Positions 1 through 64,000 of a stretch of 64,000 nt of DNA are shown here, in pieces. This stretch comes from Mustelus asterias (Eukaryota): assembly GCF_964213995.1 (NCBI RefSeq), contig NC_135823.1, positions 1,240,001 through 1,304,000 of the forward strand. Direction: 5' to 3'. The notes below the pieces were generated by a model, which saw only the letters and a program-made list of their open reading frames with translations, was not told the DNA's origin and ran no database searches. The position numbers and the translations under genes are program-made. The first letter of the stretch is position 1, and each line of letters begins with the position of its first letter.

Positions 1-383
1 GTCAATGAATTACGTTTAAGGATCATCTTCACGAGCGAGAGAGTCTGAGCGATTGAAGGATAGAATTCCAGAGCTGTGGTCAGAGTCAGCTGACTACATA
101 GCAGGCAATGTTGGAGTGATGGAAACTTTCCGGAGTAGTTAGGGCACCCTGGATTGCTTTTCTGAATTTCGTTCCTGAGCCGTCGGCAGATAATCCACGC
201 AGCCACATCCCTGCAATACCGATGGAGCACGGCACTGTCGTTGAGATGATGTCGTTCGGACGAGGCATTCAGATTCGGCCCCGCCTGCCACTCTGGTGGA
301 AAATTAAGTGCAAAATGGCCCTATATCAAAAGAGAGCAAAGGACATGATTCTGGACTAATATTTACTTATTGTCAAGGAAGAG

Positions 384-830
384 GCGATGGCCTCATGCTC
401 CTACTGCTAGAGTACTAATCCAGAAATATTACTAATGTTCTCGGGACCAGGTTCAATTCCTTCCACGGCAGATATTTGGAGTGGAGTGGCGGAGGCTGAG
501 GGGAGTCCTCAGTGAAGCCGATAAAATTATGAGAGGCATAGATAGGGTTGACAGCATGAATCTATTCCCAGAGTTGAAACGGCTCGTCCTTGGGATGAGC
601 ATTTAAGGTGAGAGGAGAAATTGCAAAGAGGCTGTGAGCAGCAGGTTTTTTGCACAGAGAGTGACAGGTTTCTAGAAAGCGCTGACTGTGTTGGTGGTGC
701 AGAGAGATATTTCATCGGGTCATTTCAGAGGCTTTGAGATCAGCACATGAATATGCAAGGAGTAGAGGGATATGGAAGATGTACAGGCAGAAGGGATACG
801 TTTAATTGGGCGTCGTGGTGCACTGTTCTC
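384..830 (+). mobile_element. Degenerate SINE head fused to a CR1-type LINE 3' fragment
   Basis: 384-475 resembles the tRNA-like head also seen at 52857-52940 and (reversed) 42760-42852. 480-830 resembles the CR1 3' end seen in other copies in the window. Confidence 0.55.
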
Positions 831-1504
831 TGTTCTAATATGGTCGAATTGAAAAAGAAATCTGAAATTCAGGATCTACTAATTGTTATCGATTGTTGGA
901 AAACCCACATGATTCAATACTGCCCTTTGGGGAAGGATTCTCCCGCCCTGACCTGGTCTTGCCTACATTTGACTCCAGAGCCAGAGCAATGTCGTTGCCT
1001 CTCAACTGCCCACAAGGGCAAATAGGGATGAGCAATAAATGCCGGCCAGCCAACGACGGTCATGGCCCACGAATGAACAAAAATAATCGTAACTGCAAGT
1101 TTGCCTTCGAGTCATTATCAACTTTCTGTTCTCGGGATTTTGTTTTGGGCACGTCTAATTATGAGTACAAAAGAAGAAACGTCACTGCAGTTCCAAATAT
1201 GCTTTACTTACTGTAAAGAACCATGAAACATTCTGTGCTCGTGTTTGTTTCTATATTAAGCATGACTTCTATCATCTTACTGAAACATTGACAAACATGT
1301 CCTGTTGCAGACCACACAAAGTAAAGAGACAGCAGTAACAGCTAACATATCAGCCCTTCAATATCACGGATCTGCACAACTTTCAATTCCTATTCATATA
1401 TCACAATTGCATAAGATGCAAAGCACAGAAGGGGATCATTCGGCCCATCAGCTCGGTGCTGTAGTTAACATTCCATAAATGCCTCATCATAATGCCTCTT
1501 CCTA

Positions 1505-1657
1505 NNNNNNNNNNNNNNNNNNNNNNNNNNNNNNNNNNNNNNNNNNNNNNNNNNNNNNNNNNNNNNNNNNNNNNNNNNNNNNNNNNNNNNNNNNNNNNNN
1601 NNNNNNNNNNNNNNNNNNNNNNNNNNNNNNNNNNNNNNNNNNNNNNNNNNNNNNNNN
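1505..1657. other. Assembly gap (153 N)
   Basis: Run of N directly visible. Confidence 1.
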
Positions 1658-1970
1658 GAGGCCATTTGGCCCATCGAGTCTGCACCGACCACAATCCCAC
1701 CCAGGCCCTATCCCCATATCCCTTAATATTTACCAATAATCCCTCTAACCTACACATCTCAGGACACTAAGCGGCAATTTTTGCATGGCCAATCAACCTA
1801 ACACGCTCATCTATGGACTGTGGGAAGAAACCGGAGCACCCAGAGGATCCCCACGCAGACACGAGGAGAATGTGCAAACTCTACACAGACAGTGATCCAA
1901 GTCGAGAATTGAACCCAGGTCCCTGGACCTGTGAAGCATCCGTGCTAACCATTGTGTTACCGTGCCGCCC
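1658..1970 (-). mobile_element. HE1-like tRNA-derived SINE (3' end lost in gap)
   Basis: Reverse complement of the GGGCGGCACGGTA...GGGTTCAATTC head and the conserved V-SINE-type core; closely similar to the copy at 10371-10709. Confidence 0.9.
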
Positions 1971-2367
1971 ATCCTTTTATTATTTTTCTCTCTGATGCCT
2001 CTCTTCTACTTTCCCATTAAATTCATTTGTGGCAGTCATCTCAGCCATTCCCTATTCTTGTGTGTTCCACATTTTTCCACCTTCTTCCATCGGGTAAAAT
2101 GATAGAAAATTCAGAAACCACGTACCAACCGCCTCTAAAACAGCATCTTCCCTGCTTGCCTGACAACAATGTGTTGGATCGACCTAACATATATTAAGCC
2201 GATCTTTATCTGCACCCGAGTTGTGCCTGTAAATCTATATTCTGCACCCTCTCCTTCCCTTCTCCCCCATGTACTCTATGAACGGTTAGTTTTGTCTGTA
2301 TAACTTACAAGAAACAATACTTTTCACTGCATAGCAATACACTTGACAATAATGAATCAAATAAAAT

Positions 2368-2717
2368 CATAGCACATAGGTCATAGAATCCCTGCAGTGC
2401 AGAAGGAGGCAATTAGGCACATCGAGTCCGCAACGATCACAATCCCACCCAGGCCTCTCCCCGTAGCCCCATGTATTTAGCCTAGCAAGTCTGCCTGCCA
2501 CTAGGGGCAATTTCACATGGCCAATCCACCTAACCCACACATCTTTGGACTGTGGGTGGGAAGCAGTGCACCCAGAGGAAAACCACGCAGAGACGGGGAG
2601 AACGTGCAACCTCAACACAGACAGTGATTCAAGCCAGGAATCGAACCCTGGCCCATGCAGCTGTGAGGCAGCAGTGCTAACCACTCTGCCACCGTGCCAC
2701 CCCCACCGTGCCACCCC
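2368..2717 (-). mobile_element. HE1-like SINE
   Basis: Same head, core and tail as other copies; short duplicated head (CACCGTGCCACCCC twice). Confidence 0.9.
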
Positions 2718-3419
2718 CAATTTATGTGACAAAATTAAATCAAGTGTGTGGACTCTACGAACCGTATTTATTTTTCAGTACAGCGCAGAGGAAAAAATAA
2801 TTTTCACCGTTTCCTAGTACATGTGACAAAAATAAATCAAATAAATTCAAATTAACACAAATCTTATTCTCCCCAATCTCCTGAATTCTCCTTTGCATTT
2901 ATTGGTCCCTACCTTAAACAGGTGGCCAATTCATTTGAAATCGTACATGTGTCCTTTCAACAATTTCATATTTGTAACCTCTATTTCCTTTCAAGCCTCA
3001 AGCTTCAATTCTTTAAGAGAAAAGGGTTTCAGCCTATTCAATATTCACTGATCGTTAGGAGCTATCAGTTCTGCTGTACCAGTTCTGAAGTATTTAGAGT
3101 AACGTTCCTGTTGTCTCTTTATCCTTACCAGGTTTTGAAGAACCGTGCTTTGTTCTCCAAGTCTGGCCTAACTGCTCTGCGTCGATAGCTGTGGTATTTT
3201 GAAAAACATGCTGAGTGTGTACCAGCACTCTGACATTTAGTAAACAGGAAAACAGCAGAGAGCTGTCTGCCTCGGTTCCATTTTTCAACCGCAATCGCGT
3301 ATTTATTAATAAACACAACGCAGAAATTTCACACCTCCCTCACACAGAGGGAACAAGAGCGAGTTTTCATGTGAGATTCGCATCGGGGGCTCAGAGTCTC
3401 ACCATCTGGGTCAAGGACA

Positions 3420-3462
3420 ATGAGTTTGCTCGGTGTCTGTGCATCGTTCCATCTCTTCCAAG
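3420..3462 (+). CDS. Gene A exon 1, signal peptide (MSLLGVCASFHLFQ)
   Basis: ACAATG start, hydrophobic 14 codons plus 1 nt, strong donor AG|GTGAGA; phase 1 matches the V exon. Confidence 0.75.
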
Positions 3463-6400
3463 GTGAGAGATCCTCATACATTCAGATAGAGTGGAGTAGA
3501 ATTTACAGTTGCTAAGTAGCAATCAACAGTTTCCAATGCCAGTTTCGTCGATAACTACAGAAAAACAGGTGGAAGATGATCGGTACTTGTAAGGAGTGAG
3601 ATACCGAACGCGTTTATTTTTAATGCAGCGAGTTCTTGTGATCTTGACGGTGCTGTCTGAAAGGGCGGTGGAAGCAGATTCTATCGTAACTTTCAAAAGA
3701 GGGGAGTTGGAGAAATGCGACAAGGGGCCAGCATTAGCTGTGATATCAGTGGGTAAAAGGAGGGTGAGTGGCCAATTGGATAAGTCTTTCAAAGCTCCAA
3801 CACTGACACGAACGCCCGAATGGTCTACCTCCCAGCTGTGCAGAGCTGGGAGATGAAACACATCATGCAAGCTTCACTTAACAACAAATGTTTTAAACTT
3901 ATTTATTCGTGTCACAAGTAGGCTGCCATTAACTCCGCAACGCAGTGGAAAATGTAATGTATCTAACAATGACCTGACTGGAAATTAAAGAGAATTGTCA
4001 TATCATTGTCATAAAATATGTGAGTTTGCTTCATTTACACCATTGGCGACTGGGGGAGCGGGGTGGGTGCTGTTGTGTTTCAACTGAAATTAGAAAGACT
4101 TGAAAAAGAGTCAAGAGCCCAAAGTCAGCAGGGAAAAGTTGAAACAAACGTTGGATGAGAGAAAATAACATTAAATTCTGAAGAAGTCCTTCAATATATT
4201 TAACCCTCACAGTTCCCAGTTGTCCACTCCAATGCATACACTAGATTTCCTGATCAAGAAACTCAGATTGGACACAGAAGAAAAGAACACAACCAACACA
4301 ATAATCGGCGCGATTTGAAGTGTTCCTGTGCTGGACACCTCGTTTTTTGTCGTTGTTTCTAGATTTGTTATGCCCCTATATCGGCATTTGTTTGCCGGGG
4401 GATGTTTTCAGGTAGTGCAGGACAATTTGTGGTGACTCTTGTTTTTTCTCTCTCTCCTTCTCAGTCATAGTGTCTCATACTACGTTGTCCCAGTGTCCAC
4501 CGGTACAGACACTTCCGGAGGGGAGCAGTGTTAAACTGAACTGCCACATCCCGGGCTCAGGAGCTGCTATGGTCTATTGGTACATGCAATCAGAGCGAAA
4601 CAAAATAAAATTGGTTGACAGACATGGCATTTACCTCCAGGAAGGCGAAAGCTTTGCAAGTAAGAATTCTGAAAAAGTGGGAATTTATTCATTGCTGATT
4701 ACGGATGCACGGAGAAACGATTCTGGGATGTATTATTGTGCAATCCGCAATCTCAAAAAGAGGTCACTAATATTCGGAAATGGATCCAAGTTAGTAATTG
4801 CAGGTACATTTTATCATTCTTCCATTGAAGTGGACATTTCAACAGCAATTAAAACGAGTCGTGTTCTACCTGTTAATGGGTTCTCTGTTTGTTTTGCCGG
4901 ATTTAGCGGATTCTCCAACCATATTCCTCCTCACCCCGCCGCTGCATCAGATTCGCGCCATGGAAAGGGTCCCGTTGTTCTGTTTGGTCAGAGGATTGTC
5001 TCCCGATTCCATTTCCGTCCGCTGGAATGTTTCTGGGCGGGATACTGTGGGACTGACCGATTCAGGGGCAATGGAACCGGGCGGCACCGACACCGTCAGG
5101 AGTTACATCAGCCTCCCGGTGGAAACTTGGAGCAGCGGCGCTCGCTGTACTTGCGCCGTTCAAGTCATCTCCAGTGAAAGTATTTTCAGTGAAAGTGTCT
5201 CATGTCAGAGAGGTAGCTATTCACAATGACCCCTTCACATCCATCTATTTAATGCTAATGTCACACTTTACGCAGAGGTGCCTAATTTTATAACATGTCT
5301 CTTCTCCCATGTGTTTCGACGTAAATCCAATTCAACTTTGACCTATCACAGTGCTCTCGTTCAGTTCGCTGAAAAGTTAATCTTCCCTCTTCCAGAGAGC
5401 TGTTCATGTTCAGCCACTGAGACACTTATTTCTGGCACAGATGGATGTCGAGATATAGGGAAAACGCCGGAAGGAAACGTTTATGTTGAAAATTAGCCAT
5501 CATGTTATATAATACCAGAGCAGCCTCGAAAATGGACTGGCTTCTTCCTGCTCCTATTTCCTGTGTCCATATGTCTGGCTCCACCGTGTTGACATGGTTT
5601 GATTTATTATTTTCACATGTAATGGGATACAGTGAAAAGTTTTGATCCATGCACGTTACAAAGACATGCATACCATTGATCGAGTACATGGATTTGATTT
5701 ATTATTGCCATATGTATTTGGGATTGCGCTGTCCAGAAAAAGCATAACGCTCATAGAGTACATAGTTTTGATCTATTGTTGTCATATGTTTCCAGATACA
5801 GTGAAAAGCATTGTTTCATGCGTGCGATACAAAAAAAGCACACCATCATAGGGTACATAGATTTGATTTAATTCTATTTTATTGCTGCCACATTTATTGG
5901 GATACATTGGTAAGTATATTTCCTTGCGTTATACAGACAAAACATACCGTTCACAGAGTACTTAGTTTTGATTTATTACTCTCACATATATTGGGATAGA
6001 GTGAGATGTATTGTTTCTTGCACGCTACACAGGCAAAACATACCATTTATATAGTACATGTGGGAGAAAGAAAGGAACGGGTGCAGCATGTAATACTACA
6101 TGCGTAAATGGAAGATTACGAGACAGTATAAGAGAGTTAGAATTAAGTTTTAAAAGAATAGCACGAAAGCCAATGACAGAATTGGTGGGTATGCTTGGGA
6201 CAGCTCGCAAGAAACAGCCATGCTCCGGCGCCATTTTGAATATGGTTGGGAGTCAGTAGCCCATGTCGCCGTGGGTTGAAATGAAATGTGTGATGACATT
6301 TCTATCGTATAACTTTATCACATCATGCCTACATGTAATGATTTATCCGACCTATCGTCTCCCTACTTCGAACTATTACAGTTTAAAAAAGCGGCACATG

Positions 6401-6640
6401 CTATCTGATGGATCTGTCCACCTGCTTAACTTAGCGTTATTCATTATCTCTCTCCCTCTGTTAATCGGTTCATTTTGTTTCTGTATAATAATCCGCTATC
6501 TCAGTCAGCTAGCCAACTCTCTGCATCTCACTCCCTCTCTTTTTCTCTTTTCGCTCCATTTCCCTATTCTCTCTGTGTTGCCCAGTATTAAACTCTCTGT
6601 GTCTCCCCGATCCACCCGACCCCTCCGCCTCCACACCACC

Positions 6641-6671
<31 letters not shown>

Positions 6672-8456
6672 CCAAACTACCCCAACCCCGGCCCCTCTTT
6701 TCTTCTTTATTCATTCCTGGGACATGCGCGTCGCTGGCTGACCAGCATTTATTGCCTAGTTGACATAGGGCCGTTATGTGTCAACCACGTTCTCTCTTAT
6801 CTCTCTGTCGCCAGCTATTGATTTTTCTCTCAGTCTGTGTTTATTGATATCTGTAATATTCTCACTCTTGCCTGATTTGTCCAGTTAAACAATGCTCCAT
6901 TTAAATAGCCACCTATCTGTCTCAATGGATTCCTACGTCGTCGACTCACTTTTTATATATTTGTCCTTACCTTGCTCCTTCCAGCTGTTCCCTTATGTAT
7001 ATCCAAGTGAAACAATTCTGTATGATCTATCTGCTCTATCACTCTCTTTGATCTCGGGATTACTCCTGTCAAATTTACCTATCACTTTCTTTCTCTCTCA
7101 CTGAACGATGATCTTTCGATTTTTGCTCTCTCTCAGTCGCATTCCCTCACTCTGTCTCTCGTTGTCTCTCCCCAGTGTCCTGTTGAAAAAATGTTCGGCA
7201 ACTTTTCTGCTCCATTACATGACGGCACAATATACAAAACCAGTTATTATTTTCGGGGAAATGGACAGGCAGTTTTAATCAAATTGTTCACTCATTTATG
7301 TTTTCCACAATTCTCATTGGAGGTGAAATGTATTCTTCTGTTTCAGATATTCCGGTAACCACGTCGTGCATTGTCTCGCTTTCAGGGGGTTTGTTGGCCG
7401 CGGCGCTCCTCCTTCTGGGATTGGTCTTTGTGGCTGGGAGATGGAGCTGCAGGAATCGGCAGAGAAGTAGCGATTGTTCAGAGACACTCTCACCCCGCGG
7501 CATCCACAATCACACATTTATCACTGAATTATTGAGACTATGGACGAATTGTGTGAAATGTGGCCAATTAGTCCGACTTTCTTCTTCTTAAACAGGCAAT
7601 GCAAGACATGATGAGGCCCTGACCGCTTCCAGATCATACCAACAGAATGAAGAGGTACGTTGTATTTTCCATTTTGCGTGGTTATTTTTCGATACCTTTT
7701 CACCCAAGGTTCAAAATTCGTAATGAGCACATTGCTCCGGAAAAAAAAATAACTCTGCAACTCTGGCAGCATCTGTGGAGACGGGAATATTTCGAGCCCT
7801 TGGGATACTTCTTCAGACCTAAGTTAAATCATTGGCCGCATTCTGCAGCCCATCCCGCTGGCGGGATTTTCTGGTCCCGTCGTAAGCAACGCACCCCTGC
7901 CCGTTCCCCCTCCCTCCAAAGCAACGGCATGCGGCCCGTTGTTGAACTTTGTGTCAACCTGGTTTCCCGTCATTTACCCCACTCCACCGCGGGGGAACTC
8001 GCGGACGTGTTTTTTGACGTCGGTGGCACTGGAGGATGCAGCCGTGGCTGGGGGCGGGTGGCGGGGCGGGGGCGGGGGGTGCAGCGGACCGCCGGGGATG
8101 TCCCGCCAAGTAAGCAGAATATTATCTTGGGAGTCATTGTGTCCATTTAGGAAGTTGATTTTTCACACAATGGGAGTCCAATTTTGGAACTCTCTCCCCG
8201 GAAAAAAAAACTGTTCAGGGCAGTTAACAGTTGGAATTTGCAAAACTGAGATGGATAGATTTATATTCGGGAGAATATTGAGGAATATTCAAAAATTGCT
8301 CAAAAACATGTCAGCCTTCATCTCGTTGAATAGAGTGGAGGGACTCTATGGCCTCACCTATCCCTATAATGATGGTGTGGAGTACATTGACAGATCACTT
8401 TTCATCCACAGTCTGTTTATGCTCGCCTGGCCTTCAATGAGGATCCAACACGCTAA
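3420..8456 (+). CDS. Gene A: non-rearranging VJ-C1-TM-ITIM Ig-superfamily receptor (PRARP/VJC1-like), join(3420..3462,4465..4803,4907..5212,7347..7466,7596..7654,8412..8456), 303 aa
   Basis: Six exons with GT-AG boundaries and consistent phases (1,1,1,1,0) splice into one open frame of 912 nt ending in TAA. Domain order is signal peptide, V with J motif, C1, TM, ITIM. AATAAA at 8749-8754. Confidence 0.85.
4465..4803 (+). CDS. Gene A exon 2, V-set domain with germline-joined J segment
   Basis: Polypyrimidine tract plus CAG acceptor. VKLNC (B-strand Cys), VYWYMQ, DSGMYYC and the J motif FGNGSKLVI are in one exon. Donor G|GTACAT; no RSS between V and J. Confidence 0.95.
4907..5212 (+). CDS. Gene A exon 3, C1-set domain
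   Basis: PTIFLL..VPLFCLVRGLSP..VRWNVSG..YISLPVETWSSGARCTCAV is a C1-set pattern. In-frame TAG acceptor at 4904-4906; donor G|GTAGCT. Confidence 0.9.
5598..6060 (-). repeat. About 5 tandem copies (~75-105 bp) of a LINE 3'-tail sequence in intron 3 of gene A
   Basis: Unit TTTGATTTATTATT..CACATGTATTGGGATACAGTGAAAAG..CATACCGTTCATAGAGTACAT is repeated. The same tail occurs singly at ~2270-2365, ~49865-49970, ~52705-52830 and ~59130-59220. Confidence 0.75.
7347..7466 (+). CDS. Gene A exon 4, stalk with Cys plus transmembrane helix
   Basis: TTTCAG acceptor; DIPVTTSCIVSLSGGLLAAALLLLGLVFVAGRWSCRNRQR; no charged residue in the TM. The donor AA|GTAGCG is weak, so the end is less certain. Confidence 0.8.
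7596..7654 (+). CDS. Gene A exon 5, cytoplasmic (SNARHDEALTASRSYQQNEE)
   Basis: CTTTCTTCTTCTTAAACAG acceptor, GAG|GTACGT donor, phase 1 to 0. Confidence 0.75.
8412..8456 (+). CDS. Gene A exon 6, ITIM-bearing terminal exon (SVYARLAFNEDPTR*)
   Basis: TTTTCATCCACAG acceptor, phase 0; SVYARL matches the ITIM consensus (S/I/V/L)xYxx(I/V/L). Confidence 0.8.
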   Translation, partial: SVYARLAFNEDPTR

Positions 8457-8748
8457 CTCGAGAGGAAAGAGAGTGAACGAAAAAGAGAGAAATGTGTGTT
8501 TCCTCCATATCTAGTGTTGTAGAAACATTTCTTTTGTGCACGGTCAATTTTGAAGGTCCAACTGGAGCAAATTCGTGCGGAGTGGCAGCTCAATGCTCTG
8601 ATGGCGCCCAAAGCGGAAAATGCACTCACCCTAATGTCCGCCATTCTACAATGGAATATCGACTGCAGCGCAATTTCACCTCTTCATGCTTCTAATTCCT
8701 TATATCGTTTTTTACAATGCTATTCTGCATTGTCTCCGGTAAATATGC

Positions 8749-8754
8749 AATAAA
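8749..8754 (+). terminator. Candidate polyadenylation signal of gene A
   Basis: AATAAA about 290 nt after the stop codon. Confidence 0.6.
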
Positions 8755-10370
8755 CAATTCAAAATGTATCTGTATACGCGTTACCAATTTGTCGAAACAG
8801 GTTTTGAATACCAATGTAAGCTGCATGACCCCAGATTCTATATGGGTTCAACCCAAATGCGTTTCCGGTGGCTCTTCAGCTAATTAACAAAGGCATTTTT
8901 GGAGTGAATGTGTGTGCGTTTGGAATTGGGTAAAGAACCGACGAGGTAGTTTAGTATTTCGTTGGGGATTCTCGCTGGATTGATTAAAAATGCAGAGTGA
9001 GAGCATTCTTGAACTCGATGTGCAGTGGTAATGAACACAATTACATTTATTGCTGAGACAAAATTATTTCCAATCCATTTTGGCTTTGGATAACATCGCT
9101 CAGTGGATTTTACAGAATCGGACAAGAGAACCTTACCCATGTACAGCACAGGAAGAGCCTGCCCCTTATCTGTCGGCTGTTTAAATCTGTATGTTTGTTC
9201 CACATCCTATCTACCACAGCATGACAATTAGGCATATTCCTCTTTTAACAGCGATTAAAATTATCAGCGATTAAAATTACTTTTCTTTCCTCCTGTACAT
9301 GCCAATAGCAGCAGACCATTGAGCACTTCGGTGAGTTAATTTCCGCCACGCTGGAACAATATCTTAACTCCATTCACGCAGCTCCATGCATAATTCTATC
9401 CAGTTACCAAAAGACAATCTCTGTTTTGACAGTTTCATTTTAGCCACGGTCTCAGCAGTTATTTGAAGTTCATAGTTACAGATCCCCCTTTCCATTGTTT
9501 GAAGAATTGTGAACATGTCACATCCAAATGCACAGACTCTGTTATCGAGCAACACCATATCCAACCATCCGGCCGCCACCCCCCACTACATCCACCCGAA
9601 TTGTTTTTGACTTCGCCCACTGCGACGGTACCGTGCCGTTAACAAATGTATTTTAATCATGTTGATCTGCAGGATGTCTCTAGCAGTCCCTGGCATCTTG
9701 TGGGAACTTTTGTCTACAAACGGCATCCTCCATTGTGACTGAGACATCACAATTGATAATATGTCTGTTTCAATCTGAACTAATGCAGTGATCTGTTTTT
9801 TGAGTGTTCCCTTGGGATTGCAGAGCAAATCTTGATCGGTATGATTGACAGATAAATTCATATGGCTGTGGACAACTAATCTTTCACAGAGAATTCCAAC
9901 TTCGTTGCTGTTTCCAGATGTTGTTTGGACTTGAGATAGAGCAGTGTCAGTTTTCACCCGCCTCTGGAGTTGTAGATACTGCTTTCTGAGTGTTGCTTCT
10001 TGGAAGCTGCAGAGAGAGTGAAAGAGAGAAAGGTATCCTGTTCTGTCCCTCAGATTTGAAACCTCGAAGCTTCCAGAGACTAGATTTATTTCACTGTTTT
10101 GCTGTCTTGGGCATATATATACTTCTCTGAAAACGGCTGTTTGGATTAATTTCGATTGGTGTTGAAAGTTGGAAATCTAGTATCGCGGGAGTAAACGTGT
10201 TTTTGTGTTAACTAATTCTGAGGAAGGTTGCATGCTGATGGGAGATATGATTAAATTGGAACACCAGAGATAGATAGCTTTTGATATAACAAGGTGTGAT
10301 GTTTAATTCTTGTAATTGGTAAAAGTTAAGCCACTTCTTTTTAGTGGGTCATTTGAATCATACTCGGAGT

Positions 10371-10709
10371 GGGGCGGCACGGTAGCACAGTGGTTAGCAC
10401 TGCTGCTTCACAGCTCCAGGGACCTGGGTTCGATTCCCGGCTTGGGTCACTGTCTGTGTGGAGTTTGCACATTCTCCTCGTGTCTGCGTGGGTTTCCTCC
10501 GGGTGCTCCGGTTTCCTCCCACAGCCCAAAGATGTGCGGGTTAGGTTGATTGGCCATGCTAAAAATTGCCCTTAGTGCCCTGAGATGCGTAGGTTCGAGG
10601 GATTAGTGGGTAGATATGGGGGTAGGGCCTGGGTGGGATTGTGGTCGGTGCAGACTCGATGGGCCGAATGGCCTCTTTCTGTACTGTAGGGTTTCTATGA
10701 TTTCTATGA
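10371..10709 (+). mobile_element. Full-length HE1-like SINE
   Basis: Pol III A/B-box-like head (TAGCACAGTGG, GGTTCGATTCC), conserved core, CR1-like tail ending TTTCTATGATTTCTATGA. Confidence 0.92.
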
Positions 10710-13700
10710 AACACCTTATGATCACGATAATGCCAAAATCAAATGTAACACTTAGGGTCGAGGCTTGCTACACAGAAACTTTGAAGTTTCTGGCCTGGGT
10801 CTTCACACCACTCCCAGAGGAAATAGCAACTCTCGGTCGATCCTAATATATTATTCCGCTATTTTAGGAAAATCAGACCGCCCCTTAATCTTCGAAACTC
10901 ACGGGAATACAAACATATTCTCTGCACCGAAATCACCCTTCGCCATTCGCTATGGTATTTTTTGCTTATTTCATTCTGCACCGTTTAAAATATAGACATC
11001 CACATGATCAACTGTCAGTGATTTGCTCTCATTTGACCAACTTTCTCGATTCAGAAGTTGCATCTTTCCACTTTACCCACAGTTCCTATCCCCTGCAGCA
11101 TTCCCGAGGGTGGAAAGCCTCCAACGTGTTCTGCAGTGCAAATGAATCATCGATCCTAACAGAGACTACTTAACAGGAAGCACTTAATGTCCCCTGGAGT
11201 GATACACTTAATATTGCTCCTAATTGTTACTGAGAGATTCTCCGCATTTTGTGTCTGGACATCGGGTTTTGCAGACAATGATAACACTCTTACGCGATTC
11301 CCTGGTATTTCTTACTCCACAGGGGGGAACAAATATATCAATATTTTGTGGACAATATTGCCTCAATATTTCTTCCTGGATTATTCGGGAAATGAAGCTG
11401 ATTTAAAGACATTCCACGCCTATTTAGACCCCTGTATGATCCCGGATGTCTGAAAACGCGGTTTAATGAACACCACGCAACACATGTTTGCTTGGGTCAG
11501 AACATGGACGGGCCCAGTTCGATAGTTTTATCCATCAGCGCAAGCATGCAATAGCCAGCCTTCTGTCCTCTGGGAAGCACAAGGCCAAAGTGGCGGAGGG
11601 GGAGGCAGGGTAGACTGAGGCAGTTTATGTCCATTTGTGCAGAGTGAACAGGATGAACGACCAGGAGTATAATATCGTCACTAATAAAGCTGACAGTTAA
11701 TTCGTGAGGAAAATCTTTCCTCATTGGATAGGGATAATATGGAAATAGTCCGCACAGTCATCCGATCTACAGAAATGCATTTGATTGGGAAACTGAATAA
11801 ACTGAGGAAAAAGAAATGAATTAAATAGTGGGTTAATGGTGGGGGTGGGGTGTGGGATCTAGGGTTGTGGATAACTGCGATTATGTAGATGTGGGAGGAA
11901 GTTCCTGTGAAATATAACGACCAGCCCGGAGTGGGTGGCCCAGAGCCCGCTTATCAAAAGATGCAATTATGATACAAAGGGATAGGGAGAATTGGACTGG
12001 GTGAAACCGGCATTAAAACATTTGCATCCTTTTGAATCTTTCTTCTTTCGATACTTGTTTGCAGAAAACAGAATGTAGTAAGGTGTTTGGGGTGAATTCA
12101 ACGCAATATTCTGCTATCCCCTGTGCCCATTCGAATTTCACAAACAGTCATGTTGCTGAATTCAGCAACATTATCTGTTCAACACAGTTTAGGTCAGTCT
12201 CAAGGCGTGTTTAGCATTCGCTGGAAGATGTTTCTCGTTGCAGACTCAGCTGTGCGCGGCCTCTTAATCTGTAAACAGGAAACTCTGAACCACAATTCAC
12301 ACTGCTCTGAAGTTTTCAGTGCGCCATTTTCACCGCAGCACCTTGTGTCTGCAAAACGTGCATTTTCACCTTGGCTCCCGATTCCCTGTGTTACCACAGC
12401 CCACCAACTTTGTAACACCTTGAACGTTGTAGCATCTCTTTGCAGTTTTGTGTCTTCGTCACTCCTCCTTTAGCGTAGCACATTTGCAGGGTTAGAACCA
12501 CTGAGATATAAGTCAATTCGAAAATTAAGCCAATGCCTACTTTCTATAAAACGAATTTCATGGTGAAAGAATCAATCATTTGCAGTTGATCAGAAGCGTT
12601 CACGGGAAACATTCACCAATATATTCACTTGGACGTTCTGCTCCTTTGGACTGAGAAGGATTCCACGGTCATCAGTAAAAATAACGTTTGCCTTTCTTTT
12701 TTTCTTGTTTCTACTTATATGCAGACATAATCAGTTTTGGAAAGGTCAGCCACGTTCAGGGCGGCAAGATGGCACTTCATGTCTTAAATGGAGTCCATGA
12801 GGAGAGAGGACTTTTGCCCAACCTTTGTACAGAAACTTACCAATGCAAACTCTGTGCATGGAACTGTGGGGTGGCCGCACACCAGAAGAACATGGTCAAT
12901 CAGAGGCACTCAATTGAGTGAAAAGTGTCAATGATTATTTGATGATGGACACTTGCAAATAGCACCAGGGCAGATGGAGAAATTTAAATTAAATTAAATA
13001 ACGCATTTAGATTAAAATCTAGTCTAATCCATGGCAACCATGATCAATATAATCGATCACTGATCTCTTTTCTGGCAGACAATCTACCGTCCATATCTGG
13101 TCTGGCCGAAATGTGCCGCCAGAAATGTACCAGCAAAACACTCATTTCCAGGGTGGGCAGAAAACTTGGAATTACAATCTCTGCCAGGTCATAAGAAAAG
13201 TAATGAACTAAACATCGTGATTTCTGAGTCAGAAAGATAGTTCTGCATTTCAGTGCGTGCCGAAGAGGCAATTTCAGTTTGGTCACAAACATTGGAGAGG
13301 AGGGGCATATTGAGCGCGTCGACCCTCTTCCGTCTTACAGTAACATAGAGGCTGATCTGTATTATTACTTCAGTTACCTGGCTTGGTTCAGCAACTTGTA
13401 CTCAACTCCCCAACAAAAAAACAGTTCAAAATTTTCTATTTCCATCACCAATCGGCTTCAGGAAAAGGAGTTCCAGCTTTGTGAGAAAAAAAGGTGTGCT
13501 ACTTTGCTTTTACTGCAGTCCTAACTCACTTATCCAAGCGAATTAAAATTGCGAGGGCGATAATATTGAGATATCACATCTGGCTGGGGATTGAGTAACT
13601 CTCCAGTCAATAGTTTCGAAAGTTTCCTTTCCTGTTTTTTCAAGGCGCTTTTGCCAAGCTTGCGATATGACTTTGCTCACAGCTGGCGCTGTTTACCTTC

Positions 13701-13989
13701 AGCGCGAATGTTTCCTGCCAACCCATGTCTGAACACTAGAGTATTTTTCGTACTCAAATGCTCAACAGAAATAATTTGATAATAATAATAATAATCATAA
13801 GTAATAAATTGACAATGTAATTTAATTTAACAGGATATAATGAAGATCCATTGGTCTTGACGTGGTTTAACGTCCCTCAGTAACACTGTAATGCAATACG
13901 CTTTGTGATCTTGAACATGTAAGTTGACAAGGGCATTTTAGATTAAGCATAAATCCCGATTTTGCACAGTGCTGACGAACGGTTCAGAT

Positions 13990-15055
13990 GTCATTTTCGG
14001 GAGAAAGACGTCTGAAAATTACAGGCAATTGAGGTTATCCCCAGTGGTAGGGAAACTGGAGGAACAAATTCTGAAGGACAGAATTAACCTCCACTTGGGA
14101 AGACAAGTATTAATCAAGGATATTCAGCATGATTTTGTCAAAGGGAAATCATACCATGCAAATTCAACTGATTTTTTCGAGGAGTGACTCGTTGTCAAGA
14201 TGCGGGCAGTGCAGTTGATGTGGTCGGCGTGGACTTCAGAAAGGATTTTGATCAGGTCCCACATGTGAGGCTGATGACGAAGGTGAGAGCCCATGGGTTC
14301 CAGTCAATTTTGCAAACTGGATCCAAAATTAATTGAGCGGCAGGAGGCAGTGCGTAATGGTGGAAAGTTGTTTTTGTGACTGGAAGTCCGTGTCCATTGG
14401 TGTTCCGCAGGTATAGGTGCTGCGTCCCTTTTTGTATGTAGTGTACACTAATGATCTCGACGTGAATGTGTGGGGTATGATAAGTCCTTTCGCTAATGAC
14501 ACATCGATGTAAATAGTAAGGAGTAAAGCCGTAGCTCACAGGATGATGTAGAAGGGCTGGTCAGATGGTCAGAAAAGTGACAAATGGAATTTAATCTAGT
14601 AAGTGTGAGATGACGTATATTAGAAGAATCAACAAGGCAAAAGAATACACAATGAATGGTTGTACATGGAGGAAGTACAAAGGATCAGAGGGACATTGAT
14701 GTGCATGTCCAAAGATCTGTGAAGAGGGCAGGACAGGGAGATAAGCTCGTTCAGAAGGGTTATGTGGGATACTTGGGTTTATTAACCGAGGCATTGAGTA
14801 TAATAGCTGGGAACTTGTTATGGAGCTGTATCAAACACTGCTCAGGGTAGAGCTGCAGTACTGGTCGCCACACTACAGGATAGAAGTGATTGAAGTCTGG
14901 AAAGCTCAGAGGAGATTCACCAGGATGTTGCCTGGCTTGGACCGTTTCATGTATGAAGAGGGCTGGATTGGCTCGGTTTGTTTACCTTGGAGCGCAGAAG
15001 GCTGTGGGAGGACCTGATTGAGGTTTAGAAAGTTGTGAGCGGCATGGATCGGATC
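13990..15055 (+). mobile_element. Decayed CR1-type LINE RT fragment
   Basis: Translates to QHDFVKGKS..., YWSPHY..QRRFTRMLPG with stops and frameshifts. Confidence 0.85.
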
Positions 15056-15299
15056 GATGAAAACTGCTGGAAATCCGCAGAAACGTCTGACTGAGGTTTT
15101 GTAACCAGAATATTAACTCAATCGTTGTATGATCATTTGGAAGAGGCGCAGAGATATGTGCTCTGATTCCATAGTGTGGACGAATGTGATTTGATTCGCA
15201 ATTAGATGCTTCAGACAGTCAGCTGATCGCTGATAGCCGCATGAGGTATCCCGGATGGGACATCTTGCAACTTATTCCAAAATTCAGGGAGAGGGACTG

Positions 15300-16920
15300 T
15301 GTGGTTTTTGAGCAAATTGGAATTGGGTAGGACAAGCTATTTGAGGTGTTGGCAGCCTTAAAAGTGGATAAATCTCCAAGTCCAGCTGAATTGCGCCATC
15401 AGCTCCTGTGCGAGGCAAGAGGGAAGATTGCAGGGGCGCTGGCTCGTATTTTTCAATTCCATTCTGGCCACGGGAGGTCCCATAAAACTGGGGAATAGCA
15501 AATATGGTTCGACTATTTAGGAAGAGTAGTAAAGATGAACCAGGGAACTACAGACAAGTGAATCTCACTTCAGTGGGAGGGAAACAATGAGAGAAACTTC
15601 TGAGGGAGAGCATCCATCGACACTTTTGGAGAGGCAAAGCTTGTGCAGAGATATTGAACATGGCTTCGTCAGAGGGAGGTCATGCCGAACAAATTTGATT
15701 GAATTTTTTGAGGCTGACAATGTGTGGAGACGAACGTAGTGCAGTGGATGTAACTTCTGTGCATTTCAGCAAAAACCTTGACATGGTTCCACATGGGAGA
15801 CTTGCAAAGAAGATAAACTCACGTGGGATTCAGGGTAATTTCATAAAGTGCATTCAAAATTGGATCAGTTGAAGGAGACAGCGGGTGACGACAGAAGAAT
15901 GCTTTAGTGACTGGACGCCAGTGTCCAGTGGCGTACCACAGGGTCCTGTGTTGTGCCCCGTATTTTTCGTCATTTATATAAATGACACGGATATCTATGT
16001 GGCGGGTAGGATTAGTTAGTTTGCAGAAGACACAAGGATTGGACGTACGGCTAACAGTGAGGTGGAATGCGTTGGGCTACAAGGACATAGAGACAGAATG
16101 GTCAAATGGGTAAATAAGTGGCAGATTAAATTTAACACTGAAAAGTGTCAAGTGATGCACTTTGGAAGGAGTAATTTGACAAGAATGTATTCTATGAATG
16201 GTAGGACACCCGGAAGTTCTGTGGAATAAAGGGACCTTGGCGTCTTTATCCACAGATCTCTGAAAATGGAAGGGCATGATAATAGAGAGGTGAAAAGGGC
16301 AAATGGGACATTTTCATTTGTCATTCGAGACATTGATTGCAAATACAGAGAAGTCATGTTGGAATTGTATAGGACTTTCACGAGGCCACAGCAAGAGAAC
16401 CGTGTGCAGTTATGGTCGCCGCATTATCGGAAGTATATGATTGCACTGGAGGGGGTGCAGAGGAGATTCACTAGGATGCTGCCTGGAATAGAACATCTAA
16501 GTTAGAAAATTTGGTTGGATAGGCTTGGGGTGTTTTCGTTGGAACAGAGAAGATTTAGTGGTGACCTGATCGAGGTGTACAAGATTATGAGGGACATGGA
16601 CAGGATGCAGCTATTCCACTCAGTTGAAGAGTTCATTCACAAGGGGGCATAGGTGTAAGGCGAGGGACAGGAAATTTAGGGGGGAATGTGAGGAAAAGCT
16701 TTTTTACACAGAGGGTGGTGAGGGTCTGGAATGCGCTGCCTGGGAATGTGGTGGTTGTGGGTTGCCTCACATCATTTAAAAAGTATCTGGATGAGCATTT
16801 GGCGTATTATAATATTAAGGGCCGTGGGCCAAGTGCTGGCAGATGGGATTAGTCGTGAGTTCGCGTGCTTCTAATGTATCGGTGTGGACTCGAAGGGCCG
16901 AATGGCCTCTTCTGCGCTAA
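15300..16920 (+). mobile_element. Decayed CR1-type LINE (RT to 3' UTR)
   Basis: KVDKSP.., WSPHYRK..QRRFTRMLPG motifs and CR1 tail GGCCGAATGGCCTCTTCTG. Confidence 0.85.
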
Positions 16921-17149
16921 AAAATATATAATTCCAGAAATTAAATCTAATCCTGTTCCTACTAAACTATAAATAATTTGAGACACAGTGCACCAATGAT
17001 GCCCTGTTGCACCAATGGTCCCAGTACCTCATTCGGTCCCACTGGGTGTCAATTCAAAGAATGTTTCCACATATACTACATTTTTCTGATACATAAACGG
17101 TCCTTCAATGCATCAACTGTCAAACAATATTTCAAATGTCAAACCTATG

Positions 17150-19800
17150 ATGGCCGTACTGAGAGGGGATATATCCGAGGGTTCGGCCACTGAGTCTATA
17201 TGGGTAGAACTGAGAAATTTGAAGGAGAAATCACTTTGATAGGGTTGTACTAGAGGCCCCCAAATAGTCAGCGGGAAATTGAGCAGCAAATATGTAAGGA
17301 GATTACAGATCGTTCCAAGCAAAATAGGGTGGTAATAGACGGAGATTTTAACTTTCCCAACATTGACTGGGACAGCCATAGTATTAGAGGGTTGGATGGA
17401 AAGAAATTTGTTTAATGTATTTAGGAGGCGTTTCTCATTCAGTATGTCAATGGCCCGACGAGAGAGGGGGCAAAACTTGACCTCCTCTTGGGAAATAAGG
17501 AAGGGCAGGTGACAGAAGTGTTCGTGAGGGATCATTTTGGGGCCAATAACCATAATTCTATTGGTTCTAAGATAGCTATGGAGAATGATAGGTCTGGCCC
17601 AAAAGTTAAAATTCTTAACTGGGGCAAGGCCAATTTTGATGGTATCAGGCAGGAACTTTCAAAAGTTAATTGGGGGAATCGGTGGGAAGGCAAAGGGACG
17701 TCTGGTAAGTGGCACGCTTTCAAAGGTGTGTTAACCACAGTTCAGGGTAAACACATTCCTTTTAGAGTGAAGGGAAAGGCTGCCAGAAGTAGGGCAAGGC
17801 TGGCAGAAACAGGGAACCCTGCATGATTCTGGATATGTGAAGGCCTGGTCAAGAAAAAGAAAGAGGCAGATGACATGCATATGCATCTGGGATCAAGTGA
17901 ATGCCTTGAAGAGTATAGGGGGTGCAGGAGTAGAGTTAAGAGAGAAATCAGGAGGGCAAAAAGTGGTCATGAGATTGTTTTGGCAGATAAGGCAAAGTAG
18001 AATCCAAAGAGCTTCTATAAATGCATAATGGACTTAACAGTAACAATGGCGAGAGTAGGGCCAATTAAAGATCACCAAGGTCATCTATGTGCGGATCAAC
18101 AAGAGATGGGTGAGACCCTAAATTAATATTTCTCATCAGTATTCACTGTTAAGAAAAGCATGGATGTTAGGGAACTTGAAGAAATAAATAGTGATGTCTT
18201 GACGAGTGTACATATACAGAGAAGGATATGCTGGAAGTCTTAAAGCTCTTGAAGGTAGATAAATCCCCGGGACCTGCTGAAGTGTATCCCAGGACATTGT
18301 GGGAGGCTAGGGAGGAAATTGCGTGCTCCCGAGCCAAGATGTTTGAATCTTCGATAGTCATGGGTGAGGTGCCTGAAGATTGGAGAGTGGCAAATGTTGT
18401 GCCTATTTTAAAAAGGGCTGCAGGGAAAAGCGTGGGAACTACAGTCCAGTGAGCCTCACATCTGTGGTGGGTAAATTGTTGGAAGAAATTTTGAAAGACA
18501 GGATCTACAGGCAATTCGAGATGCAAGGACTGATTAGGGACAGTCAGCATGGCTTTGTGTTTGGAAAATCATGTCTCACAAATTTGATTGAACTTTTTGA
18601 AGAGGTAACCAAGAAGGTAGAAATCGGCAGTGCCATTGGTGTTGTCGACATGGACTTTAATAAGGCCTTTGGCAAGGTAGCACATGGTAGGTTGTTGCAT
18701 CAGGTTAAATCTCAGGGCATCCAGGGTGAGGTATCTAAATGGATGCAAAATTGGCTCCTTGACAGAAGCCAGAAGGTGGTTGCAGAGATTTGGTTTTCAA
18801 ACTGGTGGCCTGTGGACAGCGGAGTGCTTCAGGGATCAGTGCTGGCTCCACTGTTATTTGACATTTATATACATGATTTGAATGAGAACACAGGAGGCAT
18901 GGTTAGTAAGTTTGCAGATGACACTAAGATTGGCGGCATAGTGGACAGTGAACAAAGTTATCTCCAATTGCAACGGGATCTTGATCAATGGGGCCAGTGG
19001 GCTGACGAACGGCAGATGGAGTTTAATTTAGACAAATGCAAATTGATGCATTTTGATAGATTGAACCAGGACAGGACATACTCAGTTTTTGGTAGGGCGT
19101 TGGAGAGAGTTCCAGAACAAAGAGACCTCGGGGGACATGTTCATTGCTCCTTGAAAGTGGAGTCACAGTTGGACAAAATGGTGAAGAAGGCATTCGACAT
19201 GCTTGGTTTCATCGGTCAGCACATTGAATACAGGAGTTGGAATGTCTTGTTGAAGTTGTACAAGACATTGGTAAGGCCAGACTTGGAATACTGTGTGCAG
19301 TTCTGGTCACCCTGTTGTAGAAAGGATATTATTAAACTAGAAAGAGTGCAGAAAAGATTTACTAGAATGCTACCGGGACATTATGGATTGAGTTATAAAG
19401 AGATGCTGGATAGCCTGGGACTTTTTTCTCTGAAGCGTTGGAAGGCTGAGGGGTGATCTTATAGAGGTCTATAAAATAATGAGGGGCACGGATCAGTGAG
19501 ATCGTGAATATCTTTTCCCAACGGTAGGGGAGTCTAAAACTAGAGGGCATTGGTTTAAGGTGAGAGGGGAGAGATACAAAAGTGTCCAGAGGGTAATTGT
19601 TTTTCACACAGAGGGTGGTGAGTATCTGGAACAAGCTGCCAGAAGTAGTAGTAGAGGCGGGTACAATTTTGTCTTTTATAAAGCATTTCGATAGTTACAT
19701 GGGTACGATGGGTATGGAGGGATATGGGCCAAATGCGGGCAATTGGGCTTAGCTTCGGGGTTTAAAAAAATTAGGGCGGCATGGACAATTTGGGCCTGTA
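17150..19800 (+). mobile_element. 5'-truncated CR1/HER1-type LINE (APE end, RT, 3' UTR)
   Basis: ORF 18380-19456 has NYSPVSLTSVVGK, QHGF, QGSVLAPLLF and FADD; upstream endonuclease remnants. Confidence 0.92.
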
Positions 19801-20394
19801 AGGTTTAGGGCAAATCCTCCATGGGATAAGGAAAATGACCGACTGGTTGTCAGGCCACATGAATATGCAAGAGGCTGGGGTAATCTAATCAACCGGAAAC
19901 AAAGGAGTAAATAGCCCAGCAGCAAGACAATGGGAACAGAGATCATTTCATCCACAGACAACATCAATGACTCAGCGCACTGATGGGATTCCAATCAGGA
20001 TGACTCAAAGAACATTTAAAAGACATTAAAATGTCAATTAAGTCTGTTGGCCCTTTTGTCCCAGTCAATCGAAACTATTAATGATCAGGAACTGTTTTGT
20101 GTGAGAATGTCACTGCTTCAGGTTTTAAAAAGGGACAAGCAAGCTCTGGTCTCTCTCTCTCATTTCTCTTCGGACAAGCATGGCCGCACTCTCCACTCCC
20201 TTCTCCTGTTGCTGCCTCTCGTTCGTCTCCAGCACGCAACCCGAAGCCCACTGAGCAATTTAAACTAGGATTGTGAGTACCCTCCGGTAATTCGCGAAGT
20301 TCCCGAGATCATCATTGTGGATGAGGCTTTGGGGAAATGGGGGCGGGGGGGGGGGCTTTTGCATGCACCTTTCATAGTTTAAGACACTGGTAAA

Positions 20395-20396
<2 letters not shown>

Positions 20397-20451
<55 letters not shown>
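20397..20451. repeat. (TA)n microsatellite
   Basis: Direct reading. Confidence 0.98.
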
Positions 20452-20453
<2 letters not shown>

Positions 20454-20676
20454 TTGACTTCCATTGGAGTCCGTTTTGATCTTTTCAATTTCTCACCAAC
20501 GATCTCTGACCAAGTCGCAATATTAAATATCCCTTACCATAATTCCGGAGTCCAGAACTCAGGGTACCCTGGGCGCTTCGAAACCGCCCACTTAGGGAAG
20601 GCTGCCAGGTAGTGGGTACAGTATGAAGTTTAACAACACCAGGTTAAAGTCCAACATGTTTATTTGGTAGCAAAAG

Positions 20677-20722
20677 CCACACAAGCTTTCGGAGCTGCAA
20701 GCCCCTTCTTCAGGTGAGTGGG
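20677..20722 (-). ncRNA. Minimal hammerhead ribozyme motif (left-arm copy)
   Basis: Reverse complement of the motif at 21520-21564. Confidence 0.65.
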
Positions 20723-21519
20723 AATTCTGTTCACAAACAGAGCATTTCATGACACAGACTCAATTTACATGAATAATGCTTGGAATGCGAATACTTACAA
20801 CTAATCAAGTCTTTAAGAAACAAAACAATGTGAGTGGAGAGAGCATCAAGACAGGCTAAAAAGATGTGTATTGTCTCCAGACAAGACAGCCAGTGAAACT
20901 CTGTGGGGGTTACAGATAGTGTGACATGAACCCAATATCCCGGTTGAGGCCTTCCTCGTGTGTGCAGAACTTGGCTATCAGTTTCTGCTCAGCGACTCTG
21001 CGCCGTCGTGTGTCGTGAAGGCCGCCTTGGAGAACGCTTACCCGAATATCAGAGGCCGAATGCCCGTGACCGCTGAAGTGCTCCCCAACAGGAAGAGAAC
21101 AGTCTTGCCTGGTGATTGTCGAGCAAGACCAGGCAAGACTGTTCTCTTCCTGTTGGGGAGCACTTCAGCGGTCACGGGCATTCGGCCTCTGATATTCGGG
21201 TAATCGTTCTCCAAGGCTGCCTTCGTGACACACGTCGGCGCAGAGTCGCTGAGCAGAAACTGATAGCCAAGTTCCGCACACACGAGGAAGGCCTCAACTG
21301 GGATATTGGGTTCATGTCACACTATCTGTAACCCCTACAGAGTTTCACTGGCTGTCTTGTCTGGAGACAATACACATCTTTTTAGCCTGTCTTGATGCTC
21401 TCTCCACTCACATTGTTTTGTTTCTTAAAGACTTGATTCGTTTTAAGTATTCGCATTCCAACCATTATTCATGTAAATTGAGTCTGTGTCTTTCTATGCT
21501 CTGTTTGTGAACAGAATTC

Positions 21520-21564
21520 CCACTCACCTGAAGAAGGGGCTTGCAGCTCCGAAAGCTTGTGTGG
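21520..21564 (+). ncRNA. Minimal hammerhead ribozyme motif
   Basis: CAC-CTGAAGA-AGGGGC-TTGCA-GCTCC-GAAA-GCTT-GTG: CUGANGA and GAAA core boxes, stem II and a palindromic AAGCTT stem III, as is typical of Penelope-like pLTR hammerheads. Confidence 0.7.
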
Positions 21565-24500
21565 CTTTTGCTACCAAATAAACCTGTTGCACTTTAACCT
21601 GGTGTTGTTAAACTTCTTACTGTGTTTACCCCAGTCCAACGCCGGCATCTCCACATCATGACTCGGTAGTGGATAGGCAGCAGTTTTCTTTTCTGTCTCT
21701 TGGGAGCGCTACTCTAGTGAAGTCGACGCAAGGTGGCCGTTGTTCCATCGGCGAGAGAGAGAATCACTCGGGCATTGGTGGGGTTTGGGTAATGGAGAAC
21801 CAAACCTAAAATAAGCCCGGTGGGGTTAAAAAGGGGATCCCGCTACAATGGCAACCGCGACAGGACTCCGGTGGTCTGGAATATGTGACTTGTCAGACGG
21901 GGTGAGGGAAAGAAGCAAAATGGAGGAGAGAATCTCCTCATATCTGTGGAAAAAGGTCAACCTCACCAAAACGTGGGTATTAGCACTAATGAATGCAGAG
22001 CAGCCCGTAATGGCTGCGGCTGCATGGACAGAGAGCAAGGAATACACTAAAGGGTTGGAAAAGGCAGTTTGGCTAGTCTGTATGTCCCAGCAGGTAGCCA
22101 AAATGGAAAGAAGAATTGCTGTTCTGGAGGGAGAGTTGAGCAAAGTTAGGGCCAGCGCGGGAGACAGCGCTAGAGCAGAGGAACAGTTATTTAATGAATT
22201 AACTGATGCGAGGCAGTGCATCCTACAAGCTAGTGAGTCACACCGATACGAAAAGGAATTCCTCCAATGCCAGGTAGTTGAGGCAAAGGAGAGGGAATGG
22301 AAGGCCCAGGAACTCCTGGCTCAAGGTGCGCAAAGGTACAAGGAGCTGGAAGGGAGGTTCAGGGACATCCAGGCAGCGGACAGGGTGGCTTGCGACGAGT
22401 TAGGTGACGGTGAGCATGGGCCGTGCCAGGCACGGATAGAAGAGCTGGAGGAGGCTCTGTCAAAGGTCAGGGGACGGGTGCACCTGATAGGTCCAGGAGG
22501 GTCCCCTAGGGGCAGAGGGCCCCTCGCAGCGGATAATTCCCCGGGCGCTAAGGGGAATAGACCGCCTCCTGAGGCGCCAGAAACGTGTCCGGGTCGGCAG
22601 GTGGGTTTCAGGCTGTCCAGAGAGGGGCAGGTCCAACGGGGGTCAATGGGGTACCCCAAGGTGGCGGCGTGTCCGCCGGGTATAGCGCACCATTCCTTTG
22701 GGAAAGGGAACAGACCGCTGCCTGAGATGCCGGTAACGTGTCCGGGTCAGCAGGTAGGGTTCAGGATGTCCAGGGAGGGACGGGTCCAAGGGGGGTCAGT
22801 GGAGTTTCCCCGGAGTGGTGGGAGCATGGAGGGATAGCCGGATGCCGATGAGGCAACAGCCGCAGGTGGGGCAGATGTGCCCGGTTCGACAAAGAAAGTA
22901 TGGTCCCACGGTGGGAGGGGACGCAACGGGACCGATAGATAGTGATATAATAATTCCCCATGGGGCACATGTGCTCAGGGGGATGGTAACCCACATCCCA
23001 AGACTGACTGGGGCGGGAGACCCGTCGTTACATTTTATGGAGGTGCAACAGGCAGCCGACCTAAATGATTGTGATGAGGTGGAACGGGTGAAACTACTGC
23101 TGATGACCCTGGATTCCTATTTATGTAAGGCAGTGACCTCCAGGGAAGGGGGAAGACCTGCCACATGGGTAGCGGCACAGACAGCATTTCTGGAGGCCAT
23201 GGGGTTAAATCAGGGTAATCCCTTCACGAGGGTGTGGGAGACAAAGCAGCAAGTCGCAGAGTCCCTGGACATGTTCGTAGACAGGCTGTGGACGATGTAT
23301 GAGGGAGCGTGTGGGACTCCCTTAGACAGGCAACATCTGGACGAGAGGACAGCCGACTGGCTGAAGACTTTCGTGGCTAACTGCCTTCCGTGAGTTACGA
23401 CAAAGGCCGAGCATTGGTTCGACCCGCTGGACCCCAACCTTAACGAGGCGGAGGTAATAAGGAAGCTCACCCTTGCGTATCGCAACGGGGAGAGAAGTGA
23501 GGAAAAGCCCCATAAGGGCGAGGTGCATGAGGTCGGACCGGCACCCCTCCCTAGGAGCGAGTGGAAGCAGGAAGGTAACCGGGCCTCAGACCGGAGACCG
23601 GTGTGCTACGGGTGTGGGAAGCCCGGGCACTTCAGGAGGGAGTGTAGGAACCCGAGCAGGGAGGAAAGGGCTCCCATGAAAAAGACACCAACCCCGGTGG
23701 TAGGAGCACTTACCCCGGAGACGATCGATATAAAGGATCTGCTGGCTTATCTGCAGACCAAGGCAACGGGGTCCGGGCAGGTTGCGATGGCAACAGGCAG
23801 GGCCAGCTCGCACCCGCACCACGAGCTCCCTTATGACTGCCAGCGGGGCAGCCCACCTTCCTATGTCCATTAGATTATGGCCCATGCGGGAGACCCTGGG
23901 TCAGGATGGAGGTCCAGGATGTGGTCCGGAGTTACCTACTGGACACAGGTGCTTCCAGTACCATTGTCCACACGGACAATCCCCAAACATCCCCTCTATC
24001 CAAGCCTACAGACTTGTCGGCTTCACGGGAAACGAGAAGACTGTTTTACTTCTCTGTTCCCCTGTCCATCAGGTTGGGGACACTCCAGGCGCGGTGCAAA
24101 TGCATCCTGATGAGATGGGAGCAGGAGGGAAAGGGGATCCTAGGCGCCGATTTTATAGTGGCTCATCAGGTCTTGGTGGACCTGAGGAACCACTGTTTTT
24201 GGGGCATAGCAGGGGAAGGGGCTGAGAAGGAGGTCATGGTCATAGAGAGGGCACAAGAAAGGGGGGCTTTATGTGTAGTGAAACCCAAGGAGGGGTATGA
24301 TTTGGGAGCCATGGTAGGGAATATCTCGGAGAAAATAGGGCGTATGTCCGGAAGAATTTGGCCGCCTTTGCGACCCACAAGCACGATTGCGGGAGGGTCA
24401 CTGGGACAGAGGTCAGGATAGATGGAGACCCCATGTCCCGACCCCAGAAACAGTATAGTTTCCCCCGGGAAGCGGAGGCAGATTTAGAGGTGGCCCTAAA

Positions 24501-26025
24501 TTCACTGGTAAGGCAAGGCATTTTGAGGCCAATTGCCACACATGTGAACTCACCGCTCTGGCCGGTGAGGAAGCCAGATAATTACTGGAGGGCCACAGTG
24601 GACTACAGAGTCCTTAATAAGAATATTCCGGCATGCGCCCCAACGGTAGCAGCCGTGGCGGACCTGTTAGGAGCAATTCCAGCGTCAGCCTCTGTTTTTA
24701 CAGTGCTGGATATTTCGAATGAGTTTTGGTCAATCCCAGTCAGGCGGGAGGACCAGTATAAGTTTGCCTTCACGTTTAAGGGGCAGCAGTATACATGGAG
24801 CTGTCTCCCACAGGGTTTCCACAACAGCCCCAGCATTTTTCACCAGTACATGGCCGAATGCCTGTAAGAGTTTAGTGAGCCCCACAGACTGGTCCAGTAT
24901 GTGGACGATATACTACTGTTCAGAGACAGTAGCGAGGATCATGGCCCCCTGGTAGACGAGTTGTTGAGGTTACTCCGTAAGGGAGGGTTAAAAGTTAACC
25001 CCAAGAAAGCCCAACTCGGGTTGAGGGAGGTCAAGTTCCAGGGTTTAACCCTTAGGGCTGGGAAGAGAGGGATAGATGCGGCCAGGAGACAGGCAGTGCA
25101 GGAACTCCCAGTCCCGGTAGACGTTAGGGGGGTACGATCCTTTTTGGGAGTCACAGGCTATTGCCGTGACTTCATTGAAGATTACGCCGCGACTGCAGTG
25201 CCTCTGCTCAGGCTGCTGCACAAGGGGGTGGAATGGGAGTGGGACAGCAAGTGCGAGTCGGCATTCGTCCGACTCAAGGAGGACTTGCAAAAGGCCCCAG
25301 CTCTGGAAACCATTGACCCCTGGGAGGAATTTTTCCTGGAGGTAGCAGCCGGCAGTGATAGCCTGACCGCTGTACTCCTCCAAGAACGGCATGGCAAGTT
25401 GAGGCCGATGGTGTATTCCTCCCGAGTTCTCACAGAAGTGGAGCGGGCATACTCCAACTGTGAACGGCACCTGCTAACCACACACTGGGCGGTGAAGCGG
25501 GTGCAGGTTTTTACTAGAATGGCGCCCATCACCCTCCTGACCCATCACACCCCAACCCAAATGTTGTTAAACGGCCGGATTAAAGATGGCACGGTCAGTT
25601 GGGCCAGGATCACCCGGTGGACTCTCTTGTTGTCCCAAATGGCGCTACGGGTGAAGGGGCTGAGTGAGCCACAGCTCGCAGCCAACCTGGTGTACCCAGG
25701 GGAGCCACACCATTGTTCCGTAGAGGGGGTATGGGAGGTAGGTTTTGGTTTTCGGGCAGGGCTGTATCCCACGGGTAGGGGGATATACGTAGACGGATCC
25801 AGTTCCGTATCGGGGGGCATCAGATTCATGGGTTGTGGGATCTGGGACCCCGAAGCTGAAATAGCCCTGGCCCTCAAGCTCCCCCACACACAGAGCGCTC
25901 AGCAGGCAGAGCTGGCTGCAGTGATGCATGTGGTCACACATCCGGAGGGTTTCCCCATTCCATACACCATCTGCTCGGACAGCATGTTTACGTGAAACTC
26001 GTGCGCGGAGTATCTGGCCATCTGG

Positions 26026-26548
26026 TAGACAAGTCCCCGGGCCCGGATGGAATGCATCCCAGGGTACTGAAAGGAATGGCTGAGGTAATAGCAGATGCGT
26101 TAGTAGTAATTTATCAAAATTCGCTGGACTCTGGGGTAGTGCCGGCTGACTGGAAAACAGCTACTGTTACGCCGCTGTTTAAAAAAGGAAGTAGACAAAA
26201 GGCGGGTAACTACAGGCCGGTTAGCTTAATGTCCGTAGTTGGGAAGATGCTAGAGTCCATTATTAAAGAGGGAACATCAGAGCACCTGAATAAGAATGGT
26301 TCGATCAAGCAGACGCAGCATGGATTCATGAAGGGAAAGTCGTGTTTGACGAATCTACTGGACTTTTATGAAGATGTCACTAGTGCGGTTGACAGAGGGA
26401 AACCGGTGGATGTGGTGTTTTTAGATTAACAGAAGGCGTTCGATAAGGTGCCTCACAAAAGGTTGCTGCAGAAGATTGGCGTCCACGGAGTTAGGGGTAA
26501 GGTGTTGGCGTGGATTGGGGATTGGCTATCTAACAGGAAGCAGCGAGT
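26026..26548 (+). mobile_element. CR1-type LINE RT fragment
   Basis: DKSPGPDGMHPRVLK..NYRPVSLMSVVGK..QHGFMKGKSCLTNL. Confidence 0.88.
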
Positions 26549-29500
26549 TGAGGAACAGGGAGAGAGTGCAGTTAAACATGTGGTTGCAGGGGTGGTGTAG
26601 GAGGGAGGGTTTCAGATACGCGGATAATTGGAACACATTCTGGGGAAGGTGGGACCTGTACAAACAGGACGGGGTGCACCTGAACCAGAGGGGCACCAAT
26701 ATCCTAGGAGGGAAATTTGTTATGGCTCTTCAGGGGGGTTTAAACTAAATTGTCAGAGGAGTGGGAAAAGGAGTTGTAGTCCGGAGGTCAGTGAGGATGG
26801 TGAGGTATTGGAGAAGGTATCAGGGTCAAGGGTGGGTACCGGTAGACAGGAAGGTGGGTTGAAGTGTGTCTACTTCAATGCAAGGAGCATCCGGAACAAG
26901 GTAGATGAACTTGGGGCGTGGATTGGTACTTGGGACTACGATGTTGTGGCCATTACGGAGACGTGGGTAGAACAAGGACAGGAATGGTTGTTGGACGTTC
27001 CGGGGTATAGATGTTTCACTAAGTGTAGGGAAGCTGGTAAAAGAGGTGGAGGAGTGGCATTGTTAATCAAGGATAGTTTAACGGCTGCGGAAACGCACTT
27101 CGAGGGGGATCTGCACACTGAGGTAATATGGGCTGAGGTAAGAAATAGGAAAGGAGCGGGCACGTTGTTAGGAGTTTACTATAGGCCCCTAAATAGTAAT
27201 AGAGATGTGGATGAAGAAATTTCTAAGCAGATTATGGACATGTGTGGGGGTCACAGGGTAGTTGTCATGGGGGACTTTAACTATCCAAATATTGATTGGA
27301 GCCTTTGTAGGTCAAATAGTTCGGATGGGGCAGTTTTTGTGCAGTGTGCGCAGAAGGGTTTCCTGACACAATATGTGGATAGGCCGACAAGAGGTGAGGC
27401 CACATTGGATTTGGTACTGGGAAATGAACCGGGCCAAGTGTTAGATTTGGTTGTGGGAGAGCACTTTGGAGATAGTGACCACAATTCGGTGTCTTTTTTT
27501 ATTGCAATGGAGAGGGATAGGGCCGTACGGCAGGGCAAGGTTTACAATTGGGGGAGAGGTAATTATGATGCGATTAGGCCAGAATTAGGGGGCATAAGTT
27601 GGGAACAGAAACTGTCAGAGAAAGGAACTAATGAAAAGTGGAACCTTTTCAAGGAACAAATACTGGATGTCCGTAATAGGTATGACCCTGTCAGGCAGGG
27701 AAGAAATGGCCGAGTGAGGGAACCTTGGTTCATGAAAGAGGTGGAATGTCTTGTGAAAAGGAAGAGGGAAGCTTATGTAGGGATGAGGAAACAAGGTTCA
27801 GATGGCTCGATTGAGGGTTACAAGTTAGCAAGGAATGAGCTGAAAAAGGGGCTTAGGAGAGATAGGAGGGGACACGAGAAGTCCTTGGGGGGTCGGATCA
27901 AGGAAAACCCCATGGCCTTTTACTCTTATGTGAGGAATAAAAGAATGACCAGGGTGAGGTTAGGGCCGGTCAAGGACAGTAGTGGGAACTTGTGTATGGA
28001 GTCAGTAGAGATAGGCGAGGTGATGAATGAATACTTTTCTTCACTGTTCACCAAGGAGAGGGGCCATGATTTTGAGGAAGAGAAGGTGTTACAGGCTAAT
28101 AGGCTGGAGGAAATAGATGTTCGGAAGGAGGATGTCCTGGCAGTTTTGAATAAACTGAAGGTCGATAAGTCCCCTGGGCCTGATGAAATGTATCCTAGGA
28201 TTCTTTGGGAGGCAAGGGATGAGATTGCAGAGCCTTTGGCTTTGATCTTTGGGTTCTCGCTGTCCACGGGGATGGTGCCAGAGGACTGGAGAACGGTGAA
28301 TGTTGTTCCTCTGTTTAAGAAGGGGAATAGAAATGACCCTGGTAATTACAGACCGGTTAGTCTTACTTCGGTGGTTGGTAAATTGATGGAAAAGATCCTT
28401 AGAGATGGGATTTACGACCATTTCGAAAGATGCGGATTAATCCGGGATAGTCAGCACGGATTCGTGAAGGGCAAGTCGTGCCTCACAAATTTGATAGAAT
28501 TTTTTGAGGAGGTAACTAAGTGTGTTGATGAAGGTAGGGCAGTTGATGTCATATACATGGATTTTAGTAAGGCGTTTGAGAAGGTCCCCCATGACCGGCT
28601 TATGATGAAACTGAGGAGGTGTGGGATAGAGGGAAAGTTGGCCGATTGGATAGGTAACTGGCTGTCTGATCGAAGACAGAGGGTGGTGTTCGATGGAAAT
28701 TTTTCGGATTGGAGGCAGGTTGCTAGCGGAGTGCCGCAGGTCCTCTGCTCTTTGTGATTTTTTTTAATGACTTAGAGGAGGGGGAGGAAGGGTGGATCAG
28801 TAAATTTGCTGATGATACCAAGATTGGTGGAGTAGTGGATGAGGAGGAGGGCTGTTGTAGGCTGCAAAGAGACATAGATAGGATGCAAAGCTGGGCTGAA
28901 AAATGGCAAATGGAGTTTAACCCTGATAAATGTGAGGTGATTCATTTTGGTAGGACTAATTTAAATGTGGATTACAGGGTCAAAGGTAGGGTTCTGAAGA
29001 CTGTGGAGGAACAGAGAGATCTTGGGGTTCATATCCACAGATCTCTCAAGGTTGCCACTCAAGTGGATAGAGCTGTGAAGAAGGCCTATAGTGTGTTAGC
29101 TTTTATTAAGAGGGGGTTGGAGTTTAAGAGCCGTGGTGTTATGCTGCAATTGTACAGGACCTTGTTGAGACCACATTTGGAATATTGTGTGTAGTTCTGG
29201 TCACCTCACTATAAGAAGGATGTGGAAGCGCTGGAAAGAGTGCAGAGGAGATTGACCAGGATGCTGCCTGGTTTGGAGGGTAGGTCTTATGAGGAAAGGT
29301 TGAGGGAGCTAGGGCTGTTCTCTCTGGAGCGGAGGAGGCTGAGGGGAGACTTAATAGAGGTTTATAAAATGATGAAGGGGATAGATACAGTGAACGTTCA
29401 AAGTCTATTTCCTCGGGTGGATGGAGCTATTACAAGGGGGCATAACTATAGGGTTCGTGGTGGGAGATACAGGAAGGATATCCGAGGTAGGTCCTTTACG

Positions 29501-29710
29501 CAGAGAGTGGTTGGGGTGTGGAATGGACTACCTGCAGTGATAGTGGAGCCAGACACTTTAGGAACATTTAAGCGGTTATTGAATAGGCACATGGAGCACA
29601 CCAGGATGATAGGGAGTGGGATAGCTTGATCTTGGTTTCAGATAAAGCTCGGCACAACATCGTGGACCGAAGGGCCTGTTCTGTGCGGTACTGTTCCATG
29701 TTCTATGTTC
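26549..29710 (+). mobile_element. Young, near-complete CR1/HER1-type LINE (ORF1 esterase-like C-terminus, APE-RT ORF2, tail)
   Basis: WGRWDLYKQDGVHLNQRG (ORF1 end). ORF2 runs from YFNARSIRNK through GDFN, SDH and FADD with few disruptions; tail TGTTCCATGTTCTATGTTCTA. Confidence 0.95.
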
Positions 29711-31107
29711 TAAGCAGCATGAAAAGCATCTTATCACTTACTCATCACCCGCGCAACCGTTATACAATGGTCCAAAGGCTATACCGCCCACGGGCAACTT
29801 CACGCGAACCCGTTCAGTTTGCTTGGAGGTCAGTCGTTGTCTGTACACACCTGCAATTGGAGCATATCACATATTCTCCCAATTAGTTTCAGCATATTCT
29901 TTCAACTGAGTTTTTGCTTAATATTGCCATCTACCTTTCCCTCTTGTGTCTATACAGGCACAGGTATCTGCACTAATTATAACTTCATACGGCCCATCCC
30001 ATTTTCGTACAAACCCTGAGTTGTCAGGCAGTGTTTGCACGAGGACGTCTCGCTGTTGGGACGTCAGGGAGCATTTCAAGCTCTCTCTCTCTCTCTGTCT
30101 GTTATCTCCTGATTGTCTTTTACCAATTTGCGCATCCCTTTTAGTTGGGTGCTTAGTTCCAAAACATATCTCCTGATTTTATCTGTCAGTGGACCTACAT
30201 CGGTACCATCTGTTATGATGCTTTCTGGTAATTGCATCACCTCTCCTGTGATTAGCTCATAATGGGTTAATCCGGTTGTTCGGTTTGTGGTAACACTTAA
30301 TCTCATTAGTATGGTGGGCAATACATTTGTCCACAAAAGCCAGTGCATTATACATTTAACCACATATGCCCCTTCCATACAAAGGTTAGTTTAACTCAAA
30401 TAACACTCTGCATCAGCTGCAGTTGGACATCAATTCATTAATCCCATCAAAATACATCGCTTTCCTCAATAAAATCACAAGCCATTCAGCTCCGATCTTT
30501 GTATGATGTATTCTTACATTATATGTAGTTTGATCATTTGTTTGCCCTCATTTGAAAGTGCGATGTTTAAGCAGAAAGGATCCTTCTGTAGACATATTTT
30601 CTCATAAGGTAAACAACAGTGTTTCGTGATCACAGATGTCAATTGTTTATGCTGCCAGACACAGCTCTTTAAAAACACAGATAACCGAATGAGCTATCTG
30701 TTGTGTTCAGTCCAATGCTGCAAGATTTTTGAGTCTGGCTGTAAAGCCAGACTCCAACTCTTTTTTTTCTCTCTCCCTCTTAAGTCGTCTGGTTTCGCTT
30801 CTTGACATGTTCATGTTAATTGTGCAAGTTATTACAAATTATGGCGAAGAATGGTTAGATGTTTGGAATAAATAGCATTTTCTCCTACAAAATTAAGTTT
30901 TTATCAATACATAATATATATTACAAAATTGTTTAAGGCTCTTCAGTATTTGATTTTCTCGGGTATATCCAAACCCTCTTAAGTTAAGCCGTTTCCATTT
31001 TTAAACTGAGCTCTAGATCAAAACCCCTGCATTTTTAGAATAATATCAAGCACAATGCATATAACAAGAACAATAGTTACTTGATTAGAAGTGTTCTGGT
31101 TTGATTC

Positions 31108-31440
31108 GGGCGGCACGTTAGCACAATGGTTAGCACTGCTGCTTCACAGCTCCAGGGACCTGGGTTCGATTCCCGGCTTGATTCACTGTCTGTGTGGAGT
31201 TTGTACGTTCTCCCCGTGTCTGAGTGGGTTTCCTCCGGGTGCTCCGGTTTCTTCCCACAGTCCAAAGATGTGTGGGTTAGGTTGATTGGCCATGTTAAAA
31301 TTGCCCTTATATGCGTAGGTTAGAGGGGTTAGTGGGTAAAATATGTAGGGATATGGGAGTCGGGTCTGGGTGGGATTGTGGTCAGTGCAGACTTGATGGG
31401 CCGAATGGTCTCTTTCTGTACTGTAGGGTTTCTATGATTC
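31108..31440 (+). mobile_element. HE1-like SINE nested in the ERV
   Basis: Full head, core and tail match to 10371-10709. Confidence 0.92.
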
Positions 31441-33156
31441 CTAGCTGGCTAGGTGCTAAAACCTTGAACAATATGCAATCCCAACGGCAGAATATAATTT
31501 GAACCAGTTACGGTTGCATGTTATCGGAACATCATACAAGCCTTGAATTTCATATTATTATCATGTTATTTCGAACGAACTGGCAACACAAGTTCCAACA
31601 ATTCATGGTGTTCGATGGTTAGCAAATAATGCAGAGCAAAAATACTCAAGGACAACATCTGTATTAGCAACTGAGGTTTTAAGTGATTAATCTCTGCTGT
31701 ATCTTGGAGTAATCAGAACGACGATTCATTTCACTAATTTGATATAAATTAAATTGACTCATCGACAGTATAATCACCTCATGCTTTGTTCCTGCTTTTC
31801 TATCATTTTCGCAAAATTACTTATTTTTAACTTCTCGACTGCACGAGTATAATTTCAACTTCAAGACAAGGAAAGAGCCCATGGTCCTTCCAAGGTCTAA
31901 CTCCTTTCTTAACATTAAAGCAGTGAAGCGAACAAGAACAAAATATTCACGCAACCACTTTTTTTAACACACAAATACACATGGAAGCTTCCAACATTTA
32001 TTTAGGCATAACATCTTAAACTGGGATGAAAGCAAAACGTTTGAGAATACAGAACGTTGATTAACAGTCGGTTTTATTCTGCTGTCTTCCAAACTGTAAT
32101 TAAACTCAAAACGGAAGTAAATTCAAGAAATCTTCTCACTTTGATCGCTAACAGTTTGAACCAAACCCTTCCTCGGCATTTTCTTATCTCATCAATTATT
32201 TCCCTACTCTCTAATTATATTGATTTGTCAATTTAGGATTATAGGCGGGCACTCCCTTTTAGCCCGCCTGGCATTTAATACGCTTCCATTTCATGGCTGA
32301 TTCACTCCTTTGCGTATCCATGTAACACATTTTACTTCGAATGAATTCTGACGGTATAATAGTTCCCATAATTACACATGCACTCCCATTCTAACTTATG
32401 TAACTCCCTTCTCTGTTAAATTTTGACTTTATGTCTTGACCTATCCTGTCCAGAACAGGATGGATTAGTTCTCTGCTTGTTTCAGCAGAGAGGCGGAGGG
32501 GTACGTTCAATCAGATGAACATAAACAAGTGATTAATCATCACTTCAAATACGCAGGAATAATTATTTCCATTTATCTTTTCAGTTTCAGTTCTATCAAG
32601 AATACCTTTTCAAATTTAATAAAAAGCCTGATCCAAATAATCCCTTCATTTTTATCACGTTTAAATATCCCTACTAAATTAAGACATTTACACTTTCTTA
32701 CAGCATCTCCGGTTTAAGCTCAAAATGTGCATAATTAATTATTAATATCCTTGTAACCAACACAGGCAGATACAGGATCGAATCCACTGTGTGCTTAAAT
32801 GGTAACTCTCCTTACGACTCTTCAGGTGTAATGTAATGCTAATTTTTCCACATTCCCCGAAACTCTGTCCGATGCACTATCGTAAAATTTCAACTGGGCA
32901 AAGTAATTTATTAAAACTCACACTCAGAGCAAACAACTGACTTTGATCTGCCATACCCTATGCCACCACACGAGGCTCTCGATCGCACACTTTCACCTCT
33001 CTCTCTCTCTCTTTTCCTTTGTCAAGAGAGAGAGAGAAACTTACAACCTGCTGGTGTTTAAGCCTTTACTATCACGCTTCAAACTAACCTTTTGAGCCTG
33101 ATTTGAGTCCCTTCTGTCTTTGCAGCAGTGCCGGCGCTGGTGTCTGTCATATCATA

Positions 33157-33453
33157 AGCCTGGTCCGATTCCGGGCTTGAGTCACTGTCTGTGTAGAGTT
33201 TGCACATTCTCGTGTCTGCGTGGGTTTGTTCCGGGTGCTCCGGCATCCTCCCACAGTCCACAGATGTGCGGGTTAGGTTGATTGGCCATGTTAAAATTGC
33301 CCATTAGTTTCCTGAGATGCGTAGGTTAGAGGGAGTCGTGGGTAAAATACGTAGGGGTTTGGGAGTAGGGTCTGGGTGGGATTGTGGTCGGTGCAGACTC
33401 GATAGGCCGAATTGCCTCTTTCTGTACTGTAGGGTTTCTATGATTTCTATGAT
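33157..33453 (+). mobile_element. 5'-truncated HE1-like SINE
   Basis: Core and tail match. Confidence 0.88.
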
Positions 33454-35111
33454 CTATCGGGGCAATGACGGCTACCTTAGATTTCTGTTGATTATCTACA
33501 CTGGCTCGTTTCCACCACTCCTGTTCACCCGTATAGGTATTTTGGAACAACATTGGCAAGCCAGACACCTCTTTATCTTTCCTTTGTTCGGCTTGCCATA
33601 CTAATCCTTTCCTCTCGGTCTCATCTTTCCTCTGCAGTCTTTCCTGTTCTGCCCTATCTCTTTTCTCTTTCTCATGCCTCTCACATTCCCACTTCAACCT
33701 TAACCAACTCTCAGGGTTTCCCTCATTATCACGTACACTGATCCCTCTTCTCTTTGCATTCTTCCCCCTCTTAATTGTTTTGTTGCGGTAATTCTGCTCC
33801 AGTAAGTGGGAGCATTCCCCAATACTCTCTGGATCTCCCCTCCGAATCTCTGTTTTACACTGGGTGAAGGGTTTATAATTAGCTTTTGGCAGTGCACCAG
33901 TTCCCCTCTGGGTTACGGGGGCTAAGTTGTGTTCCAGCGCTTCCCACTCTTCTGGAGGAGCGGTTGGCCCTGCTGTGTGGACTCATTAGGAGGTAGAGGA
34001 ACAGATTCCCCATCCCATTGTTTTTCTTCTAAGACTTGCGTTCGTTTCTCCAATGCTCTTATTCTGGATTCTAACTCGCTCAAATTTTCCTGAGCTTGCT
34101 CAATTAGTCCAGCTAACTGATCTGTTAACAACATTCCTATGTTCTTTGTTTTGTTTCTCTTTTCTTTATCTATCCACGTTTTCTGCTGCTCTAAGTTCTG
34201 GGACATATACCAGCCATCCTTTTGCATCCTCTATATTAATGCTTGTTTCTTTGACATTTATACTTCAATGAGAGAACCTGCAGATTCCCTCATTACTTCA
34301 TCATCTGCCATTTCGCAGACTTCACTACACCCCTTTGGAGCCCTACAATCTCGGGCGAAGTGGCCTGGTTTCTCACAATCGTAACAGGTACATTTTGATT
34401 TTGTGGCCAATTGGTGAATTAAGAGAACTCCAATTTTCTTAGTTCCGTCTTTCTTTTTTTTCTCCAACCATTTACATTGTTGGTCTAGTGGGTGATCTAA
34501 ATTCCACCCCACTTTGTTCATCTGTTTAATGAGTTTGTCCCTCTTAACCAGATATTCATTTATCAGGGACCCCGGGCCCAATGTCCTTGTCCCGCCATAA
34601 CACCGATAAGGTTAAACTCACCACCGTGGAGTCTTCTAATCTCCTTTCTCGCTCTCCCCCTCCTAGGTTTCTCTTATCCGAGTTTGGTGATAGCTGTCAG
34701 GGGCGATCAGATGCGTCCGTACCACCACTTACACAATATTGTTAATAATCCGGCTTTCACATGAAGGCTTGTCCTTCAACTCCGGCGATCACTCAGACAG
34801 TCTCTATCTATCACCCACGTCTAAATATCACACCTCAGGCAACCCTGACACCCATTTCAAATTCCTAACATCAGCGTGGGAGAGTTCCCCTCTTCGCAGT
34901 CAGTTTAAGGCAGGGTGCCAGAGTCAATTGCCTCCCTGCCCGTATGTGCTCAGTTCAGACGTTTTTCATCAGTTCAGACACTCTCTCGTCGCTGATGATT
35001 ACCCACTATATTTTGACCCACTTCATCAAGTCCAGTAATCTATTCCAGTGTCCCGGTCGTGGCCATTCGACCAGACCCGTGAACGGATTCTCGCAAACAG
35101 ATCACGGGCTC

Positions 35112-35129
35112 TTCCGGGTTTCGGCACTA
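35112..35129 (-). promoter_or_regulatory. Primer binding site, tRNA-Phe-like
   Basis: Minus-strand TAGTGCCGAAACCCGGAA vs canonical TGGTGCCGAAACCCGGGA (16/18), 2 nt after the LTR end ..ACAACA. Confidence 0.75.
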
Positions 35130-36059
35130 ATTGTTGTATTTAAAAATAACTCTCAGTGTATTCGTCGGTCAAAATACAGTGGTTCATTTTCACAATTGTG
35201 GGAGACGTCCGATGCCTAAGACGGCCTCAGTGTTCTCAGCAAATACAGGATAATAAGATACATTTATACCCCCCCCCCCCCCACGTCACGACCGCAGTGT
35301 CCCAGGCCCCTCAGGTTCCCAGGCTGTGGCTTGTCTTCCATCGTGTGAACCTTGCTGCCTTGGCAGTTTCCTCATGGTTGTCTCAAGGCCACGCGTGTTG
35401 TTGCCCTCTGTGGACAACTGTGGGATGTCTCACTAATGTACAAGGTTACAGTCACGAACAAACAAGTTAACCGGCATACGACAATTTATATATGTTCATA
35501 GGTACTTGTATAATGTATATCGGTACAGGTTATGATGAATACATATGAATGTATCCTTATACGATCACAGAAGGCCTGTATGTAGGCTCTACTGTAACAG
35601 AGCAGTACATATTAAATAATACAAAATAGCTGGGTTAGCCACATTCCTGACCAGATTAGCCGGGAAAAACATAGTCTTGTATACCACAGCTGCTACTCTT
35701 ATCTGTTTTTGGAAACATGAGCATGAAAACACCCGAATGTAAACATGAGTTCTGCAGTTTTTCTCACACAATCTCTAAATATCAGAGTTCACTTTGACAA
35801 TTTGAGTATTAGAATTCATTAACACATTCTCATGTTCACTGGTAATCTGCAACGCGATTTGCTGGAAATCCGCAGAAAAGTCCGACTGAGATATTCTAAC
35901 CGGAGCATCAACTCAATCGCTGTACAATCAGTTGGAAGAGCTGCAGAGGTTAATTTCCTGATTCCAGGGTGCGGACGAGTGGGATTTGAGTGACATTTCG
36001 ATGCTTCATAGATTGAGCTGTTCTCTGATAGCAGCACAAAATATCCACCGAAAGTTTAA

Positions 36060-36360
36060 TGTTTATATATGAGTCACAAGTCGGCTTACATTAACACTAC
36101 AATGAAGTTACTGTGAAAATCCCCTCGTCATCATATCTGACGCCTGTTCGAGTACACTGAGGGAAATTTAGCATGGCCAATGCATCGAACCAGCATGACT
36201 TTGGGATTGTGGGAGGAAACCGGAGCATCCGGATGAAATCCACACAGATACGGGGAGAACGTGCAAACTCCACACAGACATTGACAAACCAGGAATTTAC
36301 CCTTTGGTCCCTGGTGCTGTGAGACAACAGTGCTAACTAATTTGCCACCGTGCCACGCCG
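36060..36360 (-). mobile_element. V-SINE-type element with an alternative tail
   Basis: Same head and core as HE1-like copies but tail ..CACAAGTCGGCTTACATTAACACT... Related copies at ~39610-39895, 41610-41915, 43420-43590 and 63545-63790. Confidence 0.8.
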
Positions 36361-36929
36361 GCATGGGATTCTTTGGGATCTCCCAAGCAAGGGACGTCTT
36401 GCACCTTATTCCGAAAACCAGCAATGTTTTGCACAGTATTAAAATATTTGCAAAGAACTTACTTGCACTGCACTGTCTTGTGTTATCTTTCCATATGTTT
36501 GGCGATAGCGGCCTGTGTTTAAAAAAGGGAAAATGCCAATTTAAATCAGATCCTGTTCTTACTAAGCTATAATTAATTTGAGGTACAATGCACCAATGAT
36601 GCCCTCTTGCACCTATGACCCCAATACGTTAATTGGCCCCACAGTGTGTCAATCCAAAGAGGGCTCCCACATATACTAGCGTTTTCCTAATACATAAACG
36701 GACCCTCAATAAATCAACTCTCAAACAATATTTCAATGGATCGCAATTCGCCAATGGATGGACCAGGAATATTTACACCGCATGGCGTCAATGCCAATCT
36801 GGTAGTTCGCTGCCAGAATTGTTAGTCAACAATTATGCTTTATTATTGGACCAACAGAGAGAATATTTGAGGATTTTTCTAATGGCGGGAAGTACACGCA
36901 TCAATCAATTAATTTATCCCATTTTAGCA

Positions 36930-37520
36930 TTGCTTAGCACTGCTGCTTCACAAAGCCACAGAGCCGGGTTAAATTCCGGCATCGGGCCGCTGTCAGTGCA
37001 GAGTTTGCGTGAGTTGTCTCTGAGTGCTCTGGTTTAATCCCAGGGTCCAACGATTTGCAGTTTGGGTGGATTGGCCATGCTCAATTTCTCCATATTTTTC
37101 AAAGATATCCAGGGTAAGCTAATTGTCCATGTTAAATTGTTCCTTCGTGTCCAAAGATGTGTCCATTCGGTGGATTGTTCATGGTAAATTTTCCCTTAGT
37201 GTCCGAAGATGTGCAGGTCATGGGCATTTGCCGAGCTGAATTTTCCCGTCATGTCCTAAAATGTGCAGGTCAGGTGGATCATCCACGCTATTTTGCCACT
37301 TAGTGTCCAAAGATGTGTAGGGAGGTGGATTTGACATACGAAATTGCTCCTTAGTGTCCGAAGATGTGCAGGTTCGGTGGATTGGCCATGCTGAATTGCC
37401 CCTTCGTGTCAGCGGGATGAGAAAGGCAAATGTGTGGAGTTACCCGGATCATGCCGAGGTGAGATTATTGTCGGTGTAGTCCCGATGTGTTGACTGGCCT
37501 CCTTGTGCATTGTAGGGATT
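36930..37520 (+). mobile_element. Old HE1-like SINE with about 7 internal tandem copies of a ~52 bp unit (37044-37407)
   Basis: Repeated GTGTCCAAAGATGTGCAGG..GGTGGATTGGCCATGCTAAATTGCCCCTTA variants between SINE head and tail. Confidence 0.8.
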
Positions 37521-37972
37521 CTTTGAAACGTCTGTTCAATGATATTGAATCTCTGCCAACATTTGAATGCAACTTACCGGTTTGTCTCTCATTGTGATCC
37601 ATTCTGTGCGTTGTCTGGATCAAGCTCAAACTAGAGAAGGAAATGAAAACGATTAAACAACTGTTCCGTGCAACAAATCCTGGCCAAAGTGCCAGAAATA
37701 TTTGAAATAGAATACTCAATTTCAAAATATGGAATATTTCGACGTATACCATTGGAATCAATGACTGTATTGAACCGTGCGTAACACAGTATGAAATGGA
37801 CAGAGAGTTTTCGTGATGAATTTGGAAATGGCTCATTTACTTATATTTCATTGTGGGCTCCCTTTGCTCGCTCTCCTGAAACAAAACTTTATGGTCAGCA
37901 ACGCAAAACTACAAGGGGAATCGCATTGGATGAACAAAAATGATATTATCCCTCCTGATCATTATTACTCAC

Positions 37973-38074
37973 CTGATCTGCCGCTCTTCCAAATCCAAAT
38001 ATAAAGAAGGACCCAGAGGACAATCGGGATCACCAGGACAGTTATGACAATTGGATGTTCCAGATTGCACAATC
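37973..38074 (-). CDS. Gene B stalk-Cys plus TM exon
   Basis: 102 nt, phase 1-1, open frame, about 22 hydrophobic residues, TCTCTATAG acceptor and AG|GTGAGT donor. Confidence 0.85.
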
Positions 38075-38159
38075 CTATAGAGAGTAAACACTTAGAAACT
38101 GCTGCTGGATCAAATAATGTTTTCTGGATTTCGAAGATAGGAAACTGAACCCAGACACT

Positions 38160-38870
38160 CGAACAAATGCCGTTTGACCTTCATTGTTGTTACCATCAAT
38201 GAATCCCCCATTGGCAAATTCCTTGGGATTACAGTTGACCAGAAACTCAACTCAACTCGCCACTTAAACACAACGGCTACAACAGCAGGTGAGAGGTTAG
38301 GAATACTGCGGCGAGTAACTCACCTCCTGACTCATCAAAGCATGTCGACTTTCGACAAGGCACAGGTCAGGAGAGTGATGGAGTACTCCCCACGTGAGTG
38401 ATTGAGTGTAGCTCGAACAACACTCAACAAGCTTCACACCATGCAGGTTAAAGTAAGCCACTTGTTTGGCACCACGTCCATTCCCTGCACAACTCGACGC
38501 TCAGGAGCAGCAGAGTTTAATATCTACAAGGTGCACTGCAGCAGTTCCACAACGATCCTTCGACATCACCTTCCAAACCAATGGCCACTTCCATCGAGCA
38601 GGACAACAATAGCAGATACACGGGAGCACTATCACATGCAAGTTCCCCTCAAGTCACTCATTGTCCTGGCTTGGAAATATATCGCCGTTCCTTCACAGTT
38701 GCTACGTGAAGATCCTGGAATTTCCTTCCTAACAGCACTGTGCGTCAACTCACATCAGGTCGACAACAGCGTTTCAAGAATGCAGCTCACCACCACGTCT
38801 CAAAGGCAACGAAGGATGGGCAATAAATGCTGGCCTTGCAAGCGACACACAGATCCCACGAATGAAGTAA
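38160..38870 (+). mobile_element. Old non-LTR retrotransposon 3' fragment
   Basis: LGITVDQKLN..LGILRRVTHLLT..KAQVRRVMEYSP resembles LINE RT C-terminal sequence; similar fragment at ~54500-55100. Confidence 0.7.
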
Positions 38871-40175
38871 AAAAAAAGTTTAAAAGTGGTATCCTCAAAT
38901 GTGGGAGTGAAATGAATAGAAACATCACATTGAATTTCTTGCAACGCATGAACGTACAGAATGGAATGCAAGACATAATGTTTGCGATTAGGGACCAATA
39001 ATCTGGCAGGCCTGTCAGAGTAGTTCCACATTCAGAGTGTGTCAGGTTGTGTGATAAAAGCATCACACCAACATTTATTTGAAAACTGAAACTGGTAATT
39101 ATACAGACCCAAAATGTCCACATCGCGTCGTTGAAAGCTGTATAAGAAAAGTGCCCCACCACCGAATTTCCCTTCCAGCCCTGTACATTTCTCACCAGCG
39201 AATCTACATGAAACTCCAGTTGTGAAATGTATTCTTACACGTGTTCCTTTGGCCTTTCAGGAGTGTTCCAGATTTTTAAACTAACAGCGTAAAATAATCT
39301 ATGAATCCAACTTATGCGCTGCTTCAGATCCTGACTTTAATGCAATTGGATTGCAGGTTATCGGAATTAAAAATGAAACAGATACCAAACGGAAACTAGA
39401 GATATTGCAGTGAGATTCCAGGAAATTGAAATGATGCCTCAGGACAAAAGGAATCTTAGAAAATTAATTCACCACTTCGTTTCCGGACATCAAAGGGCAT
39501 CCAGGGTGGGACTGATCCATATTCAATTCCAAAATCCACTGTCTGAAAAGAGTGGTGGAGGCAGATTCACTAATAACTTTCATCAAGGAAAACAGATGAG
39601 TTGAAGTATATTTATTAGTGTCACAAATGGGCTTACATTAACTCTGCAATGAAGTTAAAATGTGAAAATCCCATACTCTGGCGCCTGTTAAGGTATACTG
39701 AGGGACAATTTAACACGACGAATGCACCTAGCCAGCACGATTTTCGGACGGTGAGAAGAAACCAGAGCACCCGGAGGAAACCCTCGCAGACACGGGGTGT
39801 ACGTGCAGAGTCTGCACAGACAGTCAACCAAGCCAAGAATTGAATCGGGGTCCATGCCGCTGTGAGGCAGCAGTGCGACCCAGTATGCTACTCTGACATG
39901 CATATTCTGAGTTGAAGGGGAAATGCGACCGGTCTAGGGGGTGAAGTAATTAAAATTGAATGTTTATCCTATTTAATTCACAGACTTCAATTTCTTCGCA
40001 GCTGGTACATTACCTCAATTTAGTTGAATTCAAACCATCATTGCGGAGATTAACAACAGTCTATGTTGCTTCTGGGAACGACACACTGAAGAAGGGAAAG
40101 GGGGTTAACGTTTTTTGTACTCAATGCATTTTGTACCTAAAAGGTTGAAATTTGTACCTGGAATGTATCACAAAC

Positions 40176-40817
40176 ATAACCCTCCCTTATGGCTAGTCTG
40201 CCTTTGGTTATATTGCTCCTGGTAGTAGTGTCAGCCATTTCTTCATGCCTTTCATCTTTAACTTTTAGTCGTATGAGCCATTTGTTCATGGTTCCCTCCC
40301 TTGTATATATCATTCTGATAAAACAGACAGTTAAATGTAGATGTTGGGTTGCATGTCTTACTTTTCCCGTAGGGTTGTGTATGATTTAATCAAAGGAAGC
40401 AGCTACCAAATGGTAGAGTGCGAGAATGGCCGTTTGAAGGAGGACTCCCACTGGGGCAGCTGCAATCGCACACAGTCATTTCAAAGGAAAAGCCGCGGGA
40501 AGAGCGGGGGACCAGAGGTTGATTCTTGATTACAACTACCAGGACAATTGTGCTTTATGACCCAAGGATACCAGATAGTCTCTAACCATAAACCAGAGTG
40601 TGTTAAAGGAGCTATCATTTATGATCAAGGACTGTTAACTGGACTTTGCTTCATGACTTGTTTTGGGAACCCTGATGTATAAAGGTCCACGATTCTTGTG
40701 TTCAGGGAGAACATTGGCGTCCGCTTTCAAGGGGTCAAGTTCTCCCACAAGCTTGTGAGAATAAAGCCTACTCTATTTTGACTCATACCAGCGTCAGAGG
40801 TATTTTTATCGAATTCA
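40176..40817 (+). mobile_element. Solo-LTR-like insertion splitting the C1 exon of gene B
   Basis: Flanked by direct repeat CAAAC (40171-40175, 40818-40822). Internal GTATAAA (~40677) and AATAAA (~40760); ends in CA but lacks a clean TG start. Confidence 0.55.
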
Positions 40818-42280
40818 CAAACTCTTGGTCCAGTGTCCCCCTGGAATTCCCAGTTGAACAATGCAAGTACAAAGAGTGCCGCTTCTCCAAGTGTCCCCCG
40901 ACACCATGACATGACTTCTGATGCTGTAGGTTCCGTCCTCATCCATTATTCCGGGATCACGAGATCCTTCAGTGACCAGGCCAGAAATATTCCAGAAAAT
41001 AGCAATCTGGTTGGGGGAATCTCCACTGACGAAACACACTAAGGGCACGTTATCATTCAAATCCAGCTCACCCGGTAGCACAAATAACAGCACAGCCGTC
41101 TTATTTTTGGAAATGACTCGACAGAGACTGGGATACAGTTAACGATTAATTTACACGGAAATGGTAATGCTGTGCACAATCTGAATAAATTTATTTTGCC
41201 CTCTTACCTCCAACCAATAGTGTGGGCCCGTTCTGGAGCGGTCCATACCCAGCTTTATATGTACAGTGGTAGGAACCCGAGTCATTCGTCTGTACATTAC
41301 GAATTTTCAGAGTCAATACATTACCCGGATTGTTTTTTTTCAGAAATAAACTTACAGTCGGCCCCACCACTGTACCGGGGCTTCACCCAGACGCTGCTTG
41401 CACCAAGCAGAGTTAAACACCAAATCCACTTCATAAGTGTTATGACAGGATGATTCCACCGTCTGGCCTACTTCAGCTGTTATTGTGAAGGGGATTTGAG
41501 ACAGGTAGGCCGCAGATTCTGGAACGAGAGAGATTGTTGTTACATTACAACTGAGTGCTGTAATATCTGAAGCCACCCTTGACAAAAACCTCGCCTGTAA
41601 TTGAAGTCTAAAGTTTATTTATTATTCGCACAAGTAGGCTTACATTGACACTCCGAAGACGTTACTGTGAAAAATCCGCCAGTCAGCACAATCCGGTGCC
41701 TGTTCGGGGACACTGAGGAAGAATTTAACATGGCCCATGCACCTAACCAGCATACCTTTCGGACTCTGGGAGGAAACCGGAGCAGCCAGAGGAAATGCAT
41801 GCAGAAAAGGGGAAGGATGTGCAAACTCCACACAAATAGTGTTCCCAGCCGGGAATCGAACTTGTGACGCTGGCGCTGTGAGACAGACATGCTAACCATT
41901 GTTCCACCATGCCATTCAATTCCATTAATATTTGTAATCATTGTTGGTTACGTTTATTCTTTACTTTATTTCTTCTCATTTTTACAGGTGAAAACATTAA
42001 TAAATTGATATGATCAGGTCAAATTCCTTCATCTCAACACTGGTTCACGTTTTCAGCTCAGAAAATTTAAATGCTGGTTTATAAAAGTGAATCCGCTTAA
42101 AATTCACATCGGCCTCTCACTTACAGTGAAGCCGCAGTACTTGAAATACGATTATCAGAGAAAAAGATTATTTGACCATGTTGGTATAATTTCCCTTGTA
42201 TTCTGTCTGACTGCGTAGCTTCTGCAGACTGCACGCTGACCTGATCTGAGTCCTATTGATTTGGGGCTTTTCAGATTCGG

Positions 42281-42319
42281 TGGAAACTGTGACGAACTGG
42301 GCTGTGGAAAGTATGACAC
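42281..42319 (-). promoter_or_regulatory. Tandem NFAT:AP-1-like composite motifs upstream of gene B
   Basis: TGGAAACTGTGACGA (42281) and TGGAAAGTATGACAC (42305), about 100-140 bp upstream of the ATG; conserved upstream of gene C. Confidence 0.6.
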
Positions 42320-42499
42320 CATTGTGGGCAGTGTTGGGGTGAATACAATATTCGTTTGACAAACCTCGCCGTTTGATTGTAACGGCACAGAACTGGTAGA
42401 GTGCAATCAATAACTTTTCTCGATTGAAATTCAGAGTACTATTGGATGGATGCGTGCTCAATACACTGGGTAAACCTTTTTTTAAATTTTAAATCGCTG

Positions 42500-42852
42500 T
42501 GTTTTTAATCATTCGTGGGTCATGGCTGGCCAACCTTCACTGCCCATCCCTTGTTGCACTTGGAGGTCAGTTAAGAGTCAACCACATTGCTGCAGCTCTA
42601 AAGTCACATGTAGGCTAGACTGGGTAAGGAAAGTAGATTTCCTCCCTGAAAGGACATAAGTGAAGCAGATGGGTTCTTTCCTGACAATCAACAATGGGTT
42701 CATGGTCATAATAGGTCCTCAATTCCAGATATTTTGTATTGAATTCAAATTCCATCACCTGCCGTGGCGGGATTCGAACACGTGTTCCCAGAGCATTAGC
42801 TGAGTTTTGGGTTTAAGAATCTACCTGTTATCCCACGAGGCCATCACCTCCC
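42500..42852 (-). mobile_element. SINE of a second family (tRNA-like head, different body)
   Basis: Minus-strand head GGGAGGTGATGGCCTCGTGG..CTAATGCTCTGGG..GTTCGAATCCCGCCACGGCAG is shared with 52857-52940 and 384-475. Confidence 0.6.
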
Positions 42853-43591
42853 CAGAAACAGAAAACCGTCAATGAGATGGTGCTGCTGATCCAATTTTTA
42901 GGACATCGATTCTGTCGCAATCGGCCTTGCCGTCTTGAGTAAAAAGAGTCCCAGCCTGTTTTTCATTTCCTGTTATTTATATAACCTCAGTCCTGCAATC
43001 CTTCTCAGAAATCTTGTTTGTGCCGATTCCAGTGTTGCAATTTTCTCTTTGTACGATGGAGTGGTGGGGATAAAAGGTTAGCCCAAAGTTTAATTCAGGT
43101 GTTTTGTACAAAATAATGACGTTATGGCGTTACAATTATATTCCCCTGCTGTTTGGTCTGTACATTCGAAGTGAATTGCACAAGAAACCTCTTCAAAAAG
43201 AGTTGTGCGTCAAGTTGATTCACAGCGAATACATCAACAGGTTGGCACAATGCAGTTGTGAGCAGAGTCCAGTGAACTGAGTTCAGTTCCTGTGTGCAAA
43301 TTCGACATAGACAGTCACCAAAGCCGGAAATCAAACCCGGGTCTCTGGTGTAGTGAGACAGCAGTGATTACCAGGTGCCACCTTGCAGGGCTGCTGTCTT
43401 TGCGGAGTAAGCACGTTTTCTCTGAGTCTGGTTTCCTCCGGGTGCTCCGGTTTCCTTGCAGTCCGAACGACATGCTGGTCACGTGCATTAGCCATGCCAA
43501 ATTATCCCTCAGTGTATCCGAAAAGGCTCTGAAGTGTGGCGACTTGGGGGTTTTCGCAGTAACTTCATTGGAGTATGAATGTATGCCTATT

Positions 43592-44711
43592 AGAAACATA
43601 GAAACATAGAAAAACTACAGCACAAACAGGCCCTTCGGCCCACAAGTTGTGCCGAACGCATCCCTACCTTCTAGACCTACCTAGAACCCTACACCCTATT
43701 AAGCTCCATGTACTCATCCAGGAGTCTCTGAAAATACCCTATTGAGTTCGCCTCCAACACCACTGACGGCAGCCGATTCCACTCGCCCACCACCCTGTGT
43801 CCTCACGTAGCAGACATTTCCACGCTGGGATAAAGCCTCTGAGAGTCCACCCGATCTATGCCTCTCAACATCTTATAAACCTCTATTAGGTCTCCTCTCA
43901 TCCATCGTCTCTCCAAGGAGAAAAGACCGAGCTCCCTCAGCCTATCCTCATAAGGCATGCGACTCAATTCAGGCAACATCCTTGTAAATCTCCTCTGCAC
44001 CCTTTCAATCTTTTCCACATCTTTCCTATAGTGAGGCGAACAGAACTGAGCACAGTACTCTAAGTGGGGTCTCACGGGTCTTATATAGCTGCATCATTAT
44101 CCCCGGACTCCTTAACTGAATCGCTCGATTGATAAAGGCCAGCACACCATACGCCTTTTTAACCACCTCCTCCACCTGAGGGGCCGATTTTAGAGTCCTA
44201 TGGACCCGGACCCCAAGGTCCTTCTGATCCTCTACAGCACGAAGAGTCTTTCCCTTTTATTGTACTCCTTCATACCATTTGACCTCCCAAAATGGACCAC
44301 GACGCATTTATCTGGGTTGCAGTCCATCTGCCACTTGTCCGCCCAGTCTTGCATCTATTCTATGTCCCTCTGTAACATCTGACATCCCTCCAGACTATCC
44401 ACAACCCCACCAACCTTCGTGTCATCGGCAAACTTTCCAACCCATCCATCCGCTTCCTCACCCAGGTCATATATGAAAATTACAAACAGCAAGGGTCCCA
44501 GAACAGGTCCCTGGGGCACACCAGTGGTGTCCGACCGCCATTTAGAAAAAGACCCATCTATACCCACTCTCTGCCTCCTTTGGGCAAGCCAGTTCTGGAT
44601 CCACCAGGCAGCAGCCACTTGGATCCCATGCCTTCTCACTTTTTCTAGAAGCCTTGCATGGGGGACCTTATCGAACGCCTTGCTAAAATCCATATAAACC
44701 ACATCTACCGC
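43592..44711 (-). mobile_element. CR1-type LINE 3' part with TTTCTATG tail repeats
   Basis: ORFs 44355-44702 and 43803-44075 (FSKAFDKVPH, FADD, RPHLEYC). Confidence 0.92.
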
Positions 44712-46770
44712 ATAACAGTTGTTAGGGCTGCAGGATAGACATGTGCCTGTAAAAAAAGAAGGATAGTAAGTGTAGGATTCGAGAACCGTGGATAACCAGG
44801 GAAATTGAGGGATTGGTCAAAAAGAAAAGAGAGACGTACGTTAGGTCCAGGCAGCTGAAAACGGAGGGAGCTCTGGAGGAATACAAAGAAAGTAGGAAAG
44901 AACTCAAACGAGGAATTAGCAGGGCAAAAGGGAGTCACAAAATGTCCTTGGCAGACAGGATTAAGGAGAATCCTAAGGCATTTTATTCATACGTTAGGAA
45001 CAAAAGTGTTGTCAGGGAAAAAATCGGACCTGTCAGGGACAATTTGGGGAATTATGCTTAGAGCCCAAAGAAGTAGGGGAGATCCTAAATGAATACTTTA
45101 CGTCGGCATTCACAAAGGAGAGGGATGTGTTGACTGGGAGTGTCTCGGAGGGGATTGTTGACCCGTTAGAGAAAATCTCCATTACAAGAGAGGAAGTGTG
45201 AGGTTTTTTAGAAAACTGACAAATCCCCAGGACCTGCTGGAATCAATCCAAGGCTGCTCAAGGAGACGAGAGATGAAATCACTGGGCCTCTGACGCAAAT
45301 CTTTGTGTCGTCACTGGACACAGGTGAGGTCCCAGAGGATTGGAGGATAGCTAATGTGGTCACATTATTTAAGAAGGGTAAGAAGGATACCCCAGAAAAT
45401 TATAGGCCGGTGAGCTTGATGTCCGTGGTAGGGAAGTTGTTGGAGAGGATTCGTAGAGATAGGATGTATGCACAATTAGAAAGGAATAAACTTATTAACG
45501 ATAGTTAGCATGGTTTTGTGAGAGGGAGATCATGCCTCACTAACCTGGTGGAGTTTTTTGAGAAGTGACTAGAATGGTTGACGAGGGAAGGGCCGTGGAT
45601 GTCGTCTATATGGAATTTAGCAAAGCGTTTGACAAAGTCCTTCATGGTAGGTTGGTGCAAAAGGTTGGGTCCCTTGGGATTAAAGGGGAGGTGGCTCGAT
45701 GGGTGGAGAACTGGCTTGGTCACAGAAGACAGAGGGTGGTAGTGAAAGGGTCTTTTCCCGGCTGGATGCCTGTGACTAGTGGTGTTCCGCAGGGCTCTGT
45801 ATTGGGATCTCTGCTGTTTGTGATTTACATAAACGATCTGGAAGAACGTGTAACTGGGGTAATCAGTAAGTTTGCGGACAACACGAAAATGGCTGGACTG
45901 GCAGATAGTGAGGAACATTGTCAGAGGCTACAGAAGGATATAGATAGGCTGGAAATTTGGGCAAAGAAATGGCAGATGGACTTCAATCCAGATACATGGG
46001 AAGTGATGCATTTCGGTAGAACTAACGTGGGGGGGGGGGGGGGCTATATGATAAATGGCAGAACCATAAAGGGTGTAGATACGCAGAGGGTCCTGGGTGT
46101 GCAAGTCCACAGATCCTTGAAGGTGACGTCACAGGTGGAGAATGTAGTGAATAAGGCATATGGCATGCTTACGTTTATAGGACGGGGCATAGAGTATAAA
46201 AGTTGGGGTCTGATGTTGCAGTTGTGTTGGACGTTGGTTCGGCCGCATTCGGAATACTGCGTCCAGTTCTGGTCGCCACACTACCAGAAGGACATGGAGG
46301 CTTTAGAGATAGTGCAGAGGAGGTTTACCGGGATGTTGCCTGGTATGGAGGGGCTTAGTTATGAGGAGAGATTGGGTAAACTGGGGTTGTTCTCACTGGA
46401 AAGACGGAGGATGAGGGGTGACCTAATAGAGGTGTACTAAATTATGAACGGCATAGATATGGTGAATGGTGGGAAGCTTTTTCCCAGGTCGGTGGTGACG
46501 TTCACGAGGCGTCATAGGTTCAAGGTGAGGGGTGGGGAGGTTTCACAGGGATATCAGAAGGACGTATTTTACACAGAGGGTGGTGGGGACCTGGAATGCG
46601 CTGTCGGGCAAGGTGGTGGACGCGGACACAGTGGGAACGCGAAAGACTTATCTGGATAGCCACATGAACGGAGTTGGAATGGTGGGATACAAAATAATGA
46701 TCTAGTTTGGACCAGGGAACGGCGCGGGCATGGAGGGTCGAAGGGCCTGTACCTGTGCTGTGTTGTTCTT
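44712..46770 (+). mobile_element. CR1-type LINE (linker, RT, 3' UTR)
   Basis: ORF 45565-46440 with RT motifs; abuts the previous element back-to-back. Confidence 0.92.
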
Positions 46771-46794
46771 TTTTCTTTTTTCAACAATTGAATC

Positions 46795-48190
46795 AAAGAG
46801 TCATAGCACGGAGCGAGGCCCTTCGGCCCATCGTCTCGACGCCGGCCTTCGAGCACCTATTTATTCTCATCCCATTTCCAGCACTTCCGCCATAGCCTTG
46901 TATGCTAAGGCATTTCAAGTGCCCATCTAAATGCTTCTTAAATGTAGTGAGGGCCCCCACCTCTATCACCCTTTCAGGCAGTGAGTTCCAGATTCCCCCC
47001 ACCCTCTGGGCAAAAAAGCTTTTCCTCACATATCCTATAAACTTCCTCCTCCAAGCTTAAATCGTTGCCCCACGTTGGTTATTGACCCCTTCGCTAAAGG
47101 GAAAAGTTCCTTCCTATCCACCCTGTCAATACCACTCATAATTGTCTCACTTCAATCAGGTCTCCACCCAGCCTTGTCTCCTCCAAGGAAAACAACCCTA
47201 GCCTATCTCGTCCCTCTTCCAGGATGAAACGACCCAACCCAAGCAGCATCCTGGTGAATCTCTTCTTGCACCGTCCCTCGTTCAGTCAAATCCTTCCTGT
47301 AGTGTGGTGACAAGAACTGCACACATTATTCCAGCTATAAACTAAACAGTATTTCGGATTGCTCCATCAAATCCTCTCTGCTATCATATTCAATATCTCG
47401 GTTATTAAAATCAAGTTTCCTCATATGCCTTCTGAACCAACTCATCTACATGTCCTGCTGCCTTCTCAGATCTATGTATGTGCACATTAAAGTCCCTCTG
47501 ATCCTCTGTTCTTCCCCTGGTCCAGGCGTTCATTGTATATTCCCCTGCCTTGTTGTTTTTCCCAAAATGCATCACCACAAATTTATTCGATTAAATTCAA
47601 TTTGCCGCACTTCAAATCATCTGACCAGCCCTTCTCCAGCAACCTGTAATCTAAGGCTTTGGTCCTTACTATTTACATACCACCAATGAATGTCATTCGC
47701 GAACATACTTATCATACCTCCTACATTCACGTCTAGATCATTAGTGAACACTACAAACAAAAAGGGACCCAACACCTATCCCTGCGGAACACCACTGGAC
47801 TCAGCTTCCAGTCACAAAAACAACTTTCCACCATTACGCACTGCCTCCTGCCTCAGAATGAATTTTGGATCCAGTTTGCAAAATTGATTGGATCTCATCG
47901 GCTCCAACCTTGTTCATCAGCCTCCCATGCGGATCTGCTCAAAATCCTTACTGACGTCTACTTCAAGTAGACTACTTCAACTGCACTGCCCGCATCAACA
48001 CACATCATCACCTCATTGAACAATTGAGCTGAAATTGTGTGGCATGATTTCCCTTTGACAAAACAATGCCGACAATCCTTGATTGATCCTTGTCTCTCCG
48101 AGTGGGGATTAATTCTATCCATCAGATTATTTTCTTCCCGTTTCCCTCCCACTGGAGTTAAACTCAATTGCCTGTAATTTTCGGATTTGT
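46795..48190 (-). mobile_element. Decayed CR1-type LINE (counterpart of 13990-15055)
   Basis: FFAQRVGGIWNSLP; HCFVKGKSC..AVEVVYL. Confidence 0.82.
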
Positions 48191-51100
48191 TTTTTCGCTA
48201 CAATGACATCCGTTATGTCCGTCAGCACTGAGTAAAGAACTTTATGCTGATGTATTTCAAGTTCCCATCTCAATTTACATGCTCCAGATCAGAGAGCGTA
48301 TTGTATTAAAGTCTTACTGAGTGACTTTAAACAACGTCAGGACAAATACATCTTCATTATGTACTGTTAAGTTACATTTCTCTTCCTGATATTTGGTTCG
48401 GATTATCTTAAGCAGTTTCCTTTGCAAGCACTGTTCCTGTCCCCCAGCAGGTTCAGCCATTTCTCGGACGATGTGATGTTGAAAATACAAACTTCATTTT
48501 GGAGCAGATCTCTCACTCCCCCATTAATTATCGCTCAGTGCTTCTAATATCAGTTCAACATTATTTATGTTGACCATTTTTGAATGAAGGCGACAGTGCA
48601 CTGTTCAGGCACCGTCTGCCTGGAGACAATCGCGCTGAAGGAAAATAGCGCCACCTGTGAGCAAAGCCATATTGCAAGCCTGGCACCAGCGCCTTGGAAA
48701 ACTCGGAAAGGAAACTTTCGAAACTATTGAAAGAAAAGTTACTCATTCCCCAGCCACATATGATCTCTCAATATTATAGTCCTCGTGAGTTTAGTTCGCT
48801 TGGCCCAGTAAATTAGAAATGCAGTAAAGGCAGGGTCGCACACTGTTCTTGTCACATAGCTGGGACTCTTTATGTTGTTGCCTATTAGTGATGTCAGTTG
48901 AAAATTTGGAAACTGATTTTTGGTGGGGAGGTGAGCACTTGAACCGAGCCTGGTAGCTGAAGTGAAAATATAGATCAGCCGCTATGTGACTGTAAGAGAG
49001 AACAGGCTGGAGCTGCAGACTATGCCCCTTTTCTCCAGTGTCTGTGACCACATTGTACCATTCTGAAATTCCGTCTTCGGCAAGGACTGAAATGCTGAAG
49101 TATTTATTTCTGATTCAGCTATGCTGGTCAGAAATCACGATGTTTAATTTTCGTATGACCTTGCATTGATTGCAATTCCAGGTTTTCCTCCCACCCTGAA
49201 ATCAGTGATTTGCTGCTACTGTTCTGGCGTCAGATATAGACCATACCTGATATAGATGGTCGATTATTTTCCAGAAAAGAGATCAGTCATCGATCATATT
49301 GTTCATGGTCGCCATGGGTCATACTAGATTTTAATATATTTGCGTCAATTAATTCAATTTAAATGTTTCCATCCGCCCTGGTGCTATTTGCTCGTGTCCA
49401 TCCTCAGATAATCATTAAAACTTGTCACTCAACTGACTGCCTCAGAGTGACCACTTTCCTCTGGTGTGCAGCCACTCCAGGGTTCCTTACAGAGAGTGGA
49501 TACTGATAGGTCCGTGTACACAGGTTGGGCAACGGTCTTCTCTCCTCATGGCCTCCATTTAAGACATGAATTTCTTTCATTTTGCCGCCCTGATCGTGGC
49601 TGACCTTTCCAAAACTGATTATGGCTTTATGTCAACAGAAACAAAAAAAGGCAAAAGTTTTTTTTTAATGGTGGACGTGGAATCATTCTCAGCTCAGAAG
49701 AGCAGAACGTCCCAGTGGATATATTGGTGAATGTTTCCCCTGTTCGCTTCTGGTCAGCTGCAAATGGTTCATTCTTTCACCATGTAATTCCCATTATAGA
49801 AATTAGTTGGTGGCTTAATTTTCTACTGGACTTCTATCGCAGTGGTTCTAACCTTGCAAATTATTTGATTTGATTTGATTTGACTTCTTATTGTCACATG
49901 CATTAACATACAGTGAAAAGTATAGTTTCTTGCGTACAATACAGACAAAACATATCGTTCATGGAGAATGAAACAAACGAGTACCGAATGTAGTGTTACA
50001 TTCATAGCTCGGGTGTAGAGAAAAATCAGCTTCATGCAATGTAAGTCCATTCAAATGTCTGACAGCAAGACGAAGCTGTTCTTGAGTCGATTGGGACGTG
50101 ACCTCAGACTTTTGTATATTTTTCCCGAAGGAAGAAGGTGGAAGAGAGAACGTCCGGAGTGCGTGGGGTCATTAATTATCCTGGCTGCTTTGCCGAGGCA
50201 GCGGGAAGTGTAGACAGAGTCAATGGATGAGAGGCTGGTTGCTGCGCTGTTCGAAAGGAGGAGTGATGAAAACACAGACCTCCAAAGAGATGCTACAACG
50301 TTCAGGGTGTTATAAAGGTGGTGGGCTGCGGTTACACAAGGGATCGGAAGACATAATGAAAACGTACGTTTTGCAGAGACAACGTGCTGCGGTGAAAAGT
50401 GGCTCACTGGAAACGTCAGAGCAGTGTGGATTGTGGTTCAGCCTTTCCTGTTTATACATTAAGAGCCCTTGCACAGCTCAGTCTGCAACGAGAGATATCT
50501 TCCAGCTCGTGCTGAATACTCATTACGACTGATCAAAATTGTGTTGAAAATACAGTCTTGTTGAATTCAGCAACACGAATGTTTGTGAAATTCGAATGAG
50601 CACAGGGGATACCAGAATGTTGCGTTGAATTTATTCCTGAGACCGTACTATAATCTATTTTCAGCAAACACGGACCGAGTGAAGAATGATTCAGAATGTT
50701 TTAAGAACGGTTTCACCGAGAATAATTCTCCCTATGTCTTTGCATCATAATCGCACGTCTTGATTAGCGGGGTGTGGGGTATCTCCGTCGGGCTAGTCGT
50801 TATGCTTAACAGGCACTTGTTCCAACATCTATATAACCGCCGCCATCCCCAAACCACCACCCCCGCATCCCGCCCACCCCCACCATTAACCCACCATTCT
50901 ATTCCTTTCTCTTTCCTGAGTTAATCCAGTTTCCACATTATATGCATCTCGGTTGATCGGGACACTGTGGGAACGACTTCCTCATTATCCCCACGCACCG
51001 AGTAAATACGTTATTCGTGAATTCACTGTCATCTTTATTAATGACGATATCATACTCCCAGTAGTTCATCCTGTTCACTCCACACAAATGGACATAAACT

Positions 51101-52090
51101 GCTTCCGCCTACTCTGACGAATTATTTAATAACTTTAATGTTTGCATTGTCTCCTCCTCCCACAGCTTTAGCCTTGTCTTTCCTGGAGGGCAGAAGGCTG
51201 GCTATTCAATGCTTGCTTTGGTTGTTACCACCGTCGAACTGGATCCGCCCATGTTCTGACCCTGGCAATCCTTTGTGCCTGGTGTTCATCAAAACGCGTT
51301 TTCAGATAATCGGGATCACACAGGTATCTAAACAGGCGCGGAATGCCTTTAAATTAGGTTCATTTGACGAATAGTCCCGGAATAAATTTTGAGGAAATGT
51401 TTCCGACAAAATGCATAGACGTTATTCATACTTATTTTCCCTGAGGGGTTACATATACCAGGGAACAGCTTAAGAGTGTTTTCATTGTCTGGAAAACCCA
51501 GAGTCCAGCCACAAATTCCGACGAAACTCTCATTACCAATCAGAAGCGAGATTAACTGTATCACTCGAGGGGCATTAAGTGCTTCCTGTTAACTAGCCTC
51601 AGTTTGGAATGTCGATTCAGTTGCACCGCAGAACACGTTGGAGTCACTCCAACCATTGAGAATTATGCAGCGGATAGGCACTGTGGGTTAAGTAGGACAG
51701 ACACAGCTGATGAATCGAGAAAGTTGGACAAATGGGAGCAAATCACTGACTGTTGATTATGCGGATGTCAATATTTTAAACAGTGGACGATGAAATAAGC
51801 AAAATATACCATATAGAATGGGCAAGGATGATTCAGGTGCATAGAATATGCTTGTATTCCCCAGAGTTTAGAAGATTAAAGGGCGATCTGATTTTCCTGA
51901 AGTAGTGGAATACTATATCAGGATGGTCTGAGAGTAACTATTTCCTGTGGGAGTGGTGTGAAAACACAGAGCGGAAACGCTAAAATGTTTGTGAAGTTTG
52001 CTGAGACCCCAAGTTCTACATTTGATTTTGGCGTTTTCGTGACCATAATGTGTTTCACTCTGAGTATGACACAAGTAACACACTCAGACG
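47110..52090. repeat. Segmental duplication, right (inverted) copy of ~10330-15060
   Basis: See left copy. Lacks the 10371 SINE (empty site ~52056) and carries its own insertion at 49862-50245. Confidence 0.9.
49862..50245 (-). mobile_element. Rex/Babar-like LINE 3' fragment
   Basis: KAARIINDPTH..FHLLPSGKIYKSLRSRPNRLKNSF C-terminus and ATCAA tail repeats; similar + strand copy at 58810-59220. Confidence 0.7.
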
Positions 52091-53299
52091 CTTTTATTAA
52101 AAAAAGTTTATTTGAGAAGAAAGCTAAAATATAACAACATTAGCTTAGCGTTTATCAATTGCAAGACCTAAACATGGCACAGTATAATTATTAACAGCTC
52201 ACTATCTCTGCTGTTCCAATTTAAAGTAATATCCCATAGACATATTCCCCTCTTCTGAATTATTTAACTCAAAAACAAGTTTACTCACACGATACTAGAC
52301 TTTCAGCCTTGAACATCGATCGACTGAAATCCAAGCAGCCGTTTTCCGAGAAATGTATATCCTCAAGACAGCAAAACAATAACGGAAATCTAGTCTCCGG
52401 CAGCTTCGAGAGTTCAGACCTGAAGGACAGAACAGGAGACCTCTCTCTCTCTCTCTCTCTCTCCCTCTATTTCTCTCTCTCTCGGATAACACCGATCAAG
52501 ATCCACTCTGCAATCCAAGGTATGGAAGAGAGTGAGAGAGAGACAGAGAGACTTCAGTATTAAAGTGTTGGAGTCTCTAATATTCGCCAAACAGTACTGC
52601 AAGGCTGAAGCAAAAGCAAATAGAAGATTAGCATCTTGTGAACAATTCATTCCAAAAACTATTAGATTGTGTGTGGCCTCACTTAGACCACACTGATTGA
52701 ATTTATTTGATTTATGGATTGATATACAGTGAAAAGTATTGTTTCTTGCATGCTATACAGACAAAGCATACCGTTCATAGAGAAGGAAATGAGTGAGTGC
52801 AGAATGTAGTGTTACAGTCATAGCTCTGATGTGCACAGACAAATGATGTAGCAGGGGACGCGATGGCCGAGTGGTATTGACTAGAATCCAGAAACTCAGC
52901 TAATGTTCTGGGGACCCAGGTTCGAATCCCGCCACGGCAATCCAAGGGGAGCATTCAAAAAAGAGATCACTGCATTAATTCAGCTTTAAACAAATACGCT
53001 GTTCTGGCCTCACTCCAGAATTAGACCCTTAAAAGCTCTGTCCTTCTCGTCTAACATCCCATCTCCCAAATCCCTTTCCACATCAAGGTCCTCCAATATG
53101 CTGTAAGATTTCAATTCCACGCTCAACTTTACACAATTCCATTTCTACCTCCCACCAATCAGTTGCCCTCACAGGCCACAGTTCATTTCAGAGCCACAAA
53201 TGTTAATTGTGATAGTGACTGCGATAACATCTCCATCCACATCTTTCTCCCCATGGAGCCAGCAACAAAGGTGACAATACTGCCCTTCTCCAACACTTA

Positions 53300-54470
53300 G
53301 TCATAGAGCCATAGAGGAGTACGGCATGGAAACAGGCCCTTCGGCCCAAATTGTCCAACCCGCCCTTTTTCTTTTAAACCCCTAAACTAGTCCCAATTGA
53401 CCGCTATTGGCCCATTTCCCTCTAAACCCATCATACCCATGTAAATATCTAAATTATGTTTAAAAGACAAAATTGTACCCGCCTCTACTGCTTCCTCTGA
53501 TAGCTTGTTCCAGACACTCACCGCTCTCTGTGGGAAGAAATTGCCCCTCTGGACACTTTTGTATCTCTCCCCTCTCACCTTAAACCCATGCCCTCTAGTT
53601 TTCGACTCCCCTATCTTTGGGAAAAGATATTGACTATCTAGCTGATCTGTGCCCCTCATTATTTGATAGACCACTATAAGATCACCTCTCAGCCTCCGAA
53701 GCCCCAGAGAAAAAAGTCCCAGTCTGTCCAGCCTTTCCTTATAACTCAATCCATCAAGTCCCGGTAGCATTTTTGTAAATCTTTTCTGCACTCTTTCTCG
53801 TTTAATGATAGCCTTTATATAATAGGGTGACCAGAATTACCCACAGTATTCCAAGTGTGGTCTTACCAATGTCTTGTACAAATTCAACAAAACGTCCCAA
53901 CTCCTGTATTCAATGTTCTGATCGATGAAACCAAGCATGCCTAATGCCTTCTTCACCACTCTGTCCACCTGTAACTCCACATTCAAGGAGGTATGAACAT
54001 GTACCCCGAGATCTCTTTGTTCTGTAACTCTCCCCAACACCCTACCATTAAATGAGTAAGCCGTGCCCTGGTTCAACCTACCAAAATGTATCACCTCGCA
54101 TTTGTTTAAATTAAACTCCATCTGCCATTCGTCTGCCCACTCGCCCAATTGATCAAAATCCTGTTGCAATCGGAGATAACTTTCTTCACTGTCCACTATG
54201 CCACCAATCTTGGTGTCATCTGCAAACTTACGAACCATGCCTCCTATATTCTCATCCAAATCATTAATATAAATGACAAACATCAATGAACCAAGCACTG
54301 ATCCCTGAGGCACAGCACTGGTCGCAGGCCTCCAGTTTGAAAACCAACTCTCAACAACCACCCTCTGGTTTCTGTCAAGAAGCCAATTTTGTATCCATAT
54401 AGATACCTCACCCTGGATCCCGTGAATTTTAACCTTATGCAACAACCTATCATGTGGTACCTTGTCCAAC
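53300..54470 (-). mobile_element. CR1-type LINE 3' part
   Basis: ORFs 53837-54475 and 53387-53791; closely related to 18380-19800. Confidence 0.92.
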
Positions 54471-55739
54471 TTCATGGAACTGACGTTGGCAGGATTCGAT
54501 TCTCAACTATTCAGTCATAACCCGCACTCGACAGCAACCATCCCTGTGTCTGCACTGTTAACTCTAGAGTCCAGATCAATCAAAGTTTGTTCCCACTTCT
54601 AATTGTCACCTGCAGGCTCAATAGCGATGAATTATGATCCGTTCCAAACTCCTCCAGTACTGAGGCCTTCCGTTCCAGCATGCAACAAGACATGGACAAC
54701 GTAAAGTATTGGTCAGGTGGGCAGAGCAGCCCCGCTTGATTGTTACACATACAATAAACATTCACTCCCTCTTCCATCAGTGCACAGTGGCAGCCGTGTA
54801 TACCATTTACAAGATGCACTGCAGCAACGTTCCCCACTAACAACAATTTTCACATCTCTACTACCCTTGTCTTTCGATTAACAAGAAGGACAAGGACAGC
54901 AGGCGTGAGGGAACACCAGTACTTGGAGAATTCTCTCCAAGTCTCACACTATTCTTATTGGTTAATATATCACCCTTTCATCACTGTCGCTGGGAGACAA
55001 TTTCTGTACTCCTCCCTAACAGTACAGTGGCTCTATATACACAGAGGGACATCAGCAGCTCAAAGATGCAGCTCTGTACTACCATCTCAAGAGGCAATAG
55101 AATGAGACTCTCACGCCATCCGTTCCTGTAGTGAAAGCAGTGAGAAAATAGAGTTTGTAATGAAATGGTGTTTGAGTTAGAATAATCCAATTGGCCGTTT
55201 CATGCGGAATACAAGATCACGAGATATTTGTTGATGATTGAGTTTTTAATTATAACTACCCTGTATTGTACAGCAGTCTACAATGTGATCTCTGTAAGAG
55301 TCAGACCACAAACTACAGCTTGAAGACCTTCCCGACCAAGAGCAGTTACTGGAAGATAAGATTCAGAAACTCATTGGGAGAAGGAGGAATTATACACCCG
55401 GGACATGACTCAGGTTATAAGAGCCTTCCTTTCATTTGGGATTTAAAGGGGTTGGAAAACGGACATACATTTCTTAAAGAACTCAGTCTCATAAAGTCAT
55501 AGAGGTCAATAGCACAGGTAAAGCTCTTCACCCCATCGTGTCTGCACTGGACAAAGACAAATCACCTAACTAATCTATTACCATATGCAGCACTTAGTCC
55601 ATAGTCTTGTAAGCTTTGATATCGCAAGTGGACATCAATGTACTTCTTAAACGTTATAAGCATCTCTTCCTCCACCAACCATTCGGGCAGTGAGCTCCAG
55701 ATTCGCAAACAACCTTTGTTTCAGGAGGCAGTCACATTA

Positions 55740-58710
55740 CTAGATTAAAGGGATCAGTGTTGCAATGAGAAATGACACAGGAACGGGAGATCAAAATGTG
55801 CAATTAGTCTGCGTATCATTAAGAAATAGCAAAGGGAATAATTACTTGGTTGGAGTCATCTATTGGTCCCCAAGCAGTCGTTCTGCAGTGTAGCACAGTA
55901 TAAACTGGGAGATACTGCATGCTTGAAAGACAGGTATGGGAATAATCATGGGTGATTTTAATATGCACATAGATCGGAAAAATCAAATTGGCAAGGGTAG
56001 CATGGAGGCAGAGTTTATTGAATGTATTCGAAATTGTTTCTTGGAACAGTAGTCCCGAGGGGACTACTCACACAGAGGATGGTGAGTGTCCAGAACAAGC
56101 TGCCAGAGGTCGTAGTAGAGGCGGGTACAATTATAACTTTCAAAAAAGCTTTTAGGCAGTTACATGGATAAGATGGTTGTCGAGGGATATGGGCCAAATG
56201 CGGGCAATTGAGATAGCTTAGGAGTTTTCAAAAAAAGGGCGGCATGGTCAAGTTCGGTCGAAGGGCCTGTTTCCATGCAGTAAACCTCTATGACTCTTTC
56301 GCAGTATGTTGCGGAAAGAACCCGGGAGCAGGCTAATCTGGATTTGCTATCATGCAATGTGAAGGGAATAATTGATGACCTCATAGTTATGGATCCTCGA
56401 GGGAGTAGTGAACATGGAATGATAGAATTCACGGCACGGTAGCACAGTGGTTAGCACTGCTGCTGCACAGCTCCAGGGTCCCGGGTTCGATTCCCGGCTC
56501 GGGTCACTGTCTGTGTGGAGTTTGCACATTCTCCTCGTGTCTGCGTGGGTTTCCTCCGGGTGCTCCGGTTTCCTCCCACAGTCCAAAGATGTGCGGGTTA
56601 GGTTGATTGGCCAGGTTAGAAAATTGCCCCTTAGAGTCCTGGGATGTGTAGGTTAAAGGGATTAGCGGGTAAAATATGTGGGGGTGGGGCCTGGGTGGGA
56701 TTGTGGTCGGTGCAGACTCGATGGGCCGAATGGCCTCCTTCTGCACTGTAGGGTTTCTATGATTTCTATGAAAATTCAGTTTGGGGTGAAAAAGTGGAGT
56801 CCCACACTAGCGTTCTCGAATTAAACAAATGAAACACCATCGGCATGAGGACAGATTTGGCCTGAGTAGAGTGGGCAGGAAGAGTAAAATGGGGGGCACT
56901 GGATGAGCCGTGGCAGTTGTTTAAGAAGATACTCAATTCCTCAAAATAAAATATATCCCAGTGACGAAGAAAGACCGTAAGGGGGAGAAAAAATATCCAT
57001 GGCGAAGCAAGGAGGTCAAAGACAATATAAAGACAACAACGCAGTTATATCACATTTCAAAGGTCATTGACAGGCTGCAAGATTGGGAAACTTTTGAACA
57101 TAAACAAAGGGATACTTTAAAAAGTAATAAAAAGAGTTGAGGTAAATTACGAAAGAAAACGAGTGCAAAATATTTTTTAAAGGATAGCAAAAACTTCTAT
57201 CAGTATATAAGAGGGAAGAGAGTCGCTAAGGTACATGTTGGTCCCTTGGAAGATCAAACCAGAGTTTATAGTGGTAAAACCTGAAATGGCAGAGATGCTA
57301 AATCAATACATTGCCTCAGTTTTCACTGTGGAGGACATTCGCACTATTCCTATATCAACTGGCAATTCAGAGCTAATGGAAAGGGTAAAGTTTCGAACAA
57401 TTAACATCGATAGGGAAAAGATACTCAGAAAATTGAAGGGATTGAAGGCAGAGAAGCCTTGATGCATTACATCCAAGAGTATTAAAGGGAGTGGCGGCGG
57501 AGATAGTTGATACATTGGTTAAAATATTCCAAATTCCCTGGACGTGGGAAAGTTTCCAGTGGCCTGGAAAAATGCTAATGTAATGCCCTTATTCAAAAGG
57601 GGAGGGAGGCAAAATGTGGGAAATTACAGGCCAGTTAGTTTAACACCTGTTGTTGGGAAAGTGTTCGAATCAGTTTTCAAGGAAGCAACATCAGGACATT
57701 TGGAAACTCAAAACGCTATCCATAAGAGTCAGCATGGTTTTATGAAGGGCAGATCATGTTGGAGTAATTTGCGAGAGTTCTTCGAAGATGCAGCAAGCAA
57801 AGTGGATAATGGGGGATCATGCAGATGTAGTATAACTTGACTCCTGGAAGGCATTTGATGAAATGCCACACAAAAGGTTAATTCACAAGGTTAGATCACA
57901 TAGGATTACTGGTAATTTATTATCTTGGAGAGGCGACTGGCTGTTGGACAGAAGTCGGGTTAATTGATTTTTGGTACTGGATAGCAAAAAGTAACCAGTA
58001 GTGTGCCATAGCGTTTGGTCCTTGAACCCCTAGGTATTTATTATCTCTGCTGACGACTTGGATACAGGGATAGAATGCTCTATAGCCGAAAATGCAGATG
58101 ACAAAAAATAGGCGGGACAGGAAGTTGCAATGAGGAAATAAGAAACCTATAAATTGATATAGACAGCTAAGGTGAGTGGGGCAATAGGTGGCAGATGGAG
58201 TTCAATGTGGTTTAGTGTGAGATCACGCATTTCGGTCGGAAAAAATGGAAAGGCGACTTATCATCTAAATGGGTCGACACTTCGGTGGGCTCTGGTACAG
58301 AGGGATCTGGATATCCTCGTTCATGAGTCACAGAAAACTAGCATGCAGGTACAGCAGATAATAATGACAGCAAATGGAAAGTTCCCGTCTATAACTAAAA
58401 CAATAAGATATAAAGGTAAGGAAGTGCTGTTGCAACTATACAAGGCACTGTAGAGACTGCACCTGGAATATTGTGCACAGTTTTCGTCCCCTTATTTGAG
58501 GAAAGATGTAGTGGCTTTGGAGGCAGGTCACAAGATTTTCACGAGATTGATTCCAGAGTTGATGGGTTTGTCGTACAAAGAGAGACTGAACAGTTTAGGC
58601 CTGTAGTTTCTGGAATTTGGAAGAATGAGGGGAGTTCAAATTGAGATAGACAAGAAGATAAAAGTATGGATAAAATAGACATGGAGCAAATGCATCCTCT
58701 TTTGAGCATT
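55740..58710 (+). mobile_element. Old CR1-type LINE with nested CR1 tail (56068-56297) and SINE
   Basis: IIMGDFN, NYRPVSLTPVVGK, QHGFMKGRSC remnants. Confidence 0.82.
56432..56770 (+). mobile_element. HE1-like SINE
   Basis: Full head, core and tail. Confidence 0.92.
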
Positions 58711-59865
58711 CTAAGGTGTTCAAATAATTTCCCTAAATCCCATTTCCTGTGCTTTGCCGTGAATGGCACGTGGGACTCAATGTACATTCGATAGAGAATC
58801 GAACTGCCATCAGTTGTGAACGGACCTCAGTCCATCCGACATACCAACCTCCCATCCATTGACTCCGCCTACACTTGCCGCTGTTTCGGAAAAACAGCAG
58901 GCGTAATCAATGACCAAACTCAACCTTTATTTGCTCTCTTTTACCATCTTACAGCGGGAAGAAGACACAAAAATCTGCGAACATGTACCAACCAACTCAA
59001 GGACATATACTTCCCTGCTGCCATCGGAAATTAGAAGGGTCCTATCACACAGTCAGCTGATGTTTTTCCTCACCCTTTCAGTAACTGCAACATTATATTC
59101 TGCACCCTCTCCTTTCCTTCTCTCTTACGTACTCTATGAATGGTATGCTTTGTCTGTATAATGGGCCAGAAACAATAGTTGCACTGTATCCCAATGTATG
59201 TAACAATGATAAATCACATCATTCCATCGCTTTTATTTGGCTTCCTACTACAAGAAAGTGTATGCACTGAGATCTGGGGCCAGAAATTCCACACACTGTT
59301 GGTGTTTTTAAAAGAATAATTCAAAACATGTCTTAAAAATGATACAACAATTACACACAGAAGATTATATTTACACCATTAGCATTCGTTTGCAGAACAT
59401 TTTTCAACAAAGATTCTTACCTAGTTGGACTCATAAATAAACACGCCTTTAGGGTACAGTTCGTATAGATACTTAATCTATGAAATAAATCCAGTAATAT
59501 TACCACAAGCCATCCATTCTTTATGTAGGGAACTGACGCCCCAGGGATTCTCACTCTCACTCGTCAAGGAAAATTCCAAACGTTTTGAAATCAATCAGTC
59601 CTTTCTAAAATTATTATTGTTGGTATTACTCATAGAAACCCATTATCTTAACACAGTTTAGTTGTTTGTTGAGAGTCTTCGATGCTTTAGGTTGAACGTT
59701 TAGTTACTGTCTTTGACTGCTGTGGACCCCTCTGGAAATCTGAGATAATCCACTTGACTTCTCGCCTCCTTCTTGCCTTCTTATCGGTCTTTGTTCAATG
59801 CACAAAAATGCTTTAAGTGTCTGGTTGTGCACCTCAACTGAACTAGGGAAATAGATTAAACGAAA

Positions 59866-59879
59866 TATATATATATATG

Positions 59880-59918
<39 letters not shown>
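59866..59918. repeat. (TA)n(TG)n microsatellite
   Basis: Direct reading. Confidence 0.95.
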
Positions 59919-59919
<1 letters not shown>

Positions 59920-60954
59920 AAAATCAGTCTCATATCAGTTAATTCGTTCTGTTTAGAACATGGGTTTCCTCCAGATGCTCCGCTTTCCTCTTTCAGTCCA
60001 AATATGTGCGTGTTAGATTGATTGACCATGCTAAATTTCCCCTCAGCGTTCCGGGATACGTAGGTTCGAGGGATTAGCAGGGTACATAATGTGGGGTTAC
60101 GGGGATAGGGCCTGCGTGGATTGTTGCCGGTGCAGACTTGATGGGCAGAATGGCCTCCTTCTGCACTATAGGGATTATATTCTATTCTATTGGTCTAGCG
60201 ATAATACCACTAGGTTTTCGCCTGGCCTTCTATGATGTAAATAGATTTGTAGAATGAAGTACTGATAGAACAGGTTCTGACATCACCGGGAACTGAGCGC
60301 TTGATCTGTTCTGCATAAGTGCATGACCTCGAGCGAAAATGATTCCAGTCAGTCGAACCTGCAAAAGAGGATTTGTCGTGGCAGCAAAGAGGCACAGTGG
60401 CTCTGGCCACGGCTGTTAGCTTTTACCCACACAAGGACGCTTCGCATGTTCTGCGGTGTGCAGAGGACATCGAGGGGCGGAAAACGTTCGCCAAGATTCT
60501 ATCCACTTTACGCCGCTGATGGAAAATTATTCGAGCCAAAAGGTCTCAGTGGTTTGCTTGTTTTCACAGTTGAGACGCTGCATGCAAAAAACTGCTTGCC
60601 GAGGTCACACTTTGGCGCTACTTTTGAAACCGCAAGCATAGCCGGTCTGCCGCTCAGCTTTGATACAATGAACAAAGACCAGGCTATTGTATGTATGACC
60701 TCATTTACAGTCTCCTCATAAATGCGACACTAGGTCCCTGTCAATCGTCAACGCCCAGTTTGGAAGAAAAGTTACAGATACAAAGCTTCACTCACAAACG
60801 ATGCATTCCCTTAATCGGTGACAGTGTACGGTCTCTACATACAGGGAACATTGAAACAACTCACTAAGGCTGCCACTGCGCATTTCAAATATATCCACCC
60901 ACAATCCATCCAAAATTTTCCAGTTTCTGTGTAAGCAGGTTGTGTCAGCAACGA

Positions 60955-63015
60955 GTGATTATAGTTTGAGGATATGGGATAAATCTTTTCGGACTGAACT
61001 GAGGTGAAATTTCCTCACCCAGAGAGTGTTGAATGTTTGCAATTGACTGCCACAGAAAGTGGTTGAGCCCAAAACGTTCTGTGATACCAAAAGTAAACCT
61101 GGAGTATTGTGTACAGTTTTGGTGCTCTTATCTCAGGAAGGATGTCCTTGCTATAAAGGGACTACAGCAAAGGTTTACCAGGCTGATTCCTGGTATGACA
61201 GGCCTGTCCTATGAGGAGACATTAAGCCGGTTAGGATTGTATTCTTTGCAGTTTAGAAGAGTGAGAGGGGATCTCGTAGAAGTTATAAAATTCTAATAGG
61301 ATCAGACGGTATCGAAACAGAAAGAATGTTCCCAACGGTGGGTGTAGTGGAAAACTCGGGGTCATAGTTTGAGGATAAGGGTAAATCTTTTCGGACTGAG
61401 GTGAGGAGAAATTTCTTCCCCCAGAGGGTGGTGAATGTGTGGAATTAACTCCCATAGAAATCAGTTGAGGACAAAACGTTATGTAATTTCAAGAATAAAT
61501 TATATATAGCTCTTGGGGCGAAAGGGATTGAGGGATATGGGGAGAAGGGGGAAAATCAGGATATTGAATTTGATGATCAGCCATGATCAGAATTAATGGC
61601 GGAGCAGTTTCAAAGGGCCGAGTGGCCTCTTCCTGCTAATATTTCCGATGTTTCTGTGGCAAAAATTGTAAAAATAAAACATTCGTTTCAGAATGTCATC
61701 GAGAGTACCTTTACATTCAATCTATTTTCCTGTCATTCACCTTGCAAATCCACACCTTAATCGACCAGAAGGACAAAGGCAGCAGACGCATGGGGACACC
61801 ATCGCCATCACACTCTCCAGTAACAGACAATCTGTTGGAAATATATTGCCGTTCCTTCGCTACGGCGGGTCAAAATGTTAGATCTCGCGTCATATTTAGC
61901 GCTGTTGGTTAGCAAATGGACTGCCACAGAGAAGGTGCAGAAGTTGTTTTCTTTGCAGCGGCGGAGGCTCAGGGGAGACCTGATAGCAGTCTATAGAATT
62001 ATGACAATCCTCGATAGGGTTGACAGTAGAATTATTTTTCTTCCCCAGAGATGAAATGTCAAATATCAAGGGGCTTGAACTTAAGGTGATAGGGGGAAAG
62101 TTCAAAGATGTGAGGGACAAATGTTTTGCATAGAGAGTGGTCGGTGTCTGGACCGCCCTGTCTGGGATGGTGGTGGAGGCAGATAAGATAGGCGCATTTC
62201 AGGGGCTTTTTGCTGAGCACATGAATATGCAAGGACTGGAGGGATATGGCCAGGGCCAGGCAGAAGGGATTAGTTTCATTCGGTGACAAGTTCGGCAAAA
62301 TATCGAGGGCCGAAGGGCCTGTTCCAGTGCTGTATGTTCAATGTTCTCTGCTGTTTGTTCGAAGAAGGCAACTCACCACCACTGATCAACCGGCCCATTG
62401 AGATAGTTAATGTATGCGGGCCCAGCCAAACGACCATAAGATAAAGGAACAGAATTAGGCCATTCGACCCTTGAGGTGCTCTGCCATTCGATCATGGCAG
62501 ATATGTTTCTCAGCCCCAGCCTCCCATCTTTACCCCATAACCTTTTATTACCTTACCAATCAAAAATCTATCTATTTCTGTCTCAAATACATTAAATGAC
62601 TTGCCCTCCACAGCCTTCTGGATCAATGAATTCCACAGATTCGTCACCCTCTGGCTGAAGAAATTCTCCCTTATCTCGCTTCTAAAGGGTCACCACTTTA
62701 CTCTAAGTCTGTGCCCCTGGAGCCTGCTGCCGCACAGCACCATGGACCCGGGTTCAATTCCGGCCTTGGGTGACTGCGTGGAGTTTGCACATTCTCGCTG
62801 TGCATACATGGGTTTGCTACGGGTGCTCCAGTTTCCTCCCACACTCCAAAGATGTATCCGTTAGTTCGACTGGCCATGCTAACTTGCCCCTTATTGTCAG
62901 GGGGCGAGCAGTTTAAGGTGGCAATGCGGGGATATGGCTTGGGTGGGATTGTTGTCAGTGCAGGCTCCGTGGGCTGAATGGCCCCCTTCTGCACAGTAGG
63001 GATTCTATTGTATTC
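60955..63015. mobile_element. Cluster of CR1 3' fragments (both strands) and an HE1-like SINE (62722-63015)
   Basis: LEYCVQFW..QQRFTRLIPG, CR1 tails and SINE core. Confidence 0.78.
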
Positions 63016-63321
63016 TGTTCAATTCTGAACATCTTCCCCACGTCGCTCTATCCTGGCTTTTCACTGTTCTGTAAGTTTCAATGAGATCCCCTTGGCCATC
63101 CTTCTGAATAAAGCCCCGCAGGGCATACCCTGAAAATAAATTAAACTTTTACTTACATATTCAGCACATATCCGCACATTGATTAACTTGTGATCCCCTC
63201 GGAAAGACAAACCAATTAAGCTCCGCATGGATATTCTTTCCCTTGACCCCTGTGACACGTATGCGGCGACCACAGTGCGTCAAATGCATGTGGCATTCAG
63301 CAGGAAACTGGCCCCTGCATT

Positions 63322-63360
63322 GTGTCATACATTCCATTGCGCCCCTTGTCATAGTTTCCA
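63322..63360 (+). promoter_or_regulatory. Tandem NFAT:AP-1-like composite motifs upstream of gene C
   Basis: GTGTCATACATTCCA and TTGTCATAGTTTCCA (reverse complements TGGAATGTATGACAC and TGGAAACTATGACAA), 24 bp apart as in gene B. Nearby ACCACA (RUNX-like, ~63269) and CAGGAAA (ETS-like, 63301). Confidence 0.6.
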
Positions 63361-63473
63361 CGCATCATGAGGTGCAACAATTAACTCGGACTGAACCCAG
63401 TTCAGTCGCCGACCACTCACCAAAAACAAACTGTTGCGAGTGGAAACAAGGAGATATTGCTCACCTCCGCAAA

Positions 63474-63528
63474 ATGCGCCAGCAATCTTTATCCCTGATA
63501 ATTATTCTCCAACTGTTGTGGGCTTATG
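63474..63528 (+). CDS. Gene C exon 1: intact signal peptide of a B-type paralogue continuing beyond the window (MRQQSLSLIIILQLLWAY)
   Basis: AAAATG start, 55 nt like the gene B leader, aligns with it residue for residue, donor G|GTGAGT. Confidence 0.82.
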
Positions 63529-64000
63529 GTGAGTATAGTTTTTAAGCATTAGTGTCACACGTCGGTTTACATCCACACTCCAGCGCCTGTTCGGGGTCAA
63601 GGAGGGAGAATTTAGCATGGCCAATGCACCTAAACAGTATAGCTTTGGGACTGTGGGAGGAAACCGGAGCACCCGGAGGAAACTCAAGCCGACAGGGCGA
63701 GACCGTGCACAGAGAATAATCCAAGCCACGGATTGAACCCCGGTCTCCAGCGCTGTGAGGCAGCGGTGCCAAGCACGGTGCCGCCCGGCTACAGGAATGC
63801 AAATGTGAGCCAGTGATTGGGAAAATGGTTTTAGTTTCTTTTCTGTTCCCTGCTTTCAAGCGAAGAAACACAAATTGGGAAATAAATCTAAGCATGAATA
63901 ATTGAAGACATGAATGAGATTGTTCTTAAGTTACAGGCGATTTTCTTTTTCAAACGGCTGCTTTCTATGTCGAAATAATTTGTGGTAATGTTTGAATAAT

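What the first reader, a model, noticed from the sequence alone, without database searches (positions are those of the whole stretch)
3420..8456. Gene A looks like a TCR chain outside and an inhibitory receptor inside
Seen: the J motif FGNGSKLVI is fused to V in one exon, with a basic CDR3-like loop (AIRNLKKRSLI) and no RSS. The stalk has a Cys, the TM has no Lys/Arg, and the tail ends in SVYARL. Established: TCR chains need charged TM residues to assemble with CD3 and have very short tails; ITIMs recruit SHP-1/SHP-2/SHIP. Inference: a fixed-specificity inhibitory receptor, perhaps for an acidic or MHC-like ligand. The six-exon model is invisible in the ORF track.
Basis: partly seen in the sequence, partly recalled or inferred. 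Interest (0 to 1): 0.85.

Follow-up and report, generated by a model that had tools for sequence, protein, structure and literature searches.

The report
Shark germline antigen-receptor-like inhibitory receptor gene
This is a real, intact shark gene for a cell-surface protein that looks like an antibody or T-cell-receptor chain outside and carries an inhibitory-type signal inside, and it belongs to a large, unnamed gene family found across sharks and rays rather than being a one-off.

Summary
Gene A (3420-8456, + strand) is an intact six-exon gene. It has a split leader, a single-exon V domain ending in FGNGSKLVI with no RSS, and one C1-set domain. It also has a stalk Cys, an uncharged TM and a roughly 44-residue tail ending in SVYARL. 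All introns are GT-AG.

It is not unique. I examined 43 database proteins from 18 elasmobranch species. They share this architecture and carry only automatic names ("uncharacterized", "Ig kappa/lambda light chain-like"). Callorhinchus has the VJ exon type. Frogs have colinear V-C1-TM-ITIM proteins.

The ectodomain is antigen-receptor-like in general, not TCR-specific:
- The C domain and the V+C profile match Ig chains best by sequence.
- Fold search ties TCR and Ig light chains.
- The nearest V domains outside the family include teleost NITRs.

Across the family the conserved tail core is YAxL. Only 2 of 43 relatives have gene A's canonical ITIM. So inhibitory signalling is plausible but inferred. 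The basic CDR3 is peculiar to gene A.

No RNA data exist for this species. First-stage notes report the same kind of gene elsewhere in this genome; I did not check them. The likely published counterpart (chicken PRARP) could not be read or compared.

Verdict: new member of a known kind, moderate interest.

The parts
3420..3462 (+). Exon 1: start codon and most of a split leader (MSLLGVCASFHLFQ), phase-1 donor AAG|gtgaga
   Evidence: The leader resembles those of database homologues, e.g. Heterodontus P0157 MSLLGVCALSHLIQ.
4465..4803 (+). Exon 2: end of the leader plus a V domain with the J segment fused in one exon (339 nt, phase 1 to 1). No RSS.
   Evidence: V-set 1e-13; no heptamer; contiguous in DNA contigs
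4737..4769 (+). CDR3-equivalent loop AIRNLKKRSLI between YYC and FGNG. Four basic residues, not conserved in relatives.
4770..4796 (+). J motif FGNGSKLVI (FGxG beta-bulge). It contains an N-G-S sequon.
   Evidence: FGxG[ST] is present in 38 of 43 family proteins
4907..5212 (+). Exon 3: one C1-set constant domain (306 nt, phase 1 to 1). A gene-A-specific Cys lies at 5203-5205.
   Evidence: (C1-set 5.9e-8)
7347..7466 (+). Exon 4: stalk with the family-invariant Cys (7367-7369), an uncharged TM helix (7370-7438) and a basic stop-transfer stretch RWSCRNRQR. At 120 nt, skipping it would stay in frame.
   Evidence: Cys invariant in 27 of 27 aligned full-length relatives
7596..7654 (+). Exon 5: membrane-proximal part of the cytoplasmic tail (NARHDEALTASRSYQQNEE), 59 nt, phase 1 to 0
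   Evidence: 53-56% identity to the Mustelus relatives
8412..8456 (+). Exon 6: SVYARLAFNEDPTR and stop. The canonical ITIM SVYARL is at 8412-8429.
   Evidence: (13 of 13 identical to P0005)
8749..8754 (+). First AATAAA after the stop codon: candidate polyadenylation signal
   Evidence: Position only, no RNA support.
40851..41516 (-). Gene B: a degenerate paralogue in the same cluster. The V exon has an in-frame stop and a decayed J (GPLQNGPTLLV). The C1 exon is 42% identical to gene A's and 50% to Heterodontus P0157.

Best explanation
Gene A is an intact copy of a multigene family, spread across cartilaginous fish, of germline-fixed antigen-receptor-like type I membrane proteins. Each has a split leader, a single-exon V-J domain, one C1 domain, a membrane-proximal Cys, an uncharged transmembrane helix, and a short tail that ends in a conserved E-x-x-Y-A-x-L-A-F motif. 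Shown here: the gene structure, the domain families, the absence of RSS, family membership, and the conservation pattern (V loops variable; J, C1, stalk Cys and the tail tyrosine conserved). Inferred: the chain forms a disulfide-linked dimer through the stalk Cys, either with itself or with a chain of the second old lineage. It binds a ligand through the CDR-equivalent loops. Diversity comes from many germline copies, not from rearrangement. After tyrosine phosphorylation of SVYARL it recruits SH2 phosphatases (SHP-1, SHP-2 or SHIP) and damps activation of the cell that carries it. It therefore works like NITR-, KIR- or SIRP-type inhibitory receptors, but on an Ig/TCR-type V-C1 scaffold.
For: Gene model and motifs.

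Family: the V exon finds single-stretch hits of 36-64% identity, 185-412 aa long, in elasmobranch and chimaera records. Their sequences show the same V-J, C1, Cys, TM and tail order. A family profile finds 32 elasmobranch proteins at E of 6e-50 or better.

Conservation: the stalk Cys is invariant, and Y, A and L of the tail motif are at least 90% conserved in 27 full-length members. YAxL is present in 34 of 43; the 9 without it lack the C-terminal motif and include N- or C-terminally incomplete models.

Gradient to the nearest relatives (Mustelus P0162, P0005): V 55-58%, C 71-77%, TM 71-85%, last exon 83-100%.

Column entropy: CDR1 2.65, CDR3 2.18, CDR2 1.97, against FR 1.16-1.63 and J 0.76.

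The AlphaFold model of P0162 has confident V and C domains and a TM helix. It matches TCR and Ig light chains at E about 1e-17.

Frog proteins P0184-P0186 are colinear, including a C-terminal IVYTEL or IVYSQL.
Against: - No transcript evidence for this species. Both runs that hold the stretch are DNA.
- Nothing was tested biochemically: phosphorylation, SHP binding, dimerisation, ligand and expressing cell type are all unknown.
- The strict ITIM consensus is met by gene A and by only 2 of 43 relatives. 23 have Thr at -2 and 9 batoid proteins have Asp at -2. So what selection keeps is YAxL, which also fits a YxxPhi sorting signal.
- Gene A has two Cys that the family lacks (4494-4496 and 5203-5205). 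It sits beside a decayed paralogue and retroelements.
- None of the 43 database proteins examined has a charged TM, so a classic paired activating partner was not seen. A first-stage note claims one 310 kb away; I did not check it.
Confidence: 0.68

Rival explanations
1. The conserved C-terminal tyrosine motif is mainly a YxxPhi sorting or endocytosis signal. The protein is then an internalising or scavenging receptor, or a recycling one, and not a phosphatase-recruiting inhibitory receptor.
For: Across the family only Y-A-x-L is kept (34 of 43). The -2 position that defines an ITIM is S in 2, T in 23 and D in 9. The motif lies at the extreme C-terminus after an acidic stretch.
Against: Gene A itself has a canonical ITIM. 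Upstream acidic residues (E-E or E-T before Y) fit tyrosine-kinase substrates, which I recall from general knowledge. Motifs of the xxYAxL type are the classic ITIMs of KIR, LAIR and SIRP alpha (also recalled). Frog relatives carry canonical IVYTEL and IVYSQL. The two functions do not exclude each other.
Confidence: 0.15
2. Gene A is a silent or decaying copy in a birth-and-death cluster. It looks intact but is not used in this species.
For: No RNA run holds it. The neighbouring gene B is broken. LINE and LTR retroelement ORFs fill the space between them. High-copy repeats sit in its introns (depth bins 3588-3923, 5604-6107, 6612-6779). It has two family-atypical Cys.
Against: All six exons are open with correct phases and GT-AG sites. 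The tail exon is 13 of 13 identical to a Mustelus protein, and the conservation gradient is that of a constrained gene. The lack of RNA runs reflects what data exist, not silence.
Confidence: 0.1
3. It is a true TCR or Ig chain gene that was joined in the germline by RAG, as shark light-chain clusters are. It still serves as an antigen-receptor chain.
For: V-J fused in one exon with a separate C1 exon and a split leader, as in germline-joined shark IgL genes (PMC12227049, section 15 passage). The V exon's best PDB hits are TCR alpha and delta V domains. The automatic names are Ig or TCR chain-like.
Against: The TM has no charged residue. The tail is about 44 residues with an ITIM, not a short TCR tail or a secreted light-chain end. 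The family forms its own groups across sharks, rays and a chimaera. In one search, the only non-elasmobranch listed at E of 1e-5 or better was a frog V-C1-TM protein. An origin from a joined Ig/TCR gene long ago is not excluded.
Confidence: 0.04

Closest known systems
[quoted passage not shown] 2019, J Immunol 202:1992; chicken and other vertebrates)
   Same: As I recall the paper: non-rearranging V-J exon, one C domain, TM, an inhibitory-type tail, linked gene pairs, and dimers. The only text I saw is its title in a reference list and the phrase 'VJ genes in the MHC (e.g. NKp30 and PRARP)' in PMC10751288. Frog proteins P0184-P0186 share the whole layout with the shark family and may be PRARP-type genes.
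   Different: Membership is untested. The paper is not held and no PRARP sequence was available to compare. Identity between the shark family and the frog proteins is only 26-33%. MHC linkage of this cluster is unknown. Here the family is large, with several copies per species.
Teleost novel immune-type receptors (NITRs)
   Same: Germline-diversified multigene family, V domain with a J motif (FGNGT), and mostly ITIM tails (PMC2442602, abstract start seen in the listing). NITR-type teleost proteins lead the non-family proteins I had fetched, by best single domain (31-41 bits). One cluster is named 'immune-type receptor 24' of Sphoeroides.
   Different: NITRs have a second V/I-type domain or none, not a C1 domain (sequences). 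They are bony-fish genes. V identity is only about 30-37%.
UrIg and UrIg2 (elasmobranch non-rearranging antibodies; PMC12227049, sections 4 and 7 read)
   Same: Single-exon VJ with split leader, C1-type constant domains, non-rearranging, elasmobranch, and automatically annotated as Ig chains. UrIg2 (PDB 9dmx) scores 59.9 bits in three stretches against the gene A C exon.
   Different: UrIg has three C domains and is secreted. UrIg2 has nine to eleven C domains. That paper has no occurrence of 'ITIM' or 'inhibitory'. Gene A has one C1 and an ITIM tail.
TCR alpha/beta/gamma/delta chains
   Same: V-J plus C1 plus connecting-peptide Cys plus TM. TCR V domains are the best PDB hits of the V exon. 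TCR chains tie for the best fold matches.
   Different: No RSS or rearrangement, no charged TM residue, a long ITIM tail, and a C domain closer to Ig C domains by sequence.
SIRP alpha and other ITIM-bearing IgSF receptors (KIR, LAIR-1, lamprey TCR-like, hagfish APAR)
   Same: V domain with a J-like strand, C1 domains (SIRP), an uncharged TM and xxYAxL-type ITIMs. A SIRP cluster is among the Atlas neighbours (rank 6, score 0.96). The motif sequences of these receptors, and the lamprey and hagfish genes, are recalled and not checked here.
   Different: SIRP alpha has two C1 domains and four tyrosine motifs. KIR and LAIR lack V-J and C1. The agnathan genes lack C1 as far as I recall. None was compared by sequence here.

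Membership tests
T-cell receptor chain | V and J as separate segments flanked by RSS, joined somatically | tested here: not met
   V and J lie in one exon. No heptamer in 4365-4903 and no heptamer plus nonamer in the window. The exon is contiguous in DNA contigs.
T-cell receptor chain | Charged residue(s) in the TM for CD3 assembly, and a very short cytoplasmic tail | tested here: not met
   TM IVSLSGGLLAAALLLLGLVFVAG has no charge. The tail is about 44 residues over three exons.
T-cell receptor chain | Constant domain orthologous to a TCR C domain | tested here: inconclusive
   By sequence, the 60 best PDB hits of the C exon are Ig constant-region chains plus UrIg2. No TCR-named chain is among the top 60 for the family profile. 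By fold, TCR and Ig light chains tie. No joint tree with shark TCR C domains could be built.
ITIM-bearing inhibitory IgSF receptor (functional class) | Type I membrane protein with an uncharged TM and (S/I/V/L)xYxx(I/V/L) in the tail | tested here: met
   SVYARL at 8412-8429. Uncharged TM. Among relatives the strict consensus holds in only 2 of 43.
ITIM-bearing inhibitory IgSF receptor (functional class) | Phosphotyrosine-dependent recruitment of SHP-1, SHP-2 or SHIP | not testable with these tools
   Needs biochemistry.
Elasmobranch VJ-C1-TM-YAxL family (unnamed; automatic names only) | Split leader, single-exon VJ with FGxG, one C1 domain, stalk Cys, uncharged TM, C-terminal YAxL | tested here: met
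   Every exon of gene A aligns to the matching part of P0162 and P0005. Gene A groups with Mustelus, Cetorhinus and Carcharodon members in both the V tree (100/99) and the C tree (98/97).
PRARP | Sequence orthology to chicken PRARP-A or PRARP-B, and their genomic linkage | not testable with these tools
   Paper not held. No PRARP sequence reached by any search. Only architecture-level likeness through the frog proteins.
UrIg / UrIg2 | VJ followed by three (UrIg) or nine or more (UrIg2) C1 domains; UrIg is secreted | tested here: not met
   One C1 exon between VJ and TM. No further Ig-like exon in 5213-7346 (tblastn).
NITR | V (plus V/I) ectodomain without a C1 domain; bony fish | tested here: not met
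   C1-set domain present. The NITR sequences fetched lack it.

The most novel reading that the evidence does not exclude
The family is the cartilaginous-fish branch of an ancient lineage of non-rearranging V-J-C1 receptors that predates or parallels the RAG invasion. It would be the counterpart of PRARP and of the frog V-C1-TM-ITIM genes. Its two old lineages coexist in the same species: the gene-A type and the 'HCHTGW' type, present together in 5 species. On this reading they pair through the invariant stalk Cys into an alpha/beta-like heterodimer, a germline-encoded 'proto-TCR' wired to inhibition instead of CD3.
Probability: 0.15. Interest if true: 0.75.

Novelty: new member of a known kind. 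Interest (0 to 1): 0.5.

Why it matters
Genes with an unsplit V-J exon next to a C1 domain are the material used to reconstruct how antibodies and T-cell receptors arose. PMC12227049 (introduction, read) calls the search for them 'of great interest'. This family would be a third type in cartilaginous fish, beside UrIg and UrIg2. It is membrane-bound, has a single C1 domain, is multi-copy, and carries an inhibitory-type tail.

If it is orthologous to PRARP and the frog genes, the V-J-C1-TM-ITIM layout dates to early jawed vertebrates. In practice, dozens of RefSeq proteins now labelled 'Ig light/heavy chain-like' or 'TCR beta chain-like' in sharks and rays would need another name. Repertoire studies should not count them as Ig or TCR loci.

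The gene itself is an ordinary member of that family. The value lies in the family, not in this copy.

Tried and rejected
RNA evidence: the look-up of sequencing runs found only two runs, both DNA-like and from one sample. Read laying could therefore confirm the DNA but not the splicing. The many 'joints' it lists at 5618-6000 lie in a high-copy intronic repeat and are not splice events.

No homologue DNA, synteny or dN/dS was possible.

Exon-only search with the search for homologous proteins is limited by length. It gave one hit (P0001).

The family-profile search scored only the 8000 candidates sharing the most words. It evidently missed Ig light chains, which score 113 bits in PDB. So its single non-elasmobranch hit says little about who is nearest.

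The frog follow-up found 3 further frog proteins but no bird, reptile or fish member and no name containing PRARP.

The Atlas search returned only automatic Ig-like names.

Literature: searches found no description of an elasmobranch VJ-C1-ITIM receptor family in the searchable library. Fu et al. 2019, Flajnik et al. 2023 and Ohta et al. 2019 are not held. Subscription journals and supplements were not visible, so 'not in print' cannot be claimed. Supplementary tables of PMC12227049 and PMC10751288, which list annotated genes of shark AgR and MHC regions, may already include these genes.

Rejected readings:
- TCR chain (see the membership test).
- UrIg2 fragment: it has one C1 and a different tail.
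- The idea that the basic CDR3 is a conserved family feature.

Exons were handled one by one. The database protein P0162 served as proxy for the structure model, so no model of gene A's own loops or its extra Cys exists.

My second notebook entry says 17 elasmobranch species. A recount gives 18.

Full report
**1. What is there**

I read 3000-9000 and translated each proposed exon by reference.

- Exon 1 (3420-3462) gives MSLLGVCASFHLFQ.
- Exon 2 (4465-4803) gives the end of the leader and a V domain. It has LNC...WY...DSGMYYC, a CDR3-equivalent AIRNLKKRSLI, and FGNGSKLVI in the same exon.
- Exon 3 (4907-5212) is a constant-type Ig domain.
- Exon 4 (7347-7466) gives a stalk with Cys, the span IVSLSGGLLAAALLLLGLVFVAG, and RWSCRNRQR.
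- Exons 5 (7596-7654) and 6 (8412-8456) give a tail that ends SVYARLAFNEDPTR.

All introns are GT-AG with pyrimidine tracts. The Ig-domain exons are phase 1 to 1, as usual for this superfamily. Pfam gives V-set (1e-13) and C1-set (5.9e-8). There is no RSS heptamer in or around the V exon. There is no heptamer plus nonamer pair anywhere in the 64 kb. An AATAAA lies 293 nt after the stop.

**2. Is the DNA real, and is it expressed?**

Two public runs hold 76-80% of the sampled words of the 5-kb stretch, introns included, so they are DNA. They are one sample and may be the source of the assembly. Their contigs carry the V-J exon in one piece. X1 has 4330-4766 and 4739-5012 with 0 differences; X2 has 4340-5016 with 3.

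The conserved parts of the V and C exons have summed depth several times that of flanking single-copy sequence. At 4736, several contigs carry a synonymous variant. Both fit paralogues elsewhere in the genome.

No RNA run exists, so splicing is inferred. The best substitute is homology. Every other exon aligns to the matching part of that protein and its paralogue.

**3. It is a family, not a singleton**

The V exon searched against 1.84 billion representatives gave many multi-domain Ig-superfamily hits. It also gave a set of single-stretch hits of 185-412 aa at 36-64% identity.

Their sequences show the same order of parts. These are a leader, V with FGNGSKL, a C1 domain with the VPLMCLVRG...RWNVSG...SAETWRSGAVCTC pattern, a Cys just before an uncharged TM, and a tail ending in ...E-x-x-Y-A-x-L-A-F.

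Names and species come:
- Sharks: Mustelus asterias, Cetorhinus maximus, Carcharodon carcharias, Pristiophorus japonicus, Heterodontus francisci, Scyliorhinus canicula and S. torazame, Chiloscyllium plagiosum, Hemiscyllium ocellatum, Stegostoma tigrinum, Rhincodon typus.
- Batoids: Pristis pectinata, Leucoraja erinacea, Amblyraja radiata, Hypanus sabinus, Hemitrygon akajei, Mobula hypostoma and M. birostris.

That is 43 proteins from 18 species, isoforms and fragments included. All carry automatic names: 'uncharacterized', 'immunoglobulin kappa/lambda light chain-like', 'Ig heavy chain Mem5-like', 'immunoglobulin gamma-1/alpha-2 heavy chain-like', 'M1-specific T cell receptor beta chain-like'.

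Two partial Callorhinchus milii models carry the same VJ type (37% identity, FGNGSKIVIA). So at least the VJ exon type reaches the chimaeras. The Atlas lists three clusters of 280-297 aa V-set plus C1-set chordate proteins with 99, 51 and 77 members as nearest neighbours. Several species have several genes; alone lists six Hypanus and five Heterodontus entries.

First-stage notes report more such genes up to 730 kb upstream on the same piece of this genome and on other pieces. I could not check them.

**4. Where gene A sits in the family**

Its nearest relatives are two Mustelus asterias proteins:
- P0162: V 55%, C 77%, TM exon 71%, last exon 83%.
- P0005: V 58%, C 71%, TM exon 85%, last exon 100%.

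No protein is close enough to come from the same species.

In trees of the V and C domains, gene A groups with Mustelus, Cetorhinus and Carcharodon members (C 98/97, V 100/99). A second lineage is marked by HCHTGW in CDR1. It contains both sharks and batoids (C 97/92, V 100/98). It coexists with gene-A-type or batoid 'DIYAQL'-type genes in Mustelus, Cetorhinus, Hypanus, Mobula and Leucoraja. That duplication therefore predates the shark-ray split. Deeper branching is unresolved (56/77), and the trees are unrooted in effect.

Across 37 V domains, the CDR-equivalent loops are the most variable columns: CDR1 2.65, CDR3 2.18 and CDR2 1.97 bits. Frameworks are 1.16-1.63 and J is 0.76.

Within some orthologue groups the CDR3 is fixed. 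AARKSNGMSFI is shared by two Scyliorhinus species and Mustelus. In gene A's group it varies (AIRNQQMGSVI, AIRNYQNRVLI, ATRSSQNMAQI), and the K-K-R run is gene A's own.

**5. TCR-like or Ig-like?**

- The V exon's best PDB hits are TCR alpha and delta V domains and pIgR domain 1, at about 31 bits per domain.
- The C exon's best hits are Ig heavy-chain C domains (IgM C-mu-4 26 bits, IgG CH3 28 bits). UrIg2 also scores 59.9 bits over three stretches.
- A profile of ten family members aligns through V and C in one stretch to a lambda light chain. It scores 83 bits in the top entry, and 113 bits for a 214-aa light chain. None of the 60 listed chains is named a TCR.
- The AlphaFold model of P0162 (27-sequence alignment, mean pLDDT 75, domains 83-94) matches chains from TCR entries and antibody light chains alike. 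E runs from 1.4e-17 to 8.2e-17 at 20-26% identity.
- Outside the family, teleost proteins of NITR layout top the best-single-domain V scores among the proteins I had fetched. One cluster is named 'immune-type receptor 24' of Sphoeroides.

So the ectodomain is a generic antigen-receptor V-J-C1 chain. 'TCR chain' is too narrow.

**6. The tail**

Gene A's SVYARL fits the ITIM consensus. In the family the constant part is Y-A-x-L (34 of 43; the other 9 lack the C-terminal motif and include incomplete models). The -2 residue is S in 2, T in 23 and D in 9, all nine from batoids. In 27 full-length members Y, A and L are at least 90% conserved and the stalk Cys is invariant.

This supports a conserved tyrosine signal and a disulfide-linked dimer. 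It leaves open whether the signal is phosphatase recruitment, an ITSM-like switch, or YxxPhi sorting.

No protein with a charged TM was among the 43.

RefSeq isoforms without the TM exon (P0036, P0177) and genes without the C1 domain (P0083, P0149) exist. Gene A's TM exon is 120 nt, so skipping it would stay in frame.

**7. Beyond cartilaginous fish**

The family profile also hit a frog protein (74 bits). Its relatives in Phyllobates, Dendrobates and Pseudophryne are V-C1-TM proteins that end in IVYTEL, IAYTEL or IVYSQL. P0184 aligns with P0162 from leader to C-terminal tyrosine, at 26% over 312 columns and E 6e-21 for the pair. The layout is therefore not confined to sharks.

I recall that Fu et al. 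2019 described chicken PRARP genes with this layout and found them in other vertebrates. The paper is not held. I saw only its citation and one sentence about it. Identity with PRARP is a lead, not a result.

**8. Context in the window**

Gene B (minus strand, V 41516-41254, C 41117-40851) is a decayed paralogue. Its V frame is interrupted, its J has decayed to GPLQNGPTLLV, and its C domain is 42% identical to gene A's and 50% to Heterodontus P0157. No other family exon was found in the window with eleven family queries. The rest of the large ORFs are LINE and LTR retroelement pieces.

**9. Mechanism and verdict**

The most likely mechanism is a disulfide-linked dimeric surface receptor. Its specificity is germline-encoded and varies from copy to copy, and its tail tyrosine delivers an inhibitory signal. 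The identity of the gene and the family is well supported. The signalling, dimer and ligand steps are inference.

The kind is known: PRARP by recall, plus NITR, SIRP, and UrIg/UrIg2 as scaffold relatives. An elasmobranch family of this exact layout was not found in the searchable literature, which excludes most subscription journals and all supplements. I rate it a new member of a known kind, of moderate interest to comparative immunologists.

The joined six-exon protein was deliberately not built or searched. All work on gene A was done exon by exon.

Noticed in passing
window 4494-4496 and 5203-5205: Gene A has two Cys where the aligned family members have Ser: LSQCPP against LSQSPP in V strand A, and SVSCQR against SVSSQR at the end of the C exon. 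They could form an extra disulfide, add an interchain bond, or be early signs of drift.
   Followed up: partly
window 4776-4784 (N-G-S inside FGNGSKLVI): The J motif carries an N-glycosylation sequon (FGNGS or FGNGT) that is conserved in most family members and in the teleost NITR-type proteins fetched. From recalled antibody structure, this residue faces the partner V domain. A glycan there would argue against a classical VH/VL-type V-V pairing.
   Followed up: no
window 36463-42179, minus strand (V 41516-41254, C 41117-40851): Gene B is a decayed paralogue. The V exon has an in-frame stop, the J motif is lost (GPLQNGPTLLV), and the C1 exon is still 50% identical to Heterodontus P0157.
   Followed up: partly
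window 32253-32288, + strand: A short match to the last exon (SLLARLAFNTLP against SVYARLAFNEDP) with the tyrosine replaced. tblastn E is 0.049, so it may be a remnant of another copy's 3' end or chance.
   Followed up: no
window 18380-19456, 24901-25995, 26628-28757, 45565-46440, 53837-54475: ORFs with reverse transcriptase, RNase H and endonuclease domains: LINE and LTR retroelement pieces between the receptor genes.
   Followed up: partly
window 3588-3923, 5604-6107, 6612-6779: Intronic stretches with summed contig depth in the thousands to tens of thousands in both DNA runs, so very high-copy repeats. The 5604-6107 block is made of tandem-like units and produces many false 'joints'.
   Followed up: no
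database proteins P0036, P0177, P0156, P0083, P0149: RefSeq models of relatives include forms without the TM exon (a possibly soluble form that keeps the tail frame), one without the V exon, and genes with V-stalk-TM-tail but no C1 domain.
   Followed up: partly
window 1505-1657: A run of 153 N, either an assembly gap or masked. I left it untouched.
   Followed up: no
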